Below are positions 1 to 64,000 of a stretch of DNA of 64,000 nucleotides, in pieces (the stretch's first letter is position 1; the number at the start of each line of letters is the position of its first letter). Location: the NCBI GenBank assembly GCA_051888935.1, contig JBJFCL010000007.1, positions 9,124-73,123 on the forward strand. Direction: 5' to 3'. The notes below the pieces were generated by a model, which had not been told where the DNA came from, searched no databases, and saw only the letters and a list, made by a program, of their open reading frames with translations. Source of the DNA: Candidatus Caccovivens sp. Lineage in GTDB: Bacteria; Bacillota; Clostridia; Christensenellales; UBA1242. Both the position numbers and the translations under genes were made by a program.

Positions 1-519
1 GAGGTAATCAACCAAAAGTGCCACGCAAATAACGAGCGACAAAGCAAAAATGATATAAGCACCATAGATGTTTGCGATATACAAGAAAATTGTGGAAAAA
101 ATTCCAATCAAAAAGCCACCTGCTGTCCATTTGTCAAGGTAATTTTTTGCCAAATAATCCCAAAAAGGCATTATCTGTGTTTGACCATCTTCCAACAAAA
201 CTTTGTTGTTTCCAACCACTGCCAACTGCAACATACATAATGCAAAAAAGACTGATAGAATAAGACAAATGGTGTATTTTTTTGACATAACATATTTTCG
301 ATTGTTAAGAAGAGCCAGTCCAACCACAAACAAAATGATACAAAGCGGATATCCAAAAACGCCAAATAATCCTAGCAAAAAAGTTTGAAGAACTGGGACG
401 ACCCCTGTCAAGAACAAAAACACAACAGAAGCCACTGCAATAAATGAAAAGCCAACAATTTTTTTGACATTTTTGTTGTTTTCTTTCTTCTTTTTGGAAT
501 TTAGTTTATAAATTGCCAT
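1..519 (-). CDS. FtsK/SpoIIIE-like DNA translocase, N-terminal membrane domain (partial, runs off window start)
   Basis: Not in the ORF track because it has no stop in the window. ATG at 517-519 (minus) is preceded by a GGGGGA Shine-Dalgarno. Frame is open to base 1 (173 codons, checked triplet by triplet). Translation MAIYKLNSKKKKENNKNVKKIVGFSFIAV...LLGLFGVFGYPLCIILFVVGLAL has a basic tail plus several TM helices, as in FtsK N-termini. The motor domain is outside the window, so the family call is tentative. Confidence 0.4.
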   Translation of the reverse strand, partial: MAIYKLNSKKKKENNKNVKKIVGFSFIAVASVVFLFLTGVVPVLQTFLLGLFGVFGYPLCIILFVVGLALLNNRKYVMSKKYTICLILSVFFALCMLQLAVVGNNKVLLEDGQTQIMPFWDYLAKNYLDKWTAGGFLIGIFSTIFLYIANIYGAYIIFALSLVICVALLVDYL

Positions 520-628
520 TTAGTCCCCCGAAAGATTCTCAAATTCTAGTTGCATTATAGCACTTTCCTTTCGAATTGCCCAAACAGATTTAACAAAAAA
601 ACAAACATATTTTTGTCAAAAGAGAAAT

Positions 629-1387
629 TTATTTCAAATTTTCACTAACTGTGCAAAGTTCAAAACCCTGTTCTTGCAAGGTTTTGATAATATTTGGAAG
701 AGCATTTTTTGTTGCTTCGGTTGGATGCATCAAAACAAAATCGCCACCTTTGCAATTTTTAACCGCTCGGTTGTATATGAGGTTGCTGTCTTTGTCACGC
801 CAATCAATAGTGTCACGACCATCTGTCCACATAATTGTCTTATAACCCAGTTCGCTGGCAATCTCCACAGTTTTTTTGTTGTAAGAGCCACTTGGTGGAG
901 CAAACAAATTCATATCAATCCCCAAAAGTTCTTTGACAATTTTGTGAGTATTGTAAATTTCTTCATGATTTTTGTCAGCAGATAGTTTGCCTTGGTCTTT
1001 GTGATAATATCCATGATTGCCAATTTCGTGTCCTGCATCAAAAATCTTTTGAAGCATATCACTCTCTTGAACTGCCCAAGTTCCTCCCACAAAAAAAGTG
1101 GTCTTGACATTGTATTGTTGAAGTGTTTTAAGCATCTCGTCCAAGAACTCCGTTCCCCAATAGACATTTATCATCAAAGAGACCTTGTTGGACTGTTCAT
1201 TTCCGCTGTAATACACCCCGTTGTACATTTTTGAAGATGTGATGTAATTGACACCAAAAACTGCAACCGTTGAAAGTGCAATCAGCACACAAACAATAAT
1301 CAAATTTTGCACAATTTTGTGCCTACTAATCGTCCAAATTTTTGTTTTCATAGTGTATCGTATGATGGACAACCAAAAAAAAGACAT
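629..1387 (-). CDS. Polysaccharide deacetylase (NodB/CE4 family), membrane anchored
   Basis: 252-aa ORF with an N-terminal TM (IIVCVLIALSTVAVFGV). NodB motifs present: TFFVGGTW, GHEIGNHGYYH, LFAPPSGSY, DTIDW. Start could be 1387 or 1351; no clear SD for either. Confidence 0.8.
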   Translation of the reverse strand: MSFFWLSIIRYTMKTKIWTISRHKIVQNLIIVCVLIALSTVAVFGVNYITSSKMYNGVYYSGNEQSNKVSLMINVYWGTEFLDEMLKTLQQYNVKTTFFVGGTWAVQESDMLQKIFDAGHEIGNHGYYHKDQGKLSADKNHEEIYNTHKIVKELLGIDMNLFAPPSGSYNKKTVEIASELGYKTIMWTDGRDTIDWRDKDSNLIYNRAVKNCKGGDFVLMHPTEATKNALPNIIKTLQEQGFELCTVSENLK

Positions 1388-1517
1388 ACTTATTTAAATT
1401 GCGACCAATCTTCCATTGCAAAATGGGAAACGGGAGTTTCTGAGCCAAGTTTTGATGTTTTATTGCATCTTCTGAAATTTTACTTGTTCGGTTGATTTTC
1501 TGCTAGGAAAAGAAGAT

Positions 1518-1550
1518 TAAAAAAACACCGCTAAGGTGTTTTTCTTTTTT
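1518..1550 (-). terminator. Rho-independent terminator after the 1574-2377 gene
   Basis: Stem AAAAACACC (1522-1530) / GGTGTTTTT (1536-1544) with a 5-nt loop. Flanked by an A-run and T-run, so a T-tract follows on either strand. Confidence 0.6.
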
Positions 1551-1573
1551 GCCTATCAGTTTTTTTAGTGAAC

Positions 1574-2377
1574 TTAAATGGTTTGTTGTGATGACGCCAA
1601 ATATTCATAATAGTCATAAATCAATTCGTTTAGGTCGACAACCAAATGTCGAATGTTCTTGAATTTTTTGGAAGCATAATTAAGTCCAATAACAAGTCCA
1701 TTTATCACCATAAGATCGCGTTTCTCGCAAGCTTGAATGATGGAATTTGTCACGAATTCAACATCATCAAGGGTATCAGTTCTTTTCTTTTCAAATTTCA
1801 AAATAGCCAAGATTTGATTGCAAGATTTTTTGATTTCTGTCAAAAGTTCGTCAAGATGAGGAAATTGTTCTGCTTCTGCCTTCTTTTCTTCTTGGTCTTG
1901 CCAAAGTTTGTCTTGTTCAATTTGTCTTGTGATATCTTCCGCTGTGATATCCGATGCAAGTCCAAAAGTTTTGCAAATTATGTCACGATATGGTCTTATA
2001 ATCTTCTCCAAGAAGTTTTGCATTGGAGTGAGTTTTTTGTCTTGAAAATAAGTTTCCAAAAATTGATTTGCGTTGAGTTTGTCGTTGATTATATCATTGA
2101 AAATTGTCACAGAAAGAGCCAAACGCTTTTTGTCGTCCGTTGGAATGGAAACTTTGACACTGCCCGTCTTTTTATCCACAGAAAACGCTTTGGAAAATTC
2201 TGCGTCTTCGTCAAAATCTTCCAAACATTCACTCAAAAGATTGATGACATCGTCAGATTTTGTCATCACGGACAAAAATTTGTCCAATCTCTTGTTGAGG
2301 TCCAAAAATTTGCCAGTCAACATATCATTGCACGCCAAAACAAACTTTTCAACTTCCAAAATGTCATTTGCTTCCAT
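1574..2377 (-). CDS. Hypothetical cytoplasmic protein (267 aa), acidic and helical, no family recognised
   Basis: ORF with strong SD (GGCGGAGG, 4 nt before the ATG). Balanced amino-acid composition, unlike the F/C/L-rich antisense ORF 1646-2419. Confidence 0.6.
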   Translation of the reverse strand: MEANDILEVEKFVLACNDMLTGKFLDLNKRLDKFLSVMTKSDDVINLLSECLEDFDEDAEFSKAFSVDKKTGSVKVSIPTDDKKRLALSVTIFNDIINDKLNANQFLETYFQDKKLTPMQNFLEKIIRPYRDIICKTFGLASDITAEDITRQIEQDKLWQDQEEKKAEAEQFPHLDELLTEIKKSCNQILAILKFEKKRTDTLDDVEFVTNSIIQACEKRDLMVINGLVIGLNYASKKFKNIRHLVVDLNELIYDYYEYLASSQQTI

Positions 2378-2490
2378 ACAGCCTCCGCCTTTATTGGTTT
2401 ATTTTATCATATAATCTAAAAAAAACAAATAAATTTTGCCAATTAAGCAAAAAATTTGCTTTTTTACTTTCAAAATGATATCATTCAAAC

Positions 2491-3024
2491 ATGAATTACG
2501 ACGCAGTGACCAACAAACTCATAATTTTGTTCTGTTTGGATAAAATGGAAATGCCCCTAACAGAAAACTCTATCATTGAAATTTGCTCGGTCAAAAACGC
2601 ATGGATAAACTATATGGACTGCCTCGACCTTTTGTATCAACTCTCAGAAGCAAAACTTATATACAAAACAGTTTGCAAAGAAGGAGAAATGCGATACAAT
2701 CTCACTTTTGAAGGAAGAGATTGTCTGTCATATTTTTACAAGCGCATTCCAGTTGAACTGCGTGACGAAATTTCAGAATATGCCAAAGCAAATCGTCTTT
2801 CAATCAAGCAAAGTCAAGAATACTATGCAAACTACGCCGATGCCGATGATGGCTCTTATCTTGTGACAATGCGAATTTATGAAAATTTGATTTCCAGTCC
2901 TCTTTTTGAAATCAAAATCAAAGCACCGACTCGCCAAGCAGCAGAAGAAGCATGCAAAAAATGGCGTCAAAACGCTCCAAACATATATGAATATATTTTC
3001 GAGAACTTGGTAAACACCGACTAG
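2491..3024 (+). CDS. DUF4364-like protein (winged-helix-like small regulator family)
   Basis: 177 aa. N-terminus NKLIILFCLDKMEMPLTENSIIEICSVKNAWINYMDCLDLLYQLSEAKLIYK matches the remembered DUF4364 pattern. Assignment is from memory only. Confidence 0.5.
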   Translation: MNYDAVTNKLIILFCLDKMEMPLTENSIIEICSVKNAWINYMDCLDLLYQLSEAKLIYKTVCKEGEMRYNLTFEGRDCLSYFYKRIPVELRDEISEYAKANRLSIKQSQEYYANYADADDGSYLVTMRIYENLISSPLFEIKIKAPTRQAAEEACKKWRQNAPNIYEYIFENLVNTD

Positions 3025-3108
3025 ACTAAAAAAGCCATACAACAGTGGTTTTTTTGTTGGTTTAAATTAACACTTTACTTTTATGTGTTTATTTGATATA
3101 ATAATATC

Positions 3109-4026
3109 ATGAAAAATATTTTGGAAGTCAAAAATTTAACAGTAATGATAAAAGAGCGTTTCTTGGTACAAAACGCATCTTTCGCAATGCATAAGGGTGA
3201 TTGCATTGGAATTGTGGGAGAAGACAAGTCTGGCAAAACAAGTCTTTTAAAAGCAATTTCAGGTTCTCTTCCAATAAGTGATGGGCAAGTTTTGATTGAT
3301 GGGAAAGATATCCTTGAAGACAAGTCAGCACTTAGTGAAGTAAACATTTGTCTTGACCCACCTGTATTTTTTAAATTTCAAACTGTATTTAACAACTTGC
3401 AATATCTTTCCATGTTAAAAGGAGATGTTGACAAAGAACAAATAATAAAAGTGCTCAATCAATTTGGTCTTGCACACAAAATGAAACGCAGAGTGCTGTT
3501 TTTGTCTTATTTTGAAAAAAAATTGATGGCACTTGCACTGGCATTTTTGACCGAACCGAAACTACTTTTGCTTGACGAACCTTTCAAAGGTCTTCCTGCG
3601 GACAAAATCAAAGAACTCAAAGAAGACATTTCTCTTATAAGTTCAAGAGGCACAAGTGTTATCATATCTTCTAGGCATTTGGAACACCTTGAAGATGTTT
3701 GCAAAAATTTTATATTTATGGAAGACCGCAGAATCAAAGAAATTCTCTCTCTTAAAGATTGTGAAAAATACAGCACTCACACAACTTATGCGTTTGTTTC
3801 TGTGAAATATCCGCATTATTGTGGAAAATTGATACAAGATAATTTTAACTTAGATGTCAAACTCTATGGCAAAAAAGTTCTCTTTATTGCCGACGAGGAC
3901 CAAACGGCCGAAATTGTCAAATTTTTCACACAAAATAGAATCGCTGTTTATAAGGCAGGTTATTTAAGTAGAAAATCGGAGAAGATTTTTGCAGACCTTG
4001 CTCCTTATTTTAAGGAGGAAGAATGA
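3109..4026 (+). CDS. ABC transporter ATP-binding protein with a ~90-aa C-terminal extension
   Basis: Walker A GEDKSGKTS, Walker B LLLLDEP, H-loop SSRH. The signature is degenerate (LSYFEKK instead of LSGGQ). Overlaps the downstream permease by 4 nt (ATGA). Confidence 0.8.
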   Translation: MKNILEVKNLTVMIKERFLVQNASFAMHKGDCIGIVGEDKSGKTSLLKAISGSLPISDGQVLIDGKDILEDKSALSEVNICLDPPVFFKFQTVFNNLQYLSMLKGDVDKEQIIKVLNQFGLAHKMKRRVLFLSYFEKKLMALALAFLTEPKLLLLDEPFKGLPADKIKELKEDISLISSRGTSVIISSRHLEHLEDVCKNFIFMEDRRIKEILSLKDCEKYSTHTTYAFVSVKYPHYCGKLIQDNFNLDVKLYGKKVLFIADEDQTAEIVKFFTQNRIAVYKAGYLSRKSEKIFADLAPYFKEEE

Positions 4027-5720
4027 AAAAAATTTTCAAAATAGCACGATATGACTTCAAGCGTCTTATACTCAACCCAATCACACTTGTTGTGATGATA
4101 ATTGTGATGGCATTTTGCCTTATCTTTGGTCTTGCTTACAAAGTGCCAACCACTTCAAAATATAGTGCCACCACCCTTGGACAAACGACACAAGAGATTT
4201 ATATAAACTTTAACGAAAACAACAAAAGCGACAACAAAATCAAATCAGATGCAATGTTGACAGAAGCAAAAGAAATCATTTCCATTCAATCAAGCAACAT
4301 TTGCATGGAACATGACAGTCTCAAATCAATAGTGTCCAAATTTGAAAAAATAAGTGACGATGTTGAAAAATACAATCGTTCTGGTTCGTGCGTTTACACA
4401 GAACTAAACACTCTTGACACTCCGAGTGGGGAAGGTCAAAGCATAATTGAAGCAAAAAATTTGTTATCAAATTTTGTAACTGAATATGCCCAAATGGAGG
4501 AATTTTATAGTAGATTACTGTTTAAAATTGATGAGTTTGAGGACTTGCAAACAATAAGAAATTATTTTGAAGAAGTAACAGCAAGAGATTCCAGTATTTC
4601 GGAAATTTTGGATGATATATATTTACACAAGAATTATTTTTCACAACTCAGCAAAATCTCATCAACTTCACTAATTTGGACAATAACCACCCAAGAGATA
4701 AATGCATTAACCAGCAATTACATCACAAAAGCAGAAACAAAAACTGCTGAGATTTATGCAGAAATGACACGCATATACAATGAAGTTAACGAATTTGATA
4801 TGAAACGCGCAGATGATATGCGCAACCTAATCACCAACTACAAACTTACGACTCAAAGTGCAAAGTTTGCTGTTGTAACAGAACTTGAAATGTTACTTTC
4901 AAAACACCCAAACAATTTCTACGGTTACAAATCTGTCCAAGCGGAAGATACCAAGACAAGTCTTGCAAAAGCAAACTATTTTTTACAAGATGAAGGACTT
5001 TATTACACACAATACCAAGAAGCGTTGAATTTTAATGTCGCATCATACAAAATCACCGCATTTGATTATTCCTACACAATGATGTGTATTATTGGTTTTA
5101 TAACGATTATGTTTGGAATATTCTGTGCTTACAAACTCTTTGGTCGTGACCGCAAAAATGGAAAAATGGATTTGATTCTTTCTCAAAATGTCACTTTCAA
5201 TCAGGTTTTTGTCGGTAAATTTTTGGCTATTGTTTTGTCAACTTCGTTTGTGCTTGCCTTTTATGCAATTCTCACACTTGGTTGGGGAGCAATCATGTTT
5301 GGCTTTTTACCGAATGAAATTTTGGCAATTTTCAATCTCAACACTGCTTATACCATCGCCCCATTTTGGTTCTGGTTAATAAAAATTATAGGCATAGAAC
5401 TACAAGTTCTTTTCTATTCAATCATAACCATTTTCCTTATGAATTTGTCAAGAAAATTTGTTTTGATGTTTTCAGTTTCTTTAACAATTTTTGCAATTGC
5501 AACAATTTGCAATATCTTCCTTAACAATGCACTTTGGTACTGCCTGTTACCTTTCATTCACGCAGACATAACATCTTTCATTGGAGGAGCGACAATGGAA
5601 AGTGGTTTTTTGCGAACCGCTTTGTATATAAATGGAAATTTCTTTATTTCACTGATTTATTATATTGTTATCGTTGCACTTATTTACAACTTCACAAAAC
5701 AATTATTCAAGAAAAATTAA
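4023..5720 (+). CDS. ABC-2-type transporter permease with a large (~300 aa) extracytoplasmic helical domain
   Basis: 565 aa. One N-terminal TM, a long hydrophilic region, then about 5 TM helices at the C-terminus. Translationally coupled to the ATPase. Confidence 0.65.
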   Translation: MKKIFKIARYDFKRLILNPITLVVMIIVMAFCLIFGLAYKVPTTSKYSATTLGQTTQEIYINFNENNKSDNKIKSDAMLTEAKEIISIQSSNICMEHDSLKSIVSKFEKISDDVEKYNRSGSCVYTELNTLDTPSGEGQSIIEAKNLLSNFVTEYAQMEEFYSRLLFKIDEFEDLQTIRNYFEEVTARDSSISEILDDIYLHKNYFSQLSKISSTSLIWTITTQEINALTSNYITKAETKTAEIYAEMTRIYNEVNEFDMKRADDMRNLITNYKLTTQSAKFAVVTELEMLLSKHPNNFYGYKSVQAEDTKTSLAKANYFLQDEGLYYTQYQEALNFNVASYKITAFDYSYTMMCIIGFITIMFGIFCAYKLFGRDRKNGKMDLILSQNVTFNQVFVGKFLAIVLSTSFVLAFYAILTLGWGAIMFGFLPNEILAIFNLNTAYTIAPFWFWLIKIIGIELQVLFYSIITIFLMNLSRKFVLMFSVSLTIFAIATICNIFLNNALWYCLLPFIHADITSFIGGATMESGFLRTALYINGNFFISLIYYIVIVALIYNFTKQLFKKN

Positions 5721-5769
5721 AAAATTATTATATAAATATATAAAAAAATTAGCAAATTAAGCAATTTCC

Positions 5770-5799
5770 TTGATTTTATAATGTAAATTTTGCTAAAAT
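5770..5799 (+). promoter_or_regulatory. Putative sigma-A promoter of the degV-like gene
   Basis: TTGATT (5770-5775), 18-nt spacer, TAAAAT (5794-5799), upstream of SD GAGGAG and ATG 5826. Confidence 0.4.
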
Positions 5800-5825
5800 A
5801 TCATTATATCGAGGAGAAAAAACAT

Positions 5826-6662
5826 ATGAAATATAAAATCGTCACAGAAGCTTCTGTTGATATGCCAAAATCATTTGCTGAGGAAAACGATATCACAATT
5901 TTGCCTATTGAAGTAAACTTTAACGGAGATTTATATCCCGAAGGTTTGCCAAATGACGAATTTTATCAAAAACTCAAAACAACTGGCATAATTCCAAAAA
6001 CCAGCCAGCCAAACCAATATAAATTTGAAACTGCACTTGGACCATATGTAAACAAAGAAGATTGGTTCGTTCTGACAATTGTCATTTCGTCCGACCTTGC
6101 AGGAACAATCGCCCAAGCAAAAAATGCAGTAGAAAATTTGGGAATGAAAAATGTCTATGTTTGTGATTCTCGTGTGACGACTTTTGCAGAAGGTGCTCTT
6201 ATAATTGAAATTGTGAAATATATAAATTCTCACCCGAACGCACAACCACAAGAAGTCATTGATGAACTTGAACGCCTAAAACAAAGCGTTCGACTTGTGG
6301 CAGTTGTTGGCGATTTGAAATATCTCAAACAAGGAGGAAGATTATCTTCTGCTGGTTACATTGCAGCAACCGCACTAAAAATCAAACCAATCATCAGTCT
6401 TGATGGAGGAAAAGTAAACAACATTGCAAAGAAAATTGGCGAAAAGGCAAACGAGTATATGGTCGAACTTGCCAATACACGCGACCGCAAATATCCAATT
6501 TACTTTGGACATTCAGCAAATCCTACACTAATAGAGCATTTCTTGGAAAAATATGCCACTGCTCTTGGCGTTGACCCAAAAAACACACCAATCCATGAAA
6601 TTGGTTGTGTCGTTGGAACTCACGCTGGTCCAAACTGCTATGGACTTGTTTATTTCAAATAA
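5826..6662 (+). CDS. DegV family fatty-acid-binding protein
   Basis: Motifs KIVTEASVDMP, PKTSQPN, ISSDLAGT, VCDSR. Start moved to ATG 5826, which follows GAGGAG; track start 5790 has no SD. Confidence 0.8.
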   Translation: MKYKIVTEASVDMPKSFAEENDITILPIEVNFNGDLYPEGLPNDEFYQKLKTTGIIPKTSQPNQYKFETALGPYVNKEDWFVLTIVISSDLAGTIAQAKNAVENLGMKNVYVCDSRVTTFAEGALIIEIVKYINSHPNAQPQEVIDELERLKQSVRLVAVVGDLKYLKQGGRLSSAGYIAATALKIKPIISLDGGKVNNIAKKIGEKANEYMVELANTRDRKYPIYFGHSANPTLIEHFLEKYATALGVDPKNTPIHEIGCVVGTHAGPNCYGLVYFK

Positions 6663-6697
6663 GACTAAACACAAAAGATGCCGACTTGGCATCTTTT

Positions 6698-6910
6698 TTA
6701 TATCATATTTCCAAATGGTTTTATTCGAGTTGCGGAAATTTCTACATTAAAAACAAATTTGTCCCCCTCCCGTCTATAACGCACCACCAAATCATCATCA
6801 AGCAAAAAGAAGTTGCGAGCAATTGTTGTTACTTCTCCTTTCAAAACTTCCGCAATTTGTTCAAGATTTGTAAATTTGTCTCGAATAAGAAGTTCGTTTA
6901 TTCTTTCCAT
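6698..6910 (-). CDS. minE: MinE-like cell-division topological specificity factor, N-terminally short
   Basis: 70 aa, immediately after the minD stop with its own GGAG SD. ERINELLIRDK...DDDLVVRYRREGDKFVFNVEISATRIK resembles the KERLxLILxxDR contact region plus the C-terminal specificity domain of MinE. Confidence 0.55.
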   Translation of the reverse strand: MERINELLIRDKFTNLEQIAEVLKGEVTTIARNFFLLDDDLVVRYRREGDKFVFNVEISATRIKPFGNMI

Positions 6911-6919
6911 AACATCTCC

Positions 6920-7711
6920 TTAGACATGTTTTTTAATATTTCTCTTAAAATATCCCATAATGCCACGATACTTATAAGTGCAATCATATATTTTTTTACT
7001 TCCGTTATGTATGTTTTCAGATAACAGAGTAAACGCTCTTGCACTTTCGCCGTCAGTCATTATTCGTCCAACACTTGACATCTTTGACACATTGTCGTCC
7101 TCAGGAATCACTCCCAAAAGCGGAATGCCCATAGCTTTGACAATGCTTTCAATATTTATCATCTCACCAGAGAGGAGCAAATCTCCTCTCATTCGATTTA
7201 TGACAAGTCCTTTGCTTTCAATGTTATACTCGCTCAAAAGTCCAACCACCTTGTCGGCGTCACGCAATGAAGACAAATGAGGAGTAACAACAATAAGTGC
7301 CTCATTGGCAGGATAAACCGCCCTGTGAAAGCCGTTCTCAACGCCCGCAGGACAGTCAATCAAAATGTAGTCAAAGGAATGGTCGATGATATCAATAACA
7401 TTTTTTATGTGTTCGCCAGTTATTTTGCTGGAAGCATATGTGTGTGAAGATGGCAAAAGATAAAGTGATGGGTAGTTCTGGTCTTGAATGAGTGCTTGCC
7501 TAACGCGACATTTTCCGCTCACAACATCTGTCAAATCAAACACAACTTGCCTTTCCAATCCCATAATGACATCCAAGTTGTTGAGTCCAATATCAACATC
7601 AATCAGCACAACGCGAAAACCTAGTCTTGACAGATATACGCCAAGATTGGCACAGACGGTGGTTTTCCCAACTCCACCCTTTCCACTTGTGACCACAATT
7701 TTACGAGCCAT
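6920..7711 (-). CDS. minD: Septum site-determining ATPase MinD
   Basis: MARKIVVTSGKGGVGKTT deviant Walker A, then DCPAG, with a C-terminal amphipathic basic tail GIMGYFKRNIKK. Start set at ATG 7711, which follows GAGGTG; track start 7759 is an upstream extension. Confidence 0.9.
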   Translation of the reverse strand: MARKIVVTSGKGGVGKTTVCANLGVYLSRLGFRVVLIDVDIGLNNLDVIMGLERQVVFDLTDVVSGKCRVRQALIQDQNYPSLYLLPSSHTYASSKITGEHIKNVIDIIDHSFDYILIDCPAGVENGFHRAVYPANEALIVVTPHLSSLRDADKVVGLLSEYNIESKGLVINRMRGDLLLSGEMINIESIVKAMGIPLLGVIPEDDNVSKMSSVGRIMTDGESARAFTLLSENIHNGSKKIYDCTYKYRGIMGYFKRNIKKHV

Positions 7712-7814
7712 AATTGCACCTCTGCACATATTATAAATTGTAAAAACCTTAGTTCGCAATAAACATAAAGAGCAAATTTCGTGAAAATTGTCGAGTTTTG
7801 CAAAAGATTTTAAC

Positions 7815-7843
7815 TTGACACCTTTTTATACTTGTGATATCAT
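7815..7843 (+). promoter_or_regulatory. Putative sigma-A promoter, LRR module 1
   Basis: TTGACA (7815-7820), 17-nt spacer, TATCAT (7838-7843). Confidence 0.45.
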
Positions 7844-7862
7844 GAAAATTAGGAGAAAAACA

Positions 7863-8150
7863 ATGATTCAACTTTCAATAAAAGAAATAAAGAACCATGG
7901 CGAATATGTTTTGCAAGACAAGAGTGGCAAAAAACAATCCCTCATCTTGGAATTTTACAACATTACGCCTCCTTCGGTTGACGATGTGTTGTTTTTCCAT
8001 GAAAAAATATTAAATCGTTCTTCGGAAAATTTTGTTCAACCTTTTGCCTTTGCATCTATGACGAAGGAGTCACAACAAATAAATGATGAAGATATAGTTG
8101 GTTTACACACCAAAAACGGCAATTTTGTTTTGAAAAGGGTCTATGGTTAA
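7863..8150 (+). CDS. Small partner protein A1 (95 aa), unknown family, paralogue of 11543-11836
   Basis: ATG 7863 follows AGGAG. Roughly two-thirds identical by eye to the 97-aa product of 11543-11836 (shared MIQLxxKEIKxxGEYVLQxK...QSLILEFYxITPP...GLHTxNGxxVLKRxYG). Stop overlaps the next ATG (TAATG at 8148-8152). Confidence 0.65.
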   Translation: MIQLSIKEIKNHGEYVLQDKSGKKQSLILEFYNITPPSVDDVLFFHEKILNRSSENFVQPFAFASMTKESQQINDEDIVGLHTKNGNFVLKRVYG

Positions 8151-9787
8151 TGAAAAACAAGGATTTGGATTTTTTAAAAAAACATTATGGAGAACAATTC
8201 TCTCATCTTTGTAGAGAACTTTTTCCGACAATTTTGGAACAAGAAGGTTTGCTCAGTGAAGTTATTTCAAAAAAATTTGCACCAACGCGTTCTTTGGCAG
8301 AAGATTTAGTTGATCAAGAAGAAAATTTTAAAGCATATATATACAGTCTTGTCGATGTTGAAAAAGTAGACAAAACAACAATTGTAAACAAAAGTCCAGA
8401 AGAACTTATGAAAGAAGCAGGATATATTCTTTATCCAGAGTGCAAGACCGAAAAAGATATCCAAAGTTTTAAAAAATATTACACAAAAAATGAGAAACTT
8501 TGCACTTTTGATGGTGGAAGATTAAATACTTGTCGAGTTTGGTTTGCTGTCAAAGAAAATGTAGACGAAATCAAGCGAGATGATTTCAAAAATCCAAAAA
8601 GACAAGATGAATATGGCACAAGTGTTATCAGCATTCAGTTCACAAAATCAGAAAACAGCACCTTGTCAATAAAAAATCGATATAATCACACTGTAAACAA
8701 CCCAGATTGCACTTTTGGAAACAATTTGGACAATATAATTGAAGGTCTTACGGGTGCTTTTGTGCAAAAATACGGAATCAATTTACAAAACACAATCCAA
8801 GATTTTGAATTGGAAAAATATGTCCTTGCAAATGATGGAAAATTTTATAGATACAATTTTGAATCATATAATATTTATTATTGTGAAAACAATGTTATCG
8901 TTGATGCTGGCGAAGTTAAAACTTTCAACAAAGACAAATTTTTTTTGATTGATAATTACATTGTCGATTTAGAAAATAAAACTATAAAAAGTTATTTTTC
9001 GCATTTGGATAGTTTTGTTAACTCAATTGGAACGATTAAAAACATAAATGTTACTCTTGATAAAGACAAAAACAAAGTTCTCTCCATTGAAACTAAAAAT
9101 GGACAAAATATTGTTGAGATAACCATCAACAAGCACAATGAAATAATTGGATATAGCAATCCAAATGTTACTGAAATTGGACATGATTTCCTCAGTTGCA
9201 ACACCACATTGCAATTCATAAACTTGCCAAATGTCACAAAAATCGATCATTCTTTCCTTTTAAGCAACAGTTTTTTGAGATCGTTAAATCTGCCAAATGT
9301 GACTGAAATAAGTACAGACTTTTTGTTCTATAATGAATGTTTGCAAGAGATAAATATGCCAAATTTAAGAAAAATTGATGACTCTTTTCTTTGTTACAAC
9401 AATTCCCTACAATCAATATATTTTCCTAAACTAGTTGAAATTGGCAATAGTTTCATGAATGGAAACGATTCAGTATTAACCGCCGACCTCCCTAATGTCG
9501 AAAAAATTGGCGGTAAATTTTTATCTTCAAACAGTTGTTTAAAATCGATAAACCTGCCAAACGTAATTGATATTAGTTATAACTTTTTATTAAGCAACAA
9601 TTCTTTGAAGAGTATTGATTTGCCCAATGTAAAACAAATTGGTACCAATTTTATGTACTGCAATAATGCTTTGAAAGAATTTCATGCACCAAATCTTAAA
9701 CAAAAAGATTTCAGCAATTTTTATAGATTAAAAAAAATATTAGATACTTATTCAAACAAAAATTCTTCAAACAAAAGAGAGAAATAG
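8150..9787 (+). CDS. Head-domain/LRR protein 1 (545 aa): unrecognised N-terminal domain plus ~8 BspA-like 22-aa leucine-rich repeats
   Basis: No signal peptide or TM. The N-terminal ~330 aa are shared with the two paralogues. C-terminus repeats LPNVTxIxxxFLxxNxxLxSIx from about 9161 to 9710. Confidence 0.8.
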   Translation: MKNKDLDFLKKHYGEQFSHLCRELFPTILEQEGLLSEVISKKFAPTRSLAEDLVDQEENFKAYIYSLVDVEKVDKTTIVNKSPEELMKEAGYILYPECKTEKDIQSFKKYYTKNEKLCTFDGGRLNTCRVWFAVKENVDEIKRDDFKNPKRQDEYGTSVISIQFTKSENSTLSIKNRYNHTVNNPDCTFGNNLDNIIEGLTGAFVQKYGINLQNTIQDFELEKYVLANDGKFYRYNFESYNIYYCENNVIVDAGEVKTFNKDKFFLIDNYIVDLENKTIKSYFSHLDSFVNSIGTIKNINVTLDKDKNKVLSIETKNGQNIVEITINKHNEIIGYSNPNVTEIGHDFLSCNTTLQFINLPNVTKIDHSFLLSNSFLRSLNLPNVTEISTDFLFYNECLQEINMPNLRKIDDSFLCYNNSLQSIYFPKLVEIGNSFMNGNDSVLTADLPNVEKIGGKFLSSNSCLKSINLPNVIDISYNFLLSNNSLKSIDLPNVKQIGTNFMYCNNALKEFHAPNLKQKDFSNFYRLKKILDTYSNKNSSNKREK

Positions 9788-9806
9788 CGTAATTTTACAA
9801 AAAGTA

Positions 9807-9835
9807 TTGACAGAAAATAATTATTATTGTAATAT
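9807..9835 (+). promoter_or_regulatory. Putative sigma-A promoter, LRR module 2
   Basis: TTGACA (9807-9812), 17-nt spacer, TAATAT (9830-9835). It lies inside the track ORF extension, which argues for the 9879 start. Confidence 0.5.
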
Positions 9836-9878
9836 CACAATTAAATTGAAAATATTTCAAAAAAAGGAGGTCTTGCCA

Positions 9879-11441
9879 ATGAAAAACAAAGATTTAGAGT
9901 TTTTAAAAAAACATTACGGAGAACAATTCTCTCATCTTTGTAGAGAACTTTTTCCGACACTTTTGGAACAAGAAGGCTTGCTCAGTGAAATCATCTCAAA
10001 CAAGTTTGCCCCAACTTTTTCATTGGCAAAAGATTTAAAAGGTCAAGAAGAAAATTTTAAAGCATATATATACAGTCTTGTCGATGTCGAAAAAGGAGAA
10101 AAAGCTCCAATCGTCAACAAAACGCCAGAGGAACTTTTGAGTGAAGCAGGATATATTCTTTATCCAGAATGTAAAACGGAAGAAGATATCCAAAGATTCA
10201 AAAAATATTATGCTCCCGGAGAAGAACTTTGCACATTCAAAGGCGGAAGATTGAAAGATTGCAGAGTTTGGTTTGCTGTCAAAAAAAATGTGGACGAAAT
10301 CAAAAGGGAAAACTTTAAAAATCCAAATAGGCAAGATGAATATGGCACAAGTGTTATCAGCATTCAGTTCACAAAATCAGAAAACAGCACTGTTTCAATC
10401 AAAAATCGTTACAATCACTCTGTCAACAACCCAGACTGCACCTTTGGAAATAATCTGGACAACATAATTGAAGGACTGACAGAAGCTTTTGTGAACACAT
10501 ATGAAATTTCTTTGAAAGAAGCGACCAAACAGAAATATCAATTAAAAAAATATGTTATGGCAGAGGACGGAAAATTTTATAGATATAATTTTGAAAAAGA
10601 TAATATTTATTTCTGTGAAAACAACATTATAATAAACAATGGAAAGGTCGAAAGGTTTAATAAAGACAACAACCTAGTGATTGACAATTTCCTTGTTGAT
10701 TTAAAAAACAAGAGCATAAAAAATCTTTTAAATTATAATGATAGTTTCATTGATACAATTGGAAATATAAAATCAATAAATGTTTCAAAATATAAAAATA
10801 GCAACAAAAAAATCTCTATTGAAACTGACAATAATGATGTCAAACTCACCATCAACAGCCACAACGAGATAATAGCATATATCAACTCCAATTATTTCAA
10901 AATAAATGACAATTTTATGCGATGCAACAAATCGTTAAAAATTCTTGATTTGCGCAACGCCAAGACAATTGGCAACGACTTTTTATATAACAACGATGCG
11001 TTAATCTATGCTGATTTGCGTAATGCAACTATTATTAAAGACAATTTTTTGTGTAAAAATAAGGCTATAACCACCATTGACTTGCGTAGTGCGATGGTTA
11101 TTGGTAAAAACTTTTTGTTTATAAACAATACTGTAAAATCAATAGACTTGAATAAAGCAAGTGTAGTAGGTGACAATTTCTTGTGTAATAACAAATGTTT
11201 AAATTTTATTAACTTACAATCTGCAACCGCAATAGGCAACCGATTTTTGTATAGCAATGCATCTATAAACTCAATAGAGTTGAACAATGTCACAACTATT
11301 GGTAAAGATTTCTTGAAAAAGAATGAAATATTGCAATATTTTTATGCACCTAAGCTCAAAAGTACAAAAAAGCCTTTCAAATTTGAAAATATGATAAACA
11401 AATCTAGACTTAAACATATCTTTCATAAAAAAGAAAAATAG
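9879..11441 (+). CDS. Head-domain/LRR protein 2 (520 aa): same head, ~7 divergent LRRs, no small partner
   Basis: ATG 9879 follows AAGGAGG (9864-9870). MKNKDLEFLKKHYGEQFSHLCRELFPT is nearly identical to the paralogues. LRRs (RNAxTIGxxFLxxNxx) run from about 10886 to 11360. Confidence 0.8.
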   Translation: MKNKDLEFLKKHYGEQFSHLCRELFPTLLEQEGLLSEIISNKFAPTFSLAKDLKGQEENFKAYIYSLVDVEKGEKAPIVNKTPEELLSEAGYILYPECKTEEDIQRFKKYYAPGEELCTFKGGRLKDCRVWFAVKKNVDEIKRENFKNPNRQDEYGTSVISIQFTKSENSTVSIKNRYNHSVNNPDCTFGNNLDNIIEGLTEAFVNTYEISLKEATKQKYQLKKYVMAEDGKFYRYNFEKDNIYFCENNIIINNGKVERFNKDNNLVIDNFLVDLKNKSIKNLLNYNDSFIDTIGNIKSINVSKYKNSNKKISIETDNNDVKLTINSHNEIIAYINSNYFKINDNFMRCNKSLKILDLRNAKTIGNDFLYNNDALIYADLRNATIIKDNFLCKNKAITTIDLRSAMVIGKNFLFINNTVKSIDLNKASVVGDNFLCNNKCLNFINLQSATAIGNRFLYSNASINSIELNNVTTIGKDFLKKNEILQYFYAPKLKSTKKPFKFENMINKSRLKHIFHKKEK

Positions 11442-11467
11442 AAACACTCAATGCTGAGTGTTTTTTA
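11442..11467 (+). terminator. Rho-independent terminator after LRR gene 2
   Basis: AAACACTCA / TGAGTGTTT stem with loop ATGC, followed by a T-run. Confidence 0.7.
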
Positions 11468-11496
11468 TAATTTTTAAGCAAGCGTATTTTTGTAAC

Positions 11497-11525
11497 TTGA
11501 CAAAGAAAAATAATTTTATTAAAAT
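11497..11525 (+). promoter_or_regulatory. Putative sigma-A promoter, LRR module 3
   Basis: TTGACA (11497-11502), 17-nt spacer, TAAAAT (11520-11525). Shares the AACTTGACA context with module 1. Confidence 0.5.
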
Positions 11526-11542
11526 ATTAAAAAGGAGACGTT

Positions 11543-11836
11543 ATGATACAACTTAAAGTGAAAGAAATCAAAACTAATGGCGAATATGTTTTGCAAGAAA
11601 AAGATGGGCAAACTCAATCGCTGATATTGGAATTTTATGATATCACACCCCCTGTTGTTGGTGACACTTTGTTTGTTCATAGAAATTTGTTAAATCGTTC
11701 ATCAAAAAAATTTACTCAACCTTTTGCATTTGAACCATTATCAGTCGAAAATGAGAATCAAAAGGTTGATGATGAAGAAATGATTGGATTGCACACCCAA
11801 AATGGTGATGTTGTTTTAAAAAGGATTTATGGCTAA
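11543..11836 (+). CDS. Small partner protein A2 (97 aa), paralogue of 7863-8150
   Basis: SD AAGGAG. TAATG overlap with the downstream gene at 11834-11838. Confidence 0.65.
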   Translation: MIQLKVKEIKTNGEYVLQEKDGQTQSLILEFYDITPPVVGDTLFVHRNLLNRSSKKFTQPFAFEPLSVENENQKVDDEEMIGLHTQNGDVVLKRIYG

Positions 11837-13956
11837 TGAAAAATAAAGATTTGGAATTTATAAAGAAACATTACGGAGAAGATTTCTCTCATCTATGCAG
11901 AGAACTTTTTCCAACATTATTGGAACAAGAAGGTTTGCTCAGTGAAGTTATTTCAAAAAAATTTGTACCAACGCGTTCTTTGGCGGAAGATTTAAAAAAT
12001 AATTTAAACGAAATAGACGCAATAGACGAATTTAAATCATATATATTCAGCCTTGTAGATGTCGAGAAAGAGGTAAAAACTTCAATCATCAACAAAACCC
12101 CAGAGGAACTTTTGAGCGAAGCAGGATATATTCTTTATCCAGAATGTAAAACGGAAGAAGATATCCAAAGATTCAAAAAATATTATGCTCCCGGAGAAGC
12201 ACTTTGCACTTTTAGAGGTGGAAGATTAAATACTTGTCGAGTTTGGTTTGCTGTCAAAAAAAATGTAGACGAAATCAAACGAGAAGACTTCAAAAATCCA
12301 AAAAGACAAGATGAATATGGCACAAGTGTTATCAGCATTCAATTTACAAAATCAGGAAATATCACTCTTTCAATAAAAAACCGCTACAATCACACTGTAA
12401 ACAATCCTGACTGCACTTTTGGAAACAATTTGGAAAACATCGCATACGGACTAACTGACGCTTTTGAAAAAACATATGACATACATTTACTCGAGAATAA
12501 TAAGCAAGAATTTGAATTAAATCCTTATGTCTTAGCAAACGATGGAAAGTTTTATAGATACAATTTTGAATCTAATGGTATTTATTTTTGTGAAAACAAT
12601 GTTATAATAGAGCATGGCGACGTTAAAACTTTCAACAAAGACACTACTCTTGTGATTGACAATTTTGTTGTTGATTTAAAGAATAAAACTATAAAAAATA
12701 TTCTTAAATATCATGACTCTTTCATAGACTCTATCGGAGAAATTCAATCAATAAATACTTCAATCGACAAAGATGGCAACAAAATTCTTGTAATCAAAAC
12801 TACGAATAAAAATGAAGTTGTAGAAATTACCATAAACAAACACAATCGAATAATTGGTTACAAAAATCCTAATGTGACCACAATTGGAAATGATTTTTTG
12901 CCTTACTGTGAATTACACTCTATCAACCTGCCAAATGTGGCTGAAATAGGTGATGGATTTTTATATAATAATTGGTTTTTGCACTCTATCAATCTTCCGA
13001 AAGTAACTAAAATTGGAAATGGATTTTTGTATAATAATCTCTTTTTGCAATCTATCAGCCTCCCTAATGTAACTGAAATTGGAAATGGATTTTTGTATTC
13101 TAATGAAACTTTGTCCTCCGTCAATCTTCCTAATGTAAATATCATTGGGGATAACTTTTTGTATAATAATGAAGCTTTGTCCTCTATTGACCTCCCCAAT
13201 GTGACCACAATTGGAGATAAATTTTTGTATGATAACAAAAAATTACAATCTATTGACCTCCCTAATGTTACTACAATTGGAAATGAATTTTTGCTTTGTA
13301 ACGAAAATTTGAAATCCATTGATTTCCCTTATGTTACCACAATTGGAAATAAATTTTTGTATTGGAACAAAAAATTACAATCTATTGACCTACCGAATGT
13401 TTACAAAATTGGAAATGACTTTTTAAAAAATAATAAAATATTGGAAGATATCAACTTCCATAATGTGACTGTAATAGGAGATAAGTTTTTGTGTTTTAAC
13501 GAAAATTTGAAATCCATTGATTTCCCTTATGTTACCACAATTGGAAATGATTTTTTACCTTGTAACAGAAATTTGAAATCTATCAATATTCCTAATGTTA
13601 TCACAATTGGAAATAACTTTTTGAATTGTAACATAGATTTGAAATCTATCAATATTCCTAATGTGACTGTAATTGGAAATGATTTTCTATGTTTTAACAA
13701 AAATTTGAAATCTATCAATATTCCTAATGTTACCACAATTGGGGATGGCTTTCTGTGTGCTAACGATAATTTGAAGTCTATCAATATGCATAATGTGACT
13801 GTAATTGGAAATAGTTTTCTGTATTCGAACAACAAATTGAAATCTATCGACATTCCTAATGCAAAGGAAATTGGAAAAGATTTTTTAAAATACAATAAAC
13901 ATTTCAACTTTAATAAAAATAATACAAGTAAAAATGAAGAAACCTTTAATAAATAA
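11836..13956 (+). CDS. Head-domain/LRR protein 3 (706 aa): same head plus ~16 near-perfect 22-aa LRRs
   Basis: Same N-terminal domain as the paralogues. I count sixteen LPNVTTIGNxFLxxNxxLKSIx units. No export signal. Confidence 0.85.
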   Translation: MKNKDLEFIKKHYGEDFSHLCRELFPTLLEQEGLLSEVISKKFVPTRSLAEDLKNNLNEIDAIDEFKSYIFSLVDVEKEVKTSIINKTPEELLSEAGYILYPECKTEEDIQRFKKYYAPGEALCTFRGGRLNTCRVWFAVKKNVDEIKREDFKNPKRQDEYGTSVISIQFTKSGNITLSIKNRYNHTVNNPDCTFGNNLENIAYGLTDAFEKTYDIHLLENNKQEFELNPYVLANDGKFYRYNFESNGIYFCENNVIIEHGDVKTFNKDTTLVIDNFVVDLKNKTIKNILKYHDSFIDSIGEIQSINTSIDKDGNKILVIKTTNKNEVVEITINKHNRIIGYKNPNVTTIGNDFLPYCELHSINLPNVAEIGDGFLYNNWFLHSINLPKVTKIGNGFLYNNLFLQSISLPNVTEIGNGFLYSNETLSSVNLPNVNIIGDNFLYNNEALSSIDLPNVTTIGDKFLYDNKKLQSIDLPNVTTIGNEFLLCNENLKSIDFPYVTTIGNKFLYWNKKLQSIDLPNVYKIGNDFLKNNKILEDINFHNVTVIGDKFLCFNENLKSIDFPYVTTIGNDFLPCNRNLKSINIPNVITIGNNFLNCNIDLKSINIPNVTVIGNDFLCFNKNLKSINIPNVTTIGDGFLCANDNLKSINMHNVTVIGNSFLYSNNKLKSIDIPNAKEIGKDFLKYNKHFNFNKNNTSKNEETFNK
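12868..13905 (+). repeat. In-frame 66-bp tandem periodicity (LRR coding array) with long perfect internal repeats
   Basis: About 16 units. A 52-bp perfect direct repeat occurs at 13299-13350 and 13497-13548 (offset 198 = 3 x 66). TTGAAATCTATCAATATTCCTAATGT recurs three times at 66-bp spacing from about 13570. Confidence 0.85.
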
Positions 13957-13971
13957 AAATTTTATTATTAA

Positions 13972-13998
13972 AAAAACACTCAGAATTGAGTGCTTTTT
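13972..13998. terminator. Bidirectional terminator between convergent LRR gene 3 and the mreB-like gene
   Basis: CACTCA (13977-13982) / TGAGTG (13987-13992) with loop GAAT, flanked by an A-run and a T-run. The stem sequence is related to the 11442 terminator. Confidence 0.65.
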
Positions 13999-15000
13999 TT
14001 ATAATTTTTTAAGAATGCTTTCAAGCAGTTGTCCGTCAGAAAGAAGTTTGCCTGCACCCAAAATGGTAACATTATCAACATCTTCGCTGATTTCAACTGG
14101 ATAATTGAGATTTTTCTTTAAATAATTTTCAAGTCCCTGCATCTTTGCACAACCGCCAACCAACAAAATTTTGTTATTGATGATATCTGCAACTATTTCT
14201 GGCGGAAGACTATTGATTGTCGTGTCAATTGCACGGACAATTTCGCTGTAAAATGGTTCAATCGCTTTTTTCAAATCGCTAGACAAAATAACCACTGTCT
14301 TTGGCGACTTTGTTCGAGCGTCCACGCCAGTTATTTCCATGTTCAAGGTGTCGTTGTCATACAAACTACCAACTTCATTTTTCAAAACTTCTGCCGTTGG
14401 AAGTCCAATGACAAGTTCTTGTGTGTATGCCAAGAAATTGACAATCGAAGCATCAATACTTTTCCCTCCAATTCCGAGAGTCGCACCTTTCAAAATGTTG
14501 GACATATTGATAACTCCAATTTCTGTCCCTGTTCCGCCGATATCCACAACCATATTGACTTTGGAGCTATCAATGTTTCGTCCTTCACCAACACATGAAC
14601 ACAAAACCGATGGAACGAGTTCCACATGTCCAAGATTTGCTCCTTCGCAGACATTCAATATGTTCTCTTTTTCTCTTGCAGTAAGTCCACAAGGCACAAT
14701 GAATAGTGCACTATCTTCATGTGCACGATATCCCACTTTACTCAAAAAGTGTTTAAGTAAAATAACAGAATATTCATAATTTGAATGCTCGCCACTAGCC
14801 ATTGGAGTGAAAATCTCAACATTATCCTTTGTTTTTCCAACCAATTTTTTTGCATCAATTCCCATAGCAATAACTTTGTATCCTTCATCAGTCGGTTCCG
14901 CAGCGATGAGAGTAGGCTCTTTCAAAGCCAGACCTTGACCTTTGACATAAATACAAGTGTATCCGCCACCCATTTCAATGGCATACTTAAATTTTCTCAT
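13999..15000 (-). CDS. mreB: MreB/Mbl-family actin-like protein (divergent)
   Basis: 333 aa. IEMGGGYTCIYV, MVVDIGGTGTEIGV and LVGGCAKMQGL are MreB-like ASKHA motifs. The phosphate-1 motif differs from the canonical DLGTANT. Confidence 0.75.
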   Translation of the reverse strand: MRKFKYAIEMGGGYTCIYVKGQGLALKEPTLIAAEPTDEGYKVIAMGIDAKKLVGKTKDNVEIFTPMASGEHSNYEYSVILLKHFLSKVGYRAHEDSALFIVPCGLTAREKENILNVCEGANLGHVELVPSVLCSCVGEGRNIDSSKVNMVVDIGGTGTEIGVINMSNILKGATLGIGGKSIDASIVNFLAYTQELVIGLPTAEVLKNEVGSLYDNDTLNMEITGVDARTKSPKTVVILSSDLKKAIEPFYSEIVRAIDTTINSLPPEIVADIINNKILLVGGCAKMQGLENYLKKNLNYPVEISEDVDNVTILGAGKLLSDGQLLESILKKL

Positions 15001-15009
15001 TCGCCCCTC

Positions 15010-16215
15010 CTACACTGTGATTATAACGCTCTTTGCGTGTGCTGTCAGACCTTCAAATTGTTCGTAAAAAATGGTTACTCTTTCGCCAGCACTCAATTTG
15101 TAAATAATTTCAAACAAATCATATTTATTTTTTATATTATAGGTTGTTGTGCCAATTTTAAGAGCAGTGATTGCACTATTGGAACTGATTGTGACATCTT
15201 TATGAACAAATTCATTCATGAGATAATATCCTGAATAATCGGAATTGGCATAATATGTGATTTCGTCTGAATAAGAATGCCAAGATTTGTTGAAATAGAA
15301 ATTGTTTTCGTCTCCTGTATTTCTTTGCGAGCACTCAATAAACCAAGAAAGTTCCGCTTGGTCAAACCCGACAAATTTGTCTCTTATAGCACAAGAAAAA
15401 GTGGAATTAGATTGATATTTTTCAACAACATTGTCCAAAACAAACTTGATTGCCTCTGCCGGCATTACATAAGCAAAACCTGCTGAAACATCAGTTAATG
15501 AGCCATACGAAAATCCCAAAAGCGAAGCATTTTTGTCGAACACCGCACCGCCTGTAAATTGAGTGCCGTCCAAATCCAAATCAATGACAAAGCAATTTTC
15601 TTGGATTCTGTCAACAACCAACATACCATCTTGCTCTGTTACATTTGGCACATCATATCCAATATCATAGACCTCACCTGTTCTGATATGTTTGTCTGAA
15701 ACAGGATTTGAAACGCAAATAATTTCATCGCCTTCCACAATGTTTGAAATAGATGCTATGGAGACATAAGGCAACTTGATTTCTCCTTCCCCCTCCGCAG
15801 TGTTTTGACACTTTATTACGGTCAAATCATAATCCTTGTCAGCAAACAAAACTTTCCCATAGAAGATAGTTCCAGAATTGGAATAGATTTTGATGATTGT
15901 GTCGCTGTTTACATTTTCAAAATCGCTGTATGGAGCAATGATATATCCGTCTTTTCGCACATTAACTCCAAGGACTTTTTTTTCTTCATCTTGAAATTCT
16001 GAATTTTGTACTTTAAATTCAATTTCAACAGTGGCATCAGCATACATATCGGCAATTTGTGTGTCTGAGACAAAAGGCCAAAAGCCAATTTTTAGAGCAA
16101 TATTATATGGAGAAATAAAGTAAAAATAGACAACAGCAAAAAGGTAGCACAGAACAACTGTAACCACCGCGAATAAAATATACCAAACAAGTTTTGAATT
16201 GCTTTTATTCTCCAT
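15010..16215 (-). CDS. Membrane-anchored HtrA-like protein (trypsin fold plus PDZ-like C-terminus) with a non-canonical catalytic triad
   Basis: N-terminal TM. DGYIIAPYSDF aligns to GYIVTNxHV with His replaced. DYDLTVIKC retains the Asp. GTQFTGGAVFD aligns to GNSGGP with Ser replaced by Thr. Confidence 0.5.
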   Translation of the reverse strand: MENKSNSKLVWYILFAVVTVVLCYLFAVVYFYFISPYNIALKIGFWPFVSDTQIADMYADATVEIEFKVQNSEFQDEEKKVLGVNVRKDGYIIAPYSDFENVNSDTIIKIYSNSGTIFYGKVLFADKDYDLTVIKCQNTAEGEGEIKLPYVSIASISNIVEGDEIICVSNPVSDKHIRTGEVYDIGYDVPNVTEQDGMLVVDRIQENCFVIDLDLDGTQFTGGAVFDKNASLLGFSYGSLTDVSAGFAYVMPAEAIKFVLDNVVEKYQSNSTFSCAIRDKFVGFDQAELSWFIECSQRNTGDENNFYFNKSWHSYSDEITYYANSDYSGYYLMNEFVHKDVTISSNSAITALKIGTTTYNIKNKYDLFEIIYKLSAGERVTIFYEQFEGLTAHAKSVIITV

Positions 16216-16226
16216 AACCTGCCTTT

Positions 16227-17705
16227 TTAGATGATTTGCAAACTCTTTTTAAATGTCTTTTTAAAATCGTCAGAAATCTTCATGCTTTGCATAATTTCAA
16301 ATGAAGGGTCGCTTGAAACAACTGTCTTCATAATAATAGAATCTCCCAAAATATCACAAACAATGTCATTTATGATATTTTTTCTTGAAGCATTTAAGTT
16401 GACAGCAAGATTGACAAGCACTCCCAGTTTTCTTATTGCCTCAACATCTTCGTCAGAAAGTATATCTTTGTATTTCATTATTTCTGCCAAGTTGAAGTTG
16501 TCAAGACTTTGGCAAGTGCACGCAAAAGCAGCAATCAAAATCTCTTTTTGCGTTGCCCCAGTGATGTTGGAATTTAAAATCGCATAAAACGAGTGTTTTT
16601 GATAGTTGTTAAAATTGATAAATTTCCCACAATCAAACATATAAGATGCAATTTTAAGAGGTTTTACATATGTTCTTGGCAATTTATGAACAACTTTGAG
16701 TTGTTTAAAAAGCAAGATTGCCATATCATATACATTGTTATTTATTGCCAATCCTTCTTTTTTAAATTCATAATAATTGTCCAAACTATTTTGCAAAAGG
16801 TCAGTATATTTTTCATTTGTTGCCCCAAGATTGGATATAACAACCCCCTCCAAAGCGTTTGCCGTTGAAACAAACACGCTGGAAATTTTGAGCGCATCAT
16901 ACAAAGCAGAAATAATTGCAAGACCGCCATTGAGACTTTCTGCTCCTTGTGGTCCAAGACCTTTGATTTTCTTGACTTTTTGTGCGTCAACCTCTTTGGC
17001 AAAATCGGCGACCTTTCCAACCGAAGTGTCTGAAAGTTCGTAAAAATTGTCAATATCAATTGGATAGCGATTTAGTTTTTTTGCAATGCGAGCGATATCA
17101 ATAAAACTTGCTCCACAACCGATGACCATGTCGTCCTCATAGCCTTTCACAAGAGAACATTTTTTAAGTTCTTTTTTAACAGTTGCCACCATATCGGCAC
17201 TGGAAAGCCCCATGTTTGAAAGATTGCTGTAACCAAATGGAATTGTGTTGTATTCCACCACATTGCGTCTATTAAATTTCAAAATATAAGTGCTGTAAGA
17301 ACCGATATTTATGATATAGCCTTTTGAAGTATCAATTTCAGCCATACAAGAAAAATAAGTGTATTTCACAATATCATCATCACTAGCAATAATAAAATTC
17401 ATTCCTGTGTTGGTATAAATCTCGTCCAAAAAACCACGATAATTTCTTGCTTTAACAATGATATTTGTGCAAATTGCAATCATTTTACCAACATTAAATG
17501 TTTCAATTGTATAGCGATAAATGTTCAAAATTTTGAGAATATCACTCTTTGACTTTGGACTAAAAAGACAATCTTTTGTGATGTCATTTGTAAGGTCATA
17601 ATAATTTTCAACCTCTTCCAAAATTCTGTATCTTCCATTTCTTGTTTGAACAATCAAAAGTTTAACTTTTCTCTCATCAAGTTGGATATATGCAATATTT
17701 TCCAT
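16227..17705 (-). CDS. Ppx/GppA-family phosphatase-like protein
   Basis: 492 aa with an ASKHA-like N-terminal half (INIGSYSTYILKF) and an HD-like C-terminal half (HSFYAILNSNITGATQKEILIAA). The first phosphate motif is degenerate. Confidence 0.6.
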   Translation of the reverse strand: MENIAYIQLDERKVKLLIVQTRNGRYRILEEVENYYDLTNDITKDCLFSPKSKSDILKILNIYRYTIETFNVGKMIAICTNIIVKARNYRGFLDEIYTNTGMNFIIASDDDIVKYTYFSCMAEIDTSKGYIINIGSYSTYILKFNRRNVVEYNTIPFGYSNLSNMGLSSADMVATVKKELKKCSLVKGYEDDMVIGCGASFIDIARIAKKLNRYPIDIDNFYELSDTSVGKVADFAKEVDAQKVKKIKGLGPQGAESLNGGLAIISALYDALKISSVFVSTANALEGVVISNLGATNEKYTDLLQNSLDNYYEFKKEGLAINNNVYDMAILLFKQLKVVHKLPRTYVKPLKIASYMFDCGKFINFNNYQKHSFYAILNSNITGATQKEILIAAFACTCQSLDNFNLAEIMKYKDILSDEDVEAIRKLGVLVNLAVNLNASRKNIINDIVCDILGDSIIMKTVVSSDPSFEIMQSMKISDDFKKTFKKSLQII

Positions 17706-17715
17706 AAAAAACTCC

Positions 17716-17886
17716 TTATTTGTCTAAGTCTATTGCTTCAACTGGGCAACTTGCTTGACAAGCTCCACAATGAATACATTTGTTTTTGTCAATCACTGCT
17801 TTTCCGTCTTCATCAAAAGAAATTGCTTCAACTGGGCAAATAGCAACACAAGTTCCGCAACCAATACATTTGTTTTTGTCTACCAT
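17716..17886 (-). CDS. 2x[4Fe-4S] ferredoxin (56 aa)
   Basis: Below the ORF-track size cutoff. Translation [56 protein letters not shown] has two CxxCxxCxxxCP motifs. SD AAGGAG lies upstream. The stop is 10 nt before the Ppx-like start. Confidence 0.85.
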
Positions 17887-17940
17887 AAAAATCTCCTTAT
17901 TTTATGCATTAAATATAACATAAAAATAAGATTTTGTAAA

Positions 17941-18303
17941 CTAATTTTTAAATACTTTTACAAATTCTATCACTGCCAAAACGCATAAAAAGCCACCGAA
18001 AATCATTTTTAAAATTTTTGACGGCAAAAAAGACATTAAAATTGCACCAAAAATAGAAAAAATAATTCCAAAAAAAATTATCCAAAAAATATTTTTTGTG
18101 ACGATGTAGCCGTTCTTATAATGAATAAAAATTGAAAAAATTGCCATAACCAAAAAACTTAGTAAATTTAGCCCTTGTGACAACTTTTGGTCGAACCCTA
18201 AAAAGATGGTAAGAATGGGAATAAGAAGCGTTCCACCACCCATTCCAAGTCCGCCAAAAATACCTGAAACAAAGCCCGCCAAAATATATAAAAAATAAAT
18301 CAT
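17941..18303 (-). CDS. TSUP (TauE/SafE) family half-size membrane protein, C-terminal-type half
   Basis: 120 aa, about 4 TM, GGLGMGGGTLLIPIL motif. Own GGAGGT SD. Confidence 0.7.
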   Translation of the reverse strand: MIYFLYILAGFVSGIFGGLGMGGGTLLIPILTIFLGFDQKLSQGLNLLSFLVMAIFSIFIHYKNGYIVTKNIFWIIFFGIIFSIFGAILMSFLPSKILKMIFGGFLCVLAVIEFVKVFKN

Positions 18304-18320
18304 TTTTTACCTCCAAAGCA

Positions 18321-18746
18321 TCAAAAAAGCAATCTTATCCCGCCAGCAAGCATGACAATTGCAAAGATGATTTTTAGTGCCTTTTCTGGGAGAAATTTGA
18401 GTAAATATGAGCCGACAATTCCCCCAAGAAGGACTCCGCTTCCAACTGTCAAAAAAGGCACAGTTTCAAGGTTTCCACTTAAAAAATAAATCACCGCACT
18501 AACGAAAGAAATTGGAAGAATTATCACGATTGCTGTCGCATGAGAATATTTACTGCCCAAATGAAGCACCTTTTCAAGTAGAGGAACACAAATCATTCCT
18601 CCACCTCCGCCAAAGAAGCCGTTGATAAATCCAATCAACGCTCCACACAAAGCCAAAATCACTTTGCTTTTGGCAGACAATTTGTCAGTTTTTGAAATTT
18701 CCTGAGTCTTTTTGTTCGATTTTTTAACAATTTTGTTTGCTTTCAT
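18321..18746 (-). CDS. TSUP (TauE/SafE) family half-size membrane protein, N-terminal-type half
   Basis: 141 aa, a basic N-tail then about 4 TM, FFGGGGGMICVPLL motif. Confidence 0.7.
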   Translation of the reverse strand: MKANKIVKKSNKKTQEISKTDKLSAKSKVILALCGALIGFINGFFGGGGGMICVPLLEKVLHLGSKYSHATAIVIILPISFVSAVIYFLSGNLETVPFLTVGSGVLLGGIVGSYLLKFLPEKALKIIFAIVMLAGGIRLLF

Positions 18747-18778
18747 GACAATATTGTCTTTAAAATTAAAAAAAATAT

Positions 18779-18807
18779 TTGATTATTTATAATAAATGTA
18801 TTATAAT
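18779..18807 (+). promoter_or_regulatory. Putative sigma-A promoter of the 1285-aa surface protein gene
   Basis: TTGATT (18779-18784), 17-nt spacer, TATAAT (18802-18807). Confidence 0.5.
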
Positions 18808-18839
18808 ATGTAAGTTAAACTTACAGAAAGGATAAAGGT

Positions 18840-21800
18840 ATGAAAAAACTCAAATCAATAAAAAGCAAAATTATCATGTTTATCTTCGCATTGGTGTTGC
18901 CACTCTCAGCAACCTTTGCATACACCCTTCCACAAAATGTGGCAAGAGCAGATGAAGCCTCAACAAATTATTACAATGGTTATATGAAAGAGGTAACAAT
19001 GTCGAACAACAATTTCAATTCTTCAAGTTCGACATATTCTATCAGCACAAATCTCTCTGGTTGGACTGGACAAGTTTCAAACAGCAAGACCACTGCTGGA
19101 ATTATCAACACAGGCAATTCTTTTCAAACTTATATGGCAAACACTTATCGACTTTCAAAAAATCCTCTTGCCAAAGCAACCGACCAAAAAATTTTGATGA
19201 TAAATTCCAGAACTGCTGATTCAAAAGAAAATGCAACTGCAAGACAAGGATACAAGTCAAACACAATAAGTTTGGACGCAAATTCATATTATTCATTTCA
19301 AGTGTCATTCAAAAATGACACAAACTACAATTCATATGATGCGTATGTTGATGCAGGCATTGTGGACGCAGACACAACAATAAGCAAAGACACATTTGCC
19401 AAAAAGGTCGATGACAAGGTTGTAAAATTTGGAAACTATATCAGTTTTTCATACAAAGGCAAAGAGTATTATCTCTTGAAAGAACTCACACCTGCTTCAC
19501 CTCTCTCCGTGGATATGAACGATGTTTCTTTCTTCTATGAAGACGAAGAATATTATGGTTTCACACTTGAAGATGGTAAAGCAGTTTATGTAAACAAAGA
19601 AAATGTTCAAGTTAACACAGAAGCAGACCAAACAAAATATAGCATTTCTTCTGGAACTGAACTTTTCACTTGCAACCTTGAATACAACTCTGTCAATTCA
19701 AATTACAAAGTTTCTGCCGGAACAAAATATTACAAAACTCAAAAAGAATACACCTCCCTCAATGACTATGTTTATGGTTCAATCTATTTGGACGGCTTGA
19801 AAGACAGTGACGGCAATGCAGTTAAAGCAGAATATGTCAAAGTTTCTTCAAAAGAATGGATTACTTTCTACTTCTTTGTGGCAACTGGAAATGAAAGTCA
19901 AAGTGTCAATATGCAATTGTGGCTTGGTGGCATGGGCGAAGGACGCGAAAGCAGTGGCGTTGTGTTCTATGACGATTGTCATGTATATCAATACAGCGAA
20001 AATCAATTCTGGAAGATTTACAGTTCATATATTGGCAAAACCTACACCCAAGAAGTTACTATTGGCTCCGAAACAACCACACAGGTTTACAGTTGTTCAA
20101 GTCTTCTTGATTTGAGAGAAACAAAAACACTTCAAATGCCAGAAGAATACAATTTCGGCTTTGAAGCAGGTTCATACAATGCTGATGGTTCTCCAATCAA
20201 AAACTGGACAAAGACAGGAAGCGGAAATGCCCAAGTTTTCAACAATTTGTCAGCACAAGGATTTAAGAGCGCAACAGGTTATGATTTTGTTGGTTCAACA
20301 CTTTCTGCAACAGCAGAAATTGATGGAGAAACAGTAAATATCACTCCAAACAACTATGTCCTTGGATTTTGGGCAGACAATCAATATGTTAAAGCAACAT
20401 CAAAAAACATCAACATAAATGCAAACGAAATCTTGAAAGTGACCGCTCACTACAAAGTTTCAGAACTTTCAAGTGGAAAAGTTTATATGTTTGTTGAGGA
20501 AAACAACAGCGTTATAAATGGAAAATATGGACTCACAGACAGTCAATACACTTTGACAAAAGAAACAGCAAGCACTGGTGTATCAACAAATGGTTCAAGT
20601 GCATTCAACAACAACTATGGCACCATTGAATTCTATGTAAAAGGTGGTGTGCTTTACAACTCTTCCTTCAACATCAGTCTTGGACTTGGAAAAGCAGACG
20701 AACTCGCAACTGGTGCAGTTGTGTTTGACGATATAACAATCGAAAAAGCATCGTCCGCAGATTATGAAGGTGCAACAAACAAAGTGGCATTTTCAACATA
20801 TAGTGGAAGCACAACAATTACAAACGGCAATTTCAACAATATCACAATAAACAATGATAGCACTGCCCCATTCTCACCTGATGGTTGGACAATCACAAAG
20901 GGAAGCGGAACAACATTTGCAGGCGTTATCAACACAGAGGACAGCGTTTATCAATCATATAGAGCAGAATATGAAAGATTGAGAGATGAAGGAGTTGAGG
21001 CATACAACAACCCATATTTGTGGGCAGGCTCTTACTCAAATCCAAAAAATTGCTATGGCTCGACAGTTGACCCAGACAATATCCTAATGATTTCAAATAT
21101 GACTTCATCTTGGCAAAAGGTTCAATCATCAAACATATCACTCACCGCAAGCGGAACACAGAAAATCAGTTTCAAATACAACACTGCTTCTTCAATCAAA
21201 GTTTGTGTTTACGGAAAAGATGGATTTAAACTTTATGAATCCGCCCCACTCACCTCAAACGGCAGTTGGAGTGACTTCGAAATCTATCTCAAATCAATCG
21301 CAGGAACAAACGAAGTTTATGTGACAATTGAACTTGGAAATGAAGACAATCTTGTTCAAGGCTTTGCATATTTTGACAACTTTGAACTTAAAACTGTTTC
21401 CAGCACAACTTTTGACAGCAAAGCGGAAACAAAAAATGACAGTTTGTATGGAGTTGTTGATATGACAAATTTCTATCTCAACCTCCCAACAAACAACATC
21501 ACAAACGACATTAATTTGGACGCCACCCCAGCATACAAAGGAATTCTTTCAAGCGGAGATAAAGGAACAAACTATGGTGGAGTTGTAAAAAGCGACAAAT
21601 TTGAAAACTCCGAAATTTTCAATATTGAGGGCGAAAGCACAAATGTATTCTTCATCAACAATCAAGTGGCTGGCGGATACATCATACAATCCAATTATGG
21701 ACTTGACCTCTCTGCTGATAATTATTATGTTTTGACATTTAAGATAAAGACCAATTTTGCCACACTTGCAAACGAACTAGACGAAGACGAAAAATCTTAT

Positions 21801-22697
21801 GGTGCGACTGTTGGACTTACAGGTTATGATTATTTGACAGAAATTAAGACAACTGGCGACGAATATCAAACCTACTCAATTTACTTCAAACCAACCGAAA
21901 CAAAAACAGCAAACTTGTATATTGCACTAGTTAGCGGTTCAAACAAAACTGCTGGAAGTATGGTTCTCTATGACCTTGCTTTTGAAGAAACAGATGAAGA
22001 CACATACAATTCTGCTGTTGACACAACAAAAAAAGAAGACTATGACCAAAATTCTGACAATGTTTTTGTTGCAAACGCAGAAGACAGCACAGAAACTGAC
22101 TCTGACCCAGACACTGAAACTGACTCCGACGCAGACACAAATTCAAATGATTTCAGTTGGTTGCTTCTTACTTCAACTCTCATTACTGGTCTTGCCATTG
22201 TAATCGCCATTGTTGGCTGGGCACTTAGAAAAGTAAAAATTAAGAAGATAGAGAGAAAACGCAAAGAAACTTATGACAGAAAGTCAAGTTTAAACATTGA
22301 CCACATCAAACAAAAAGCAAAGAAACAAAGAGATGCAGAAGTGGCAGATGTTCAAAACACAATAGGCAAATTCCAAAAAGAACTTGATTCTTTGGAAGCA
22401 GAACACAAGCAAAAAGTACTCATGCTCCGTGACAAAGACAAAGGTCAAATGTCCAAAGAAACAGACAAAGAATTTAAATTGTTTGCTAAAAAGCGTACTG
22501 TTATTGCAGAAAAGATTGACTCCTTAAATAAACATGTTGAAGAACTCAAATCCCCTGAATATTTGCTTTCTCTTGAAAGAAGAGTTTATGTTGAAGAAGA
22601 AATGAAACGCAGAGAACTTGAAAAAGTTTCAAAAAAAGCAAATAAACAGCAAGAACTTCAAGCAGAAACAAAAAACACAGATGTTAAAAAGAAATAA
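18840..22697 (+). CDS. Large type-I membrane protein: signal peptide, four CBM/galactose-binding-like beta-sandwich modules, acidic spacer, TM, Lys/Glu-rich cytoplasmic tail
   Basis: Signal peptide MKKLKSIKSKIIMFIFALVLPLSATFA. Repeated module openings NFN...GWT and module endings VVFYDDCHVYQYS, VVFDDITIEKAS, FAYFDNFELKTVS, MVLYDLAFEETDE. Spacer DSTETDSDPDTETDSDADTNS, TM WLLLTSTLITGLAIVIAIVGWAL, then a 156-aa charged tail. Confidence 0.75.
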   Translation: MKKLKSIKSKIIMFIFALVLPLSATFAYTLPQNVARADEASTNYYNGYMKEVTMSNNNFNSSSSTYSISTNLSGWTGQVSNSKTTAGIINTGNSFQTYMANTYRLSKNPLAKATDQKILMINSRTADSKENATARQGYKSNTISLDANSYYSFQVSFKNDTNYNSYDAYVDAGIVDADTTISKDTFAKKVDDKVVKFGNYISFSYKGKEYYLLKELTPASPLSVDMNDVSFFYEDEEYYGFTLEDGKAVYVNKENVQVNTEADQTKYSISSGTELFTCNLEYNSVNSNYKVSAGTKYYKTQKEYTSLNDYVYGSIYLDGLKDSDGNAVKAEYVKVSSKEWITFYFFVATGNESQSVNMQLWLGGMGEGRESSGVVFYDDCHVYQYSENQFWKIYSSYIGKTYTQEVTIGSETTTQVYSCSSLLDLRETKTLQMPEEYNFGFEAGSYNADGSPIKNWTKTGSGNAQVFNNLSAQGFKSATGYDFVGSTLSATAEIDGETVNITPNNYVLGFWADNQYVKATSKNININANEILKVTAHYKVSELSSGKVYMFVEENNSVINGKYGLTDSQYTLTKETASTGVSTNGSSAFNNNYGTIEFYVKGGVLYNSSFNISLGLGKADELATGAVVFDDITIEKASSADYEGATNKVAFSTYSGSTTITNGNFNNITINNDSTAPFSPDGWTITKGSGTTFAGVINTEDSVYQSYRAEYERLRDEGVEAYNNPYLWAGSYSNPKNCYGSTVDPDNILMISNMTSSWQKVQSSNISLTASGTQKISFKYNTASSIKVCVYGKDGFKLYESAPLTSNGSWSDFEIYLKSIAGTNEVYVTIELGNEDNLVQGFAYFDNFELKTVSSTTFDSKAETKNDSLYGVVDMTNFYLNLPTNNITNDINLDATPAYKGILSSGDKGTNYGGVVKSDKFENSEIFNIEGESTNVFFINNQVAGGYIIQSNYGLDLSADNYYVLTFKIKTNFATLANELDEDEKSYGATVGLTGYDYLTEIKTTGDEYQTYSIYFKPTETKTANLYIALVSGSNKTAGSMVLYDLAFEETDEDTYNSAVDTTKKEDYDQNSDNVFVANAEDSTETDSDPDTETDSDADTNSNDFSWLLLTSTLITGLAIVIAIVGWALRKVKIKKIERKRKETYDRKSSLNIDHIKQKAKKQRDAEVADVQNTIGKFQKELDSLEAEHKQKVLMLRDKDKGQMSKETDKEFKLFAKKRTVIAEKIDSLNKHVEELKSPEYLLSLERRVYVEEEMKRRELEKVSKKANKQQELQAETKNTDVKKK

Positions 22698-22726
22698 TTT
22701 TTGACAAAAACTTGTTTTAAAACAAT

Positions 22727-22757
22727 AAAAAAGATGTCGCAATTGACATCTTTTTTT
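22727..22757. terminator. Bidirectional terminator between convergent genes
   Basis: GATGTC (22733-22738) / GACATC (22745-22750), extended by flanking A6/T7 runs. Confidence 0.7.
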
Positions 22758-22793
22758 ATGGTTTATTTTGTTTAAAAAATTTGAAAAAGCATA

Positions 22794-23294
22794 TTAGAAA
22801 TCATCGTCATCGTCGAATTCTTCTTCCTCTTCGTCTTCATCTTCTTCGTCGTCGAGGTCGTCATCGCCAAACTCATCATCAAGTTCTTCGTCCAATTCGT
22901 CGAGGTCATCATCGCCCAAACTGTCATCAAAACCAATTCCAGAATCAATATCATCATCAAGTGGGTCATCATCGAAATCAGTTACACTTGCCATTTCACC
23001 TGTTTCTTCATCGTCATAGACAATTTCTTCTTCATCACGATTGATATATTCTTCCCAATCAGTTGAGATTTCTCCATCTTCGGTTTGATGGTCCTTCAAA
23101 CAACTTGCACACATGATTTCATCAGGTTGAATGTAGTTTGTTTTACAAATTGGACAAAGTTCAAGGTCAAGGTCACTGATAAAACTATCTTTATTTGCTG
23201 ACATTTCCGCTTTGCAAACAGAACAATATTTGTCTTTCTTTTCAATATAGTTAAGTTCGCATCTTGGACATCTGACATACACAGGTTTTTTCAT
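22794..23294 (-). CDS. Double zinc-ribbon protein with a ~75-aa poly-acidic C-terminal tail
   Basis: Start at ATG 23294 (MKKPVYVRCPRCELNY...). Two CxxC-x12-13-CxxC units, then a tail of almost only D/E ending EEEEEFDDDDDF. Confidence 0.7.
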   Translation of the reverse strand: MKKPVYVRCPRCELNYIEKKDKYCSVCKAEMSANKDSFISDLDLELCPICKTNYIQPDEIMCASCLKDHQTEDGEISTDWEEYINRDEEEIVYDDEETGEMASVTDFDDDPLDDDIDSGIGFDDSLGDDDLDELDEELDDEFGDDDLDDEEDEDEEEEEFDDDDDF

Positions 23295-23350
23295 AAACGC
23301 TCCTTTATTGCTATGTATTCTACATACATTTATATTTATTGTCAACTAAT

Positions 23351-23992
23351 TTAATTAACTTTTTTCAAAAGATTGGCCTCTGCTTGGGAAGGTCGCAGAT
23401 ACATTGGATTTAGGTCAGAAACTTCAACAAATTTTCCTTCATTTTCTTTCTTGCAAGCAAAATCAAGCAAATCCTCACTGTTGAGTCCAATTTCTTCACC
23501 GCATTTTAAGTCGCCTTTAAGCACAAAAATTGGCAATTCTATTGCAGACAATTCTTCCTTTGTTATCATTGACTCCTCTTGCAATTTTATGCCTTCTTTG
23601 TCAAAATATGCAACAAAATATAAATCTGACAAAGCATTTAGGGCACAAACAAAATTTCCGTTTGCCAAATTTTGCTTTGCAACAACAAATGCCATCAATT
23701 CCAATGACGAAAGTGGCAAAAATTTTAGATTCTTATTTGCACAGCCAAGAGCCTTCGCAATCGCTGTTCCAATTCTAAGTCCAGTAAATGAACCTGGGCC
23801 AACCACAACCGCCACTGTCTGAGTGTTCAAGACTTCAACATTCGCGTCTTCGCACATTTGGTCGATTGTAAAAAGGACATTTTCCGAATGTTTACTGCGT
23901 GCGTCGAGTTCTTTTAAAACCACTTTATCACCCGATTTAAGTGCCAAATTCGCTGTCAAAAACGCTGTGTTAATTGCTAGCATTGTCCCCAT
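23351..23992 (-). CDS. tsaB: tRNA t6A biosynthesis protein TsaB
   Basis: GPGSFTGLRIG motif, 213 aa, overlaps the tsaE end. Confidence 0.85.
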   Translation of the reverse strand: MGTMLAINTAFLTANLALKSGDKVVLKELDARSKHSENVLFTIDQMCEDANVEVLNTQTVAVVVGPGSFTGLRIGTAIAKALGCANKNLKFLPLSSLELMAFVVAKQNLANGNFVCALNALSDLYFVAYFDKEGIKLQEESMITKEELSAIELPIFVLKGDLKCGEEIGLNSEDLLDFACKKENEGKFVEVSDLNPMYLRPSQAEANLLKKVN

Positions 23993-24416
23993 TCTCCTTA
24001 ATTACAAAAATTCTTTCATGCTCTCCATTTTTTGTGATGGTCACTTCATAGTCCACCGAATTTATAAGTCCCTCAACATTTTCTGGCCATTCCACAAAGC
24101 AAACCCCATCAAGACTATTCTTGTCGAAATATTCTTCAAACCCAATATTTCTTGCTTCTTCGGCTGACGAAAGTCTGTACATATCAAAATGATATATTGG
24201 AAATCTGCCATTATATGTGTTCAACAAAGTAAATGTTGGACTGGTCACAAGGTCGTCACACCCAAGGGATTTGACAACTTCTTTTACAAACGTTGTCTTT
24301 CCACTTCCCAAATCACCTTTGAGCAACACCACCATTGGTGGATTTAATGCGTTTGCAAATGCCGAAGCAAGCGCCTTTGTTTGTTTAAGGTCTTTTATTT
24401 CCATTTTTATTCTCAT
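23970..24416 (-). CDS. tsaE: tRNA t6A biosynthesis ATPase TsaE
   Basis: GDLGSGKTTFVK Walker A, and YHFDMYRL typical of YjeE/TsaE. Confidence 0.85.
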   Translation of the reverse strand: MRIKMEIKDLKQTKALASAFANALNPPMVVLLKGDLGSGKTTFVKEVVKSLGCDDLVTSPTFTLLNTYNGRFPIYHFDMYRLSSAEEARNIGFEEYFDKNSLDGVCFVEWPENVEGLINSVDYEVTITKNGEHERIFVIKENGDNASN

Positions 24417-24957
24417 AGTTTTTCCTCTTCTTCTCCCAAAAATACATTAGTGTCAATCCCAGCCCACAGAAAACTGCTGAAAGAGCAACCCCTGCCAAGA
24501 CATCTGTCAAATAATGTTTTCCAAGATACATTCTTGACAGACAAACCAGTCCGACATACAGACTGCAAGCAAGCACGATTCCGACTCTCATTCCTTTGGA
24601 TTTATACTTCGTAAATAAAAAGTACCCCAAAAATATGGCAATTGCAGTGGCACAAGCGGCATGTCCACTTGGAAAACTGTAATCCGTCACAACATCTCCA
24701 ATATTGACAATGGTGTCCGTCACATTAAAAGGTCGAATTCTCTCAACCCAATTTTTGAGCAAATTCACAAACAAATAAACAAAACCATAGGAAAACAGAA
24801 ACCAAAACGCGAATTTTCTTTTAAATAGCAAAAAGAATAATACAAGCACAACCGCTCCAACAACACTGCCTATGCCCGAAATAATTTGAAATGTCCTGTC
24901 AAAAAAGACATTTCTTCCTGCTTGCAAAAATTCAATAATTTTAATCTCAAAATCCAT
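24385..24957 (-). CDS. PAP2-family phosphatase (undecaprenyl-diphosphatase-like)
   Basis: Motifs SFPSGHAA and SRMYLGKHYLTDV, multi-TM. Start set at ATG 24957; the track start is a TTG extension. Confidence 0.75.
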   Translation of the reverse strand: MDFEIKIIEFLQAGRNVFFDRTFQIISGIGSVVGAVVLVLFFLLFKRKFAFWFLFSYGFVYLFVNLLKNWVERIRPFNVTDTIVNIGDVVTDYSFPSGHAACATAIAIFLGYFLFTKYKSKGMRVGIVLACSLYVGLVCLSRMYLGKHYLTDVLAGVALSAVFCGLGLTLMYFWEKKRKNYENKNGNKRP

Positions 24958-25076
24958 GCATTTATTGTAACAAATATTGACAAAAAATACAAACAAAACA
25001 CAAATTTATCGAATTTTCTTAAAAAATAATGCCATTACACATTGACAAATCCATAAATAATCAAAAAAGAAAGTCC

Positions 25077-25652
25077 TCAAACTTTCTTTTTGCTGATGCT
25101 AATGCCATTTTCAATTTCATATATTTTTGTTTCAAAATCGCTGTCATTTTCAATTTCATCAATAAACTTACGCAAATTAACGACAATCGTGCGGTGTTTA
25201 TGCGCCACTGGACCCTCTTTTTTTACTAATCCATAAAACAAAATATCGTCTGCAACAAGATATCCACCAACATTCATCAGTTTTTTTAAATATGGAAGAT
25301 ATTTGAAATATTGTCCTTTTGCTCCGTCCAAAAAAATCAAATCAAACTTGTCTTCTGCGACTTTTAAATATTCCATAGCATCACAATTTTTGACTTCAAA
25401 TTGACCATGATATTTCTGTAAATTTTCACGAGCATCATGAGCATTTTTTTCATCAATTTCAATTGTAACAACATATTTTGCACCTGCTTCAAGCATGGCA
25501 CAAGCAGAATAGCCAATAAATGTTCCTATTTCCAACACTCGTTTGGGTTGTATTTCTTTTACCAAATCCAACAAAATTTCGCGTGAATGTTCCCTAATTA
25601 TTGGACGATATTTTTTATCTGCAAATCCGACCAGTTCTTCTTTCTCTTTCAT
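25077..25652 (-). CDS. Class I SAM-dependent O-methyltransferase (family 3, YrrM/TrmR-like)
   Basis: VLEIGTFIGYS, FDLIFLDGAKGQY, GGYLVADDILFYG. Confidence 0.75.
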   Translation of the reverse strand: MKEKEELVGFADKKYRPIIREHSREILLDLVKEIQPKRVLEIGTFIGYSACAMLEAGAKYVVTIEIDEKNAHDARENLQKYHGQFEVKNCDAMEYLKVAEDKFDLIFLDGAKGQYFKYLPYLKKLMNVGGYLVADDILFYGLVKKEGPVAHKHRTIVVNLRKFIDEIENDSDFETKIYEIENGISISKKKV

Positions 25653-27307
25653 TAGTCAAGTAGAGCGATGGTCAAAATCATTGGCCTACGCTGTGTCCTT
25701 TTGTAAATAAAGTTTGAAACATTTCTTCTTATTGTGTTTTTGATAACCGCAGGGTCACAACCACGCAAATCTTGTTCTTTCAAAGAAGCAATGATCATAT
25801 TTTTTGTGTCTTGCACAAATGCCTCTGCCTCATCTTGATAAACCACACCGCGTGTGATAATAAATGGTTCTCCCACCACCTCTCCTGACACATTGTTGAT
25901 TGTCATAACAACAACACAAATGCCGTCTTCTGAAAGTTGTTTTCTCTCTCTAAGAACATTGCTGTCCATATCTCCAATTCCATAGCCATCAATAAGTCTT
26001 TGACCAGCATGAACAAAGCCTGTCTTTTTTATGGAATTTGGAGATAATTCAATTTGTGCTCCAATGGTCGGCAATATGATGTTTCTCTCTTCCATGCCAA
26101 GACTCATAGCAAGTTGCTTATGCATTTTGAGATGACGATACTCTCCATGAATAGGAATAAAGAATTTTGGCTTAACAAGAGAATGAATGGTTTTGATTTC
26201 TTCTTGGCAAGCATGCCCAGAAGCATGAACCTCAGAAAGTTCATCATAAATGACATCTGCACCTTTTTGATAAAGCGAATTGATGACATTATAAACACTC
26301 TTTTCATTTCCAGGAATTGGAGATGACGAGAAAACAATAAGGTCATTTGGTCCAATTTTGATTTGCTTAAAATCACCTGCTGCCATTCTTGGAAGAGCAG
26401 AACCTGGTTCTCCCTGACTTCCAGTTGTGACAATCAAAAGTTCGTTGTCGGCATATTTGTCAATCTTGTCAATATCAATCAAAATTTCACGATTAAATGA
26501 AATTTCTCCAATCTTCATTCCAACATCTGTGATGTTTATCATGCTTCGTCCAGTGAATGCCACTTTTCGTCCATACTTTTCCGCCAAATTCAAAATCTGT
26601 TGCAAACGATGTATGTTTGAAGCAAAAGTAGCCACAAAAATGCGATTTTGTGGGTGAGCCTTGAATATTTCGTCCAATGCTCTTCCAACATTCTTTTCAC
26701 TCATAGAATAGCCTTTTCTGCAAACATTGGTGCTTTCACACATCAAAAGGTTGACGCCTTTTTTGCCAAGCTCTCCAAAGCGTTGAAGATCGGTCATAAC
26801 TCCATCTATTGGCTCAAAATCAATCTTAAAGTCCCCAGTGTGAACGACATTGCCAGCAGGTGTTGTTATGCAAAGTGCAAGACTTCCTGCAATCGAGTGA
26901 GAAACTTTGATAAATTCCACAGAAAACGCACCAATTTTAAGCACATTTTTAGGCTTTACAGTGATTGCTTTGTAAGCAACCTTTGGGTGCTCTTTCATTT
27001 TGTTTTCAACAAGTGCGAGCGTCAAACGAGAGCCATAGATTGGTGCTTTTATTTGTTGTAGAACAAATGGAAGTGCTCCAATATGGTCTTCATGTCCGTG
27101 TGTCAAAATAATTGCTTTGATTTTGTCACGATTATTTACAAGATATGTGATGTCAGGAATAACAACATCAATTCCTGGCAAATCATCGTCTGGGAAAGCT
27201 AGTCCAGCATCAACAACGATGATTTCATCATTATACTCGAAAGCGGTCATATTTTTTCCAATTTCACCCACACCGCCCAAGAAGGTGATTTTCAATTTGT
27301 TATTCAT
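25652..27307 (-). CDS. rnj: Ribonuclease J
   Basis: 551 aa. Metallo-beta-lactamase HGHEDHIG, a beta-CASP region and a C-terminal domain. The N-terminus KITFLGGVGEIGKN is typical. Confidence 0.9.
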   Translation of the reverse strand: MNNKLKITFLGGVGEIGKNMTAFEYNDEIIVVDAGLAFPDDDLPGIDVVIPDITYLVNNRDKIKAIILTHGHEDHIGALPFVLQQIKAPIYGSRLTLALVENKMKEHPKVAYKAITVKPKNVLKIGAFSVEFIKVSHSIAGSLALCITTPAGNVVHTGDFKIDFEPIDGVMTDLQRFGELGKKGVNLLMCESTNVCRKGYSMSEKNVGRALDEIFKAHPQNRIFVATFASNIHRLQQILNLAEKYGRKVAFTGRSMINITDVGMKIGEISFNREILIDIDKIDKYADNELLIVTTGSQGEPGSALPRMAAGDFKQIKIGPNDLIVFSSSPIPGNEKSVYNVINSLYQKGADVIYDELSEVHASGHACQEEIKTIHSLVKPKFFIPIHGEYRHLKMHKQLAMSLGMEERNIILPTIGAQIELSPNSIKKTGFVHAGQRLIDGYGIGDMDSNVLRERKQLSEDGICVVVMTINNVSGEVVGEPFIITRGVVYQDEAEAFVQDTKNMIIASLKEQDLRGCDPAVIKNTIRRNVSNFIYKRTQRRPMILTIALLD

Positions 27308-27428
27308 AAATTCTCCTTAAATAAATATAAATTTGCAAATTTCTTTTGCAATAAAAAACGATATTGATACTAAAAAATTTCAGCAGAAAATTTTTGCTTA
27401 CAACAGAAAAATTTGTTGAGAAGAAATC

Positions 27429-28361
27429 TTATAAGATATAAGCAGTTTTGTTTATGTTGTCAACTTCTTCCAATCTTTTTGGCGTCAAAATTTTGTTGTC
27501 GTTGACATAAAATCTCATACCTTGGCTGGTGAAAAATGCTGTCATATCATAGACACACAAAAGTGCTGTCATAATTGGAATAAGAGCAACCAAACTATAC
27601 ACACCGAAAACCATCACAATTGCCCAGAACAAGATAAAATAGAGCAATGTTGTTCCAAAAGATGCCCAAAAATGGCGTTTAACAGCTTTCATTCCCTTGC
27701 GATATGATCCAAAAACATTACGATTAAACACAATCATGGCTGGTGCCCAACCAAGTACTGTGATTTGGTGAACTGTGAAGAACATCACCAAAACCAAAAA
27801 TACACACAGTGGCAAAAAGTAAGTCACAAATGTTGCATCTTGAATTTGAGAAAGTCCAAACACTGCAAGCAATGTTACGCCTAAGAAAACTAGGTTGTAT
27901 AATGTTTTTGCGACAGCAAAGAGCAGAGATTTTTTAAGACTCTTAACAAGAGCACTAAAAAATCCCAACTCATTTTTGCTGGTCATATATGAATACAACA
28001 TTTCATTGAGGGTATATTTGCCGATATTGACAAAAAATGGCAAAAAGATAAACACAACAATAAGTCCATAGACTGCAAGTCCCAAGTTGCTGTTTAAGGC
28101 ATCTTTCAAAAGTTGAAAGGAAACATTTATTATGTTTGCAATATTTGCGCCAAGCGAGCCTGAAAACACTCCTACAAAAGCAGAAGACAATGTGTTTAAG
28201 CAATTTAAAATAAGTTCTTTAAACTCAAAAAATGCAGGCAAAAACAACGCAAAACCAAGCCCCCAAACCACAATATAGAATAAGAAAAATTTGAGTGTTT
28301 TTGCAAAGTTTGAACCAAAAAGTTTTAATGAGTTTATAAAAACCATAATTTTAGACCTCAT
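27429..28361 (-). CDS. Polytopic membrane protein, family not recognised
   Basis: 310 aa with about 6-7 hydrophobic helices. Confidence 0.55.
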   Translation of the reverse strand: MRSKIMVFINSLKLFGSNFAKTLKFFLFYIVVWGLGFALFLPAFFEFKELILNCLNTLSSAFVGVFSGSLGANIANIINVSFQLLKDALNSNLGLAVYGLIVVFIFLPFFVNIGKYTLNEMLYSYMTSKNELGFFSALVKSLKKSLLFAVAKTLYNLVFLGVTLLAVFGLSQIQDATFVTYFLPLCVFLVLVMFFTVHQITVLGWAPAMIVFNRNVFGSYRKGMKAVKRHFWASFGTTLLYFILFWAIVMVFGVYSLVALIPIMTALLCVYDMTAFFTSQGMRFYVNDNKILTPKRLEEVDNINKTAYIL

Positions 28362-28399
28362 AAAGAGTATAGCAAAAAATTCTAAAATATCAAAGCAAA

Positions 28400-28870
28400 T
28401 TAAACTTCAATATCAACAATTTTGTAAACAGTTTCGCCACCTGGCGTTTTTACAGTGACAGTTTCGCCTTTTTTGTGGCCAATAAGCGCCTTGCCAACAG
28501 GAGAAACATTGCTGATAACGCCATTTCTTGGGTCGCTTTCTGAGGAACCAGTTATGCGATATTCCACTTCTTCGTCAAAATCTTCGTCATAAAGTTTGAC
28601 TTTGCAGCCAACCATAACAGCACCAGAATTGATTTTTTTCTTATCAATCACTTCTGCGTTCAAAAGAATACTTTCCATTTCAGCGATTTCTGCTTCGATT
28701 TGCGCCTGTTCATCTTTTGCAGCATCATATTCAGAATTTTCTGACAAATCGCCAAATTCTCTGGCAATTCCAATACGCTTTACAACTTCTGGTCTTTTTA
28801 CAGTTTTATACAAATTCAACTTTTCTTCAAGTTGTGCTTTTCCTTCTGGTGTCAAGTAATGTTTTTCCAT
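28400..28870 (-). CDS. greA: Transcription elongation factor GreA
   Basis: 156 aa. LTPEGKAQLEEKL, GDLSENSEYDAAKDEQA, and C-terminal SPVGKALIGHKKGE. Confidence 0.9.
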   Translation of the reverse strand: MEKHYLTPEGKAQLEEKLNLYKTVKRPEVVKRIGIAREFGDLSENSEYDAAKDEQAQIEAEIAEMESILLNAEVIDKKKINSGAVMVGCKVKLYDEDFDEEVEYRITGSSESDPRNGVISNVSPVGKALIGHKKGETVTVKTPGGETVYKIVDIEV

Positions 28871-29161
28871 TTTAATCTCCTTTTAAAACAGACGAAGTCG
28901 ATTTATTATTATCAAAAGAAACTTGTTGCAAACATCGTCTGCACTTAAAATTTTATTACTTTAAATAATTAAAAAATCGACCATATAGGTCTTGATAACT
29001 AAATTTATTTGACTTGTAATCCGTATAATTATATGCAAAACATTACAAAAAGTCAACCAAATTTTAAATTTTCCTTAATCAAGAACTGGATTTTTTGTCA
29101 AAAATTATATGAAAGAGTGTATTTTTTGTTTTTTTTGAAAAAATAATTTTAAGGAGAAATC

Positions 29162-29581
29162 ATGATAACATTCATTGCTTTTGTTTTAACAATTTTAGGC
29201 TCAATAAATTGGTTGTTGATTGGACTTTTGCAATATGATTTTATTGCTGGACTTTTTGGCTTTCAAGCAAGTATATTTTCAAGAATGGTATATATTATTT
29301 TTGGAATCGGAGCAATTTATTTGAGCATAAGAGTTATTGTCAACAAAGGTTCTTTCAAAGTTTTTGAGCGTAAAAAGAAAAAGCAAAACGAAATTTCTTC
29401 AAAAGAAGAAACAAACACTCAAATTCCAGTAAACGCAAATGTGGAAGCTTCAAGAGAGCAAGTTGCTGAAAATTACAAACAAAAAACTGCAAGATACGAC
29501 GACTTTGACGCGGAAATAAATGACCAACAGTTCCGTGAAAATGAAGAAGGGTTGTTTGACGAACACTTCAAAAATAGATAA
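29162..29581 (+). CDS. DUF378 membrane protein with a ~70-aa hydrophilic C-terminal extension
   Basis: GSINWLLIGLLQYDFIAGLFG...RMVYIIFGIGAIYL matches the DUF378 pattern. Confidence 0.7.
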   Translation: MITFIAFVLTILGSINWLLIGLLQYDFIAGLFGFQASIFSRMVYIIFGIGAIYLSIRVIVNKGSFKVFERKKKKQNEISSKEETNTQIPVNANVEASREQVAENYKQKTARYDDFDAEINDQQFRENEEGLFDEHFKNR

Positions 29582-29636
29582 AAAAATTTGACTTTTCTTT
29601 TGGCAAAGCAGTATCATTTTAATGTAGGAGAAATTT

Positions 29637-31139
29637 ATGGTAACACTCGTAATTCTGGACGGCTTTGGAGAAAAGAAAAGCAAATACGGAAACGCTATCA
29701 AAAGTCAAGGAACACCAAATCTTGACAAACTCAAAAAGCAGTACCCTCACACTTTAATACAAGCCAGTGGAAAATATGTTGGACTTCCAGATGGTATCAT
29801 GGGCAACAGTGAAGTTGGGCATTTAACAATTGGATGTGGACGCGTTATTTTGCAAGATTTGCAACTTATTAACAGTGAAATTGAAAGTGGAAAGTTCTAT
29901 GAAAATCCCGCTCTAAACAAAGCACTTTCTCACGCAGAAAAAAGTGGAGGAAATTTGCATTTGATGGGACTTTTGTCCAATGGCAGAGTGCATTCTTCAA
30001 TTGAGCACCTTTTTGCTATATTGGAGCACGCAAAGAATTTCAAAATAAAAAACATCTATATTCATGCGATTTTGGACGGTCGCGACACTGGTGTGCGTGA
30101 TGGAATGAAGTTTGTCAAAATGACTGAGGAGAAAATTCAAAACACAAACGCACACATCGGCACGATTATTGGCAGAGTTTACGCCATGGACAGAGAAAAA
30201 AGATATGACCGTGTGAAGATTGCCTATGATATGCTTTTTAATGGCATTGGAGCACATAAAAATTCTGCAATTACAGCAATTGAACAGAGTTATGAAAATG
30301 GCGTTTATGACGAATATTTTGAGCCTACAATTATTGACGAAAACTCAAAAATTTCGGACAATGACAGTCTCGTTTTCTTCAATTATCGTTCTGACCGTGC
30401 ACGCGAAATTTCTTTTGCCATGACCGACCCAAATTTCAAGGAATTTGAAACAAAGAAATTGTCAAATTTCCTCTTTACAGCCATGGCACAATATGCTGAC
30501 GAACTTAAAGACCAAAACACTCTCTACCCACCCACTTTCATTGAAGACAACCTCGCTTGTGTGCTTTCTCAAAATGGGAAAAAGCAATTTCACACATCAG
30601 AGACGACCAAATATGCTCATGTCACATTTTTCTTTAATGGCGGAATTGAACAAGCGTATGAAGGCGAAGACAGGAAACTTATTAACAGCATAAATGTCAA
30701 AGACTTTACGGAATATCCAAAAATGAGAGCAAACGAAATAACTTTGGAGGTTTTAGATGCCATAGCAAGCGAAAAATATGACTTTGTGCTTGTCAATTAC
30801 TCCAATCCGGATATGCTTGGGCACACTGGCAATTTCAATGCCACAAAAGAGGCAATTGAATGTGTTGACAAGCAGGCTTATGCTGTTGCACTTGCCACGC
30901 TTATGGCTGGTGGAGACTGCATAATAACCGCCGACCACGGAAATGCAGAAGAGATGTTTGACAAAGATGGAAACAAACTGACCAAACACACGACCAATCC
31001 TGTGCCATTCATTTTGGTTAGTGAAAAACACAAAAAAGAAAGGCTCAAAAAAGGAAAATCTCTCACTTGCATTGCACCAACGGTTTTAAAACTTTTGGGA
31101 CTTGAAAGACCTTCCACATTCGACGAACCAATTTTTTAA
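29637..31139 (+). CDS. gpmI: 2,3-bisphosphoglycerate-independent phosphoglycerate mutase
   Basis: LVILDGFG...GNSEVGH...DGRD...ITADHGN. Confidence 0.9.
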   Translation: MVTLVILDGFGEKKSKYGNAIKSQGTPNLDKLKKQYPHTLIQASGKYVGLPDGIMGNSEVGHLTIGCGRVILQDLQLINSEIESGKFYENPALNKALSHAEKSGGNLHLMGLLSNGRVHSSIEHLFAILEHAKNFKIKNIYIHAILDGRDTGVRDGMKFVKMTEEKIQNTNAHIGTIIGRVYAMDREKRYDRVKIAYDMLFNGIGAHKNSAITAIEQSYENGVYDEYFEPTIIDENSKISDNDSLVFFNYRSDRAREISFAMTDPNFKEFETKKLSNFLFTAMAQYADELKDQNTLYPPTFIEDNLACVLSQNGKKQFHTSETTKYAHVTFFFNGGIEQAYEGEDRKLINSINVKDFTEYPKMRANEITLEVLDAIASEKYDFVLVNYSNPDMLGHTGNFNATKEAIECVDKQAYAVALATLMAGGDCIITADHGNAEEMFDKDGNKLTKHTTNPVPFILVSEKHKKERLKKGKSLTCIAPTVLKLLGLERPSTFDEPIF

Positions 31140-31158
31140 TCAAAAAAAACAAAAAATG

Positions 31159-31183
31159 AAAAGAGCAATTTTGCTCTTTTTTT
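31159..31183. terminator. Bidirectional terminator between gpmI and the SSB-like gene
   Basis: AAGAGCA / TGCTCTT stem with a 4-nt loop, flanked by A and T runs. Confidence 0.7.
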
Positions 31184-31187
31184 GAAT

Positions 31188-31865
31188 TTAATTTATGATT
31201 GCATTGCTCTCAATATGCTCACCACTTAAATAGTTTGTGACATTGTTTACAATGGACATTCTTTGGCATGAGACTTCATAAGCAGTCATCGTTTTTTCAC
31301 CATCTTCAAGTGCTTTTACATATTCGCGAGATTGTATTCGACCAACAAGTTCAAGTTTTGCTCCGATGTTTTGATTGGCAATAAATCTGGCATTCCTGCC
31401 CCACATTATGCAAGGAACATAGTCTGATTTGTGATAATTTGGTCGGTTGACAGCCAAAAGGACATCACAGATTTCACGATTAAACGGAGTCTTGCGATAA
31501 ACAGGTTCTTTGCAAATGAAACCAGTAAGTTTTACCTCATTGACATACTCTTGTGCCACATCTTTTTCAATTTCTTTTGCAAAAAGATGCAGAACAAGTT
31601 TACTCTTCATGTCCAAAAGTTTGTTGTAACTGCGATATTCCCCAGTCACTTTGACAAATTCACCGACTTGAAAATCGCGATTCATGAGTGTGCGTTCTGA
31701 TGCTGTGACTGGAATGACATCTTTAATTTTTGAAAGTCTTTCAACATCAACCGTAAATTCGTAAAAATTTTCCCCTTCAATCTTGTGTGAAAGTTTTGGT
31801 TGGCTGGAAACAGTCCCGGCAATCTCAGCGTAGTTTGTGTTTTCTTCTATCGTTTTGTAATTCAT
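31188..31865 (-). CDS. Tandem-OB-fold SSB-like protein
   Basis: 225 aa with two SSB-like OB segments (AEIAGTVSSQPKL...VKVTGEYRSY and VKLTGFICKEPVYRKT...LELVGRIQSREY). No acidic C-terminal tip. Confidence 0.5.
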   Translation of the reverse strand: MNYKTIEENTNYAEIAGTVSSQPKLSHKIEGENFYEFTVDVERLSKIKDVIPVTASERTLMNRDFQVGEFVKVTGEYRSYNKLLDMKSKLVLHLFAKEIEKDVAQEYVNEVKLTGFICKEPVYRKTPFNREICDVLLAVNRPNYHKSDYVPCIMWGRNARFIANQNIGAKLELVGRIQSREYVKALEDGEKTMTAYEVSCQRMSIVNNVTNYLSGEHIESNAIIN

Positions 31866-31874
31866 ATTTTCCCC

Positions 31875-32639
31875 CTAATTTTTGTGTTGCACGCCATTTC
31901 TGTCTATTGTGTAGTTGTCCTCATAAATTAAATCGGAAATTTTTGTAACCTTGTATCCTGCAACTTTAAGTCTGTTGAGTGTCAATCTAAGTGCATCGAG
32001 TATGTTGTCGGAATTATTGTGCATCAAGATGATTGAACCATTTTTGACTCTTGAAATAACACGACTTGTGATTTCCGAAGCGGAAAGACCTTTCCAATCA
32101 AGACTATCAACATCCCATTGAATGGTTTTAAGTCCCAAACTTTCGGCAGTGTCCAAAAGAGTGTTGTTGTAAGAACCATATGGTGCTCTAAAAAGTTTAA
32201 CTTCCTTGCCAGTGACTGCTTTGATTTTGGAAATAGATGTTTCAAGTTCACTCTTCATGGTTGATGCGGAAAGTTTGACCATGTCTGGATGTGTGTTGGA
32301 GTGTGTGCCAATTTCAAATCCCGCCTCATCAATCGCTTTTGTCATTTCGGTATAGTCGTCCACCCAAAACCCAACGAGAAAGAAAGTTGCAGAAACTTCA
32401 AACTCTTTGCAAATATCCAAAATACCTTGCGTCTTGTCAGCGCCCCACGCTGCATCAAAGGAAATCGCGACTTGTTTTTCCCCTGTGTCAACATTATAAA
32501 TTGGAACTTTGCGTGTTGAACCGCCAAAGTAAACCTGTGCAGAGGTTGTTCCCCCAAAAGACAATGAAAGTAGCACAGCCACCAGCACAAAAGCCACAAA
32601 AATTTTGATTGTTCTTGATTTGATAACGCAGAAATGCAT
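31875..32639 (-). CDS. Polysaccharide deacetylase (NodB/CE4), secreted or anchored
   Basis: N-terminal TM/signal. FDAAWG, TFFLVGFW, GTHSNTHPD, LFRAPYGSY. Confidence 0.8.
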   Translation of the reverse strand: MHFCVIKSRTIKIFVAFVLVAVLLSLSFGGTTSAQVYFGGSTRKVPIYNVDTGEKQVAISFDAAWGADKTQGILDICKEFEVSATFFLVGFWVDDYTEMTKAIDEAGFEIGTHSNTHPDMVKLSASTMKSELETSISKIKAVTGKEVKLFRAPYGSYNNTLLDTAESLGLKTIQWDVDSLDWKGLSASEITSRVISRVKNGSIILMHNNSDNILDALRLTLNRLKVAGYKVTKISDLIYEDNYTIDRNGVQHKN

Positions 32640-32850
32640 ATCAACCTCGCTTTCTATTTTAAATATTTGCTTGAATTTTGCCTAAGTTTAAATTGTTTAA
32701 AAAAAACTAAGATTGTTTTTTATTGTCGAAAACCAAGCCTTATCATATTTTATTGCCCGAAGTAGTCTTTTAGAACTCAACTTGTGCATTATTTGGAGAA
32801 TAGAAGAAAAATAATAGGAGTCTTTTTGACACCTTCTAAAAATTTTGCAA

Positions 32851-32880
32851 TAAAAAAGAACGCTGATTTTGCGTTCTTTA
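32851..32880 (-). terminator. Rho-independent terminator after the GLUG protein gene
   Basis: AGAACGC (32857-32863) / GCGTTCT (32871-32877). A T-run follows on the minus strand. Confidence 0.7.
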
Positions 32881-32890
32881 AGTTTTTATA

Positions 32891-35800
32891 CTAACTCCAA
32901 TAGAAAACTTTTAAATTATCTCTGCCATTGACTGTAATCCACAAACTGTCTTTTGTTTTCTCTAATATTGTTGTGGTAGTTGAACTATCACTTTCTCTAT
33001 AAAAACAATCTTTTATTGTTGCATTATTTGCGATAACATTAGTGGTATCTGTATTAGTTGTATCTGTATTTGTGATATCGTTCAATGTTCCAATCACAAA
33101 ACATTGGTCAATGGTGCAACCACTTCCACCACCAACAAGTCCAGCAACTCCATTGCAACCTGTGCCTGTCACATCTGCTTTACTTGAAGAAGCATAAAAT
33201 GAACAGTCTTCTGCATAACCAACAAGACCAGCGAAATATTGACGCGCAGCAAATGTATTTGAAACATTTGCGACCCCTACAAGTTCCGGAGTAGAGTCGG
33301 AAGATTTATGATAATAGTATATTTTTCCAGGATAAGTCAATTTATTATCCACTTCACAACCATAAACAAATTCACCATACACATCATAAAAAGCAAGATC
33401 TCCTGTGGCTAAATTTGAATTATAGTTGTTAACTCTCTCAAAAGTTGTGTTAATTGCCTTTCCAACCAAAGCCCCAGCATAAGCATAACCAGTAAAATCA
33501 CTATTTTGAATTGTCAAGTTCTTTATCGTTGCACCATTTGTACAGCCAAACAATCCAATGTTTGAGAGTTCGTTTTCTCCAACAAATTTCAAATTGGAAA
33601 TTGTGTAATTTCCTCCGTCATACACTCCTTTGAATGGAGTTGCACTTGTGCCGATTGGATTGAAAGAAGTGATTGAACTCATATCAATGTTTTCAGTTTG
33701 CACAAACATAACATTTTCAAAAGTATTGCCAGCCTGCACTTTTTGACTTAGAAGCACAAGATCGTCGGCGGTTGAAATTTTATACACACCTTTTGCATCA
33801 GGGCTTGAAGTTGTTGAATAATAAGAAGTAAAGTCATCTATGTTTGATGTTGTGCTGTATTGTTGATATTTTGCCACAATTGAAAGTGAAGTTAGCGAAT
33901 CTGTATTTTGATTCACATTTGTATTTGGATTCACAAGGAAATTATAGGTTGTGTTTAATGACAAAAGTTGATAAGTATTTTTTCCATCGGTAGAAACACT
34001 ATAAAATCCCACAAAGCGTCGATTATGATATGTTTCCGGCACTTCAATTGAAATTGGAGTGAAATATTTTATTTCACGATTTTCTATCGTATCATTTATT
34101 ACACCTGTGCCATCGTTAATTGTGATTTTGGGTTTCACAGTTGAACCTCTAACACCAATCGACAAATTATATTTATTTAAATCGAAATAAGCCGAAATGG
34201 TCAATTCATGGTCTGTCCACTTGCTTGGATCATTTGAGTAATACTGCGAAACAAATTTATCTACAATACTTTGCATGGATTCTGAATATTCTTTATTATA
34301 ATTTTCTGTTACTTCCTCGTTTGATTTTGTGTCTTTGATTGTAAACTTTCCAATGGAATAGCCAGTTTTTGCAGTGCGCAATAATTCCAATGTGTCTTCA
34401 ACTGTTAATGGGGTTGGGTTTAGCGTTATTTTTTTCGAATCTAATTTTGCCGTTCCGCCATTTGTAGATTCAGTGTAAACATCAGAATTATAAGCATTTG
34501 CATAAGTCTTCAAATAGACTTTATATTCAATTGCTGTTCGAGTGACAATAATCGTGATTGTATTGGCGGTTATGTCCGACATTTGTTTAGTCCCTGTTCC
34601 AATAAACTCATCGGCAGAAATTGTAATACTTCGATTTTGTCCAGTCGGTTCTATATTTTCTTTGAAATTATCTTTCCCATTTACCTTAAAAGAATACTTA
34701 TATCCAAATTCCATAAAAGAATTATCATTTACATCATTTACATTTGAGTTATTCAAACTTATAGAGGTTGCATCTTCACGATTTGGCCAATTAACTTCTC
34801 CTTCTGTTTGCAATAATGTATTTTCACCATCTGTGAAAGTAATAGTGTATGACACTTTATTATATTGAACAATTATTTTGTCTTCTAATTTGAAAACAAA
34901 ACTTGCCGTAACCGTCCCATAAGTATTACTTGAACTAAAAATGCTTGTTTCCTGTGTACCTTTTTTAGTAGAAATATTTGTCACATAAAAACCAATATTT
35001 GGTTTTATTGAAATTGTAACAGTCTCCTGATAAGCAAATTTAGTCGTAATATTTCCATCCGTATCATAAAATGAACAATTTGAACAAATTACACTTGGAT
35101 CGCTCGAATAGTCATATTCATTATTTCTCCCACCAAAATGGGAAACACCGATTGGATTTTTTATTCCAGTGAATTTAAACACAAGAGTTGGCCTTAATAC
35201 TATTTCGGTTCCATAATCATATAAAGAGAAAGTTTTAAAGTTTGTCTTGGTTTGACTCACAAGCGTTACATTATTTACAAACTTTGAGCCATCTGCAAAT
35301 GTAGTTTGTAAATAAGCTCCATCAGTTTGAAAATAATTATCTTTTATATTATATTGTAAAACATAGGAACTTCTTATTGTTGCCAAAGTATAATCAGCAC
35401 CATTAAGAACTTGAATATAATCAGTGTTGAGCACTTTTGAAGAATATACATTTTTTGAGTATTCATATACTTGATATGTTTCAAATGTTCCAAAATCAGA
35501 AATGTCATAATAATACTCATAATTAGAAGTTGTATTTTTTCTATAATCCACACCAATTCTCATAGACAAAACAGCGTTGTATGGAACCCATGAATAATGG
35601 GCAGTTTTATAACCTTTCCCTATCCACTGATTTTCAGAAAAATAAGAAAATGCAACAGTTGAACAAAGCCAATCCTTATAGTAAGAATATCCCGCAAAAC
35701 TAGGATGCTCATATTCACTATTTATAAAAGAATAATCCAAACAATTTGTATAATCATCATTCATGTATCCTTCATACCAAACTCGACTTGAAGAAGTGAT

Positions 35801-37756
35801 GAAATTATATCCCAGAATAGTGTCTAAACTATAATATAGCCACTTAGAAGGATTCGCTTTGTCCTTATTTCCAACTGCCTTAGGTGCGTTATTTAAAACA
35901 GCACAGCACCCACCTTTAACAACATCATTTCCTTCAATATAACCAGCCAGTTGTCCAACATATTCATCTCCCACAATATGTATTGAATAGTTGATACAAT
36001 TTGCAAGCACCAAATTTTTGTATGAGTTAAAAAGATCGTATCTTCCGAGTTCTCCAGCAATTCCGCCAACACATTTTGTTCCACTGACACTTCCATAGTT
36101 CATGTTTTCAACGACATTTCCATCATTCCAAATATGCCCAACAATTCCGCCAACATATTTAATTTCTTTGCTACCCGATGTTCTGCTAATATCCCCATAA
36201 TTGACACATGTCAAAATATAAGTCCCGTATGTGTCAGAAACTCCCAGTATCCCTCCAAATCCATTATCATTATTGTTAGAACTGCTTGCGGAAATGTTCA
36301 AATTCCCAAAATTGGACGAATTTGTTAAATGCAAATATGCTCCGCTATAACCAATCACACCTCCGGCTGAAAGTTTTTGCGAATTTCCAATTATATTGCC
36401 ATAATTGTGACAATCATCAACATTCAAAGATAAATTTTTACTTTTAGATTTACCGATGGTCTTATACGATGAACCTACAATTCCTCCACAAGTTATCATG
36501 GAACAATCAAATTTATATTTATCTAAATCTATTTCCCCGCTATTTGTAGAACGACTGATATCTACATTACCTTTGTCAGTTTTACTATAATCACTAAGAA
36601 CGCACACGCCTCCAACAACACCACCAATTGAAAGAGTGTCGTACCCGTCATATGAGTTGTTGTCCTCATTTCTTAACCAAATAACAGCAAAATTTGCACA
36701 ATCATAAATCCAACTTGAACCAAAAAGGCCAACAATTCCTCCTATCATATAATTGGCAGATGACAAATTGTTGAGTGCACCATAAGAATAGATATCAATT
36801 TCTCCGCTTCTATTTACACAATTTCTTAAACAAGTGTTTCCATGTGTTGAACCTACAATTCCACCAACATACAAATCTTTACTGAAAAATGGTTCTTTCC
36901 CTCTTCTAGAATAATATATTGAGAAGCCATCATTAAAAATATTTCTAATCGTCTGTGAATCGTCTGCTCTACCAATCACTCCTAAACTTGTTGTTTTGTC
37001 ATTGTATTGTTTCTTATCTCCAGCAGAATTATAAAAATAGATTCCACCTGTGATTGAAAAGTTTTGGATTGTTGCATCTTTCACATATCCAAAAAAACCA
37101 GTGGCAACTTCATTTTTATTTTTCGTATAATCATCGCTAATTCGATCAGGAATCAAATAATTCTCTTCTTTAAACGTTTTTGCACTTGTGTAATTGATAT
37201 AAACATTTGAAATTGTGTGACCTTGTCCGTCAAAAGTTCCCTGAAAAGGTCCACCATATTGATTGGCGCTTCCATAAACTCCACAACCAATTGGACTCCA
37301 TAAACATAATCCCATGTCGATATCACATTCAATTTTTATAGTGCAATTTCTCCAATCTTCCCATAATCTTGTACAAAGCAGAGCCCCTGCAAGAGCAAGA
37401 GACGCATTGGAAACTGATTCATATACTGTAAAGCCATTTATGATCACAGGAACGTGTGTATATTTTGTTGCGGTCTCTTCCGGAATGATTGCCGTAACAA
37501 CTTTGCCATATTCATTATATTCATTTTTTCCGCCGTATTTTATAAAATAATCGCGTGAATCATCATTGACAACATCAATCCAATTTGATGTGCTTGTTGC
37601 GGATTTGTTTGTCACATTGTCTTCGGTTGAACTTTTTTCATCGTCTTCAACTATTTCTGTTGAAGTTGGAAGATAATCAGCAACAATAAAGGCAGTGCCA
37701 CAAATCATTGCCAGTGACATAAAAAATGCCAAAATTCCACAAAGAATTTTTCTCAT
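32891..37756 (-). CDS. Giant GLUG-motif surface protein (about 1620 aa) with an N-terminal anchor/signal
   Basis: MRKILCGILAFFMSLAMICGTAFIVA. Many GG[IV][IV]G / AGLVG repeats. Two PFxGxFDGxGxTISN entry motifs (N-terminal PFQGTFDGQGHTISNV, C-terminal PFKGVYDGGNYTISNL). The Y/T/N-rich beta-type middle is unassigned. Start uncertain: ATG 37756 or TTG 37783, neither with an SD. Confidence 0.7.
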   Translation of the reverse strand: MRKILCGILAFFMSLAMICGTAFIVADYLPTSTEIVEDDEKSSTEDNVTNKSATSTSNWIDVVNDDSRDYFIKYGGKNEYNEYGKVVTAIIPEETATKYTHVPVIINGFTVYESVSNASLALAGALLCTRLWEDWRNCTIKIECDIDMGLCLWSPIGCGVYGSANQYGGPFQGTFDGQGHTISNVYINYTSAKTFKEENYLIPDRISDDYTKNKNEVATGFFGYVKDATIQNFSITGGIYFYNSAGDKKQYNDKTTSLGVIGRADDSQTIRNIFNDGFSIYYSRRGKEPFFSKDLYVGGIVGSTHGNTCLRNCVNRSGEIDIYSYGALNNLSSANYMIGGIVGLFGSSWIYDCANFAVIWLRNEDNNSYDGYDTLSIGGVVGGVCVLSDYSKTDKGNVDISRSTNSGEIDLDKYKFDCSMITCGGIVGSSYKTIGKSKSKNLSLNVDDCHNYGNIIGNSQKLSAGGVIGYSGAYLHLTNSSNFGNLNISASSSNNNDNGFGGILGVSDTYGTYILTCVNYGDISRTSGSKEIKYVGGIVGHIWNDGNVVENMNYGSVSGTKCVGGIAGELGRYDLFNSYKNLVLANCINYSIHIVGDEYVGQLAGYIEGNDVVKGGCCAVLNNAPKAVGNKDKANPSKWLYYSLDTILGYNFITSSSRVWYEGYMNDDYTNCLDYSFINSEYEHPSFAGYSYYKDWLCSTVAFSYFSENQWIGKGYKTAHYSWVPYNAVLSMRIGVDYRKNTTSNYEYYYDISDFGTFETYQVYEYSKNVYSSKVLNTDYIQVLNGADYTLATIRSSYVLQYNIKDNYFQTDGAYLQTTFADGSKFVNNVTLVSQTKTNFKTFSLYDYGTEIVLRPTLVFKFTGIKNPIGVSHFGGRNNEYDYSSDPSVICSNCSFYDTDGNITTKFAYQETVTISIKPNIGFYVTNISTKKGTQETSIFSSSNTYGTVTASFVFKLEDKIIVQYNKVSYTITFTDGENTLLQTEGEVNWPNREDATSISLNNSNVNDVNDNSFMEFGYKYSFKVNGKDNFKENIEPTGQNRSITISADEFIGTGTKQMSDITANTITIIVTRTAIEYKVYLKTYANAYNSDVYTESTNGGTAKLDSKKITLNPTPLTVEDTLELLRTAKTGYSIGKFTIKDTKSNEEVTENYNKEYSESMQSIVDKFVSQYYSNDPSKWTDHELTISAYFDLNKYNLSIGVRGSTVKPKITINDGTGVINDTIENREIKYFTPISIEVPETYHNRRFVGFYSVSTDGKNTYQLLSLNTTYNFLVNPNTNVNQNTDSLTSLSIVAKYQQYSTTSNIDDFTSYYSTTSSPDAKGVYKISTADDLVLLSQKVQAGNTFENVMFVQTENIDMSSITSFNPIGTSATPFKGVYDGGNYTISNLKFVGENELSNIGLFGCTNGATIKNLTIQNSDFTGYAYAGALVGKAINTTFERVNNYNSNLATGDLAFYDVYGEFVYGCEVDNKLTYPGKIYYYHKSSDSTPELVGVANVSNTFAARQYFAGLVGYAEDCSFYASSSKADVTGTGCNGVAGLVGGGSGCTIDQCFVIGTLNDITNTDTTNTDTTNVIANNATIKDCFYRESDSSTTTTILEKTKDSLWITVNGRDNLKVFYWS

Positions 37757-37864
37757 ATGTATAGTATAAACAAAATTCCACAAAAATCAAAATGATTTGA
37801 CAATTTTTGAGAAAAAATATTTTTATTATAAAATATTTTAATATTCGTAAAATATGTTGAAAAA

Positions 37865-37900
37865 AATTTAAAAAAAGACTCGAATAAAACGAGTCTTTTT
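37865..37900 (-). terminator. Rho-independent terminator after parC
   Basis: GACTCG (37877-37882) / CGAGTC (37890-37895) with A/T runs on both sides. Confidence 0.7.
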
Positions 37901-37901
37901 G

Positions 37902-40613
37902 TTAATCAACAAAGTTGTAAATTCCCAAGAATTTCTTCTTAATTTCTTCACTGCCAGTTGCAAGTCTGTCAGATGAAATTTTGTATTTTGAAGTTTCCAA
38001 AAGGGCAAATTTAAGTCCATGGTCAGCCACCACTTTTTCACCCGTTCCAACAAATGAAACCATCTTTCCAGTGCCTGCAAAATTGATGTATTTGACACCT
38101 TTTCGATATCTTGCAGAGATTGGAATTTGCATTGCACTTAATCGTTTTAAATAACCATTGTTGGTTATGATTAAATAACTGTCATTTACATTTTGACCAG
38201 CAAATACAACGCTGTCTTTCCCTTCCAAATTAATTCCTTTGACACCACCAGAAACGCGACCTTGAATTGGCACTTCACTCTTTTCAAAGTTGACGCAATT
38301 TCCGAGTTTTGACATCATAACAAATGTCTTGCCTTTAATTTCATGTTCAACATTGATTACTCTGTCATCATCTGCAAGTTTGAGCACTTGATAATATGTT
38401 TTTGAGGTCAACAAATCTTTCTCTGCGCTTCGCTTTACCATGCCGTTTTGAGTGAACAAGACCACTTCACCCTCTCCCTCAACTTTCAAAACCGCAACAG
38501 GCGTTTCCATGATGTCAATGGTCTTGTCAATTTGTTTGAGCGGAATTCCTTTTTCACGCCATTTACTCTCAGGCAGTTTGTCTACAACAATTTTTACACA
38601 ATTTCCTTTGTCTGTAAAAATGAGCACAGTGTCAGTTGCTTTGACTGGCAAAAGCGAGGTATGAATATCAAACAAAGTCGAAGTGTCGGAAATGGTCTTT
38701 TGAGATTTTGAATAGTTTTTCACACTGACTTTCTTCAAAGTTCTTCCAGCAGAAAGAGCAATGATATAGTCCTTTGTATCTTCCATCTCTTCAATTTTCG
38801 TCAAAACAATTTCTTCGCTCTTGCATTCCTTCGAGCGTCTTGGAGTGTTAAATCGTTTCTTAATCTCCAAAATCTCGCGTTTAACCACTTCAAGTTGAAG
38901 TTTTTTCGAGCCCAAAATTTCTTCCAACTCTTTAATCTTTGCTTTCAAACCTTTCAATTCTTCTTCAAGTTTGTTTACTTCCAAATTTACAAGACGAGCA
39001 AGTCTCATGTCGAGTATTGCCTGAGCCTGTTTGTCAGACAATTTAAACTTTTCACGAAGTCTTTGTTTCGCCTCAGACACATTTGCCGAAGTCTTAATAA
39101 TTTTGATAACTGCATCAATATTTTTGATGGCAATCAAAAGTCCTTCGACAATGTGTGCTCTGTCTTTTGCAACATTCAAATCAAATTTTGTGCGTCTAAC
39201 AACAACATCGCGTTGGAAAGCAGTGTAATATGAAATAATTTCCATCAAATTTAAAAGTTTTGGTTTTCCGCCAGCAATAGCAACCATGTTAATAGCGTAA
39301 GAAACTTGCAAATTGGTGGATTGATAAAGATAACCCAAAATTTTCTTGGCATTTGCCTCTTTTTTAAGACGAATGACTGCACGCATTCCATTTCGGTCAC
39401 TCTCATCACGAATTTCACTAATAACCGACAACTTATCTTTGTTTTTCTCTTTGAGTTCGGCAATTTTTTGCAAAAGTAGTGCTTTATTGACTTGATATGG
39501 AAGTTCAGTAATAACCAAACTTTGTTTGTCGCCATTTTGTTCGATACCAACTTTCGCTCGAAGAATAATCTTTCCTTTTCCCGTTTCGTAAGCACTCTTT
39601 ATTCCGTCTCCGAGAATAAGTTCGCCACCTGTTGGAAAGTCTGGCCCTTTAATGATTTTCATCATTTTGTCAAGCGTAATGTTTGGGTTGTCAATATATG
39701 CCACAACCCCATCAATAACCTCTCCCAAATTGTGAGGAGGAATGTTTGTTGCGACGCCGACAGCAATGCCAGATGCACCATTTACCAACAAGTTTGGAAA
39801 ACGCCCAGGCAAAACATCAGGTTCTTTAAGAGTATCGTCAAAGTTTAGACCCCAACGCACAGTATCTTTTTCAAGGTCACGCAAAAGTTCCATTGCAAGA
39901 GGTGTCATTCTCGCCTCAGTGTAACGCATGGCAGCTGCACTATCGCCGTCAATTGAACCAAAGTTTCCATGCCCGTCCACAAGCGGAGCACGAAGAACAA
40001 AGTCTTGACTCATACGAACCATCGCATCATAAACTGAACTGTCACCATGAGGGTGATATTTACCCATACAATCGCCGACAATTCTTGCCGATTTTCTGTA
40101 TGGCTTATCAGGAGTGAGTCCAAGTTCCAACATGGAATATAAAATTCTTCTTTGAACAGGTTTAAGTCCGTCCTCAACTCTTGGCAGTGCTCTGTCCATA
40201 ACTACATGTTCGGTATATGGAATCATAGAGTCATGCAAAACTTCCTCCAAAGGCTTGAAAAGCACACCGCTTCCACCATAAACACCACCGCCTCCGTTGG
40301 AATTTCCACCATCTCCTGAATTTTCAGTTTCGCCATCATTTTCGTCAGCAGTTTCTTCAATTTTATCAACTTCACTTTGACTTTTAGTTGAATTTTCAAC
40401 AAGTTTTGTTTTTCGGTTTGTTTCTTCTTTCACAGTATTCGCCTTTTCATTTCCTGCCATACTCCAAAAGTCCAACTGTCCTTCAACCGCAACAGTAGAC
40501 TCCTGCTCTTTTGGCTCCTCTTTTTGAGGAATAAGCAGTTCGTCATAACACATTTGCCCGTCAATAGGTTCAATCACATTTGGCTTAAATTCATCATTTT
40601 TTTTATGGTCCAC
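37902..40613 (-). CDS. parC: Type IIA topoisomerase subunit A, ParC-like (topoisomerase IV), with a ~118-aa N-terminal extension
   Basis: [19 protein letters not shown] and AAMRYTE (active-site Tyr). I did not find a GyrA-box (QRRGGKG) in the C-terminal domain. GTG start at 40611-40613 follows AGGAGAG. Confidence 0.8.
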
Positions 40614-40666
40614 TTTTACTCTCCTAAGTATTATTGTTTTTGAAAAAGTCTCAAATCCAACAATTT

Positions 40667-42622
40667 TTAATCAATATTTTTGTAGTCTCTCATAAATGTA
40701 TCTTCGCGGTCAAAATTTGCATGTTCTCCAATGTACGCCTTACGCTTATCAATATCATCTCCCATCCAAGTGGTAATCATGAGTTCTGCTTGCGCAGCAT
40801 CTTCAATTGTAACTTGAACCAAAGTTCTGTTTTCTGGATCCATGGTTGTTTCCCAAAGTTGTTCAGGATTCATCTCACCAAGTCCTTTGTAGCGTTGTAT
40901 CATATAACCCTTTCCAGCACTCTTGACTGCATCTGCAAGTTCAGCATCAGAATAGACATATTTTTCGTAGTCTTTTTTATACACTTTGTAAAGTGGAGGA
41001 AGTCCAATAAACACATGACCATCTGTTATCAGTGGTCTCATATATCGATAGAAAAATGTAAGCAAAATTGCTCTTATATGCGCACCATCTTGGTCAGCAT
41101 CGGAAAGGATTATGACTTTGTTATAGCGAAGCGTCGTAAGGTCGAAATCTTCGCCAAAACCAGTGTCAAGTGCAGAGATAATTGTTCTTATTTCTTCATT
41201 TGCCAAAACCTGGTCAATTCTCTTTTTTTCAGCATTGAGAGGTTTTCCTCGTAATGGCAAAATTGCTTGGAATCGTCTATCACGCCCTTGCTTTGCCGAA
41301 CCACCAGCGGAATCACCTTCCACAATAAAGAGTTCACTCTTGGTTCGGTCACGCGAAGTGGAAGAGGCAAGTTTTCCAACCAAGTTAAAATTTTCTGCAT
41401 TGTTTTTCGCACGCGTAAGTTCTTTCGCTTTCTTAGCAGCCAAACGAACCTTTGCCGCTTGTTTTGCTTTGTTGACAATGACTTCTACCATAGTTGCAAA
41501 TTTCTTGTCTGCAAGAATTTTTCCCAGTTCTTGAATGGAAAGAGCTTCCACTTCCGTTCTAGCCTCTGGATTGCCAAGTTTGGTCTTGGTCTGTCCTTCA
41601 AATTGAACATTGTTCATTTTGACATTGATAACAGTCACAAGTCCTTCTCTAAAATCTTCACCCAAAAGATTTTGCTCTTTTTCTTTGAGCATATTGTTTG
41701 CACGAGCATAGTCATTAAAAACTTTCGTAAAAGCACTTTTAAATCCTATTTCATGCATTCCACCTTCTGTTGTTGGAATGTTGTTGACATATGAGAAAGT
41801 ATTTTCTGTGTAAGAGTCAGTAGAAATGAAACTCACTTCCAAATCCACAATTTTGCTTTGTGCAGAAAAATATATTGGCGTTTTAAAGAGTGGATTTTTT
41901 CCCTCAACAAGATAAGATACAAAATCTTTGATTCCGCCTTCATAATGAAATTGTCCAATTTCGTTGGTGATTTTGTTCTCAACGATGATTTTCAATCCTT
42001 TGTTCAAGAATGCCAACTCTCTTGCGCGTCTCAAAATGGTCTCAAAACTAAATTCTTGTTTTCCAAAAACTCTATCATCAGGCAAGAAACTCACAATTGT
42101 TCCTGTGGTGTTACTCTTCCCCACTTCTTTAAGAGGAGCGACTGGAACACCGCTATGAATTTTGCCCTTTTCGTCAGCATAAGAGTGAAATTCAACAAAA
42201 TATTGCTTTCCGCCCTTGTTTACAGTGACTTTACACCAGCGAGAAAGTGCATTTGTAACAGATGCTCCCACACCATGCAAACCGCCAGAAAATTTGTAAT
42301 TTTCATTGTTAAACTTTCCGCCTGCGTGAAGTGTTGTATAAACAACTTCCACACCGCTTTTATGTAAAGTTGGATGCATATCAACAGGGATTCCACGACC
42401 ATTATCTTCAACAGTTGCACTGCCATCGGTGTTTAATGTAATTTTGATAGTATCACCAAAGCCGTTTGAGATTTCATCAATAGCGTTGTCCACAATTTCC
42501 CAAAGAATATGATGAAATCCGCGTGAAGAAGTTGTTCCAATATACATACCTGGACGAAGTCTAACCGCATCAAGTCCATCAAGCACGACAATATCCTTAG
42601 ATTCGTATTTCTTTTCTGCCAT
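40667..42622 (-). CDS. parE: Type IIA topoisomerase subunit B, ParE-like
   Basis: [14 protein letters not shown] and GLHGVGASV, Toprim [20 protein letters not shown]. Start set at ATG 42622, which follows GGAG. Confidence 0.8.
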
Positions 42623-42794
42623 AAAACGCTCCAAAATATTATTTTTCGTTGTTATTTTACCACAAAAAGCAAAATTATTAAAACAAAAACGCATATTTTA
42701 CAATAATTTTTATTTATAAAAACAATAGCACTATTGACAGCAAATCAACACTGTGGTAAACTAATAACAAGTTAAAAAATTTAGAGAGGAATTT

Positions 42795-43406
42795 ATGCAA
42801 TCGAATGAAAAAAGAATCATAATATTGAAAAACTTGATTAATAGAAATTTAAAAAATCAAAGAATTCTCAAAACAAAACTAGTCGGTATAAGATTATTGG
42901 GGTCGATTAGCACATTGATTTTGTATGTTTCAGGTTTAAATCTTTGTTGCAAAGCAACCGCCTCACAAAATCAAACAATATCAGAGTATAAAAAAACAGA
43001 AGAATTTCAGGCTGAATATAACAAACAAAACGAAAACATAAAAGAACAAATCCTAAACAATGAGTTAACTTATGAAGAAGCATCAAAGCAAATGAAATAT
43101 ATCAATTCAAATGCATTCGTAATCAATGAAATAAATGCAAAATCAACATATTACTCAGCAAAACTAAAAACAGCAAAGACAGACCAAATTGTATCTTTGA
43201 GTTTGAGTTCGGCATCTCTGGCTTTATTGGGCAGCATTTATTTAGGAACAACAATTTACGGACACAAACAAAAGGAAAAATATTCACAAGAAAAAAACGA
43301 TTTAGTAAGCAGATTGATCAGTGTAAAACGAAATTCTGCAAACTCTGTGGGCTCTGCAAAAGAAGCATCAAGTAATTCTGTCAAAGACACTTCACGCTCA
43401 CTCTAA
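42795..43406 (+). CDS. Hypothetical two-TM membrane protein
   Basis: 203 aa. SD GAGAGGA. Two hydrophobic segments flank a helical loop. Confidence 0.5.
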   Translation: MQSNEKRIIILKNLINRNLKNQRILKTKLVGIRLLGSISTLILYVSGLNLCCKATASQNQTISEYKKTEEFQAEYNKQNENIKEQILNNELTYEEASKQMKYINSNAFVINEINAKSTYYSAKLKTAKTDQIVSLSLSSASLALLGSIYLGTTIYGHKQKEKYSQEKNDLVSRLISVKRNSANSVGSAKEASSNSVKDTSRSL

Positions 43407-43423
43407 ATTAAAAACAGAATTTT

Positions 43424-43449
43424 GCATACTTAGACAAGTATGCTTTTTT
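43424..43449 (+). terminator. Rho-independent terminator
   Basis: GCATACTT / AAGTATGC stem with loop AGAC, then TTTTTT. Confidence 0.8.
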
Positions 43450-43569
43450 ATTGCATTTTGTGTATATTTATGCATTTATTTGCATAAATATTGTATTTTT
43501 GTTTTTAATGCTTGCATATTATTTTTTCCAATTCCAAAGAATATAATATAAAAACAAAATAGGAGTATT

Positions 43570-44592
43570 ATGAAAAAAATTGTATTAACTGGTGGCGGAA
43601 CAGCGGGACATATTTATCCTGCCCTTGCAATAGCAGAAAAATTAAAAGGTTTTGAGATTCATTATTTTGGAAGCAACGGAATGGAAAAAGAAATAGTTTC
43701 AAAACACAAAAACATCATTTTTCACGAAATTCCTGCTGTCAAACTTGAAAGGAAATTCACTTTCAAAAATTTTCTTATTCCTTTCAAATTGCATAACGCT
43801 GTAAAAATCTGCAAAGAGGAACTAAGCTCGCTCAACCCCTCCGTCATTTTTTCAAAAGGTGGTTTTGTGGCAGTTCCTGTTGCAATGGCTGGAAAGAAAT
43901 TGCATATTCCGATCATAAGTCACGAAAGTGACCTATCCTTTGGACTCGCAAATAAGATTATCCTGCATTATTGCACCACGATGTGCACCACTTTTGAAAA
44001 GACAGTAAAAAACAATAAAAAATGTGTCCACACAGGTCAGCCAATAAGACAGAAAATTTTTGAAGGACAAAATTTACGACTATTTAAAAACAACAATCCA
44101 ACCTTGCTTGTTTTGGGTGGAAGTTTGGGTGCAAAATTTTTAAATGATATTATTTTTGAAAATTTAGAAAAATTAACAAAAAAATACAACATAATTCACA
44201 TTTGTGGTAAAAAAAATTATCAAAATATTATTCATGAAAATTATTTAATTTTGCCTTATGCGGAAAATATTGAAGATTATTACGCTTCCGCAGATTTTGT
44301 TTTGGCTCGTGCTGGAAGTGGAGTTATAAATGAACTTTTGTGTCTTGAAAAACCGATGCTTTTAATTCCTCTTTCAAAGAAATGCTCGCGCGGAGACCAA
44401 ATAGAAAACGCCAAACTTTTTACCGAGCTTGGTTACAGTGAAATGCTTGAAGAAGAGAATTATTCCTTTGAAAAATTAATAGAAAAACTTGAAAAATTGC
44501 AAAAAAATAGCGAAAAAATTAAAAATAATATGAAAAAAACTGCAAAAAACAATGCAGTTGAACATATTATAAATATTTTAAATAAATTTTAA
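43570..44592 (+). CDS. murG: UDP-GlcNAc:lipid I N-acetylglucosaminyltransferase MurG
   Basis: LTGGGTAGHIYPALAIAE, SRAGSGVINE-type C-domain, 340 aa. Confidence 0.85.
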   Translation: MKKIVLTGGGTAGHIYPALAIAEKLKGFEIHYFGSNGMEKEIVSKHKNIIFHEIPAVKLERKFTFKNFLIPFKLHNAVKICKEELSSLNPSVIFSKGGFVAVPVAMAGKKLHIPIISHESDLSFGLANKIILHYCTTMCTTFEKTVKNNKKCVHTGQPIRQKIFEGQNLRLFKNNNPTLLVLGGSLGAKFLNDIIFENLEKLTKKYNIIHICGKKNYQNIIHENYLILPYAENIEDYYASADFVLARAGSGVINELLCLEKPMLLIPLSKKCSRGDQIENAKLFTELGYSEMLEEENYSFEKLIEKLEKLQKNSEKIKNNMKKTAKNNAVEHIINILNKF

Positions 44593-44670
44593 TTTTTTAT
44601 TAATTAATTGATTTTTAATTTTAATTTTTAATAATATTTTTATTATTTTAATTAGAATTTTATTTATTTT

Positions 44671-45804
44671 CTACGACAATTCAGGAAGACCATAACCTTC
44701 CAAATATTTATCAAAACCAAGCGGATGGCACGCCCTTAAAATGATTCTTTTGACTTGGTCTGGTGTGGCATCTTTTTTGCTTTCCAAAACAAGACTTGCC
44801 AGGCCTGCAATCATTGGAGTTGCCACAGAAGTTCCACTCAAAAGTCGATAATTTTGTTTCGTTCCACAGGAAATAATATCCACACTCGGAGCAACAACAT
44901 CTGGTTTTATCCCACGAAAAGCCGGACCTCGTGAAGAAAAATCAGCAATTTCAAAATATTTTCGATTAAATGTATTTTCGTCATATCGATTGTCATCTAT
45001 CCCGCCAACTGTAATTATCTTTGAACTTATTCCAGGTGATTTAATTGTTTGATAGTCTGGCCCGCTGTTGCCAGCAGCAGCCACCACCACAACTCCATCT
45101 TTCCAAAGTGCTTCCGCCCCCAGCATAATAGGGTCGTTTACTCCCAATGGTTCACTTCCAAAACTCATGCAAACAACATTCACCCCTTGTTTTTGATGGT
45201 TATCATAAATCCATTCCATAGCGTTTAAAATTTTGTTTGCACTAGCCTCGCCATCAGCATTGAGTGCTTTAAGAGAAAAAATATCTGTCTGAGGAGCAAT
45301 CCCAGAAAATTTAAATTTTGACAGTGTTCCATTTCCTGAGCAAACTCCACATACAAAAGTTCCGTGACCATTATCATCATAAAAATTCTTTTTGTTTCCA
45401 ATAAAATCTTTAAAAAATTTCAGTCTTGGAGTCCCAATCAAAAAGTCAGCATGATACGCCACACCCGTATCAATAAAAGCCACCCCCACACCCTTACCTG
45501 TAAGTGACACCTTGTCAGATTTTAGAATCTTTTTTGAAACATACATCATTGAGTTTACAGTTGACAGCGAAGAAATATAATCCACTGTGCTGGCATTTGA
45601 GAGAGAACAAATTTCGTTCCTTGAAGCCTTACAATAGAGACAATTTATGAATAAATATTCATCTATAATATGTATATTTTTTTCGCATAGCATTGCCTTT
45701 GTCCTTTTTATATCTCTTCCAAAGACAAAGCAAGGCAACTTTTTCTGTAAATTTAAAACAGCGATTTCGTTTAACAATCTTTTATCGATTTTGTTGGTGT
45801 TCAT
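44671..45804 (-). CDS. S8 subtilisin-family serine protease with an I9-like propeptide and no signal peptide
   Basis: Triad contexts AFIDTGV, HGTFVCG, SGTSVATP. The N-terminal ~100 aa resemble an inhibitor_I9 propeptide (...STVDYISS). The N-terminus is hydrophilic. Confidence 0.8.
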   Translation of the reverse strand: MNTNKIDKRLLNEIAVLNLQKKLPCFVFGRDIKRTKAMLCEKNIHIIDEYLFINCLYCKASRNEICSLSNASTVDYISSLSTVNSMMYVSKKILKSDKVSLTGKGVGVAFIDTGVAYHADFLIGTPRLKFFKDFIGNKKNFYDDNGHGTFVCGVCSGNGTLSKFKFSGIAPQTDIFSLKALNADGEASANKILNAMEWIYDNHQKQGVNVVCMSFGSEPLGVNDPIMLGAEALWKDGVVVVAAAGNSGPDYQTIKSPGISSKIITVGGIDDNRYDENTFNRKYFEIADFSSRGPAFRGIKPDVVAPSVDIISCGTKQNYRLLSGTSVATPMIAGLASLVLESKKDATPDQVKRIILRACHPLGFDKYLEGYGLPELS

Positions 45805-46058
45805 TTTAGACTTTCAATAATCCTTATCATATTTTCATAAGTTTGCTTTGGCAAGTAGCCTTTAATTTTTTCTATTGAAGCAAGGATACCCTCATAATCA
45901 AAAGTTCCCCTATCCTTTTGTCCTTGAATTTCCTTTGCCAGCATCGACATCAATTCATTTGATGAACAATCTTTGAGTTTTTCATAACTTTCTTGTATCG
46001 TCTTTTGTTGAGTAGAAGAAATCTTTGGTTCCTCTTTTTTCATTTCACTCAATTTCAT
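45801..46058 (-). CDS. Hypothetical 85-aa protein, translationally coupled to the S8 protease
   Basis: 4-nt overlap with the protease start. Helical, charged. Confidence 0.5.
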   Translation of the reverse strand: MKLSEMKKEEPKISSTQQKTIQESYEKLKDCSSNELMSMLAKEIQGQKDRGTFDYEGILASIEKIKGYLPKQTYENMIRIIESLK

Positions 46059-46137
46059 AACAAACTCCTAAAAACAATATATGTCAAAGGCATCAAAATC
46101 TTCACTAAAATAAAATTGTGTTGCATATAAATATGAT

Positions 46138-46485
46138 ATGAATGAAAATGAAAACAACTTTTCAAATCTTTATCCACAAGACATGGAATTCAATCCAAAA
46201 ACCATGTCTTTTACTCCAATAAAAAAAGAGTCTCAAAAATCTGAACCCCAAGAAAAATCTACCCCCTCTCAATATGCAAACGGAAACAATCCACTCCTTT
46301 CTATGCTTGGCACAAACAAAAACCTTTCATCTCTTTTAAGCGGAAACAACAATCCACTCGCATCAATATTTTCAGGAAAAGCAAACAAAAACGACCTACT
46401 TATGCAGGCTCTAACACAAAACCTAACACAAAAAAACGCCCCAAAAGAGACATCTTCCCCACCTCCATCTTTTGAAGAGTTTTAA
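46138..46485 (+). CDS. Hypothetical low-complexity protein (115 aa)
   Basis: ORF only, with no clear SD. Contains N/S/P-rich repeats NPLLSMLG / NPLASIFSG. Confidence 0.4.
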   Translation: MNENENNFSNLYPQDMEFNPKTMSFTPIKKESQKSEPQEKSTPSQYANGNNPLLSMLGTNKNLSSLLSGNNNPLASIFSGKANKNDLLMQALTQNLTQKNAPKETSSPPPSFEEF

Positions 46486-46520
46486 ATTTTAGAAAATATT
46501 TAAGGTGTATTTTGCAACAA

Positions 46521-46548
46521 AAAAACTATATCATTTGATATAGTTTTT
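46521..46548. terminator. Bidirectional terminator
   Basis: CTATATCA / TGATATAG stem with a 2-nt loop, flanked by A5 and T5. Confidence 0.6.
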
Positions 46549-46556
46549 CGTTTTAA

Positions 46557-47201
46557 TTAGTCATCAACAACTTTGCCGTGTTCAAAATATATCTTTCTCT
46601 TGCAAACCTTTTCGGCGATTTCTGGCCTTGTGCAAGCCAAAATTAAAGTTGTGTCCGCGGTTTTAAGTTTTTTAATCATGCTCAAAAGTGCATCAATATA
46701 AACATCTGAAATTTCGTCAAAAATATTGTCAACCAAAAGTAAGTCCAATTTTCTAAAAGTCAAACGAATGAGTGAAAGCACATATTTGTCTTCTTTTCGA
46801 ATATTTTTGACCTTTTCATCTCTAATCCTCTCCAACGAAAAGTCAATGATGGCATTATTTATCATTTTTTCTGCTTCGGCAGGTTTGTATCCTTTTTTGT
46901 GTAAGATGTATTTAAAATTCTCATAAACTGTTTTGTTCTCCAAGAAAACTGGACAATATGGCACATATCCAACGCTCAAATCTGTCTTGAAATCGACTTT
47001 TTTGAGAGGTATTTTGTTGATATATACTTCACCCGAATCAAATTCTTCAAGTTTTGCAATCACGCGAAGCAGTGTGGTTTTTCCGCTATTCTGTTCTCCA
47101 ACAAACGCCACACTTTCGCCAACTTCAACATCAAGATTTATGTTTTCCAAAGCATAGAACTCTTTGGTGTATTTAAGATTCAGGTTCTTTATCGATAACA
47201 T
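46557..47201 (-). CDS. ABC-ATPase-like protein with degenerate catalytic motifs; no adjacent permease
   Basis: Walker A GEQNSGKTT is intact. Q-loop is Y (VGYVPYC), there is no LSGGQ, Walker B reads LLLVDN (Glu replaced by Asn), and there is no H-loop His. Confidence 0.65.
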   Translation of the reverse strand: MLSIKNLNLKYTKEFYALENINLDVEVGESVAFVGEQNSGKTTLLRVIAKLEEFDSGEVYINKIPLKKVDFKTDLSVGYVPYCPVFLENKTVYENFKYILHKKGYKPAEAEKMINNAIIDFSLERIRDEKVKNIRKEDKYVLSLIRLTFRKLDLLLVDNIFDEISDVYIDALLSMIKKLKTADTTLILACTRPEIAEKVCKRKIYFEHGKVVDD

Positions 47202-47319
47202 AGCACGCTCCTAACGTATATATGATACTATATCTCGAAAAAAAATAAAAGTAAATTTTGTAATTTTGTAAAAATCGTCTTCAAAATTTACTTTTATTGT
47301 CGAATTTTTATGTTTTCGT

Positions 47320-47847
47320 TTATTTCTCTTCGTATTTTTTCACATCAACAGTCACTTCTTCGGATATATCTTCCGAAAGCACCAAAATGTTTTCTCCTGT
47401 TTCCTCGTTTGTCTTAACTTGCCCTACAACCACTCTAAATGTCACCTTGCAATCATTATTGGAAGCAAAGTTGAAAACGCGAGTACCAAAATCTTCATAA
47501 TTTTTGTAACCTGCTTCAACGCCTGTTCCATTAGTCTGAGAAATTAGGTAAGTCAAATTGTACCAATAATCACTCTTTGGCAACCTCAATGTATATTCAT
47601 CGCCATTTTCTTCGCCAAAAAGTAATTGTTGATTTTCTTGATTGACTTTGAGTTGTAAATCAACATACTTATCACTTACCCTATCGTCTTCCTCCAAAAC
47701 AACCTTGATTGAATATCGAGTGCTAAGAGGTCCAGTCATGTCACTAATAAAAGCGGAGCGAACTTTTGTCTCGCTTTCACAACCCAACAAGATAAAAGAA
47801 AAACAAACACAAAGAACTATCAAAAAACATCTTTTAACTTTTTTCAT
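47320..47847 (-). CDS. Lipoprotein, unknown function
   Basis: Signal peptide with lipobox ILLGC. Confidence 0.65.
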   Translation of the reverse strand: MKKVKRCFLIVLCVCFSFILLGCESETKVRSAFISDMTGPLSTRYSIKVVLEEDDRVSDKYVDLQLKVNQENQQLLFGEENGDEYTLRLPKSDYWYNLTYLISQTNGTGVEAGYKNYEDFGTRVFNFASNNDCKVTFRVVVGQVKTNEETGENILVLSEDISEEVTVDVKKYEEK

Positions 47848-47896
47848 AATTCTATTGTGTTCGTTTTTTACAAAAATATTGCAATTTTAATTATTT

Positions 47897-48424
47897 TTAG
47901 AAAGTAACCTCAATCAAACCATATTTGCTGTCATTTCTCTTGTAAAGAACATTGACTTTTCCTGTCTCTGCATTCAAGAAAACATAGAAAGTGTGACCAA
48001 GGCGTTCAATGGCATCTTTTGCCTCTTCCACCAAGATTGGGTCAAGTTCAAATGATTTTTTCTTGGAAATTTCAGCAAGTGCAACTTCTGGTTCTTCTTC
48101 CAAAAATTCGTAACCAACATTCTTTGGTGCATTGCGTTTGCTTTGAGTAACCTTTTGTCTGTTTCTCACAATTTGTTTTTCAAGTTTTGGCAACGCAAGG
48201 TCGATGTTGTCATAGTTGTTAGTTCCAGAAACTTCTGACCTATACAAAAGTCCTTTGTTGGTGATGTTTACTTCCAACTTCTCAATTTTGTTTTGCTTTG
48301 AGCAAACAACTCGTGCTGTTGCATCTTCGCCAAAATACTTGTCAAGACGATTAAGTTTTTCCGTCATAATGTCCTTAAAACGATTGGCAATTTTGTATTT
48401 TTTTTCTACAAATGTAATTTTCAT
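47897..48424 (-). CDS. hpf: Ribosome hibernation promoting factor (long form)
   Basis: 175 aa. RaiA/HPF N-domain (KLNRLDKYF...LEVNI) plus the C-terminal dimerisation domain. Confidence 0.85.
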   Translation of the reverse strand: MKITFVEKKYKIANRFKDIMTEKLNRLDKYFGEDATARVVCSKQNKIEKLEVNITNKGLLYRSEVSGTNNYDNIDLALPKLEKQIVRNRQKVTQSKRNAPKNVGYEFLEEEPEVALAEISKKKSFELDPILVEEAKDAIERLGHTFYVFLNAETGKVNVLYKRNDSKYGLIEVTF

Positions 48425-48490
48425 ACTTTTCCTCCCTTTGTAGTCTTATTTTAGCAAAAATTTTTATTTAGAGCAAATGTTTTTGCATTA

Positions 48491-50923
48491 TTACAAAGAA
48501 TTAAAGACGAGTTCATTGCCGGCAAGCGTAACTTCAATTGTCCCATGGTCAGAAAGTTGCCCCAACAATATTTTTTCAGCGATTTTGTCTTCTATCTCTT
48601 GCTCGATAAACCTCTTTAATGGACGAGCACCATAAATAAGGTTTGAACCTTTTGAGACAATATAGTCAATTGCAGATTTATCCACTTTGAGTGTTAAATT
48701 CTTTGACGCAAGACGCTTATTGATATTTGAAAGCAAAATGTCAGAAATTTTGATAAGGTCTTGTTTTGACAGACTGTCAAATATGCAAATAACATCAATA
48801 CGATTGATAAGTTCTGGTTTAAATTTCTTTTTAAGTGCGTCCATATAGATGTCTCGCTCAGAAATTTTTTCGTTTTCAGCCGTGCCAAAACCAAGTTGTT
48901 TTTTCTGTCTTATTTCGTTTGCACCGATGTTGCTTGTCATGATTATTATGGTGTTTTTGAAACTTACAGTTCTGCCCTTACCATCAGTAAGTCTTCCGTC
49001 ATCCAAAATTTGAAGTAAAGAGTTTAAAACCTCTGGGTGTGCTTTCTCTATTTCGTCAAAAAGCACAACACTGTATGGTTTTCTGCGCACCTGCTCCGTC
49101 AGTTGTCCACCTTCGTCAAAGCCGACATATCCAGGAGGAGAACCGATGAGTTTCGAAACAGTGTGACTCTCCATATATTCACTCATATCAATTCTTATGA
49201 TGTTGTTTTCGTTGTCAAACATCGCCTCAGCAATTGCTTTGGAAAGTTCCGTCTTTCCAACCCCAGTTGGTCCCATAAACAAGAAAGAACCAATTGGTCG
49301 TTTGTTATCTTGCAAACCAACACGAGCACGCCTAATCGCTTTTGAGACAGCATTTATTGCCTCGTCTTGACCGACAACACGCTTGTGCAAAATTTCTTCC
49401 AAGTGAACAAGTTTTTCTTTCTCACTTTCAGTAAGTTTTGTCACAGGGATTCCTGTCCATTTGGACACAACTTCTGCAATTTCATTCTCGCCTATCTGTC
49501 CGCTTCCGCTCTTTTTTATGATGTTTGCGTTTTGCTTTTTGAGGTCTTCTTCCAAATTTAAAATTTCAGATTGAAGTTTTGCCGCTTTTTCATAATTTCT
49601 TTGAAGCGATGCCTCGTCACGACTTGCAGAAAGAGATTTTATTTTCTCTTCCAAATCACGCACTTTTTGCGGTTTGATTGTGTAAGTCACTTTGGCACGC
49701 GAACAAGCCTCATCAATTAGGTCAATAGCCTTGTCTGGCAAACTTCTGTCTGTAATGTATCTGTCTGAAAGGTTTGCAGCCGCCTCAATTGCCTCTTGCG
49801 TGATGATAATCTTATGAAACGCCTCATAAGTATCTTTGAGTCCTTTCAAAATTTCAATCGTCTGTTCGACAGAAGGCGGATTTACCATAACAGGTTGGAA
49901 TCTCCTTTCAAGAGCCTTGTCTTTTTCAATGTATTTGCGATATTCGTCCGTGGTGGTTGCACCAATAGTTTGCAATTCCCCACGCGCCAAATAAGGTTTG
50001 AGCATATCAGAAGGACTGGTCTCTCCTTTTTCACTACCTGCCTGTGCAAGAGTGTGAATTTCATCAATAAACACAATGATATTGCCATCTGCTATGATGG
50101 TCTCAATGACATCTTTGAGTTTTTCTTCCATCTGACCGCGATATTTTGTGCCTGCCATAAGTCCGCCAATTTCAAGAGCATAAATGGTTTTGTCTTTGAT
50201 TTCTTCTGGAACATCTCCGCTGGCAATCGCCTGTGCCAAGCCCTCAACAACCGCTGTTTTCCCAACACCAGCTTCTCCAATAAGCACAGGGTTGTTTTTG
50301 GTCTTTCGGCAAAGAATCTCAATCACTCTTTGAATTTCCTCTTCTCTGCCAATAACTGGGTCAAGTTTGTGCTGACGCGCTTTGAGAGTTATGTCACTTC
50401 CCATATCCAAAAGTTTCTCTGGCAGTGTGCTTCCTGCCTGAGAGCTCTCCTCGCTCTTTCTTTCGCTCGTTGTCTTTGCTGATGCAACTTGCATGGAAGA
50501 GAGCAATTTGTTTTTCATTTCGTCAACATTGACGCCAAAAACGCCAGAAAGCACTTTTGTTGCATAACAACTCTTATTTGACAAAATTGCAAGTAACAGA
50601 TGCTCAGTTCCAATGAAAGAATGTCCCAAATCCATAGCAACAGATTGTGCCATCTGAAAAAGTTCTTTTGTGCGAGGAGTGAGTTCTGGGTTGCCAAAGA
50701 GTGTCACGCCATTTGAAGACTCTTCAAAAAGTTCAAAGAGTGCATTTTCTGTTACTCCATAATTTGCAAGCAATTTCGAAGCCGTACAATCGCTCACACT
50801 TGCAAGTCCGTACAAAATATGTTCAGTGCCGACCAAGTTACTGCCAAAACGCAACGCTATCTTGCTGGCGTTTTTGATAACTTTTTCAATACTTTCTGAA
50901 AATAATCCATTATTTAGTGCCAT
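48491..50923 (-). CDS. clpC: ATP-dependent Clp protease ATP-binding subunit ClpC
   Basis: 810 aa. Clp_N repeats, two AAA+ modules ([16 protein letters not shown]), and an LGF ClpP-docking loop. Confidence 0.9.
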
Positions 50924-50961
50924 ATCTTTCCTCCTTTAAGTTTTTCCAATTGAAAGCAAAA

Positions 50962-51978
50962 TCAAACCTTTTGGACAAGTTGTTTTACTTTCCTAGATAT
51001 ATACTCACTTCGCACAACTTCTTCCTCTTTTTCAACCGAAAAATTTTCCAGTTCTTTCAAATTTGCGCTCGCCCCTTCTGTGAACAACTTTTCAAAAGCT
51101 TTTGCGTCGTTTATTTTCAAAAAACCAAGCGCATCGCCAAATTTCAAAAGCGATAAGAAATAAATTCCCTCTTTTTCGCTCAAAAGATGACATTCTTTCA
51201 AAACTCCATACGCTCGATAAATTTCATCAATAAGACTGTCATGATTGGTCGCCAAAATATCTTCTCGTGCGAAAAGTTCCATCTCGCATATTTGGAAGAC
51301 ATATTCGCTGACACTGTCAATGATTTCTTCTTCCGTCAAACCGAGTGAATTTTGATTGGAAATTTGATAGAAACTTCCATATGTTTCACTACCCTCGCCA
51401 TAGAGCCCTCGGACCATAAAGCCTTTTTGTTTTGCTTCATTCTTGATAATGTCAATGTCCTTGTTCCTTTCAAGTGCTGGCAAAAACAACATTACTGAGG
51501 CACGCATAGCCGTTCCAAGATTGGAAGGGCAAGAAGTCACAAAGCCGTAGTCATCTGAATATGCCACATCAATCTCTGACAAAATCAAATCGTCAAGACG
51601 CTTGATTTCACGATAAGGTTTGTAGAGATTAAATCCGTTGTATATGCACTGCTCTCTTATGTGGTCCTCTTCGTTTAACATCACAATCAAATGTTCATCT
51701 GGCGAAAGTGCCACTGCCGAAATATCTTTGTTTTCAATGAGTTCTTTGCTGATAATATGTCGTTCCAACAACGCATTGCACTCATTTAGCGACAAATTTT
51801 TGAGGCGAATAAGGTCAAAATCGCCAAACTCATCAAGAGCGTTTTTCACTCTGCCAATAATAAAAACTGCGTCACTTTCGTCACGCAATTTCGTGAAAAA
51901 ATTGAAGCCAGAGAAATTTCTCGCAAGTCTAATTCTTGAACTAATCGCAATGTTTTCAAAATTTTCGTTCATATTCAT
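50962..51978 (-). CDS. mcsB: Protein arginine kinase McsB
   Basis: SSRIRLARN, NEEDHIR, guanido-kinase C-domain. Lies upstream of clpC. Confidence 0.85.
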   Translation of the reverse strand: MNMNENFENIAISSRIRLARNFSGFNFFTKLRDESDAVFIIGRVKNALDEFGDFDLIRLKNLSLNECNALLERHIISKELIENKDISAVALSPDEHLIVMLNEEDHIREQCIYNGFNLYKPYREIKRLDDLILSEIDVAYSDDYGFVTSCPSNLGTAMRASVMLFLPALERNKDIDIIKNEAKQKGFMVRGLYGEGSETYGSFYQISNQNSLGLTEEEIIDSVSEYVFQICEMELFAREDILATNHDSLIDEIYRAYGVLKECHLLSEKEGIYFLSLLKFGDALGFLKINDAKAFEKLFTEGASANLKELENFSVEKEEEVVRSEYISRKVKQLVQKV

Positions 51979-52023
51979 ATCAATTATAACAAATAAGTAA
52001 GAATTTTACAAACAAATATATAC

Positions 52024-52170
52024 TCAATTTTTGTGCCTTTTCCCGCCATACATGTTGTCAACCGCAAGCCTTACAGACAGCAATTCATAGCACTTTTCAC
52101 AGCCAACAAAACCAGTCTGCAAAATTTCTTCTGCCGTTGTTCCACATTTTGAACAAACTTCATTATTCAT
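52024..52170 (-). CDS. mcsA: Mini McsA-like zinc-finger protein (48 aa)
   Basis: Below the track cutoff. Translation MNNEVCSKCGTTAEEILQTGFVGCEKCYELLSVRLAVDNMYGGKRHKN has CxxC...GCxxCY as in the McsA N-terminus. Sits directly upstream of mcsB. Its start overlaps the tex stop by 8 nt. Confidence 0.6.
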   Translation of the reverse strand: MNNEVCSKCGTTAEEILQTGFVGCEKCYELLSVRLAVDNMYGGKRHKN

Positions 52171-54316
52171 CTTTTTCAATTCCCTTCATTGTAAGCGAAA
52201 TTCTTTTCTTTGGAATGTCAACAGCCAAGACTTTGACATCAACAATATCTCCAACCTTGACAACATCACTTGGGTGTTTAACAAAGCCATCAGAAAGTTG
52301 TGAAATATGCACAAGTCCATCTTGATGCACGCCAATATCAACAAACGCACCAAAGTCAACGACATTTCTGACAGTTCCCTTGAAAGTCATTCCTTCTTTA
52401 AGGTCTTCCATGTGAATAACATCACTTCTAAGAACTGGCTTTGGCATACTTTCACGAATATCACGACCAGGTTTCAAAATTTCATTTGTGATATCGTTTA
52501 GAGTTGGAACACCAATTCCACATTCCTCAGCAACCTTTTTCTCGCCTTTTTGTTCAATCATTTTTGGCAAAAGCACAAGATTGGAATTTTTTACATCATC
52601 TTCGGAGAGATTAAAGAGTTTCAAAAGCTTTCGAGCAGCATCATAACTTTCAGGGTGAACAGCAGTGTTGTCAAGCACATTTTCTCCGCCAACAACGCGC
52701 AAGAACCCTGCGCATTGTTCATATGCCTTTGGTCCAAGTTTTGGAACAGACAAAAGTTCTTCACGAGATTTAAATCCCTTGTTTTTGGTTCTAAATGTCA
52801 CAATATTTTTTGCAATGGACATATTAAGTCCAGAAACATAGGACAAAAGACTTGGGGAAGCAGTGTTAAGGTCAACACCAACACTGTTAACGCAGTCTTC
52901 AACCACACCAGTAAGCACCTCGGTCAAACGATTTTGTGGCATATCATGCTGATATTGACCCACGCCAATGGATTTGACATCAATCTTAATGAGTTCTGCC
53001 AGAGGGTCTTGCAATCGTCTTGCAATTGAAACCGCACTTCTAAGATTTACATCATATTCAGGAAACTCTTCGGCAGCAAGTTTTGAAGCCGAATAAACTG
53101 ACGCTCCCGCCTCGCTGACAACAGCATAACTAACTGGGAAAGAGATATGTTTGATGAGTTCTGCAACAAAAATTTCACTCTCTTTTGATGCTGTTCCGTT
53201 TCCAATTGCAATGATGTTTACATGGTGTTTTTCAATCATTGCTTTGAGTTTTTCCATCGCCTCTTCCGTCTTAGAGCGTGGAGGAGTTGGATAAACAACA
53301 GTAGTATCCAAAACAGAGCCGTTTTTGTCAATAACTGCAATCTTGCACCCATTGTGATATCCTGGGTCAAAACCAAGGATAATATTGTTTTTGAGTGGAC
53401 TTTCAAGAAGAAGAGGACGAAGGTTAACTTCAAACATCTTAATTGCCTGCTCGTCTGCCATGTCGGTCAGATTGTTTCTGCACTCTCTTTCAAGAGAAGG
53501 GAACAAAAGTCTGTCATAAGCGTCATGAATGGTGTCGTCCATGAGTTCGTTGGTGTCAACATTGTCTTTTTTGTAATGTTTTTCAATGGTTGGAATGGTC
53601 AATTTCTCGTCAATAACGATTGACACTTTCAAACACTTCTCATTCTCTCCACGGTTTATTGCCAGCACTCTATGACTAGGCAAATTCTTTACTTCTTGTT
53701 TAAAGTCGGCATATGTTTCGTATGTCAAATTGTTTTCATTTTCAAGAAGAGAGCAAGTGATAAACGCTTTGTTTGCAATAATTTCACGAAGTTCCTTTCT
53801 AAGTTCTGCATTGTCAGAAATACGCTCAGCAATAATATCTTTTGCCCCTGCAATTGCATCTTCCACAGTTGGAACTTCCTCGGTGATGAACTTTTCTGCC
53901 TCAACTTTGACTTCATATTGTTTGGATTGTGCTTGCAAAACATCTGCCAACGGCTCCAAACCTTTTGCAATAGCAACAGAGGCACGCGTTTTTTTCTTTG
54001 GTTTGTAAGGACGATAGATATCTTCAACTTCGGTAAGCGTCAATGCCTCGGAAAGAGCCTTGGCAAGTTCGTCAGTCCACTTTCCTTGTTCGGTAATCAC
54101 TTTTTCAACTTTTGCCTTTTCATCGTCCAAATTGCGTAAATATTTGAGTCTGTCAGCAAAATTTCTCAAAACTTGGTCGTCGCAAGAACCATGCATTTCC
54201 TTACGATAACGCGCAATAAATGGAATGGTGTTTCCTTCATCAATAAGAGTAATAATATTGTTTGTGTAGTCATCTCTAAGTCCAAATTCACTGGAAAGTC
54301 TTTCTTGAATTGTCAT
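52163..54316 (-). CDS. tex: Tex-family transcription accessory protein (S1 domain)
   Basis: 717 aa. IPFIARYRKE, YqgF/HhH regions, and C-terminal S1 (GTVRNVVDFGAFVDIG). Confidence 0.9.
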   Translation of the reverse strand: MTIQERLSSEFGLRDDYTNNIITLIDEGNTIPFIARYRKEMHGSCDDQVLRNFADRLKYLRNLDDEKAKVEKVITEQGKWTDELAKALSEALTLTEVEDIYRPYKPKKKTRASVAIAKGLEPLADVLQAQSKQYEVKVEAEKFITEEVPTVEDAIAGAKDIIAERISDNAELRKELREIIANKAFITCSLLENENNLTYETYADFKQEVKNLPSHRVLAINRGENEKCLKVSIVIDEKLTIPTIEKHYKKDNVDTNELMDDTIHDAYDRLLFPSLERECRNNLTDMADEQAIKMFEVNLRPLLLESPLKNNIILGFDPGYHNGCKIAVIDKNGSVLDTTVVYPTPPRSKTEEAMEKLKAMIEKHHVNIIAIGNGTASKESEIFVAELIKHISFPVSYAVVSEAGASVYSASKLAAEEFPEYDVNLRSAVSIARRLQDPLAELIKIDVKSIGVGQYQHDMPQNRLTEVLTGVVEDCVNSVGVDLNTASPSLLSYVSGLNMSIAKNIVTFRTKNKGFKSREELLSVPKLGPKAYEQCAGFLRVVGGENVLDNTAVHPESYDAARKLLKLFNLSEDDVKNSNLVLLPKMIEQKGEKKVAEECGIGVPTLNDITNEILKPGRDIRESMPKPVLRSDVIHMEDLKEGMTFKGTVRNVVDFGAFVDIGVHQDGLVHISQLSDGFVKHPSDVVKVGDIVDVKVLAVDIPKKRISLTMKGIEKDE

Positions 54317-55381
54317 TTATTTTTTCTCCTTAAATTTCCTAAGTTCTGCAATCATTTTATCATAATTAGGCAAATTTTTCATAAGAATTTCGCCATTTTT
54401 TTGCAAAATCTGTCCATTTTTAATCGTCAAAGCCACATCTTTTTTTGATTTTTCCCAAACTATCGATTTTAAGATGTCGTCATATAGCGTTTCACCTCGT
54501 CTTACAACGATAAAATCAGCAGAATTTCCCACTTTGACAGCATTTTCATTGCCAGTCAAAATCTTTGCCCCACAATAAGTGGCAATTTTTAAAGCGTCAC
54601 TTTCGCTGACACATGATTCGTCCTCAAACAACGCCCTTTGCGTCAACAAGAGTTGTCTCATAAACGCAAAGAAGTCAATTTCAAAGTTGTAGCCACTTCC
54701 CATTCCCACACAAAAATCTTGCATTTTAAGAGCAATCAAATTTGTCACTCTTCTGCCAAATTTATTGTCTTCTGGAAGCGTCAAGCAAAAATCACAACCA
54801 TATTGACCGAAAAGTTGGAGTTCATCTTTTTCAAAACAATTCCCGCCAACAATCACAGGTTGTCTATCCAAAAATCCAAAGTCTTCCAAAACTTGTGAAA
54901 GAGGTTTATGATAAGTTTTGTCAATCGTTCCAAGTTCTTGCAGTGTTTGCCCAGCCTTTATAAACAACTTCGACTTGTTTTTTGCAACAAAATCACTTGC
55001 GTTGGACAGTTCTTTTTCTTCCATTTCTTCAATGTTGGTCAAAAGATATGAATTTAAACTGCTTTTCACAGCAACATCATTGCAAAACGCCCCCGCAAGC
55101 AAATTTTTTATAATCATCAATTTATGTATATTCCCCAGCGTTTCACTGTCTGCATTTTGCAAATCTCCATAATTTTGTTTAAACGCCTCAAAACTATGAC
55201 AAAACACATTGACAAAATTTGGCAAAACGAAATTGTCACATAAGTCAACAATTTGACCATTGAAATTGATATTTCTTTCAATTCGAGTAATAACACCATC
55301 TTCGACCTCAATATCAACCTTGTCCACCTCGCCTGTTTCAATGTTTACAAGCCTTCCATTTTTAAACAAAATTTTCTGCAT
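54317..55381 (-). CDS. Amidohydrolase-superfamily protein with a degenerate HxH metal motif
   Basis: Start at ATG 55381 (MQKILFKNGRLVN...). VLPNFVNVFCHSF stands where PGFVNxHxH is expected. Its stop abuts the tex start. Confidence 0.55.
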   Translation of the reverse strand: MQKILFKNGRLVNIETGEVDKVDIEVEDGVITRIERNINFNGQIVDLCDNFVLPNFVNVFCHSFEAFKQNYGDLQNADSETLGNIHKLMIIKNLLAGAFCNDVAVKSSLNSYLLTNIEEMEEKELSNASDFVAKNKSKLFIKAGQTLQELGTIDKTYHKPLSQVLEDFGFLDRQPVIVGGNCFEKDELQLFGQYGCDFCLTLPEDNKFGRRVTNLIALKMQDFCVGMGSGYNFEIDFFAFMRQLLLTQRALFEDESCVSESDALKIATYCGAKILTGNENAVKVGNSADFIVVRRGETLYDDILKSIVWEKSKKDVALTIKNGQILQKNGEILMKNLPNYDKMIAELRKFKEKK

Positions 55382-55445
55382 AAAAGCCACCCAAGTTAAC
55401 AAAAATATACATTGAAAGTATATCAAAAAAGGCAAAGAAAGGCAA

Positions 55446-56654
55446 ATGAAAGAAAGGACAATTTTACATTCCGATGTCAACAATTTTTTTGCATCGGTGG
55501 AATGTTCTCAAAATCCAAAATTGTTTGGAAAACCTGTTGCGGTCACTGGAAATCCTGACAAACGCACAGGCATAATTTTGGCAAAAAACGAGATTGCAAA
55601 GAAAAGTGGTGTAAAAACTGGCGAAGCAATTTGGCAAGCAAAGCAAAAATGCCCAAATCTTGTGACTGTCGGACCGCACTATGACTTATATGAAAAAATA
55701 TCCAAACAACTTCACGAACTCTATTTGAATTACACTGATTTGGTCGAACCTCTTGGATTGGACGAGTGCTGGTTGGATATCACACCATCTCTTAAATACT
55801 TGCAAATGACAGGAAAAGAAATAGCAGACGAAATCCGAAAAAAAGTGAAAGAAAAATTTGGTTTCACTGTTTCAGTTGGCGTTTCTTTTTCCAAACTCTT
55901 TGCAAAACTTGGAAGCGACATGAAAAAGCCAGACGCAACAACTGTGATTTCACGAGAAACTTTCAAAGAACAGACTTATAATTTGCCGTTAAACTCAATA
56001 ATTGGAATTGGAAGTCGCCTAAACACAAAATTTGAGAAACGCAACATACAAACCATTGGCGATTTTGTGGCGCTTGATGAAAATTATGTTCGTGACATTA
56101 TGGGCAAGACTGGCGTCGAACTTCACCAAAAACTCAAAGGAGAATTTGTGGAGAGCGTGCCTTGTTATTTCTTGCTTGCTCCACCCAAAAGCATTGGCAA
56201 CGGCACAACGACCATAGAGGATATTCAAACTCGCGAAGATATTGCAAAAGTGGTTGCTTTTTTGTGTGAAAAAGTGGCACTACGCATGACAAATGGAAAT
56301 TTTCAAGCCTCAACAATCACAGTGACGCTCAAAACAAACGATTTTGAAAAATATCGTCATTCGAAGACAGTCGCACCTTTCAAAAGCGAAGAAGACATCT
56401 ACAAAAATGCCATGTTGCTCATAGACGAGTTTTGGAAATTTGACAAACTTGTCAGAGCAATAAGAGTGCGTGTATCCAACTTGCAAAAACTCGACAAAAT
56501 CGAGCAACTCTCTTTCTTTAATGAAGAGGAAAACAACTTGACAAAAAGTTTGCAATTTCTAAAAAACAAATATGGTAAAGATGCAATATATGTTGCCAGC
56601 GACACTGCAAGTTTTATCAACCGCAAAAACAAAGATGAGGAGCACCCACAATAA
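55446..56654 (+). CDS. dinB: DNA polymerase IV (Y-family)
   Basis: ILHSDVNNFFASVE, LGLDECWLD, SVGVSFSKLFAK. Confidence 0.9.
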   Translation: MKERTILHSDVNNFFASVECSQNPKLFGKPVAVTGNPDKRTGIILAKNEIAKKSGVKTGEAIWQAKQKCPNLVTVGPHYDLYEKISKQLHELYLNYTDLVEPLGLDECWLDITPSLKYLQMTGKEIADEIRKKVKEKFGFTVSVGVSFSKLFAKLGSDMKKPDATTVISRETFKEQTYNLPLNSIIGIGSRLNTKFEKRNIQTIGDFVALDENYVRDIMGKTGVELHQKLKGEFVESVPCYFLLAPPKSIGNGTTTIEDIQTREDIAKVVAFLCEKVALRMTNGNFQASTITVTLKTNDFEKYRHSKTVAPFKSEEDIYKNAMLLIDEFWKFDKLVRAIRVRVSNLQKLDKIEQLSFFNEEENNLTKSLQFLKNKYGKDAIYVASDTASFINRKNKDEEHPQ

Positions 56655-56700
56655 GCGTAGAAAGAAGATAAAACAAATCAAAACACTATAAACCTAACAA

Positions 56701-56728
56701 AAAAACAGGCAAGATGCCTGTTCTTTTT
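56701..56728. terminator. Bidirectional terminator between dinB and secF
   Basis: AACAGGCA / TGCCTGTT stem with a 3-nt loop. Confidence 0.7.
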
Positions 56729-57836
56729 AACCTTCAATTTCAACTTCTTTCTTTTGGGAGTCAGAATTTTGAACACTCTTTTTCTTCTTTCTTGGTCTAT
56801 AAGCAATCGCCCAAAGTCCAGGAGTGAGAAAACATGAAGAATAGAAGCCTGCAAGTATACCAATCATAATTGGGAAAGCAAATTCTCTTATGTCTGCCAC
56901 GCCAATAACTGTAATCATGAAAATCATAATAAACGTGGTCAATGTTGTCAAAATTGAACGAAGCATTGTGCCTCTAACAGCAGAATTTGCAATTTGTGCA
57001 TTATCAATCTTTTGTCCAGCATTTCGAGCAACTTTAAGACCATCTCTCATTCTGTCAAAGATAATGATTGTGTTGTTGATTGAGTACCCCAAAATCGTGA
57101 TGAGTGCTGCGATAAATGCCACATTGATTTGAATTCTGCAAATAAGCACCACAGAAGCGGTCACCAAAATGTCATGGAAAAGTGCCAAAATTGCCGCAAG
57201 ACCGCTTGTAAGTTCAAATCTAAAAGCAACATAAATCAAAATCAACACAACTGCCACCAAAAGTGCGATAAATGATTTCATCATAAGTTCCGCACTTGCA
57301 CTTGCTGTTGTCACGCCACCATTTGTGACGAGTCCAGCATTTTGCAAAGTGGAAAGGTCATCAAGTTCTGCGTTTTGGTCAATGTAACCAAATGCTTTCA
57401 AAAGTTCAAATCGAATATTTTCATTTACTTTTTCAATTTCAGAAGTTTCAAGCGAATTGTCATTTTGATATTTGACAATAACTGCACTTCCACCTTCGAT
57501 GCTAAGTTCGTCCACGTCAACAGTGGTGTCTTGCATTGTGGTGATTTTAAGTTCATATCCATTCAAAACTTCTTGAATTTTCTTTTCAATTTCATTTCTA
57601 TCTTTGGAAAGGTCATATTGCGTTCCGTATGTTCCATCTTTGTCGATAAAGACTGTCATGTTTGAACCACCAGTGAAGTCAATTCCAAGATTGAAACCAA
57701 TTGTGCACAAGAGCACCACACCCACCAAAACAATGAGGATTGGAGCAATCAAAAACCATTTAAGATTTTTGCAGAAGTCAAATTTTGAGTTTTCAATTTT
57801 TTCATCAATTGAAAATTTCTTTTTTGTCTTATTCAT
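56727..57836 (-). CDS. secF: Protein translocase subunit SecF
   Basis: LGIDFTGGS motif, 6 TM. 8-nt overlap with secD. Confidence 0.85.
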   Translation of the reverse strand: MNKTKKKFSIDEKIENSKFDFCKNLKWFLIAPILIVLVGVVLLCTIGFNLGIDFTGGSNMTVFIDKDGTYGTQYDLSKDRNEIEKKIQEVLNGYELKITTMQDTTVDVDELSIEGGSAVIVKYQNDNSLETSEIEKVNENIRFELLKAFGYIDQNAELDDLSTLQNAGLVTNGGVTTASASAELMMKSFIALLVAVVLILIYVAFRFELTSGLAAILALFHDILVTASVVLICRIQINVAFIAALITILGYSINNTIIIFDRMRDGLKVARNAGQKIDNAQIANSAVRGTMLRSILTTLTTFIMIFMITVIGVADIREFAFPIMIGILAGFYSSCFLTPGLWAIAYRPRKKKKSVQNSDSQKKEVEIEG

Positions 57837-59202
57837 TTGCCTGCCCTCCTACCAAGACTGTTTCAGTCTCTTTGTATGCCCTAACTTGCTTTGGCAAATG
57901 GAGTTTTTTTGCCTTGACACTGTTGAGTGGCAAATACCACTTAACCAAGAATCTCAAAACAACAAGGTTCATAAACATTGAAAGCACAATACCAATAAGC
58001 AGAGTGATTGCAAAACCTTGAATGGACGCTGTACCCAAAATGTAGAGCACAATAGCAGTCAAGATTGTTGTGATATTACTGTCAAAAATTGGCCAGAAAG
58101 CACGCTTAAATCCAGTCTTAACTGAAAGTGGAATCTTTTTGCCAGAGCGATATTCTTCTCTAAAACGCTCAAAGATAATGACCGTTCCGTCAACAGCCAT
58201 TCCGATACTCAATATAATTCCTGCAAGACCTGGCAAAGTGAGTTGAACAAATGAAATTGCCTGCAAGAAGAAGAGCATCAAAACCATATAAATCACAAGA
58301 GCAAGTGAAGCCAAAAGACCGAAATCTCCATATCTCCACCACAAAACTGCCATGATAAGCAAAAGTCCAACAAAACCGCCAATAATGGCAAGTTTAAGGG
58401 CTTGCGTTCCAAGAGTTGCTGAGATGACAGAACTTTCCAAGAGTTCAAGAGAAACATTGAAAGTTCCGCTCATGATTTGAAGAGCATATGCCTTTGCATC
58501 GTCATAACTTTGAAAGTCATCAGAAGAAATAAAAGTTTGTCCACCAGTGATTTTCTGTTCACACTTCAAAGTGAGTGGAGTGACATCATCACTGACTTCT
58601 CCAAGATAAATATAAATCTCTTTGCTTCCATTTGCAGCATCGCCAGTAAGGTTTGCAAATTTCTTTCCGCCTTCGGATGAAAATTTTATGGAAACACCAT
58701 ATTGATATGAAGAATTTGTATCACTTTTTTGATAAGAAACTTGCACATCTTCAATATCTGTTCCACGAATGCTCTTTTCTTCGTCAAATTCACCTTTGTT
58801 CAAAGTCATATAAAGAGGAGTTGGTTCTCCAATAAGTTCAAAAATCTTGTCACTATCAGTCACTGATGGCACTTCAATTCTGATTTTTGTTGCACCTTGT
58901 CTTTGAATGGTTGCCTCAGAATATTCAGCAGTAATCACAGACTCCAATCTCGTTTTTGTTGCCTCAATGGCACTTTCAAGACTTTGAGTGTTGCTGTCTT
59001 TTGCAAGCGAACAATCATAGACAACAGAAATACCACCTGCAAGGTCCAATCCAAGTGAAATGGAATTGGCAAAACCATTGTAGGTGTAGTTTGTAAATGG
59101 AATATCAAAACTGCATACAGAAAGAACAATTCCCAGTATTGTCACAATGACGATTGCAACAAAGTTGACGATTGAGTTCTTTTTTACTCTATTTTTAGCC
59201 AT
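57829..59202 (-). CDS. secD: Protein translocase subunit SecD
   Basis: LGLDLAGGISV motif and a periplasmic-type head domain. SD GAGGGG. Confidence 0.85.
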   Translation of the reverse strand: MAKNRVKKNSIVNFVAIVIVTILGIVLSVCSFDIPFTNYTYNGFANSISLGLDLAGGISVVYDCSLAKDSNTQSLESAIEATKTRLESVITAEYSEATIQRQGATKIRIEVPSVTDSDKIFELIGEPTPLYMTLNKGEFDEEKSIRGTDIEDVQVSYQKSDTNSSYQYGVSIKFSSEGGKKFANLTGDAANGSKEIYIYLGEVSDDVTPLTLKCEQKITGGQTFISSDDFQSYDDAKAYALQIMSGTFNVSLELLESSVISATLGTQALKLAIIGGFVGLLLIMAVLWWRYGDFGLLASLALVIYMVLMLFFLQAISFVQLTLPGLAGIILSIGMAVDGTVIIFERFREEYRSGKKIPLSVKTGFKRAFWPIFDSNITTILTAIVLYILGTASIQGFAITLLIGIVLSMFMNLVVLRFLVKWYLPLNSVKAKKLHLPKQVRAYKETETVLVGGQANE

Positions 59203-59279
59203 CGTTACCCCTCAGTCAAAATTAGGCTCAATTACCTTGTAGATTATAAATCATTTAGGGGCAGATGTCAACTAAAAGC

Positions 59280-59675
59280 CTAACTTTTTTTCAAATTAAC
59301 GCAAATGATACCACAAATTCCGCCAATAACGCTTCCAAAAATTATGTCGTTGATAAAAGTACGGTCAAAGCAGAACGCCCCATCAAGGAGTGAAAACACC
59401 AAAAAAGCCACGATAGTGAATAAAAACCCAATTAAAAATCCATTCAAAAGTCCCATTTCTCTATGCTTTTTGAGTGAGACAAAAACGCCAAAGAAGATGG
59501 AAACGCCCTTGATGACTTGATTGACTGGTGCAATAATTTTGTCAGAAACATTTGTGAAACGCAAAATAAAGGCGAAAAGCAAAATGCCGACCATTGCCAC
59601 GCAAAGACCAACAAGCACACCTTTTAAGACACACAAAAACATACCATTTGCACTTTTTGATGCTTTCAATTTCAT
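59280..59675 (-). CDS. Small 4-TM membrane protein (TIGR04086/YrzE-like?)
   Basis: 131 aa with four Gly-rich hydrophobic helices. Family recalled from memory only. Confidence 0.5.
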   Translation of the reverse strand: MKLKASKSANGMFLCVLKGVLVGLCVAMVGILLFAFILRFTNVSDKIIAPVNQVIKGVSIFFGVFVSLKKHREMGLLNGFLIGFLFTIVAFLVFSLLDGAFCFDRTFINDIIFGSVIGGICGIICVNLKKS

Positions 59676-59781
59676 TATTGCCTCCCCGCTTGCGATTTAA
59701 ACGCAATATACTAAAATCTATGCGGACAAGGCGGTGTTTTAGAACATTTTTAAAAATATCAATCTTTAAAAAAAAGAAGAC

Positions 59782-60273
59782 TTATTTGTCTTCTTCATTT
59801 TTTTCAATTGATGCAGTGACTTCTGCCACCTGTGCTTCAATTGTGTCTTTCTTTCTGTTTTTCTTTGCTTCTTTTCTTGCTTGTTGTTCTTCGAGAGCAC
59901 GCTTTTCTGCCTCAGCCTTTGCCTCTGCTTCTCTTTTGAGTTCTGCTTCACTCTTAAAAACAGTGTAAATTGCGTAAGCGTCCACACTCAAATAACTTTT
60001 GTTTCTTTCACCAGTTTCAAGCACAACCAACTTCTTTGTGTCGTCAAATTTGAGTTCCACAATCGTTCCATACACACCACTTGTGGTCAAAACTTTGTCG
60101 CCAACTTTGAGCGAATTTGTTTGTTCTTGAACCTTTTGAGTTTCTCTTTTGTTGCGAGCGTTCATCATGATTGGCATACCAATCAAAAGGAGTGCCACAA
60201 CTGCAATCAGCACATAATACAACACATTATTTGCCCCAGTTTGTGCTGTTTCTTCAAGCAACATACTTATCAT
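59782..60273 (-). CDS. yajC: Preprotein translocase subunit YajC with a Lys/Glu/Ala-rich C-terminal extension
   Basis: TM plus the VGDKVLTTSGVYGTIVE core, then about 60 extra charged residues. Confidence 0.75.
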   Translation of the reverse strand: MISMLLEETAQTGANNVLYYVLIAVVALLLIGMPIMMNARNKRETQKVQEQTNSLKVGDKVLTTSGVYGTIVELKFDDTKKLVVLETGERNKSYLSVDAYAIYTVFKSEAELKREAEAKAEAEKRALEEQQARKEAKKNRKKDTIEAQVAEVTASIEKNEEDK

Positions 60274-60305
60274 TTATTCTTTCTCCTTTCAAAGTAACTT
60301 GTTTT

Positions 60306-60380
60306 TTATTTGAAATAGAATCCCATAAGTAGCACCAAAAATATGACACAAAACGGAATTATAAGTTCATTTATACCCAT
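60306..60380 (-). CDS. Candidate 24-aa hydrophobic micro-protein
   Basis: AAGGAG SD lies 8 nt before the ATG. Translation MGINELIIPFCVIFLVLLMGFYFK has one TM. Ends 32 nt upstream of the yajC start. Confidence 0.35.
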   Translation of the reverse strand: MGINELIIPFCVIFLVLLMGFYFK

Positions 60381-60456
60381 AAAAGTTACTCCTTTTAATA
60401 CTACCATAAAAGGATACCATAATCAAAACGATTTTTCAAGATAAAAGTCGAAAATA

Positions 60457-62193
60457 TTAGATTTTTTTGGTTTTCACTTCTTCTTTAAGTCTTTCAATAA
60501 AGTCACAAAGTTTTAGACCGCTCTTGTTTTCGAATCCGCGTCCACGAATGGAAATTGTTCCGTTCTTTTCTTCCTCGTCTCCAACAATCACAAGATAAGG
60601 GATTTTCATTGAACTTGCTTCTCTAATTTTGTAACCCACTTTTTCGTTGCGGTCGTCGACTTCCACTCTAAGGCCTTCTGCTTTGAGTTTGTCTGCAATT
60701 TCGTGAGCGTAGTTGTTGTTTCTTTCGGTCAATGTAAGCACTTTTACTTGCATTGGAGCAAGCCAAAGTGGAAATGCTCCTGCAAAGTGTTCAATCAAAA
60801 TACCAAAGAATCTTTCAAGTGAGCCATAGCAAACTCTGTGAATCATGATTGGTCTGTGTTTTTCACCGTCCTCACCAGTGTATTCAAGTTCAAAACGCTG
60901 TGGAAGTTGGAAATCGAGTTGGATTGTCCCACACTGCCAAGTTCTTCCAATAGCGTCTGTCAAATGGAAGTCAATTTTTGGTCCATAGAAGGCGCCATCA
61001 CCTTCGTTTACAACATAATCAAGTCCCAAATCATCAAGAGCATCTTTGAGAGCATTTGTTGCCATTTCCCAATCTTCATCACTACCCATACTGTTTTCTG
61101 GACGAGTGGAAAGTTCAACATGATAAGGGAAATTGAAAGTTTTGTAAACCTCGTCAATCAACGACACAACATTTTTGATTTCACCTCTAATTTGCTCTGG
61201 TGTCATAAAGATATGAGCGTCATCTTGTGTAAAGCAACGCACTCTCATAAGTCCACCAAGTTCGCCTGACTTTTCGTGACGATGAACGAGTCCCAATTCT
61301 CCCAAACGCAGAGGCAAATCTCTGTATGAATGTGGACTGTTTTTGTAAACCAAAATACCTCCTGGACAGTTCATAGGTTTTACAGCAAAATCCACATCAT
61401 CAATCTTTGTTGTGTACATATTCTCTTTGTAGTGGTCCCAGTGACCAGAAGTTTCCCAAAGATGACGAGAGAGCATAACAGGCGTGGAAATTTCGTCATA
61501 ACCCGCCTTGCGATGAAGTTCATGCCAATAATCAATCAAAAGGTTTTTGACAATCATTCCGTTTGGCAAATAGAACGGAAAGCCCGGACCTTCTGGTGAA
61601 AGCATAAAGAGTTTCAACTCTTTCCCAAGTTTGCGGTTGTCACGCTTCTTTGCTTCTTCCAACATATTGATGTGTTCTGCAAGTTGTTTCTTGTCAGCAA
61701 ACGCCCAAACATACACACGTTGAAGCATCTTGTTTTTTTCATTTCCTCTCCAATATGCACCATTTACCGAGTGAATTTTGAAAGCATAATTTTGCAAATT
61801 TCTGCTACTTTCAACATGAGGGCCACTGCACAAATCAAAGAAATCGTCCCCAGTGTAGTAAATTGAAATAACTTCGTTCTCTGGCAATTCATTGATGATT
61901 TCTGTTTTGTAAGGATTGTTTGCAAAAAGTTTGAGTGCCTCTTGTTTTGACACTTCTTTTCTGACAAAGTTTTCCCCCTTGTTTATGATTTCCTTCATCT
62001 TCTTTTCAATTGCATCAAAATGGTCTGGTGTCAACTGCTCGTCAAGGTCAACATCATAATAAAAACCATCATCTATTGCAGGTCCAATAGTAAGAAGCGT
62101 GCTTGGATAAAGTTCCATAAGTGCTTTTGCCAAAATGTGAGCAAGGCTGTGTCTTGCCATGTGTAATTTTTCGTCTTTTTCTTTCTTTTCCAT
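60457..62193 (-). CDS. thrS: Threonine--tRNA ligase lacking the N-terminal TGS domain
   Basis: Start set at ATG 62193 (GGAGG SD 5 nt upstream), because the track start 62244 lies inside the T-box terminator. The protein begins at the editing-domain HSLAH motif. Class II catalytic and anticodon-binding domains are present. Confidence 0.9.
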   Translation of the reverse strand: MEKKEKDEKLHMARHSLAHILAKALMELYPSTLLTIGPAIDDGFYYDVDLDEQLTPDHFDAIEKKMKEIINKGENFVRKEVSKQEALKLFANNPYKTEIINELPENEVISIYYTGDDFFDLCSGPHVESSRNLQNYAFKIHSVNGAYWRGNEKNKMLQRVYVWAFADKKQLAEHINMLEEAKKRDNRKLGKELKLFMLSPEGPGFPFYLPNGMIVKNLLIDYWHELHRKAGYDEISTPVMLSRHLWETSGHWDHYKENMYTTKIDDVDFAVKPMNCPGGILVYKNSPHSYRDLPLRLGELGLVHRHEKSGELGGLMRVRCFTQDDAHIFMTPEQIRGEIKNVVSLIDEVYKTFNFPYHVELSTRPENSMGSDEDWEMATNALKDALDDLGLDYVVNEGDGAFYGPKIDFHLTDAIGRTWQCGTIQLDFQLPQRFELEYTGEDGEKHRPIMIHRVCYGSLERFFGILIEHFAGAFPLWLAPMQVKVLTLTERNNNYAHEIADKLKAEGLRVEVDDRNEKVGYKIREASSMKIPYLVIVGDEEEKNGTISIRGRGFENKSGLKLCDFIERLKEEVKTKKI

Positions 62194-62221
62194 AATTTCC
62201 TCCATTACTTGTTTTAAAAAC

Positions 62222-62458
62222 AAAAAATCCTTAAAAACAAGCATAAACTTGAATTTAAGGACGATTTTCTTAACCGCGGTTCCACCTTAATTGCACAAGA
62301 CTATTGTCTGTGCCTCTCTTTGTAGTATTTTTGTTTTCCCCCGCTCCAAAAAGCGGATTTTTAAGTGGTTTCATTTTTGAATTTATCAAGGTTTTTCACC
62401 AACCAACCCTTCTCTGTGCACAAAGTTTCAAAAACTACTTGTCTTAAATTAAATACTT
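62222..62458 (-). promoter_or_regulatory. T-box riboswitch leader (Thr specifier ACC) of thrS
   Basis: Read on the minus strand: AGAGA stem-I element, specifier context GAAACCA (ACC at 62367-62369), T-box AAGGTGGAACCGCGG (62274-62288), and terminator TCCTTAAA...TTTAAGGA plus a T-run (62222-62261). Confidence 0.8.
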
Positions 62459-62464
62459 GCCAAT

Positions 62465-62493
62465 ATTTTAACTCTTTAAAACTATGATGTCAA
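62465..62493 (-). promoter_or_regulatory. Putative sigma-A promoter of the thrS T-box leader
   Basis: Minus strand: TTGACA (62488-62493), 17-nt spacer, TAAAAT (62465-62470). Confidence 0.6.
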
Positions 62494-62499
62494 GCATTT

Positions 62500-63327
62500 T
62501 TAGATTTTATTTAAAGTTTTGTATTCCAAAATCAAATAATATGTTTGATTTTGAGCAAGTTTTATTCCAAATATAATTTTGTAAGTTCCATCTTCATACT
62601 TGATTTGATAGTTGTAATTGCTCCCGTTTATCACTTCTGTACTTTGGGCATTATTGATGTCAGCACGAAGATTAAATGTCATGATTTTGCCATTATAAGT
62701 AAGTTGAACAGATGTTTTTATGTGACGCGCCGTGGTGGAAGAAAGTTCCAAAACTTGATCTATGCCTTGAACAGTGTTTGTCACATTGTCCTTGATTGAC
62801 ACTTCTTCGGCAGTATAAGCCGTCGTCAAATTGGAAGAATTTTCGCCTTGGGAAACTTCAATCGTCCCTGTCATTATGTTTGCTCTGCCATCGTCAAGTT
62901 CTCCATCTGCGTCCGGTGTTGAAGTCATTCTCCAAGAGGTCAGTTTGGTGTACAAAAGTTTGCTTTCATCAAAAACAGCGGTGTATCGACCTTGTGTGCT
63001 TTCGCTCATAACAAAAGTGAGTGTGCTTTTGGTCACTTTTTCAGCACTGTTGGTCTCGTTGACAATTTTGTATGTGTTGTCATCAACAATCTCACGCGAA
63101 TTTTGATAAACCCATGCCACAACACTGCTGTTCTTTATTGTGGACGCCACAGCAGTCAAAGTCACTGTTTCGCCCTCTTTGTATGTCCCATTTCCAGAAA
63201 CAGAACCTGCTTCGCCCCAACTTGGAAAAACTGTGACAGGAAAAGACTCTGCCTCATTACAACCGAATAAAGCAAAAATTGGAACTATAAAAAGTGCAAG
63301 AAGCAAGAGTGAAAATTTTTTCTTCAT
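62500..63327 (-). CDS. Lipoprotein, unknown function
   Basis: Signal peptide with lipobox ALFGC. Beta-rich mature region. Confidence 0.65.
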   Translation of the reverse strand: MKKKFSLLLLALFIVPIFALFGCNEAESFPVTVFPSWGEAGSVSGNGTYKEGETVTLTAVASTIKNSSVVAWVYQNSREIVDDNTYKIVNETNSAEKVTKSTLTFVMSESTQGRYTAVFDESKLLYTKLTSWRMTSTPDADGELDDGRANIMTGTIEVSQGENSSNLTTAYTAEEVSIKDNVTNTVQGIDQVLELSSTTARHIKTSVQLTYNGKIMTFNLRADINNAQSTEVINGSNYNYQIKYEDGTYKIIFGIKLAQNQTYYLILEYKTLNKI

Positions 63328-63448
63328 ATTTATAGATATTCCCTTTATGGCACAATTATCTTAAATTTTTATATAAAAGTCAAACAAATAAACAAAATTT
63401 TGATATTTTTAATTCGCTTGCATACAATACCTCTTGTAAGGAGTTTTT

Positions 63449-64000
63449 ATGTGGGAACTTTCGATTTCGGTCGGCTGTAAAGATTTGGAGGTCGCAAAAT
63501 ATATCTATCAAACTCTCAAAGCACAAAGTGAAAATTATGGTGCTGTTGTGACTTGCTTTGAACAATTTGAAAATATTGTGATTATGTTTGGTTGTCCTGC
63601 TGAGAACCGCTCCCACGCACAAGTGGAAATTGAGAGGTGTATCATCAAAGTCATTTGCAACTTTTTTAAAGAAAAGTATTTGACAGACAATTTGCATTTG
63701 CCTCTTCATGAAAGCATAAGTCTTATGGCATTTAAAAAAGCACTCATCAATTTTGACAAAGAAACAGATTTTTATATCATCAGCAAAAATCTTGACTTAG
63801 AAAAAAATCTACACCTAGATTCTTTTTATTATTTCAAACTCAAACCCCTTCGCGACAAATGGTCAGAACTGATTTCACTTGCCAACGAAAACAGTGACTA
63901 TCTCGTGACAAGCGACGCTTTTTTTGACCTTTTACGCTTTCTGATTGACAACTTGGAAGTTGGCGAAGACGAAATAAATGTGTTTGAAGACGAAAATGGC
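63449..64000 (+). CDS. YtxC-like sporulation-associated protein (partial, runs off window end)
   Basis: Not in the track. AAGGAG SD, ATG 63449, 184 codons open to base 64000 (checked). LDSFYYFKLKPLRDKWSELISLA...DAFFDLLRFLIDN resembles the remembered YtxC family pattern. Confidence 0.45.
   Translation, partial: MWELSISVGCKDLEVAKYIYQTLKAQSENYGAVVTCFEQFENIVIMFGCPAENRSHAQVEIERCIIKVICNFFKEKYLTDNLHLPLHESISLMAFKKALINFDKETDFYIISKNLDLEKNLHLDSFYYFKLKPLRDKWSELISLANENSDYLVTSDAFFDLLRFLIDNLEVGEDEINVFEDENG

Follow-up and report, generated by a model that had tools for sequence, protein, structure and literature searches.

Within the 64,000-nucleotide stretch of Candidatus Caccovivens sp. DNA that was analyzed (the window), three tandem genes encode proteins in which a shared N-terminal domain, referred to as the head, is followed by a diverged LRR tail. 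Two of these genes are coupled to a small partner gene, and the array is inserted between minD and mreB. We tentatively propose that the array encodes a module of head plus partner that resides in the cytoplasm and to which a diversifying LRR arm for recognition is appended, and that this module is restricted to uncultured gut Firmicutes; this reading is quite possible but held with reserve.

Organization of the Array

Three plus-strand reading frames described in an earlier note on this DNA are present at 8150-9787, 9879-11441 and 11836-13956 (genes 1-3). The note assigned a TTGACA-17-TAxxAT promoter to each of them; the three sites, at 7815, 9807 and 11497, rank with the best promoter-like matches of the region. 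Absent from that note are two paralogous small reading frames (7863-8150 and 11543-11836, 64% identical), the stop codons of which overlap the ATGs of genes 1 and 3 as TAATG. The small partner gene changes the anatomy, i.e., the core unit becomes a small protein plus a head. The features are (coordinates in the window, strand):

7760-13998, no strand: inserted 6.2-kb segment between minD (6920-7759, minus) and mreB (13999-15000, minus)
7815-7843, plus: promoter-like site TTGACA-17-TATCAT, TG-extended, of the small partner 1/gene 1 unit; 11 of 12 matches, best score in the region
7863-8150, plus: small partner 1, 95 residues, C-terminus ...LKRVYG; AGGAG upstream of its ATG, stop overlapping the gene 1 ATG
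8150-9787, plus: gene 1, head-LRR paralogue of 545 residues; head at 8150-9154, eight 22-residue LRR units at residues 337-512
9807-9835, plus: promoter-like site TTGACA-17-TAATAT of gene 2; 10 of 12 matches
9879-11441, plus: gene 2, head-LRR paralogue of 520 residues; head at 9879-10871, seven degenerate LRR units, without a small partner of its own
11440-11465, plus: terminator-like hairpin 3' of gene 2; the hairpin region that follows gene 3 resembles it at about 70% (D10)
11497-11525, plus: promoter-like site TTGACA-17-TAAAAT of the small partner 2/gene 3 unit; 11 of 12 matches
11543-11836, plus: small partner 2, 97 residues, C-terminus ...LKRIYG; stop overlapping the gene 3 ATG
11836-13956, plus: gene 3, head-LRR paralogue of 706 residues; head at 11836-12858, sixteen LRR units, LRR_5 E value 4.6e-42
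12913-13902, plus: 66-nt DNA tandem repeat (family D1, 65-82% identity, 13 registers spaced 66 nt apart) encoding the LRR array of gene 3
13977-13992, plus: terminator-like hairpin 3' of gene 3

Because the ATGs of genes 1 and 3 are the first start codons after an in-frame stop, an N-terminal extension of these two proteins is impossible. The ATG of gene 2 at 9879 is preceded by AAGGAGG.

A junction that is otherwise conserved, mreB-minDE, is interrupted here by the insertion of the 6.2-kb array. In 36 of 42 loci from related species mreB is followed directly by minD-minE, while a head or small gene is found within 10 kb of mreB in none of the 42, and no array remnants were found in the mreB-minD gaps of these relatives. 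The GC content of the segment is 0.28-0.34, as compared to 0.39-0.40 for minD and mreB.

The Head and the LRR Tail

The head is composed of 335 residues and is 74-75% identical among the three paralogues; all conserved blocks quoted in the earlier note recur in the three-way alignment. Sequence and profile searches of Pfam, NCBIfam, PADLOC, PHROGs and the PDB returned no match to the head, nor did Foldseek searches of the PDB and BFVD with a head model at pLDDT 84, so that the domain is as difficult to place as had been stated from the sequence. These data support the head being an undescribed domain. A homologue search, as suggested in that note, showed that the family is large, with 2665 clusters at 90% identity and 1291 at 50%. 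Throughout the family the head is N-terminal, and in 150 of 150 listed representatives it starts within the first 20 residues.

Three parts can be distinguished in the head: helices at the N-terminus, a strongly conserved α/β core and a β-rich linker domain. In the core, many Arg, Asp, Tyr, Ser, Lys and Asn residues are invariant, as are four Cys. Among 148 representatives, which are only 45-59% identical to gene 1, 48 head positions are conserved to at least 95%, including C21, C98, C118, C245, R22, R124, R143, R151, R177, D153, Y155, S158, S161, Q163, K175 and D186, and a dN/dS of 0.14-0.23 indicates that the head is under constraint. These residues suggest that the head probably either is an enzyme that binds metal or binds an anionic ligand, i.e., a nucleotide or nucleic acid. 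Since no relative of known function was detected for it, the term “enzyme” derives only from the pattern of conservation.

The tails are composed of 8, 7 and 16 repeats at exact 22-residue spacing, in agreement with the earlier count; the 16 repeats of gene 3 are 15 scored units plus a first degenerate one. The repeats are of the BspA/TpLRR type (L-x-x-I-x-L-P-x-V-x-x-I-G-x-x-F-L-x-x-N-x-x). The gathering score of Pfam LRR_5 (PF13306), 27.7 bits, is exceeded at 39 bits in gene 1 and at 143.3 bits in gene 3; LRR_5 was not detected in gene 2, but the tail of gene 2 is clearly homologous to that of gene 3 (BLASTP 6e-35, same 22-residue register). In the family, LRR_5 is matched in 57 of 67 members searched with Pfam, and at least one homologue, P0028, consists of a head without an LRR, which is thus dispensable there. 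All three proteins of the window end in short, Lys-rich tails.

The LRR tails are 34-45% identical among the three paralogues, and in other arrays the identity is 36-69% for the LRR and 54-83% for the head. In 36 gapless, 554-residue single-copy orthologues the rate of divergence of the tail is 2.3-3.8 times that of the head. In the LRR, scaffold positions are conserved and entropy is high at the x positions. The combination of a conserved head and a rapidly diverging LRR, pointed out from the three genes alone, is therefore real and general, also in single-copy orthologues.

The Small Partner

The small-partner family comprises at least 109 clusters. A partner gene adjoins 28 of 46 complete arrays, either upstream or downstream, and is found also beside the head-only homologue P0028; there is one partner for as many as four heads, and a pseudogenized head (locus L201) retains its partner. 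No partner is adjacent in the remaining 18 complete arrays, and one partner gene is found without a head, i.e., pairing is not obligatory in cis. In an alignment of 28 partner sequences the only invariant residues are the C-terminal R, Y and G (R-x-Y-G), whereas in a 54-sequence alignment they are only Y and G.

An AF2 model of small partner 2 (pLDDT 90.4) is all-β, without helix, and its last strand extends to residue 95 of 97. The top Foldseek matches are OB domains of IF1, PAN/Mpa and RsgA, with probabilities of 0.97-1.0 but weak E values (0.08-0.3), TM scores of 0.3-0.5 and about 45-55 of the 97 residues aligned; this weak similarity suggests that the partner may be an OB-like β-barrel. 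A ubiquitin-like modifier, which the C-terminal Gly would fit, was rejected because the model has no helix and a strand close to the end; no E1, E2 or DUB families were found in the neighborhoods.

Cellular Location

LRRs of the BspA type are classically extracellular. Hydropathy and motif scans, from which all negative results on export signals derive, revealed no hydrophobic N-terminus, TM segment, lipobox or LPxTG in the three proteins (maximum KD19 1.1), which confirms the lack of a signal peptide, TM helix, lipobox or sortase signal reported previously. A signal, TM-grade segment, lipobox or LPxTG was found in 0 of 267 family members, and Pfam matched nothing but LRR_5, neither an Ig-like domain (Big) nor a sorting domain (T9SS CTD) at the C-terminus. 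This family-wide absence of export and anchoring signals favors the intracellular location that the earlier note had proposed, and it is from this absence that we infer the location. The Cys content of 1.6-2.0% equals the cytoplasmic background, but it is not discriminating because a probably exported 1630-residue reading frame in the window contains 1.84% Cys. BspA-like expansions in eukaryotes and mycoplasma often lack a signal peptide, yet these proteins are thought to be surface-exposed (PMC4206474).

Distribution and Alternative Explanations

The head family is confined to Clostridia and Bacilli of the gut that are uncultured; arrays reach 7 copies per 13 kb, and one 40-kb contig carries several loci. 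Single-copy, non-variable core genes with a known function had been named beforehand as a finding that would speak against a specificity-swapping or defense system; in one Onthousia-like lineage the gene is indeed single-copy, with a length fixed at 554 residues and an identical sequence on 13-28 contigs, while elsewhere the family forms multi-copy arrays. The context is chromosomal, and at about 50 loci the neighbors, 115 flanking genes in total, have housekeeping functions (SecA, LepA, S2, TGT, aaRS, PcrA).

One alternative is that the proteins are surface-exposed or secreted adhesins that bind host, mucus or microbes and leave the cell by an unconventional route. Here, the head would be an export or anchor module and the small protein a chaperone or adaptor, while tandem expansion would yield binding or antigenic diversity. 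The classically extracellular repeat type, the confinement to host-associated gut lineages, the dense arrays and the Lys-rich tails are consistent with this explanation, as are a member on a 1.09-Mb contig (a hint of a small genome), the presence of secA directly upstream of the head-partner pair at four loci from the rabbit gut that are related to one another, and the BspA-like proteins of Ca. Mycoplasma girerdii, where 5 of 26 carry a signal peptide and 23 a C-terminal TM segment (PMC4206474). We nevertheless find it doubtful in view of the missing signals in all 267 members, the lack of recurrent secretion machinery (T7SS, ABC/C39, holin) among the 115 neighbors, the invariant Cys, Arg and Asp of the head, which resemble an active or ligand site more than an anchor, and the single-copy, fixed-length orthologues of one lineage, which fit antigenic variation poorly. 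Pfam searches gave no match to WXG100 or LXG, which argues against the adhesin explanation and, together with a partner modeled as all-β rather than as a helical hairpin, led us to reject a T7SS substrate or polymorphic toxin. A colicin-like bacteriocin is a far more remote prospect. In this case the head would be cytotoxic, the LRR would bind the receptor and set the target range, and the small protein would be the immunity factor. Release by lysis would make a signal peptide, which is indeed absent, unnecessary; the partner is tightly linked, both upstream and downstream, and one conserved partner could neutralize several paralogues because the head is conserved. However, no lysis or release gene is found nearby, toxin families are without match, and a conserved toxin joined to a variable receptor binder, without toxin polymorphism, is unlike known polymorphic toxins. 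Furthermore, a candidate immunity gene is not adjacent in 18 of the 46 complete arrays, and the pseudogenized head at L201 keeps its partner, yet partnerless heads are common.

A defense role had been suggested in the earlier note, and could take the form of an anti-phage, abortive-infection-like sensor-effector where the LRR detects a phage protein, the head is the effector and the partner holds the head inactive; the tandem arrays would then be a bacterial counterpart of plant NLR clusters, without the NTPase. This explanation would account for a conserved, effector-like head linked to a diversifying LRR, for the apparent cytoplasmic location, for a small, translationally coupled partner that recalls antitoxin-toxin layouts, and for an array of low GC content that was inserted recently, at a position that varies. 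It is unlikely, however, because a search of PADLOC-DB v2 at E ≤ 1 with the three large and two small proteins yielded zero families, i.e., none for head, LRR or partner; searches of Pfam and PADLOC revealed no central P-loop NTPase (NB-ARC, NACHT, STAND) that could act as a switch in the three proteins or in 67 members; and no copies were found on phages, plasmids or IMG/VR contigs. Enrichment in defense islands, for which a check had been recommended, is not seen at the roughly 50 loci, where PADLOC gave only generic cross-hits (UvrD, SEC-C: GajB models on PcrA-like helicases and PDC-S12 on a SEC-C motif), and we rejected a defense-island resident on the basis of the housekeeping neighbors and the lack of mobile copies. 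A partner-to-head ratio of up to 1:4, and the absence of the partner from 18 of 46 complete arrays, are also unlike a stoichiometric antidote, and the Onthousia-like gene is stable.

Comparison with Known Systems

The surface proteins BspA of Tannerella forsythia and LrrA of Treponema share the 22-residue repeat type with genes 1-3, but the latter lack a signal peptide, a C-terminal Ig-like or sorting domain and a membrane anchor, and carry the 335-residue domain N-terminal to the LRR, which BspA and LrrA do not. The expansions in Ca. M. girerdii (26 BspA-like genes) and Trichomonas vaginalis (over 900) are likewise multi-copy, with length-variable LRR_5 regions, in host-dependent or reduced organisms, and many of the proteins are without a signal peptide (PMC4206474). 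The family described here differs from both by its one common N-terminal head and its small partner gene, and the TM segment of 23 of the 26 M. girerdii proteins is found in 0 of 267 members. Listeria internalins are also a multi-paralogue Firmicutes LRR family with a varying number of repeats, but their signal peptide, N-cap, Ig-like inter-repeat region and LPXTG or GW anchors are all absent here.

In IpaH, SspH and SlrP a variable LRR for substrate recognition is combined with a conserved domain having an essential Cys, which is a likeness by analogy only. The domain order is the reverse of that in genes 1-3 and these effectors are T3SS-delivered in Gram-negatives; an IpaH-type NEL E3 ligase effector was rejected since no NEL match was found and the conserved domain is N-terminal. 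With NLR/STAND proteins (plant NLR clusters, bacterial Avs, bNACHT) the family shares an effector-like N-terminus, a C-terminal repeat sensor that evolves rapidly, and tandem clusters, but it lacks the central NTPase and the defense-island context, and harbors a small, possibly OB-like partner instead.

Proposed Function

In the tentatively preferred reading, i.e., a cytoplasmic head-plus-partner module, the core unit would be the 335-residue head and a co-translated, OB-like partner of about 95 residues, the C-terminus of which is free and which may regulate the head or present something to it. The BspA/TpLRR solenoid at the C-terminus of the head would serve as a protein-recognition arm, evolving several-fold faster than the head and changing its repeat number by duplication of 66-nt units. 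The family would multiply by tandem duplication and land at new chromosomal sites; in the window, the three-gene array has inserted between minD and mreB. The activity of the head would therefore be the same in all paralogues, but each would bring it to a different ligand inside the cell.

A more specific reading, which we consider improbable indeed, is a new intracellular receptor system where tandemly diversified LRR sensors are hard-wired to a novel effector enzyme, gated by the partner via R-x-Y-G, and recognize phage or other foreign proteins. If true, the family would be to bacteria what NLR clusters are to plants, but would operate without a nucleotide switch.

Organization of the array

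The three plus-strand open reading frames (ORFs) described in an earlier note on this DNA were found at exactly the coordinates given there. The note overlooked two small ORFs, which are paralogous and 64% identical to each other, such that the array holds the following genes:

7863-8150, plus strand, small partner 1, 95 aa, just 5' of gene 1
8150-9787, plus strand, gene 1 (paralogue 1), 545 aa, 8 leucine-rich repeat (LRR) units
9879-11441, plus strand, gene 2 (paralogue 2), 520 aa from the ATG after AAGGAGG, 7 LRR units
11543-11836, plus strand, small partner 2, 97 aa, just 5' of gene 3
11836-13956, plus strand, gene 3 (paralogue 3), 706 aa, 16 LRR units

Each small ORF is preceded by a Shine-Dalgarno sequence and its stop codon overlaps the ATG of gene 1 or gene 3 (TAATG), an arrangement that defines the transcription units small-head/LRR, head/LRR and small-head/LRR. 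The proposed TTGACA-17-TAxxAT promoters (7815, 9807 and 11497) are among the highest-ranking promoter-like sequences. Hairpin terminators are found 3' of genes 2 and 3, and these two are similar to each other; a search against Rfam for RNA elements gave no match at E ≤ 0.1.

Between the preceding in-frame stop and the ATG of genes 1 and 3 there is no other start codon, which leaves no room for a hidden N-terminal extension. The public call of paralogue 1 (P0001, 540 aa) starts at 8165, five codons 3' of the ATG at 8150, and thereby avoids overlap with the small ORF. The start at 8150 is supported by the family consensus N-terminus, M-x-N-x-D-L-K-x-L-K-K-H-Y-G-E.

Insertion between mreB and minD

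The window is a core chromosomal stretch (gyrAB, clpC, tex, rnj, thrS, secD), in which the array is an insertion. With a GyrB identity of about 90%, it was assigned to a Candidatus Caccovivens-like lineage of Clostridia. No head or partner gene lies closer than 10 kb to mreB in any of 42 loci from related species, and 36 of these loci have minD-minE directly after mreB. Remnants of the array were looked for in the mreB-minD gaps of the relatives and none was found. The GC content is 0.28-0.34 in the array as compared to 0.39-0.40 in its flanks. Target-site duplications, IS elements and integrases were sought at the borders without result. In relatives, the genes for a trypsin-like protease, mreB, minD, minE and degV are contiguous in a strongly conserved order, and in the window this block (6698-7759 and 13999-16215, both minus strand) is divided by the 6.2-kb array, so that any co-transcription of mreB and minDE may have been lost.

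Elsewhere in the window, two giant ORFs (18840-22697, plus strand, 1285 aa; 32891-37783, minus strand, 1630 aa) have hydrophobic N-termini and no Pfam match at E ≤ 1e-5. The former is poor in Cys (0.39%; 1.84% in the latter), and both probably represent proteins of large size that are exported or located at the surface; neither could be assigned to a family. A DUF4364 protein (E 1.4e-37; 2491-3024, plus strand), encoded upstream of an ABC transporter pair, is unrelated to the array.

The head domain

The heads (first 335 residues) of the paralogues are 74-75% identical, and all the conserved blocks quoted in the earlier note are found in their alignment. The earlier note could not place this domain in any family, and searches of Pfam, NCBIfam, PADLOC and PHROGs gave no match either. 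Comparison with the PDB, using phmmer as well as profiles of the whole head and of its core (83-215), gave no credible match, and a Pfam scan of 67 members one by one gave no consistent weak match. The best-scoring candidates, eL42, DUF1788 and S3a (E 0.4-1), were dismissed as noise. An AlphaFold2 model built from 67 sequences is confident but multi-part (pLDDT 84.3, pTM 0.56), with predicted helices at 1-67, an alpha/beta core at 83-210 and a beta-hairpin-rich domain at 224-335. The Foldseek comparison suggested in the earlier note returned nothing meaningful for this model in the PDB or BFVD (best E 0.18 and 0.013, respectively), i.e., no match below E 0.01 in either, with TM ≤ 0.25 throughout.

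Across 148 representatives, which are 45-59% identical to gene 1, 48 head positions are at least 95% conserved, including Cys 21, 98, 118 and 245, Arg 22, 124, 143, 151 and 177, as well as E15, E115, D153, Y155, S158, S161, Q163, K175, N176, Y178, N179, D186, T188 and N248. The heads of the three paralogues display a dN/dS of 0.14-0.23, i.e., purifying selection. Taken together, we infer that this conservation and selection are the mark of a ligand-binding or catalytic site, and the head possibly holds a structural metal. Known motifs were judged by eye: a papain-like Cys-His motif was rejected because H180 falls below 95% conservation, an R-S-E ADP-ribosyltransferase because a conserved ExE is absent, and PD-(D/E)xK, GIY-YIG, HEPN, deaminase and E2 motifs because of mismatches in spacing or secondary structure.

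The LRR tails

The 8, 7 and 16 repeat units claimed for the tails were reproduced as perfect 22-residue arrays of the unit L-P-N-V-T-x-I-G-x-x-F-L-x-x-N-x-x-L-K-S-I-x, which is of the TpLRR/BspA pattern. Pfam LRR_5 was recognized in genes 1 (39 bits) and 3 (143 bits) and was not detected in the tail of gene 2, which is homologous to that of gene 3 (BLASTP 6e-35). The gene 3 array persists at the DNA level as a 66-nt tandem repeat of 65-82% identity.

Identity between the tails is 34-45%, and the tail evolves faster than the head also in six other arrays. In the 22-aa unit the entropy is <2 bits at scaffold positions, as compared to 2.6-3.8 bits at the x positions. The apparent dS is >2 for the LRRs and 0.65-0.85 for the heads, a difference that fits repeat shuffling or mis-registration, with gene conversion of the heads as a possible contributor to their low dS. 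A gross dN/dS >1 was not seen in the LRRs; there, dS has either reached saturation or been raised artificially by mis-registration of the repeats.

The small partner

A profile made from 28 small partners of related loci retrieved 109 clusters (88-146 aa, except for two of only 72 and 85 aa), none of which contains a Pfam domain. In the alignment of the 28 sequences the only invariant residues form the extreme C-terminus, R-x-Y-G-stop; in one of 54 sequences only Y and G are invariant, with Arg conservation of at least 90%. The AF2 model is confident and all-beta (pLDDT 90.4, pTM 0.80), and Foldseek matched it best to the OB folds of IF1, PAN/Mpa and RsgA, with high probability, weak E (0.08-0.3) and only about half of the protein covered. 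The small partner is thus classed tentatively as OB-like. A ubiquitin-like role of the terminal Gly finds no support in the fold and was rejected.

A partner is found in 28 of 46 complete arrays of other genomes, usually one per array. In Clostridia-type loci it precedes the head gene, its stop overlapping the start of the latter, and in Bacilli-type loci it is found downstream. One natural homologue, P0028 (350 aa), consists of the head alone and has retained its upstream partner, which implies that the core unit is partner plus head and that the LRR is an appendage. At one locus (L201, 3354-4948) the head gene is a pseudogene split into fragments of 123 and 270 aa beside an intact partner, and at two others (L204/L205, 5001-5285) a partner gene has no adjacent head; the lone partner of L204 adjoins a type IV pilin-like (N_methyl) protein.

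Distribution of the family

The head family comprises 2665 clusters at 90% identity and 1291 representatives at 50% identity (780 at E ≤ 1e-30), and in 150 of 150 listed representatives the head begins no later than residue 20. Database names are restricted to "leucine-rich repeat protein" or "hypothetical", and we found no paper on the family. All genomic matches are to uncultured gut MAGs from human, mouse, rabbit, ruminant and chicken samples, labeled Bacilli, "Tenericutes", "Mycoplasma sp. CAG:611", Onthousia/Onthoplasma and Clostridia/"Christensenella sp.". Copy number ranges from one in some lineages to seven per 13-kb locus in others; a single 40-kb contig bears three overlapping loci, and in some MAGs the tandem copies number twelve or more. 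In these expanded MAGs the family is therefore probably central to their lifestyle. The paralogues of the window are closest to each other (74-75%, as compared to ≤63% to any other cluster listed), which indicates local duplication.

The Onthousia-like lineage harbors a single head/LRR-partner pair, which on a 1.09-Mb contig occupies the pcrA-ligA interval. The lineage contributes 36 clusters of exactly 554 aa that align without gaps and in which tail divergence is 2.3-3.8 times that of the head. In three such contigs (L197/L198/L199) AAA_14/DUF4143 ATPase genes lie directly 3' of the pair (~12118-13452 and 20020-21261), and the pair, the ATPase and two NTP_transferase genes together separate pcrA from ligA. 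These two genes are usually adjacent in Firmicutes, which points to the insertion of a larger block.

Functional considerations

The earlier note proposed an intracellular sensor or defense system or, alternatively, adhesins exported by a non-classical route. The intracellular location remains probable: our hydropathy and motif scans confirmed that the paralogues lack a hydrophobic N-terminus, TM segment, lipobox and LPxTG, and a TM segment or signal is found in 0 of 267 family members. Anti-phage defense is not supported and appears unlikely, although it would be compatible with a low-GC, diversifying array at a variable position. A PADLOC search of the array proteins was blank; instead of a defense island, the surroundings of about 50 loci encode housekeeping proteins (115 in total; SecA, LepA, S2, TGT, aaRS, PcrA), with only generic PADLOC cross-hits. 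The family was not encountered in 50,697 phage records, in 72,556 plasmids or in IMG/VR, an NTPase switch is absent, and one lineage maintains stable single-copy orthologues.

The BspA-type repeats and the host-associated expansions argue for a surface role through unconventional export. BspA-like expansions elsewhere are also largely without signal peptides (PMC4206474). The lack of signals in all 267 members scanned speaks against such a role, as does the absence of secretion machinery recurring nearby. In four rabbit-gut Clostridia MAG loci (L001, L003, L008, L012) secA is located directly upstream of the small-partner/head pair, which may be chance within one clade, yet bears on export. 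The cysteine content of the head-LRR proteins equals the cytoplasmic background, which is uninformative about localization in this genome because an exported-looking giant ORF of the window is equally Cys-rich. A toxin and immunity pair is compatible with one partner per array, but arrays without partner exist, and toxin polymorphism and release genes are absent.

We tentatively prefer, at somewhat less than even odds, a cytoplasmic two-gene module. A novel head, probably binding metal and a ligand or substrate, would act with the OB-like partner, and a rapidly diversifying LRR recognition arm would be fused onto this module; the unit would multiply via tandem duplication and move within chromosomes. 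Apart from the LRR type, the family fails the defining tests of BspA-like surface proteins, internalins, NLR/STAND receptors, NEL effectors and known defense systems. What is new is the head and the partner of an otherwise known kind of protein, with LRR_5 repeats.

The head is a confidently modeled, strongly constrained domain without sequence or structural relatives in the libraries searched, and once its activity is defined it would add a new domain family. Pairing with a small protein of invariant C-terminus offers a concrete, testable handle. With more than 1000 clusters at 50% identity in uncultured gut Clostridia and Bacilli, annotated only generically, the family could reveal the role of BspA-type LRRs that lack signals, be it within the Gram-positive cell or outside it.
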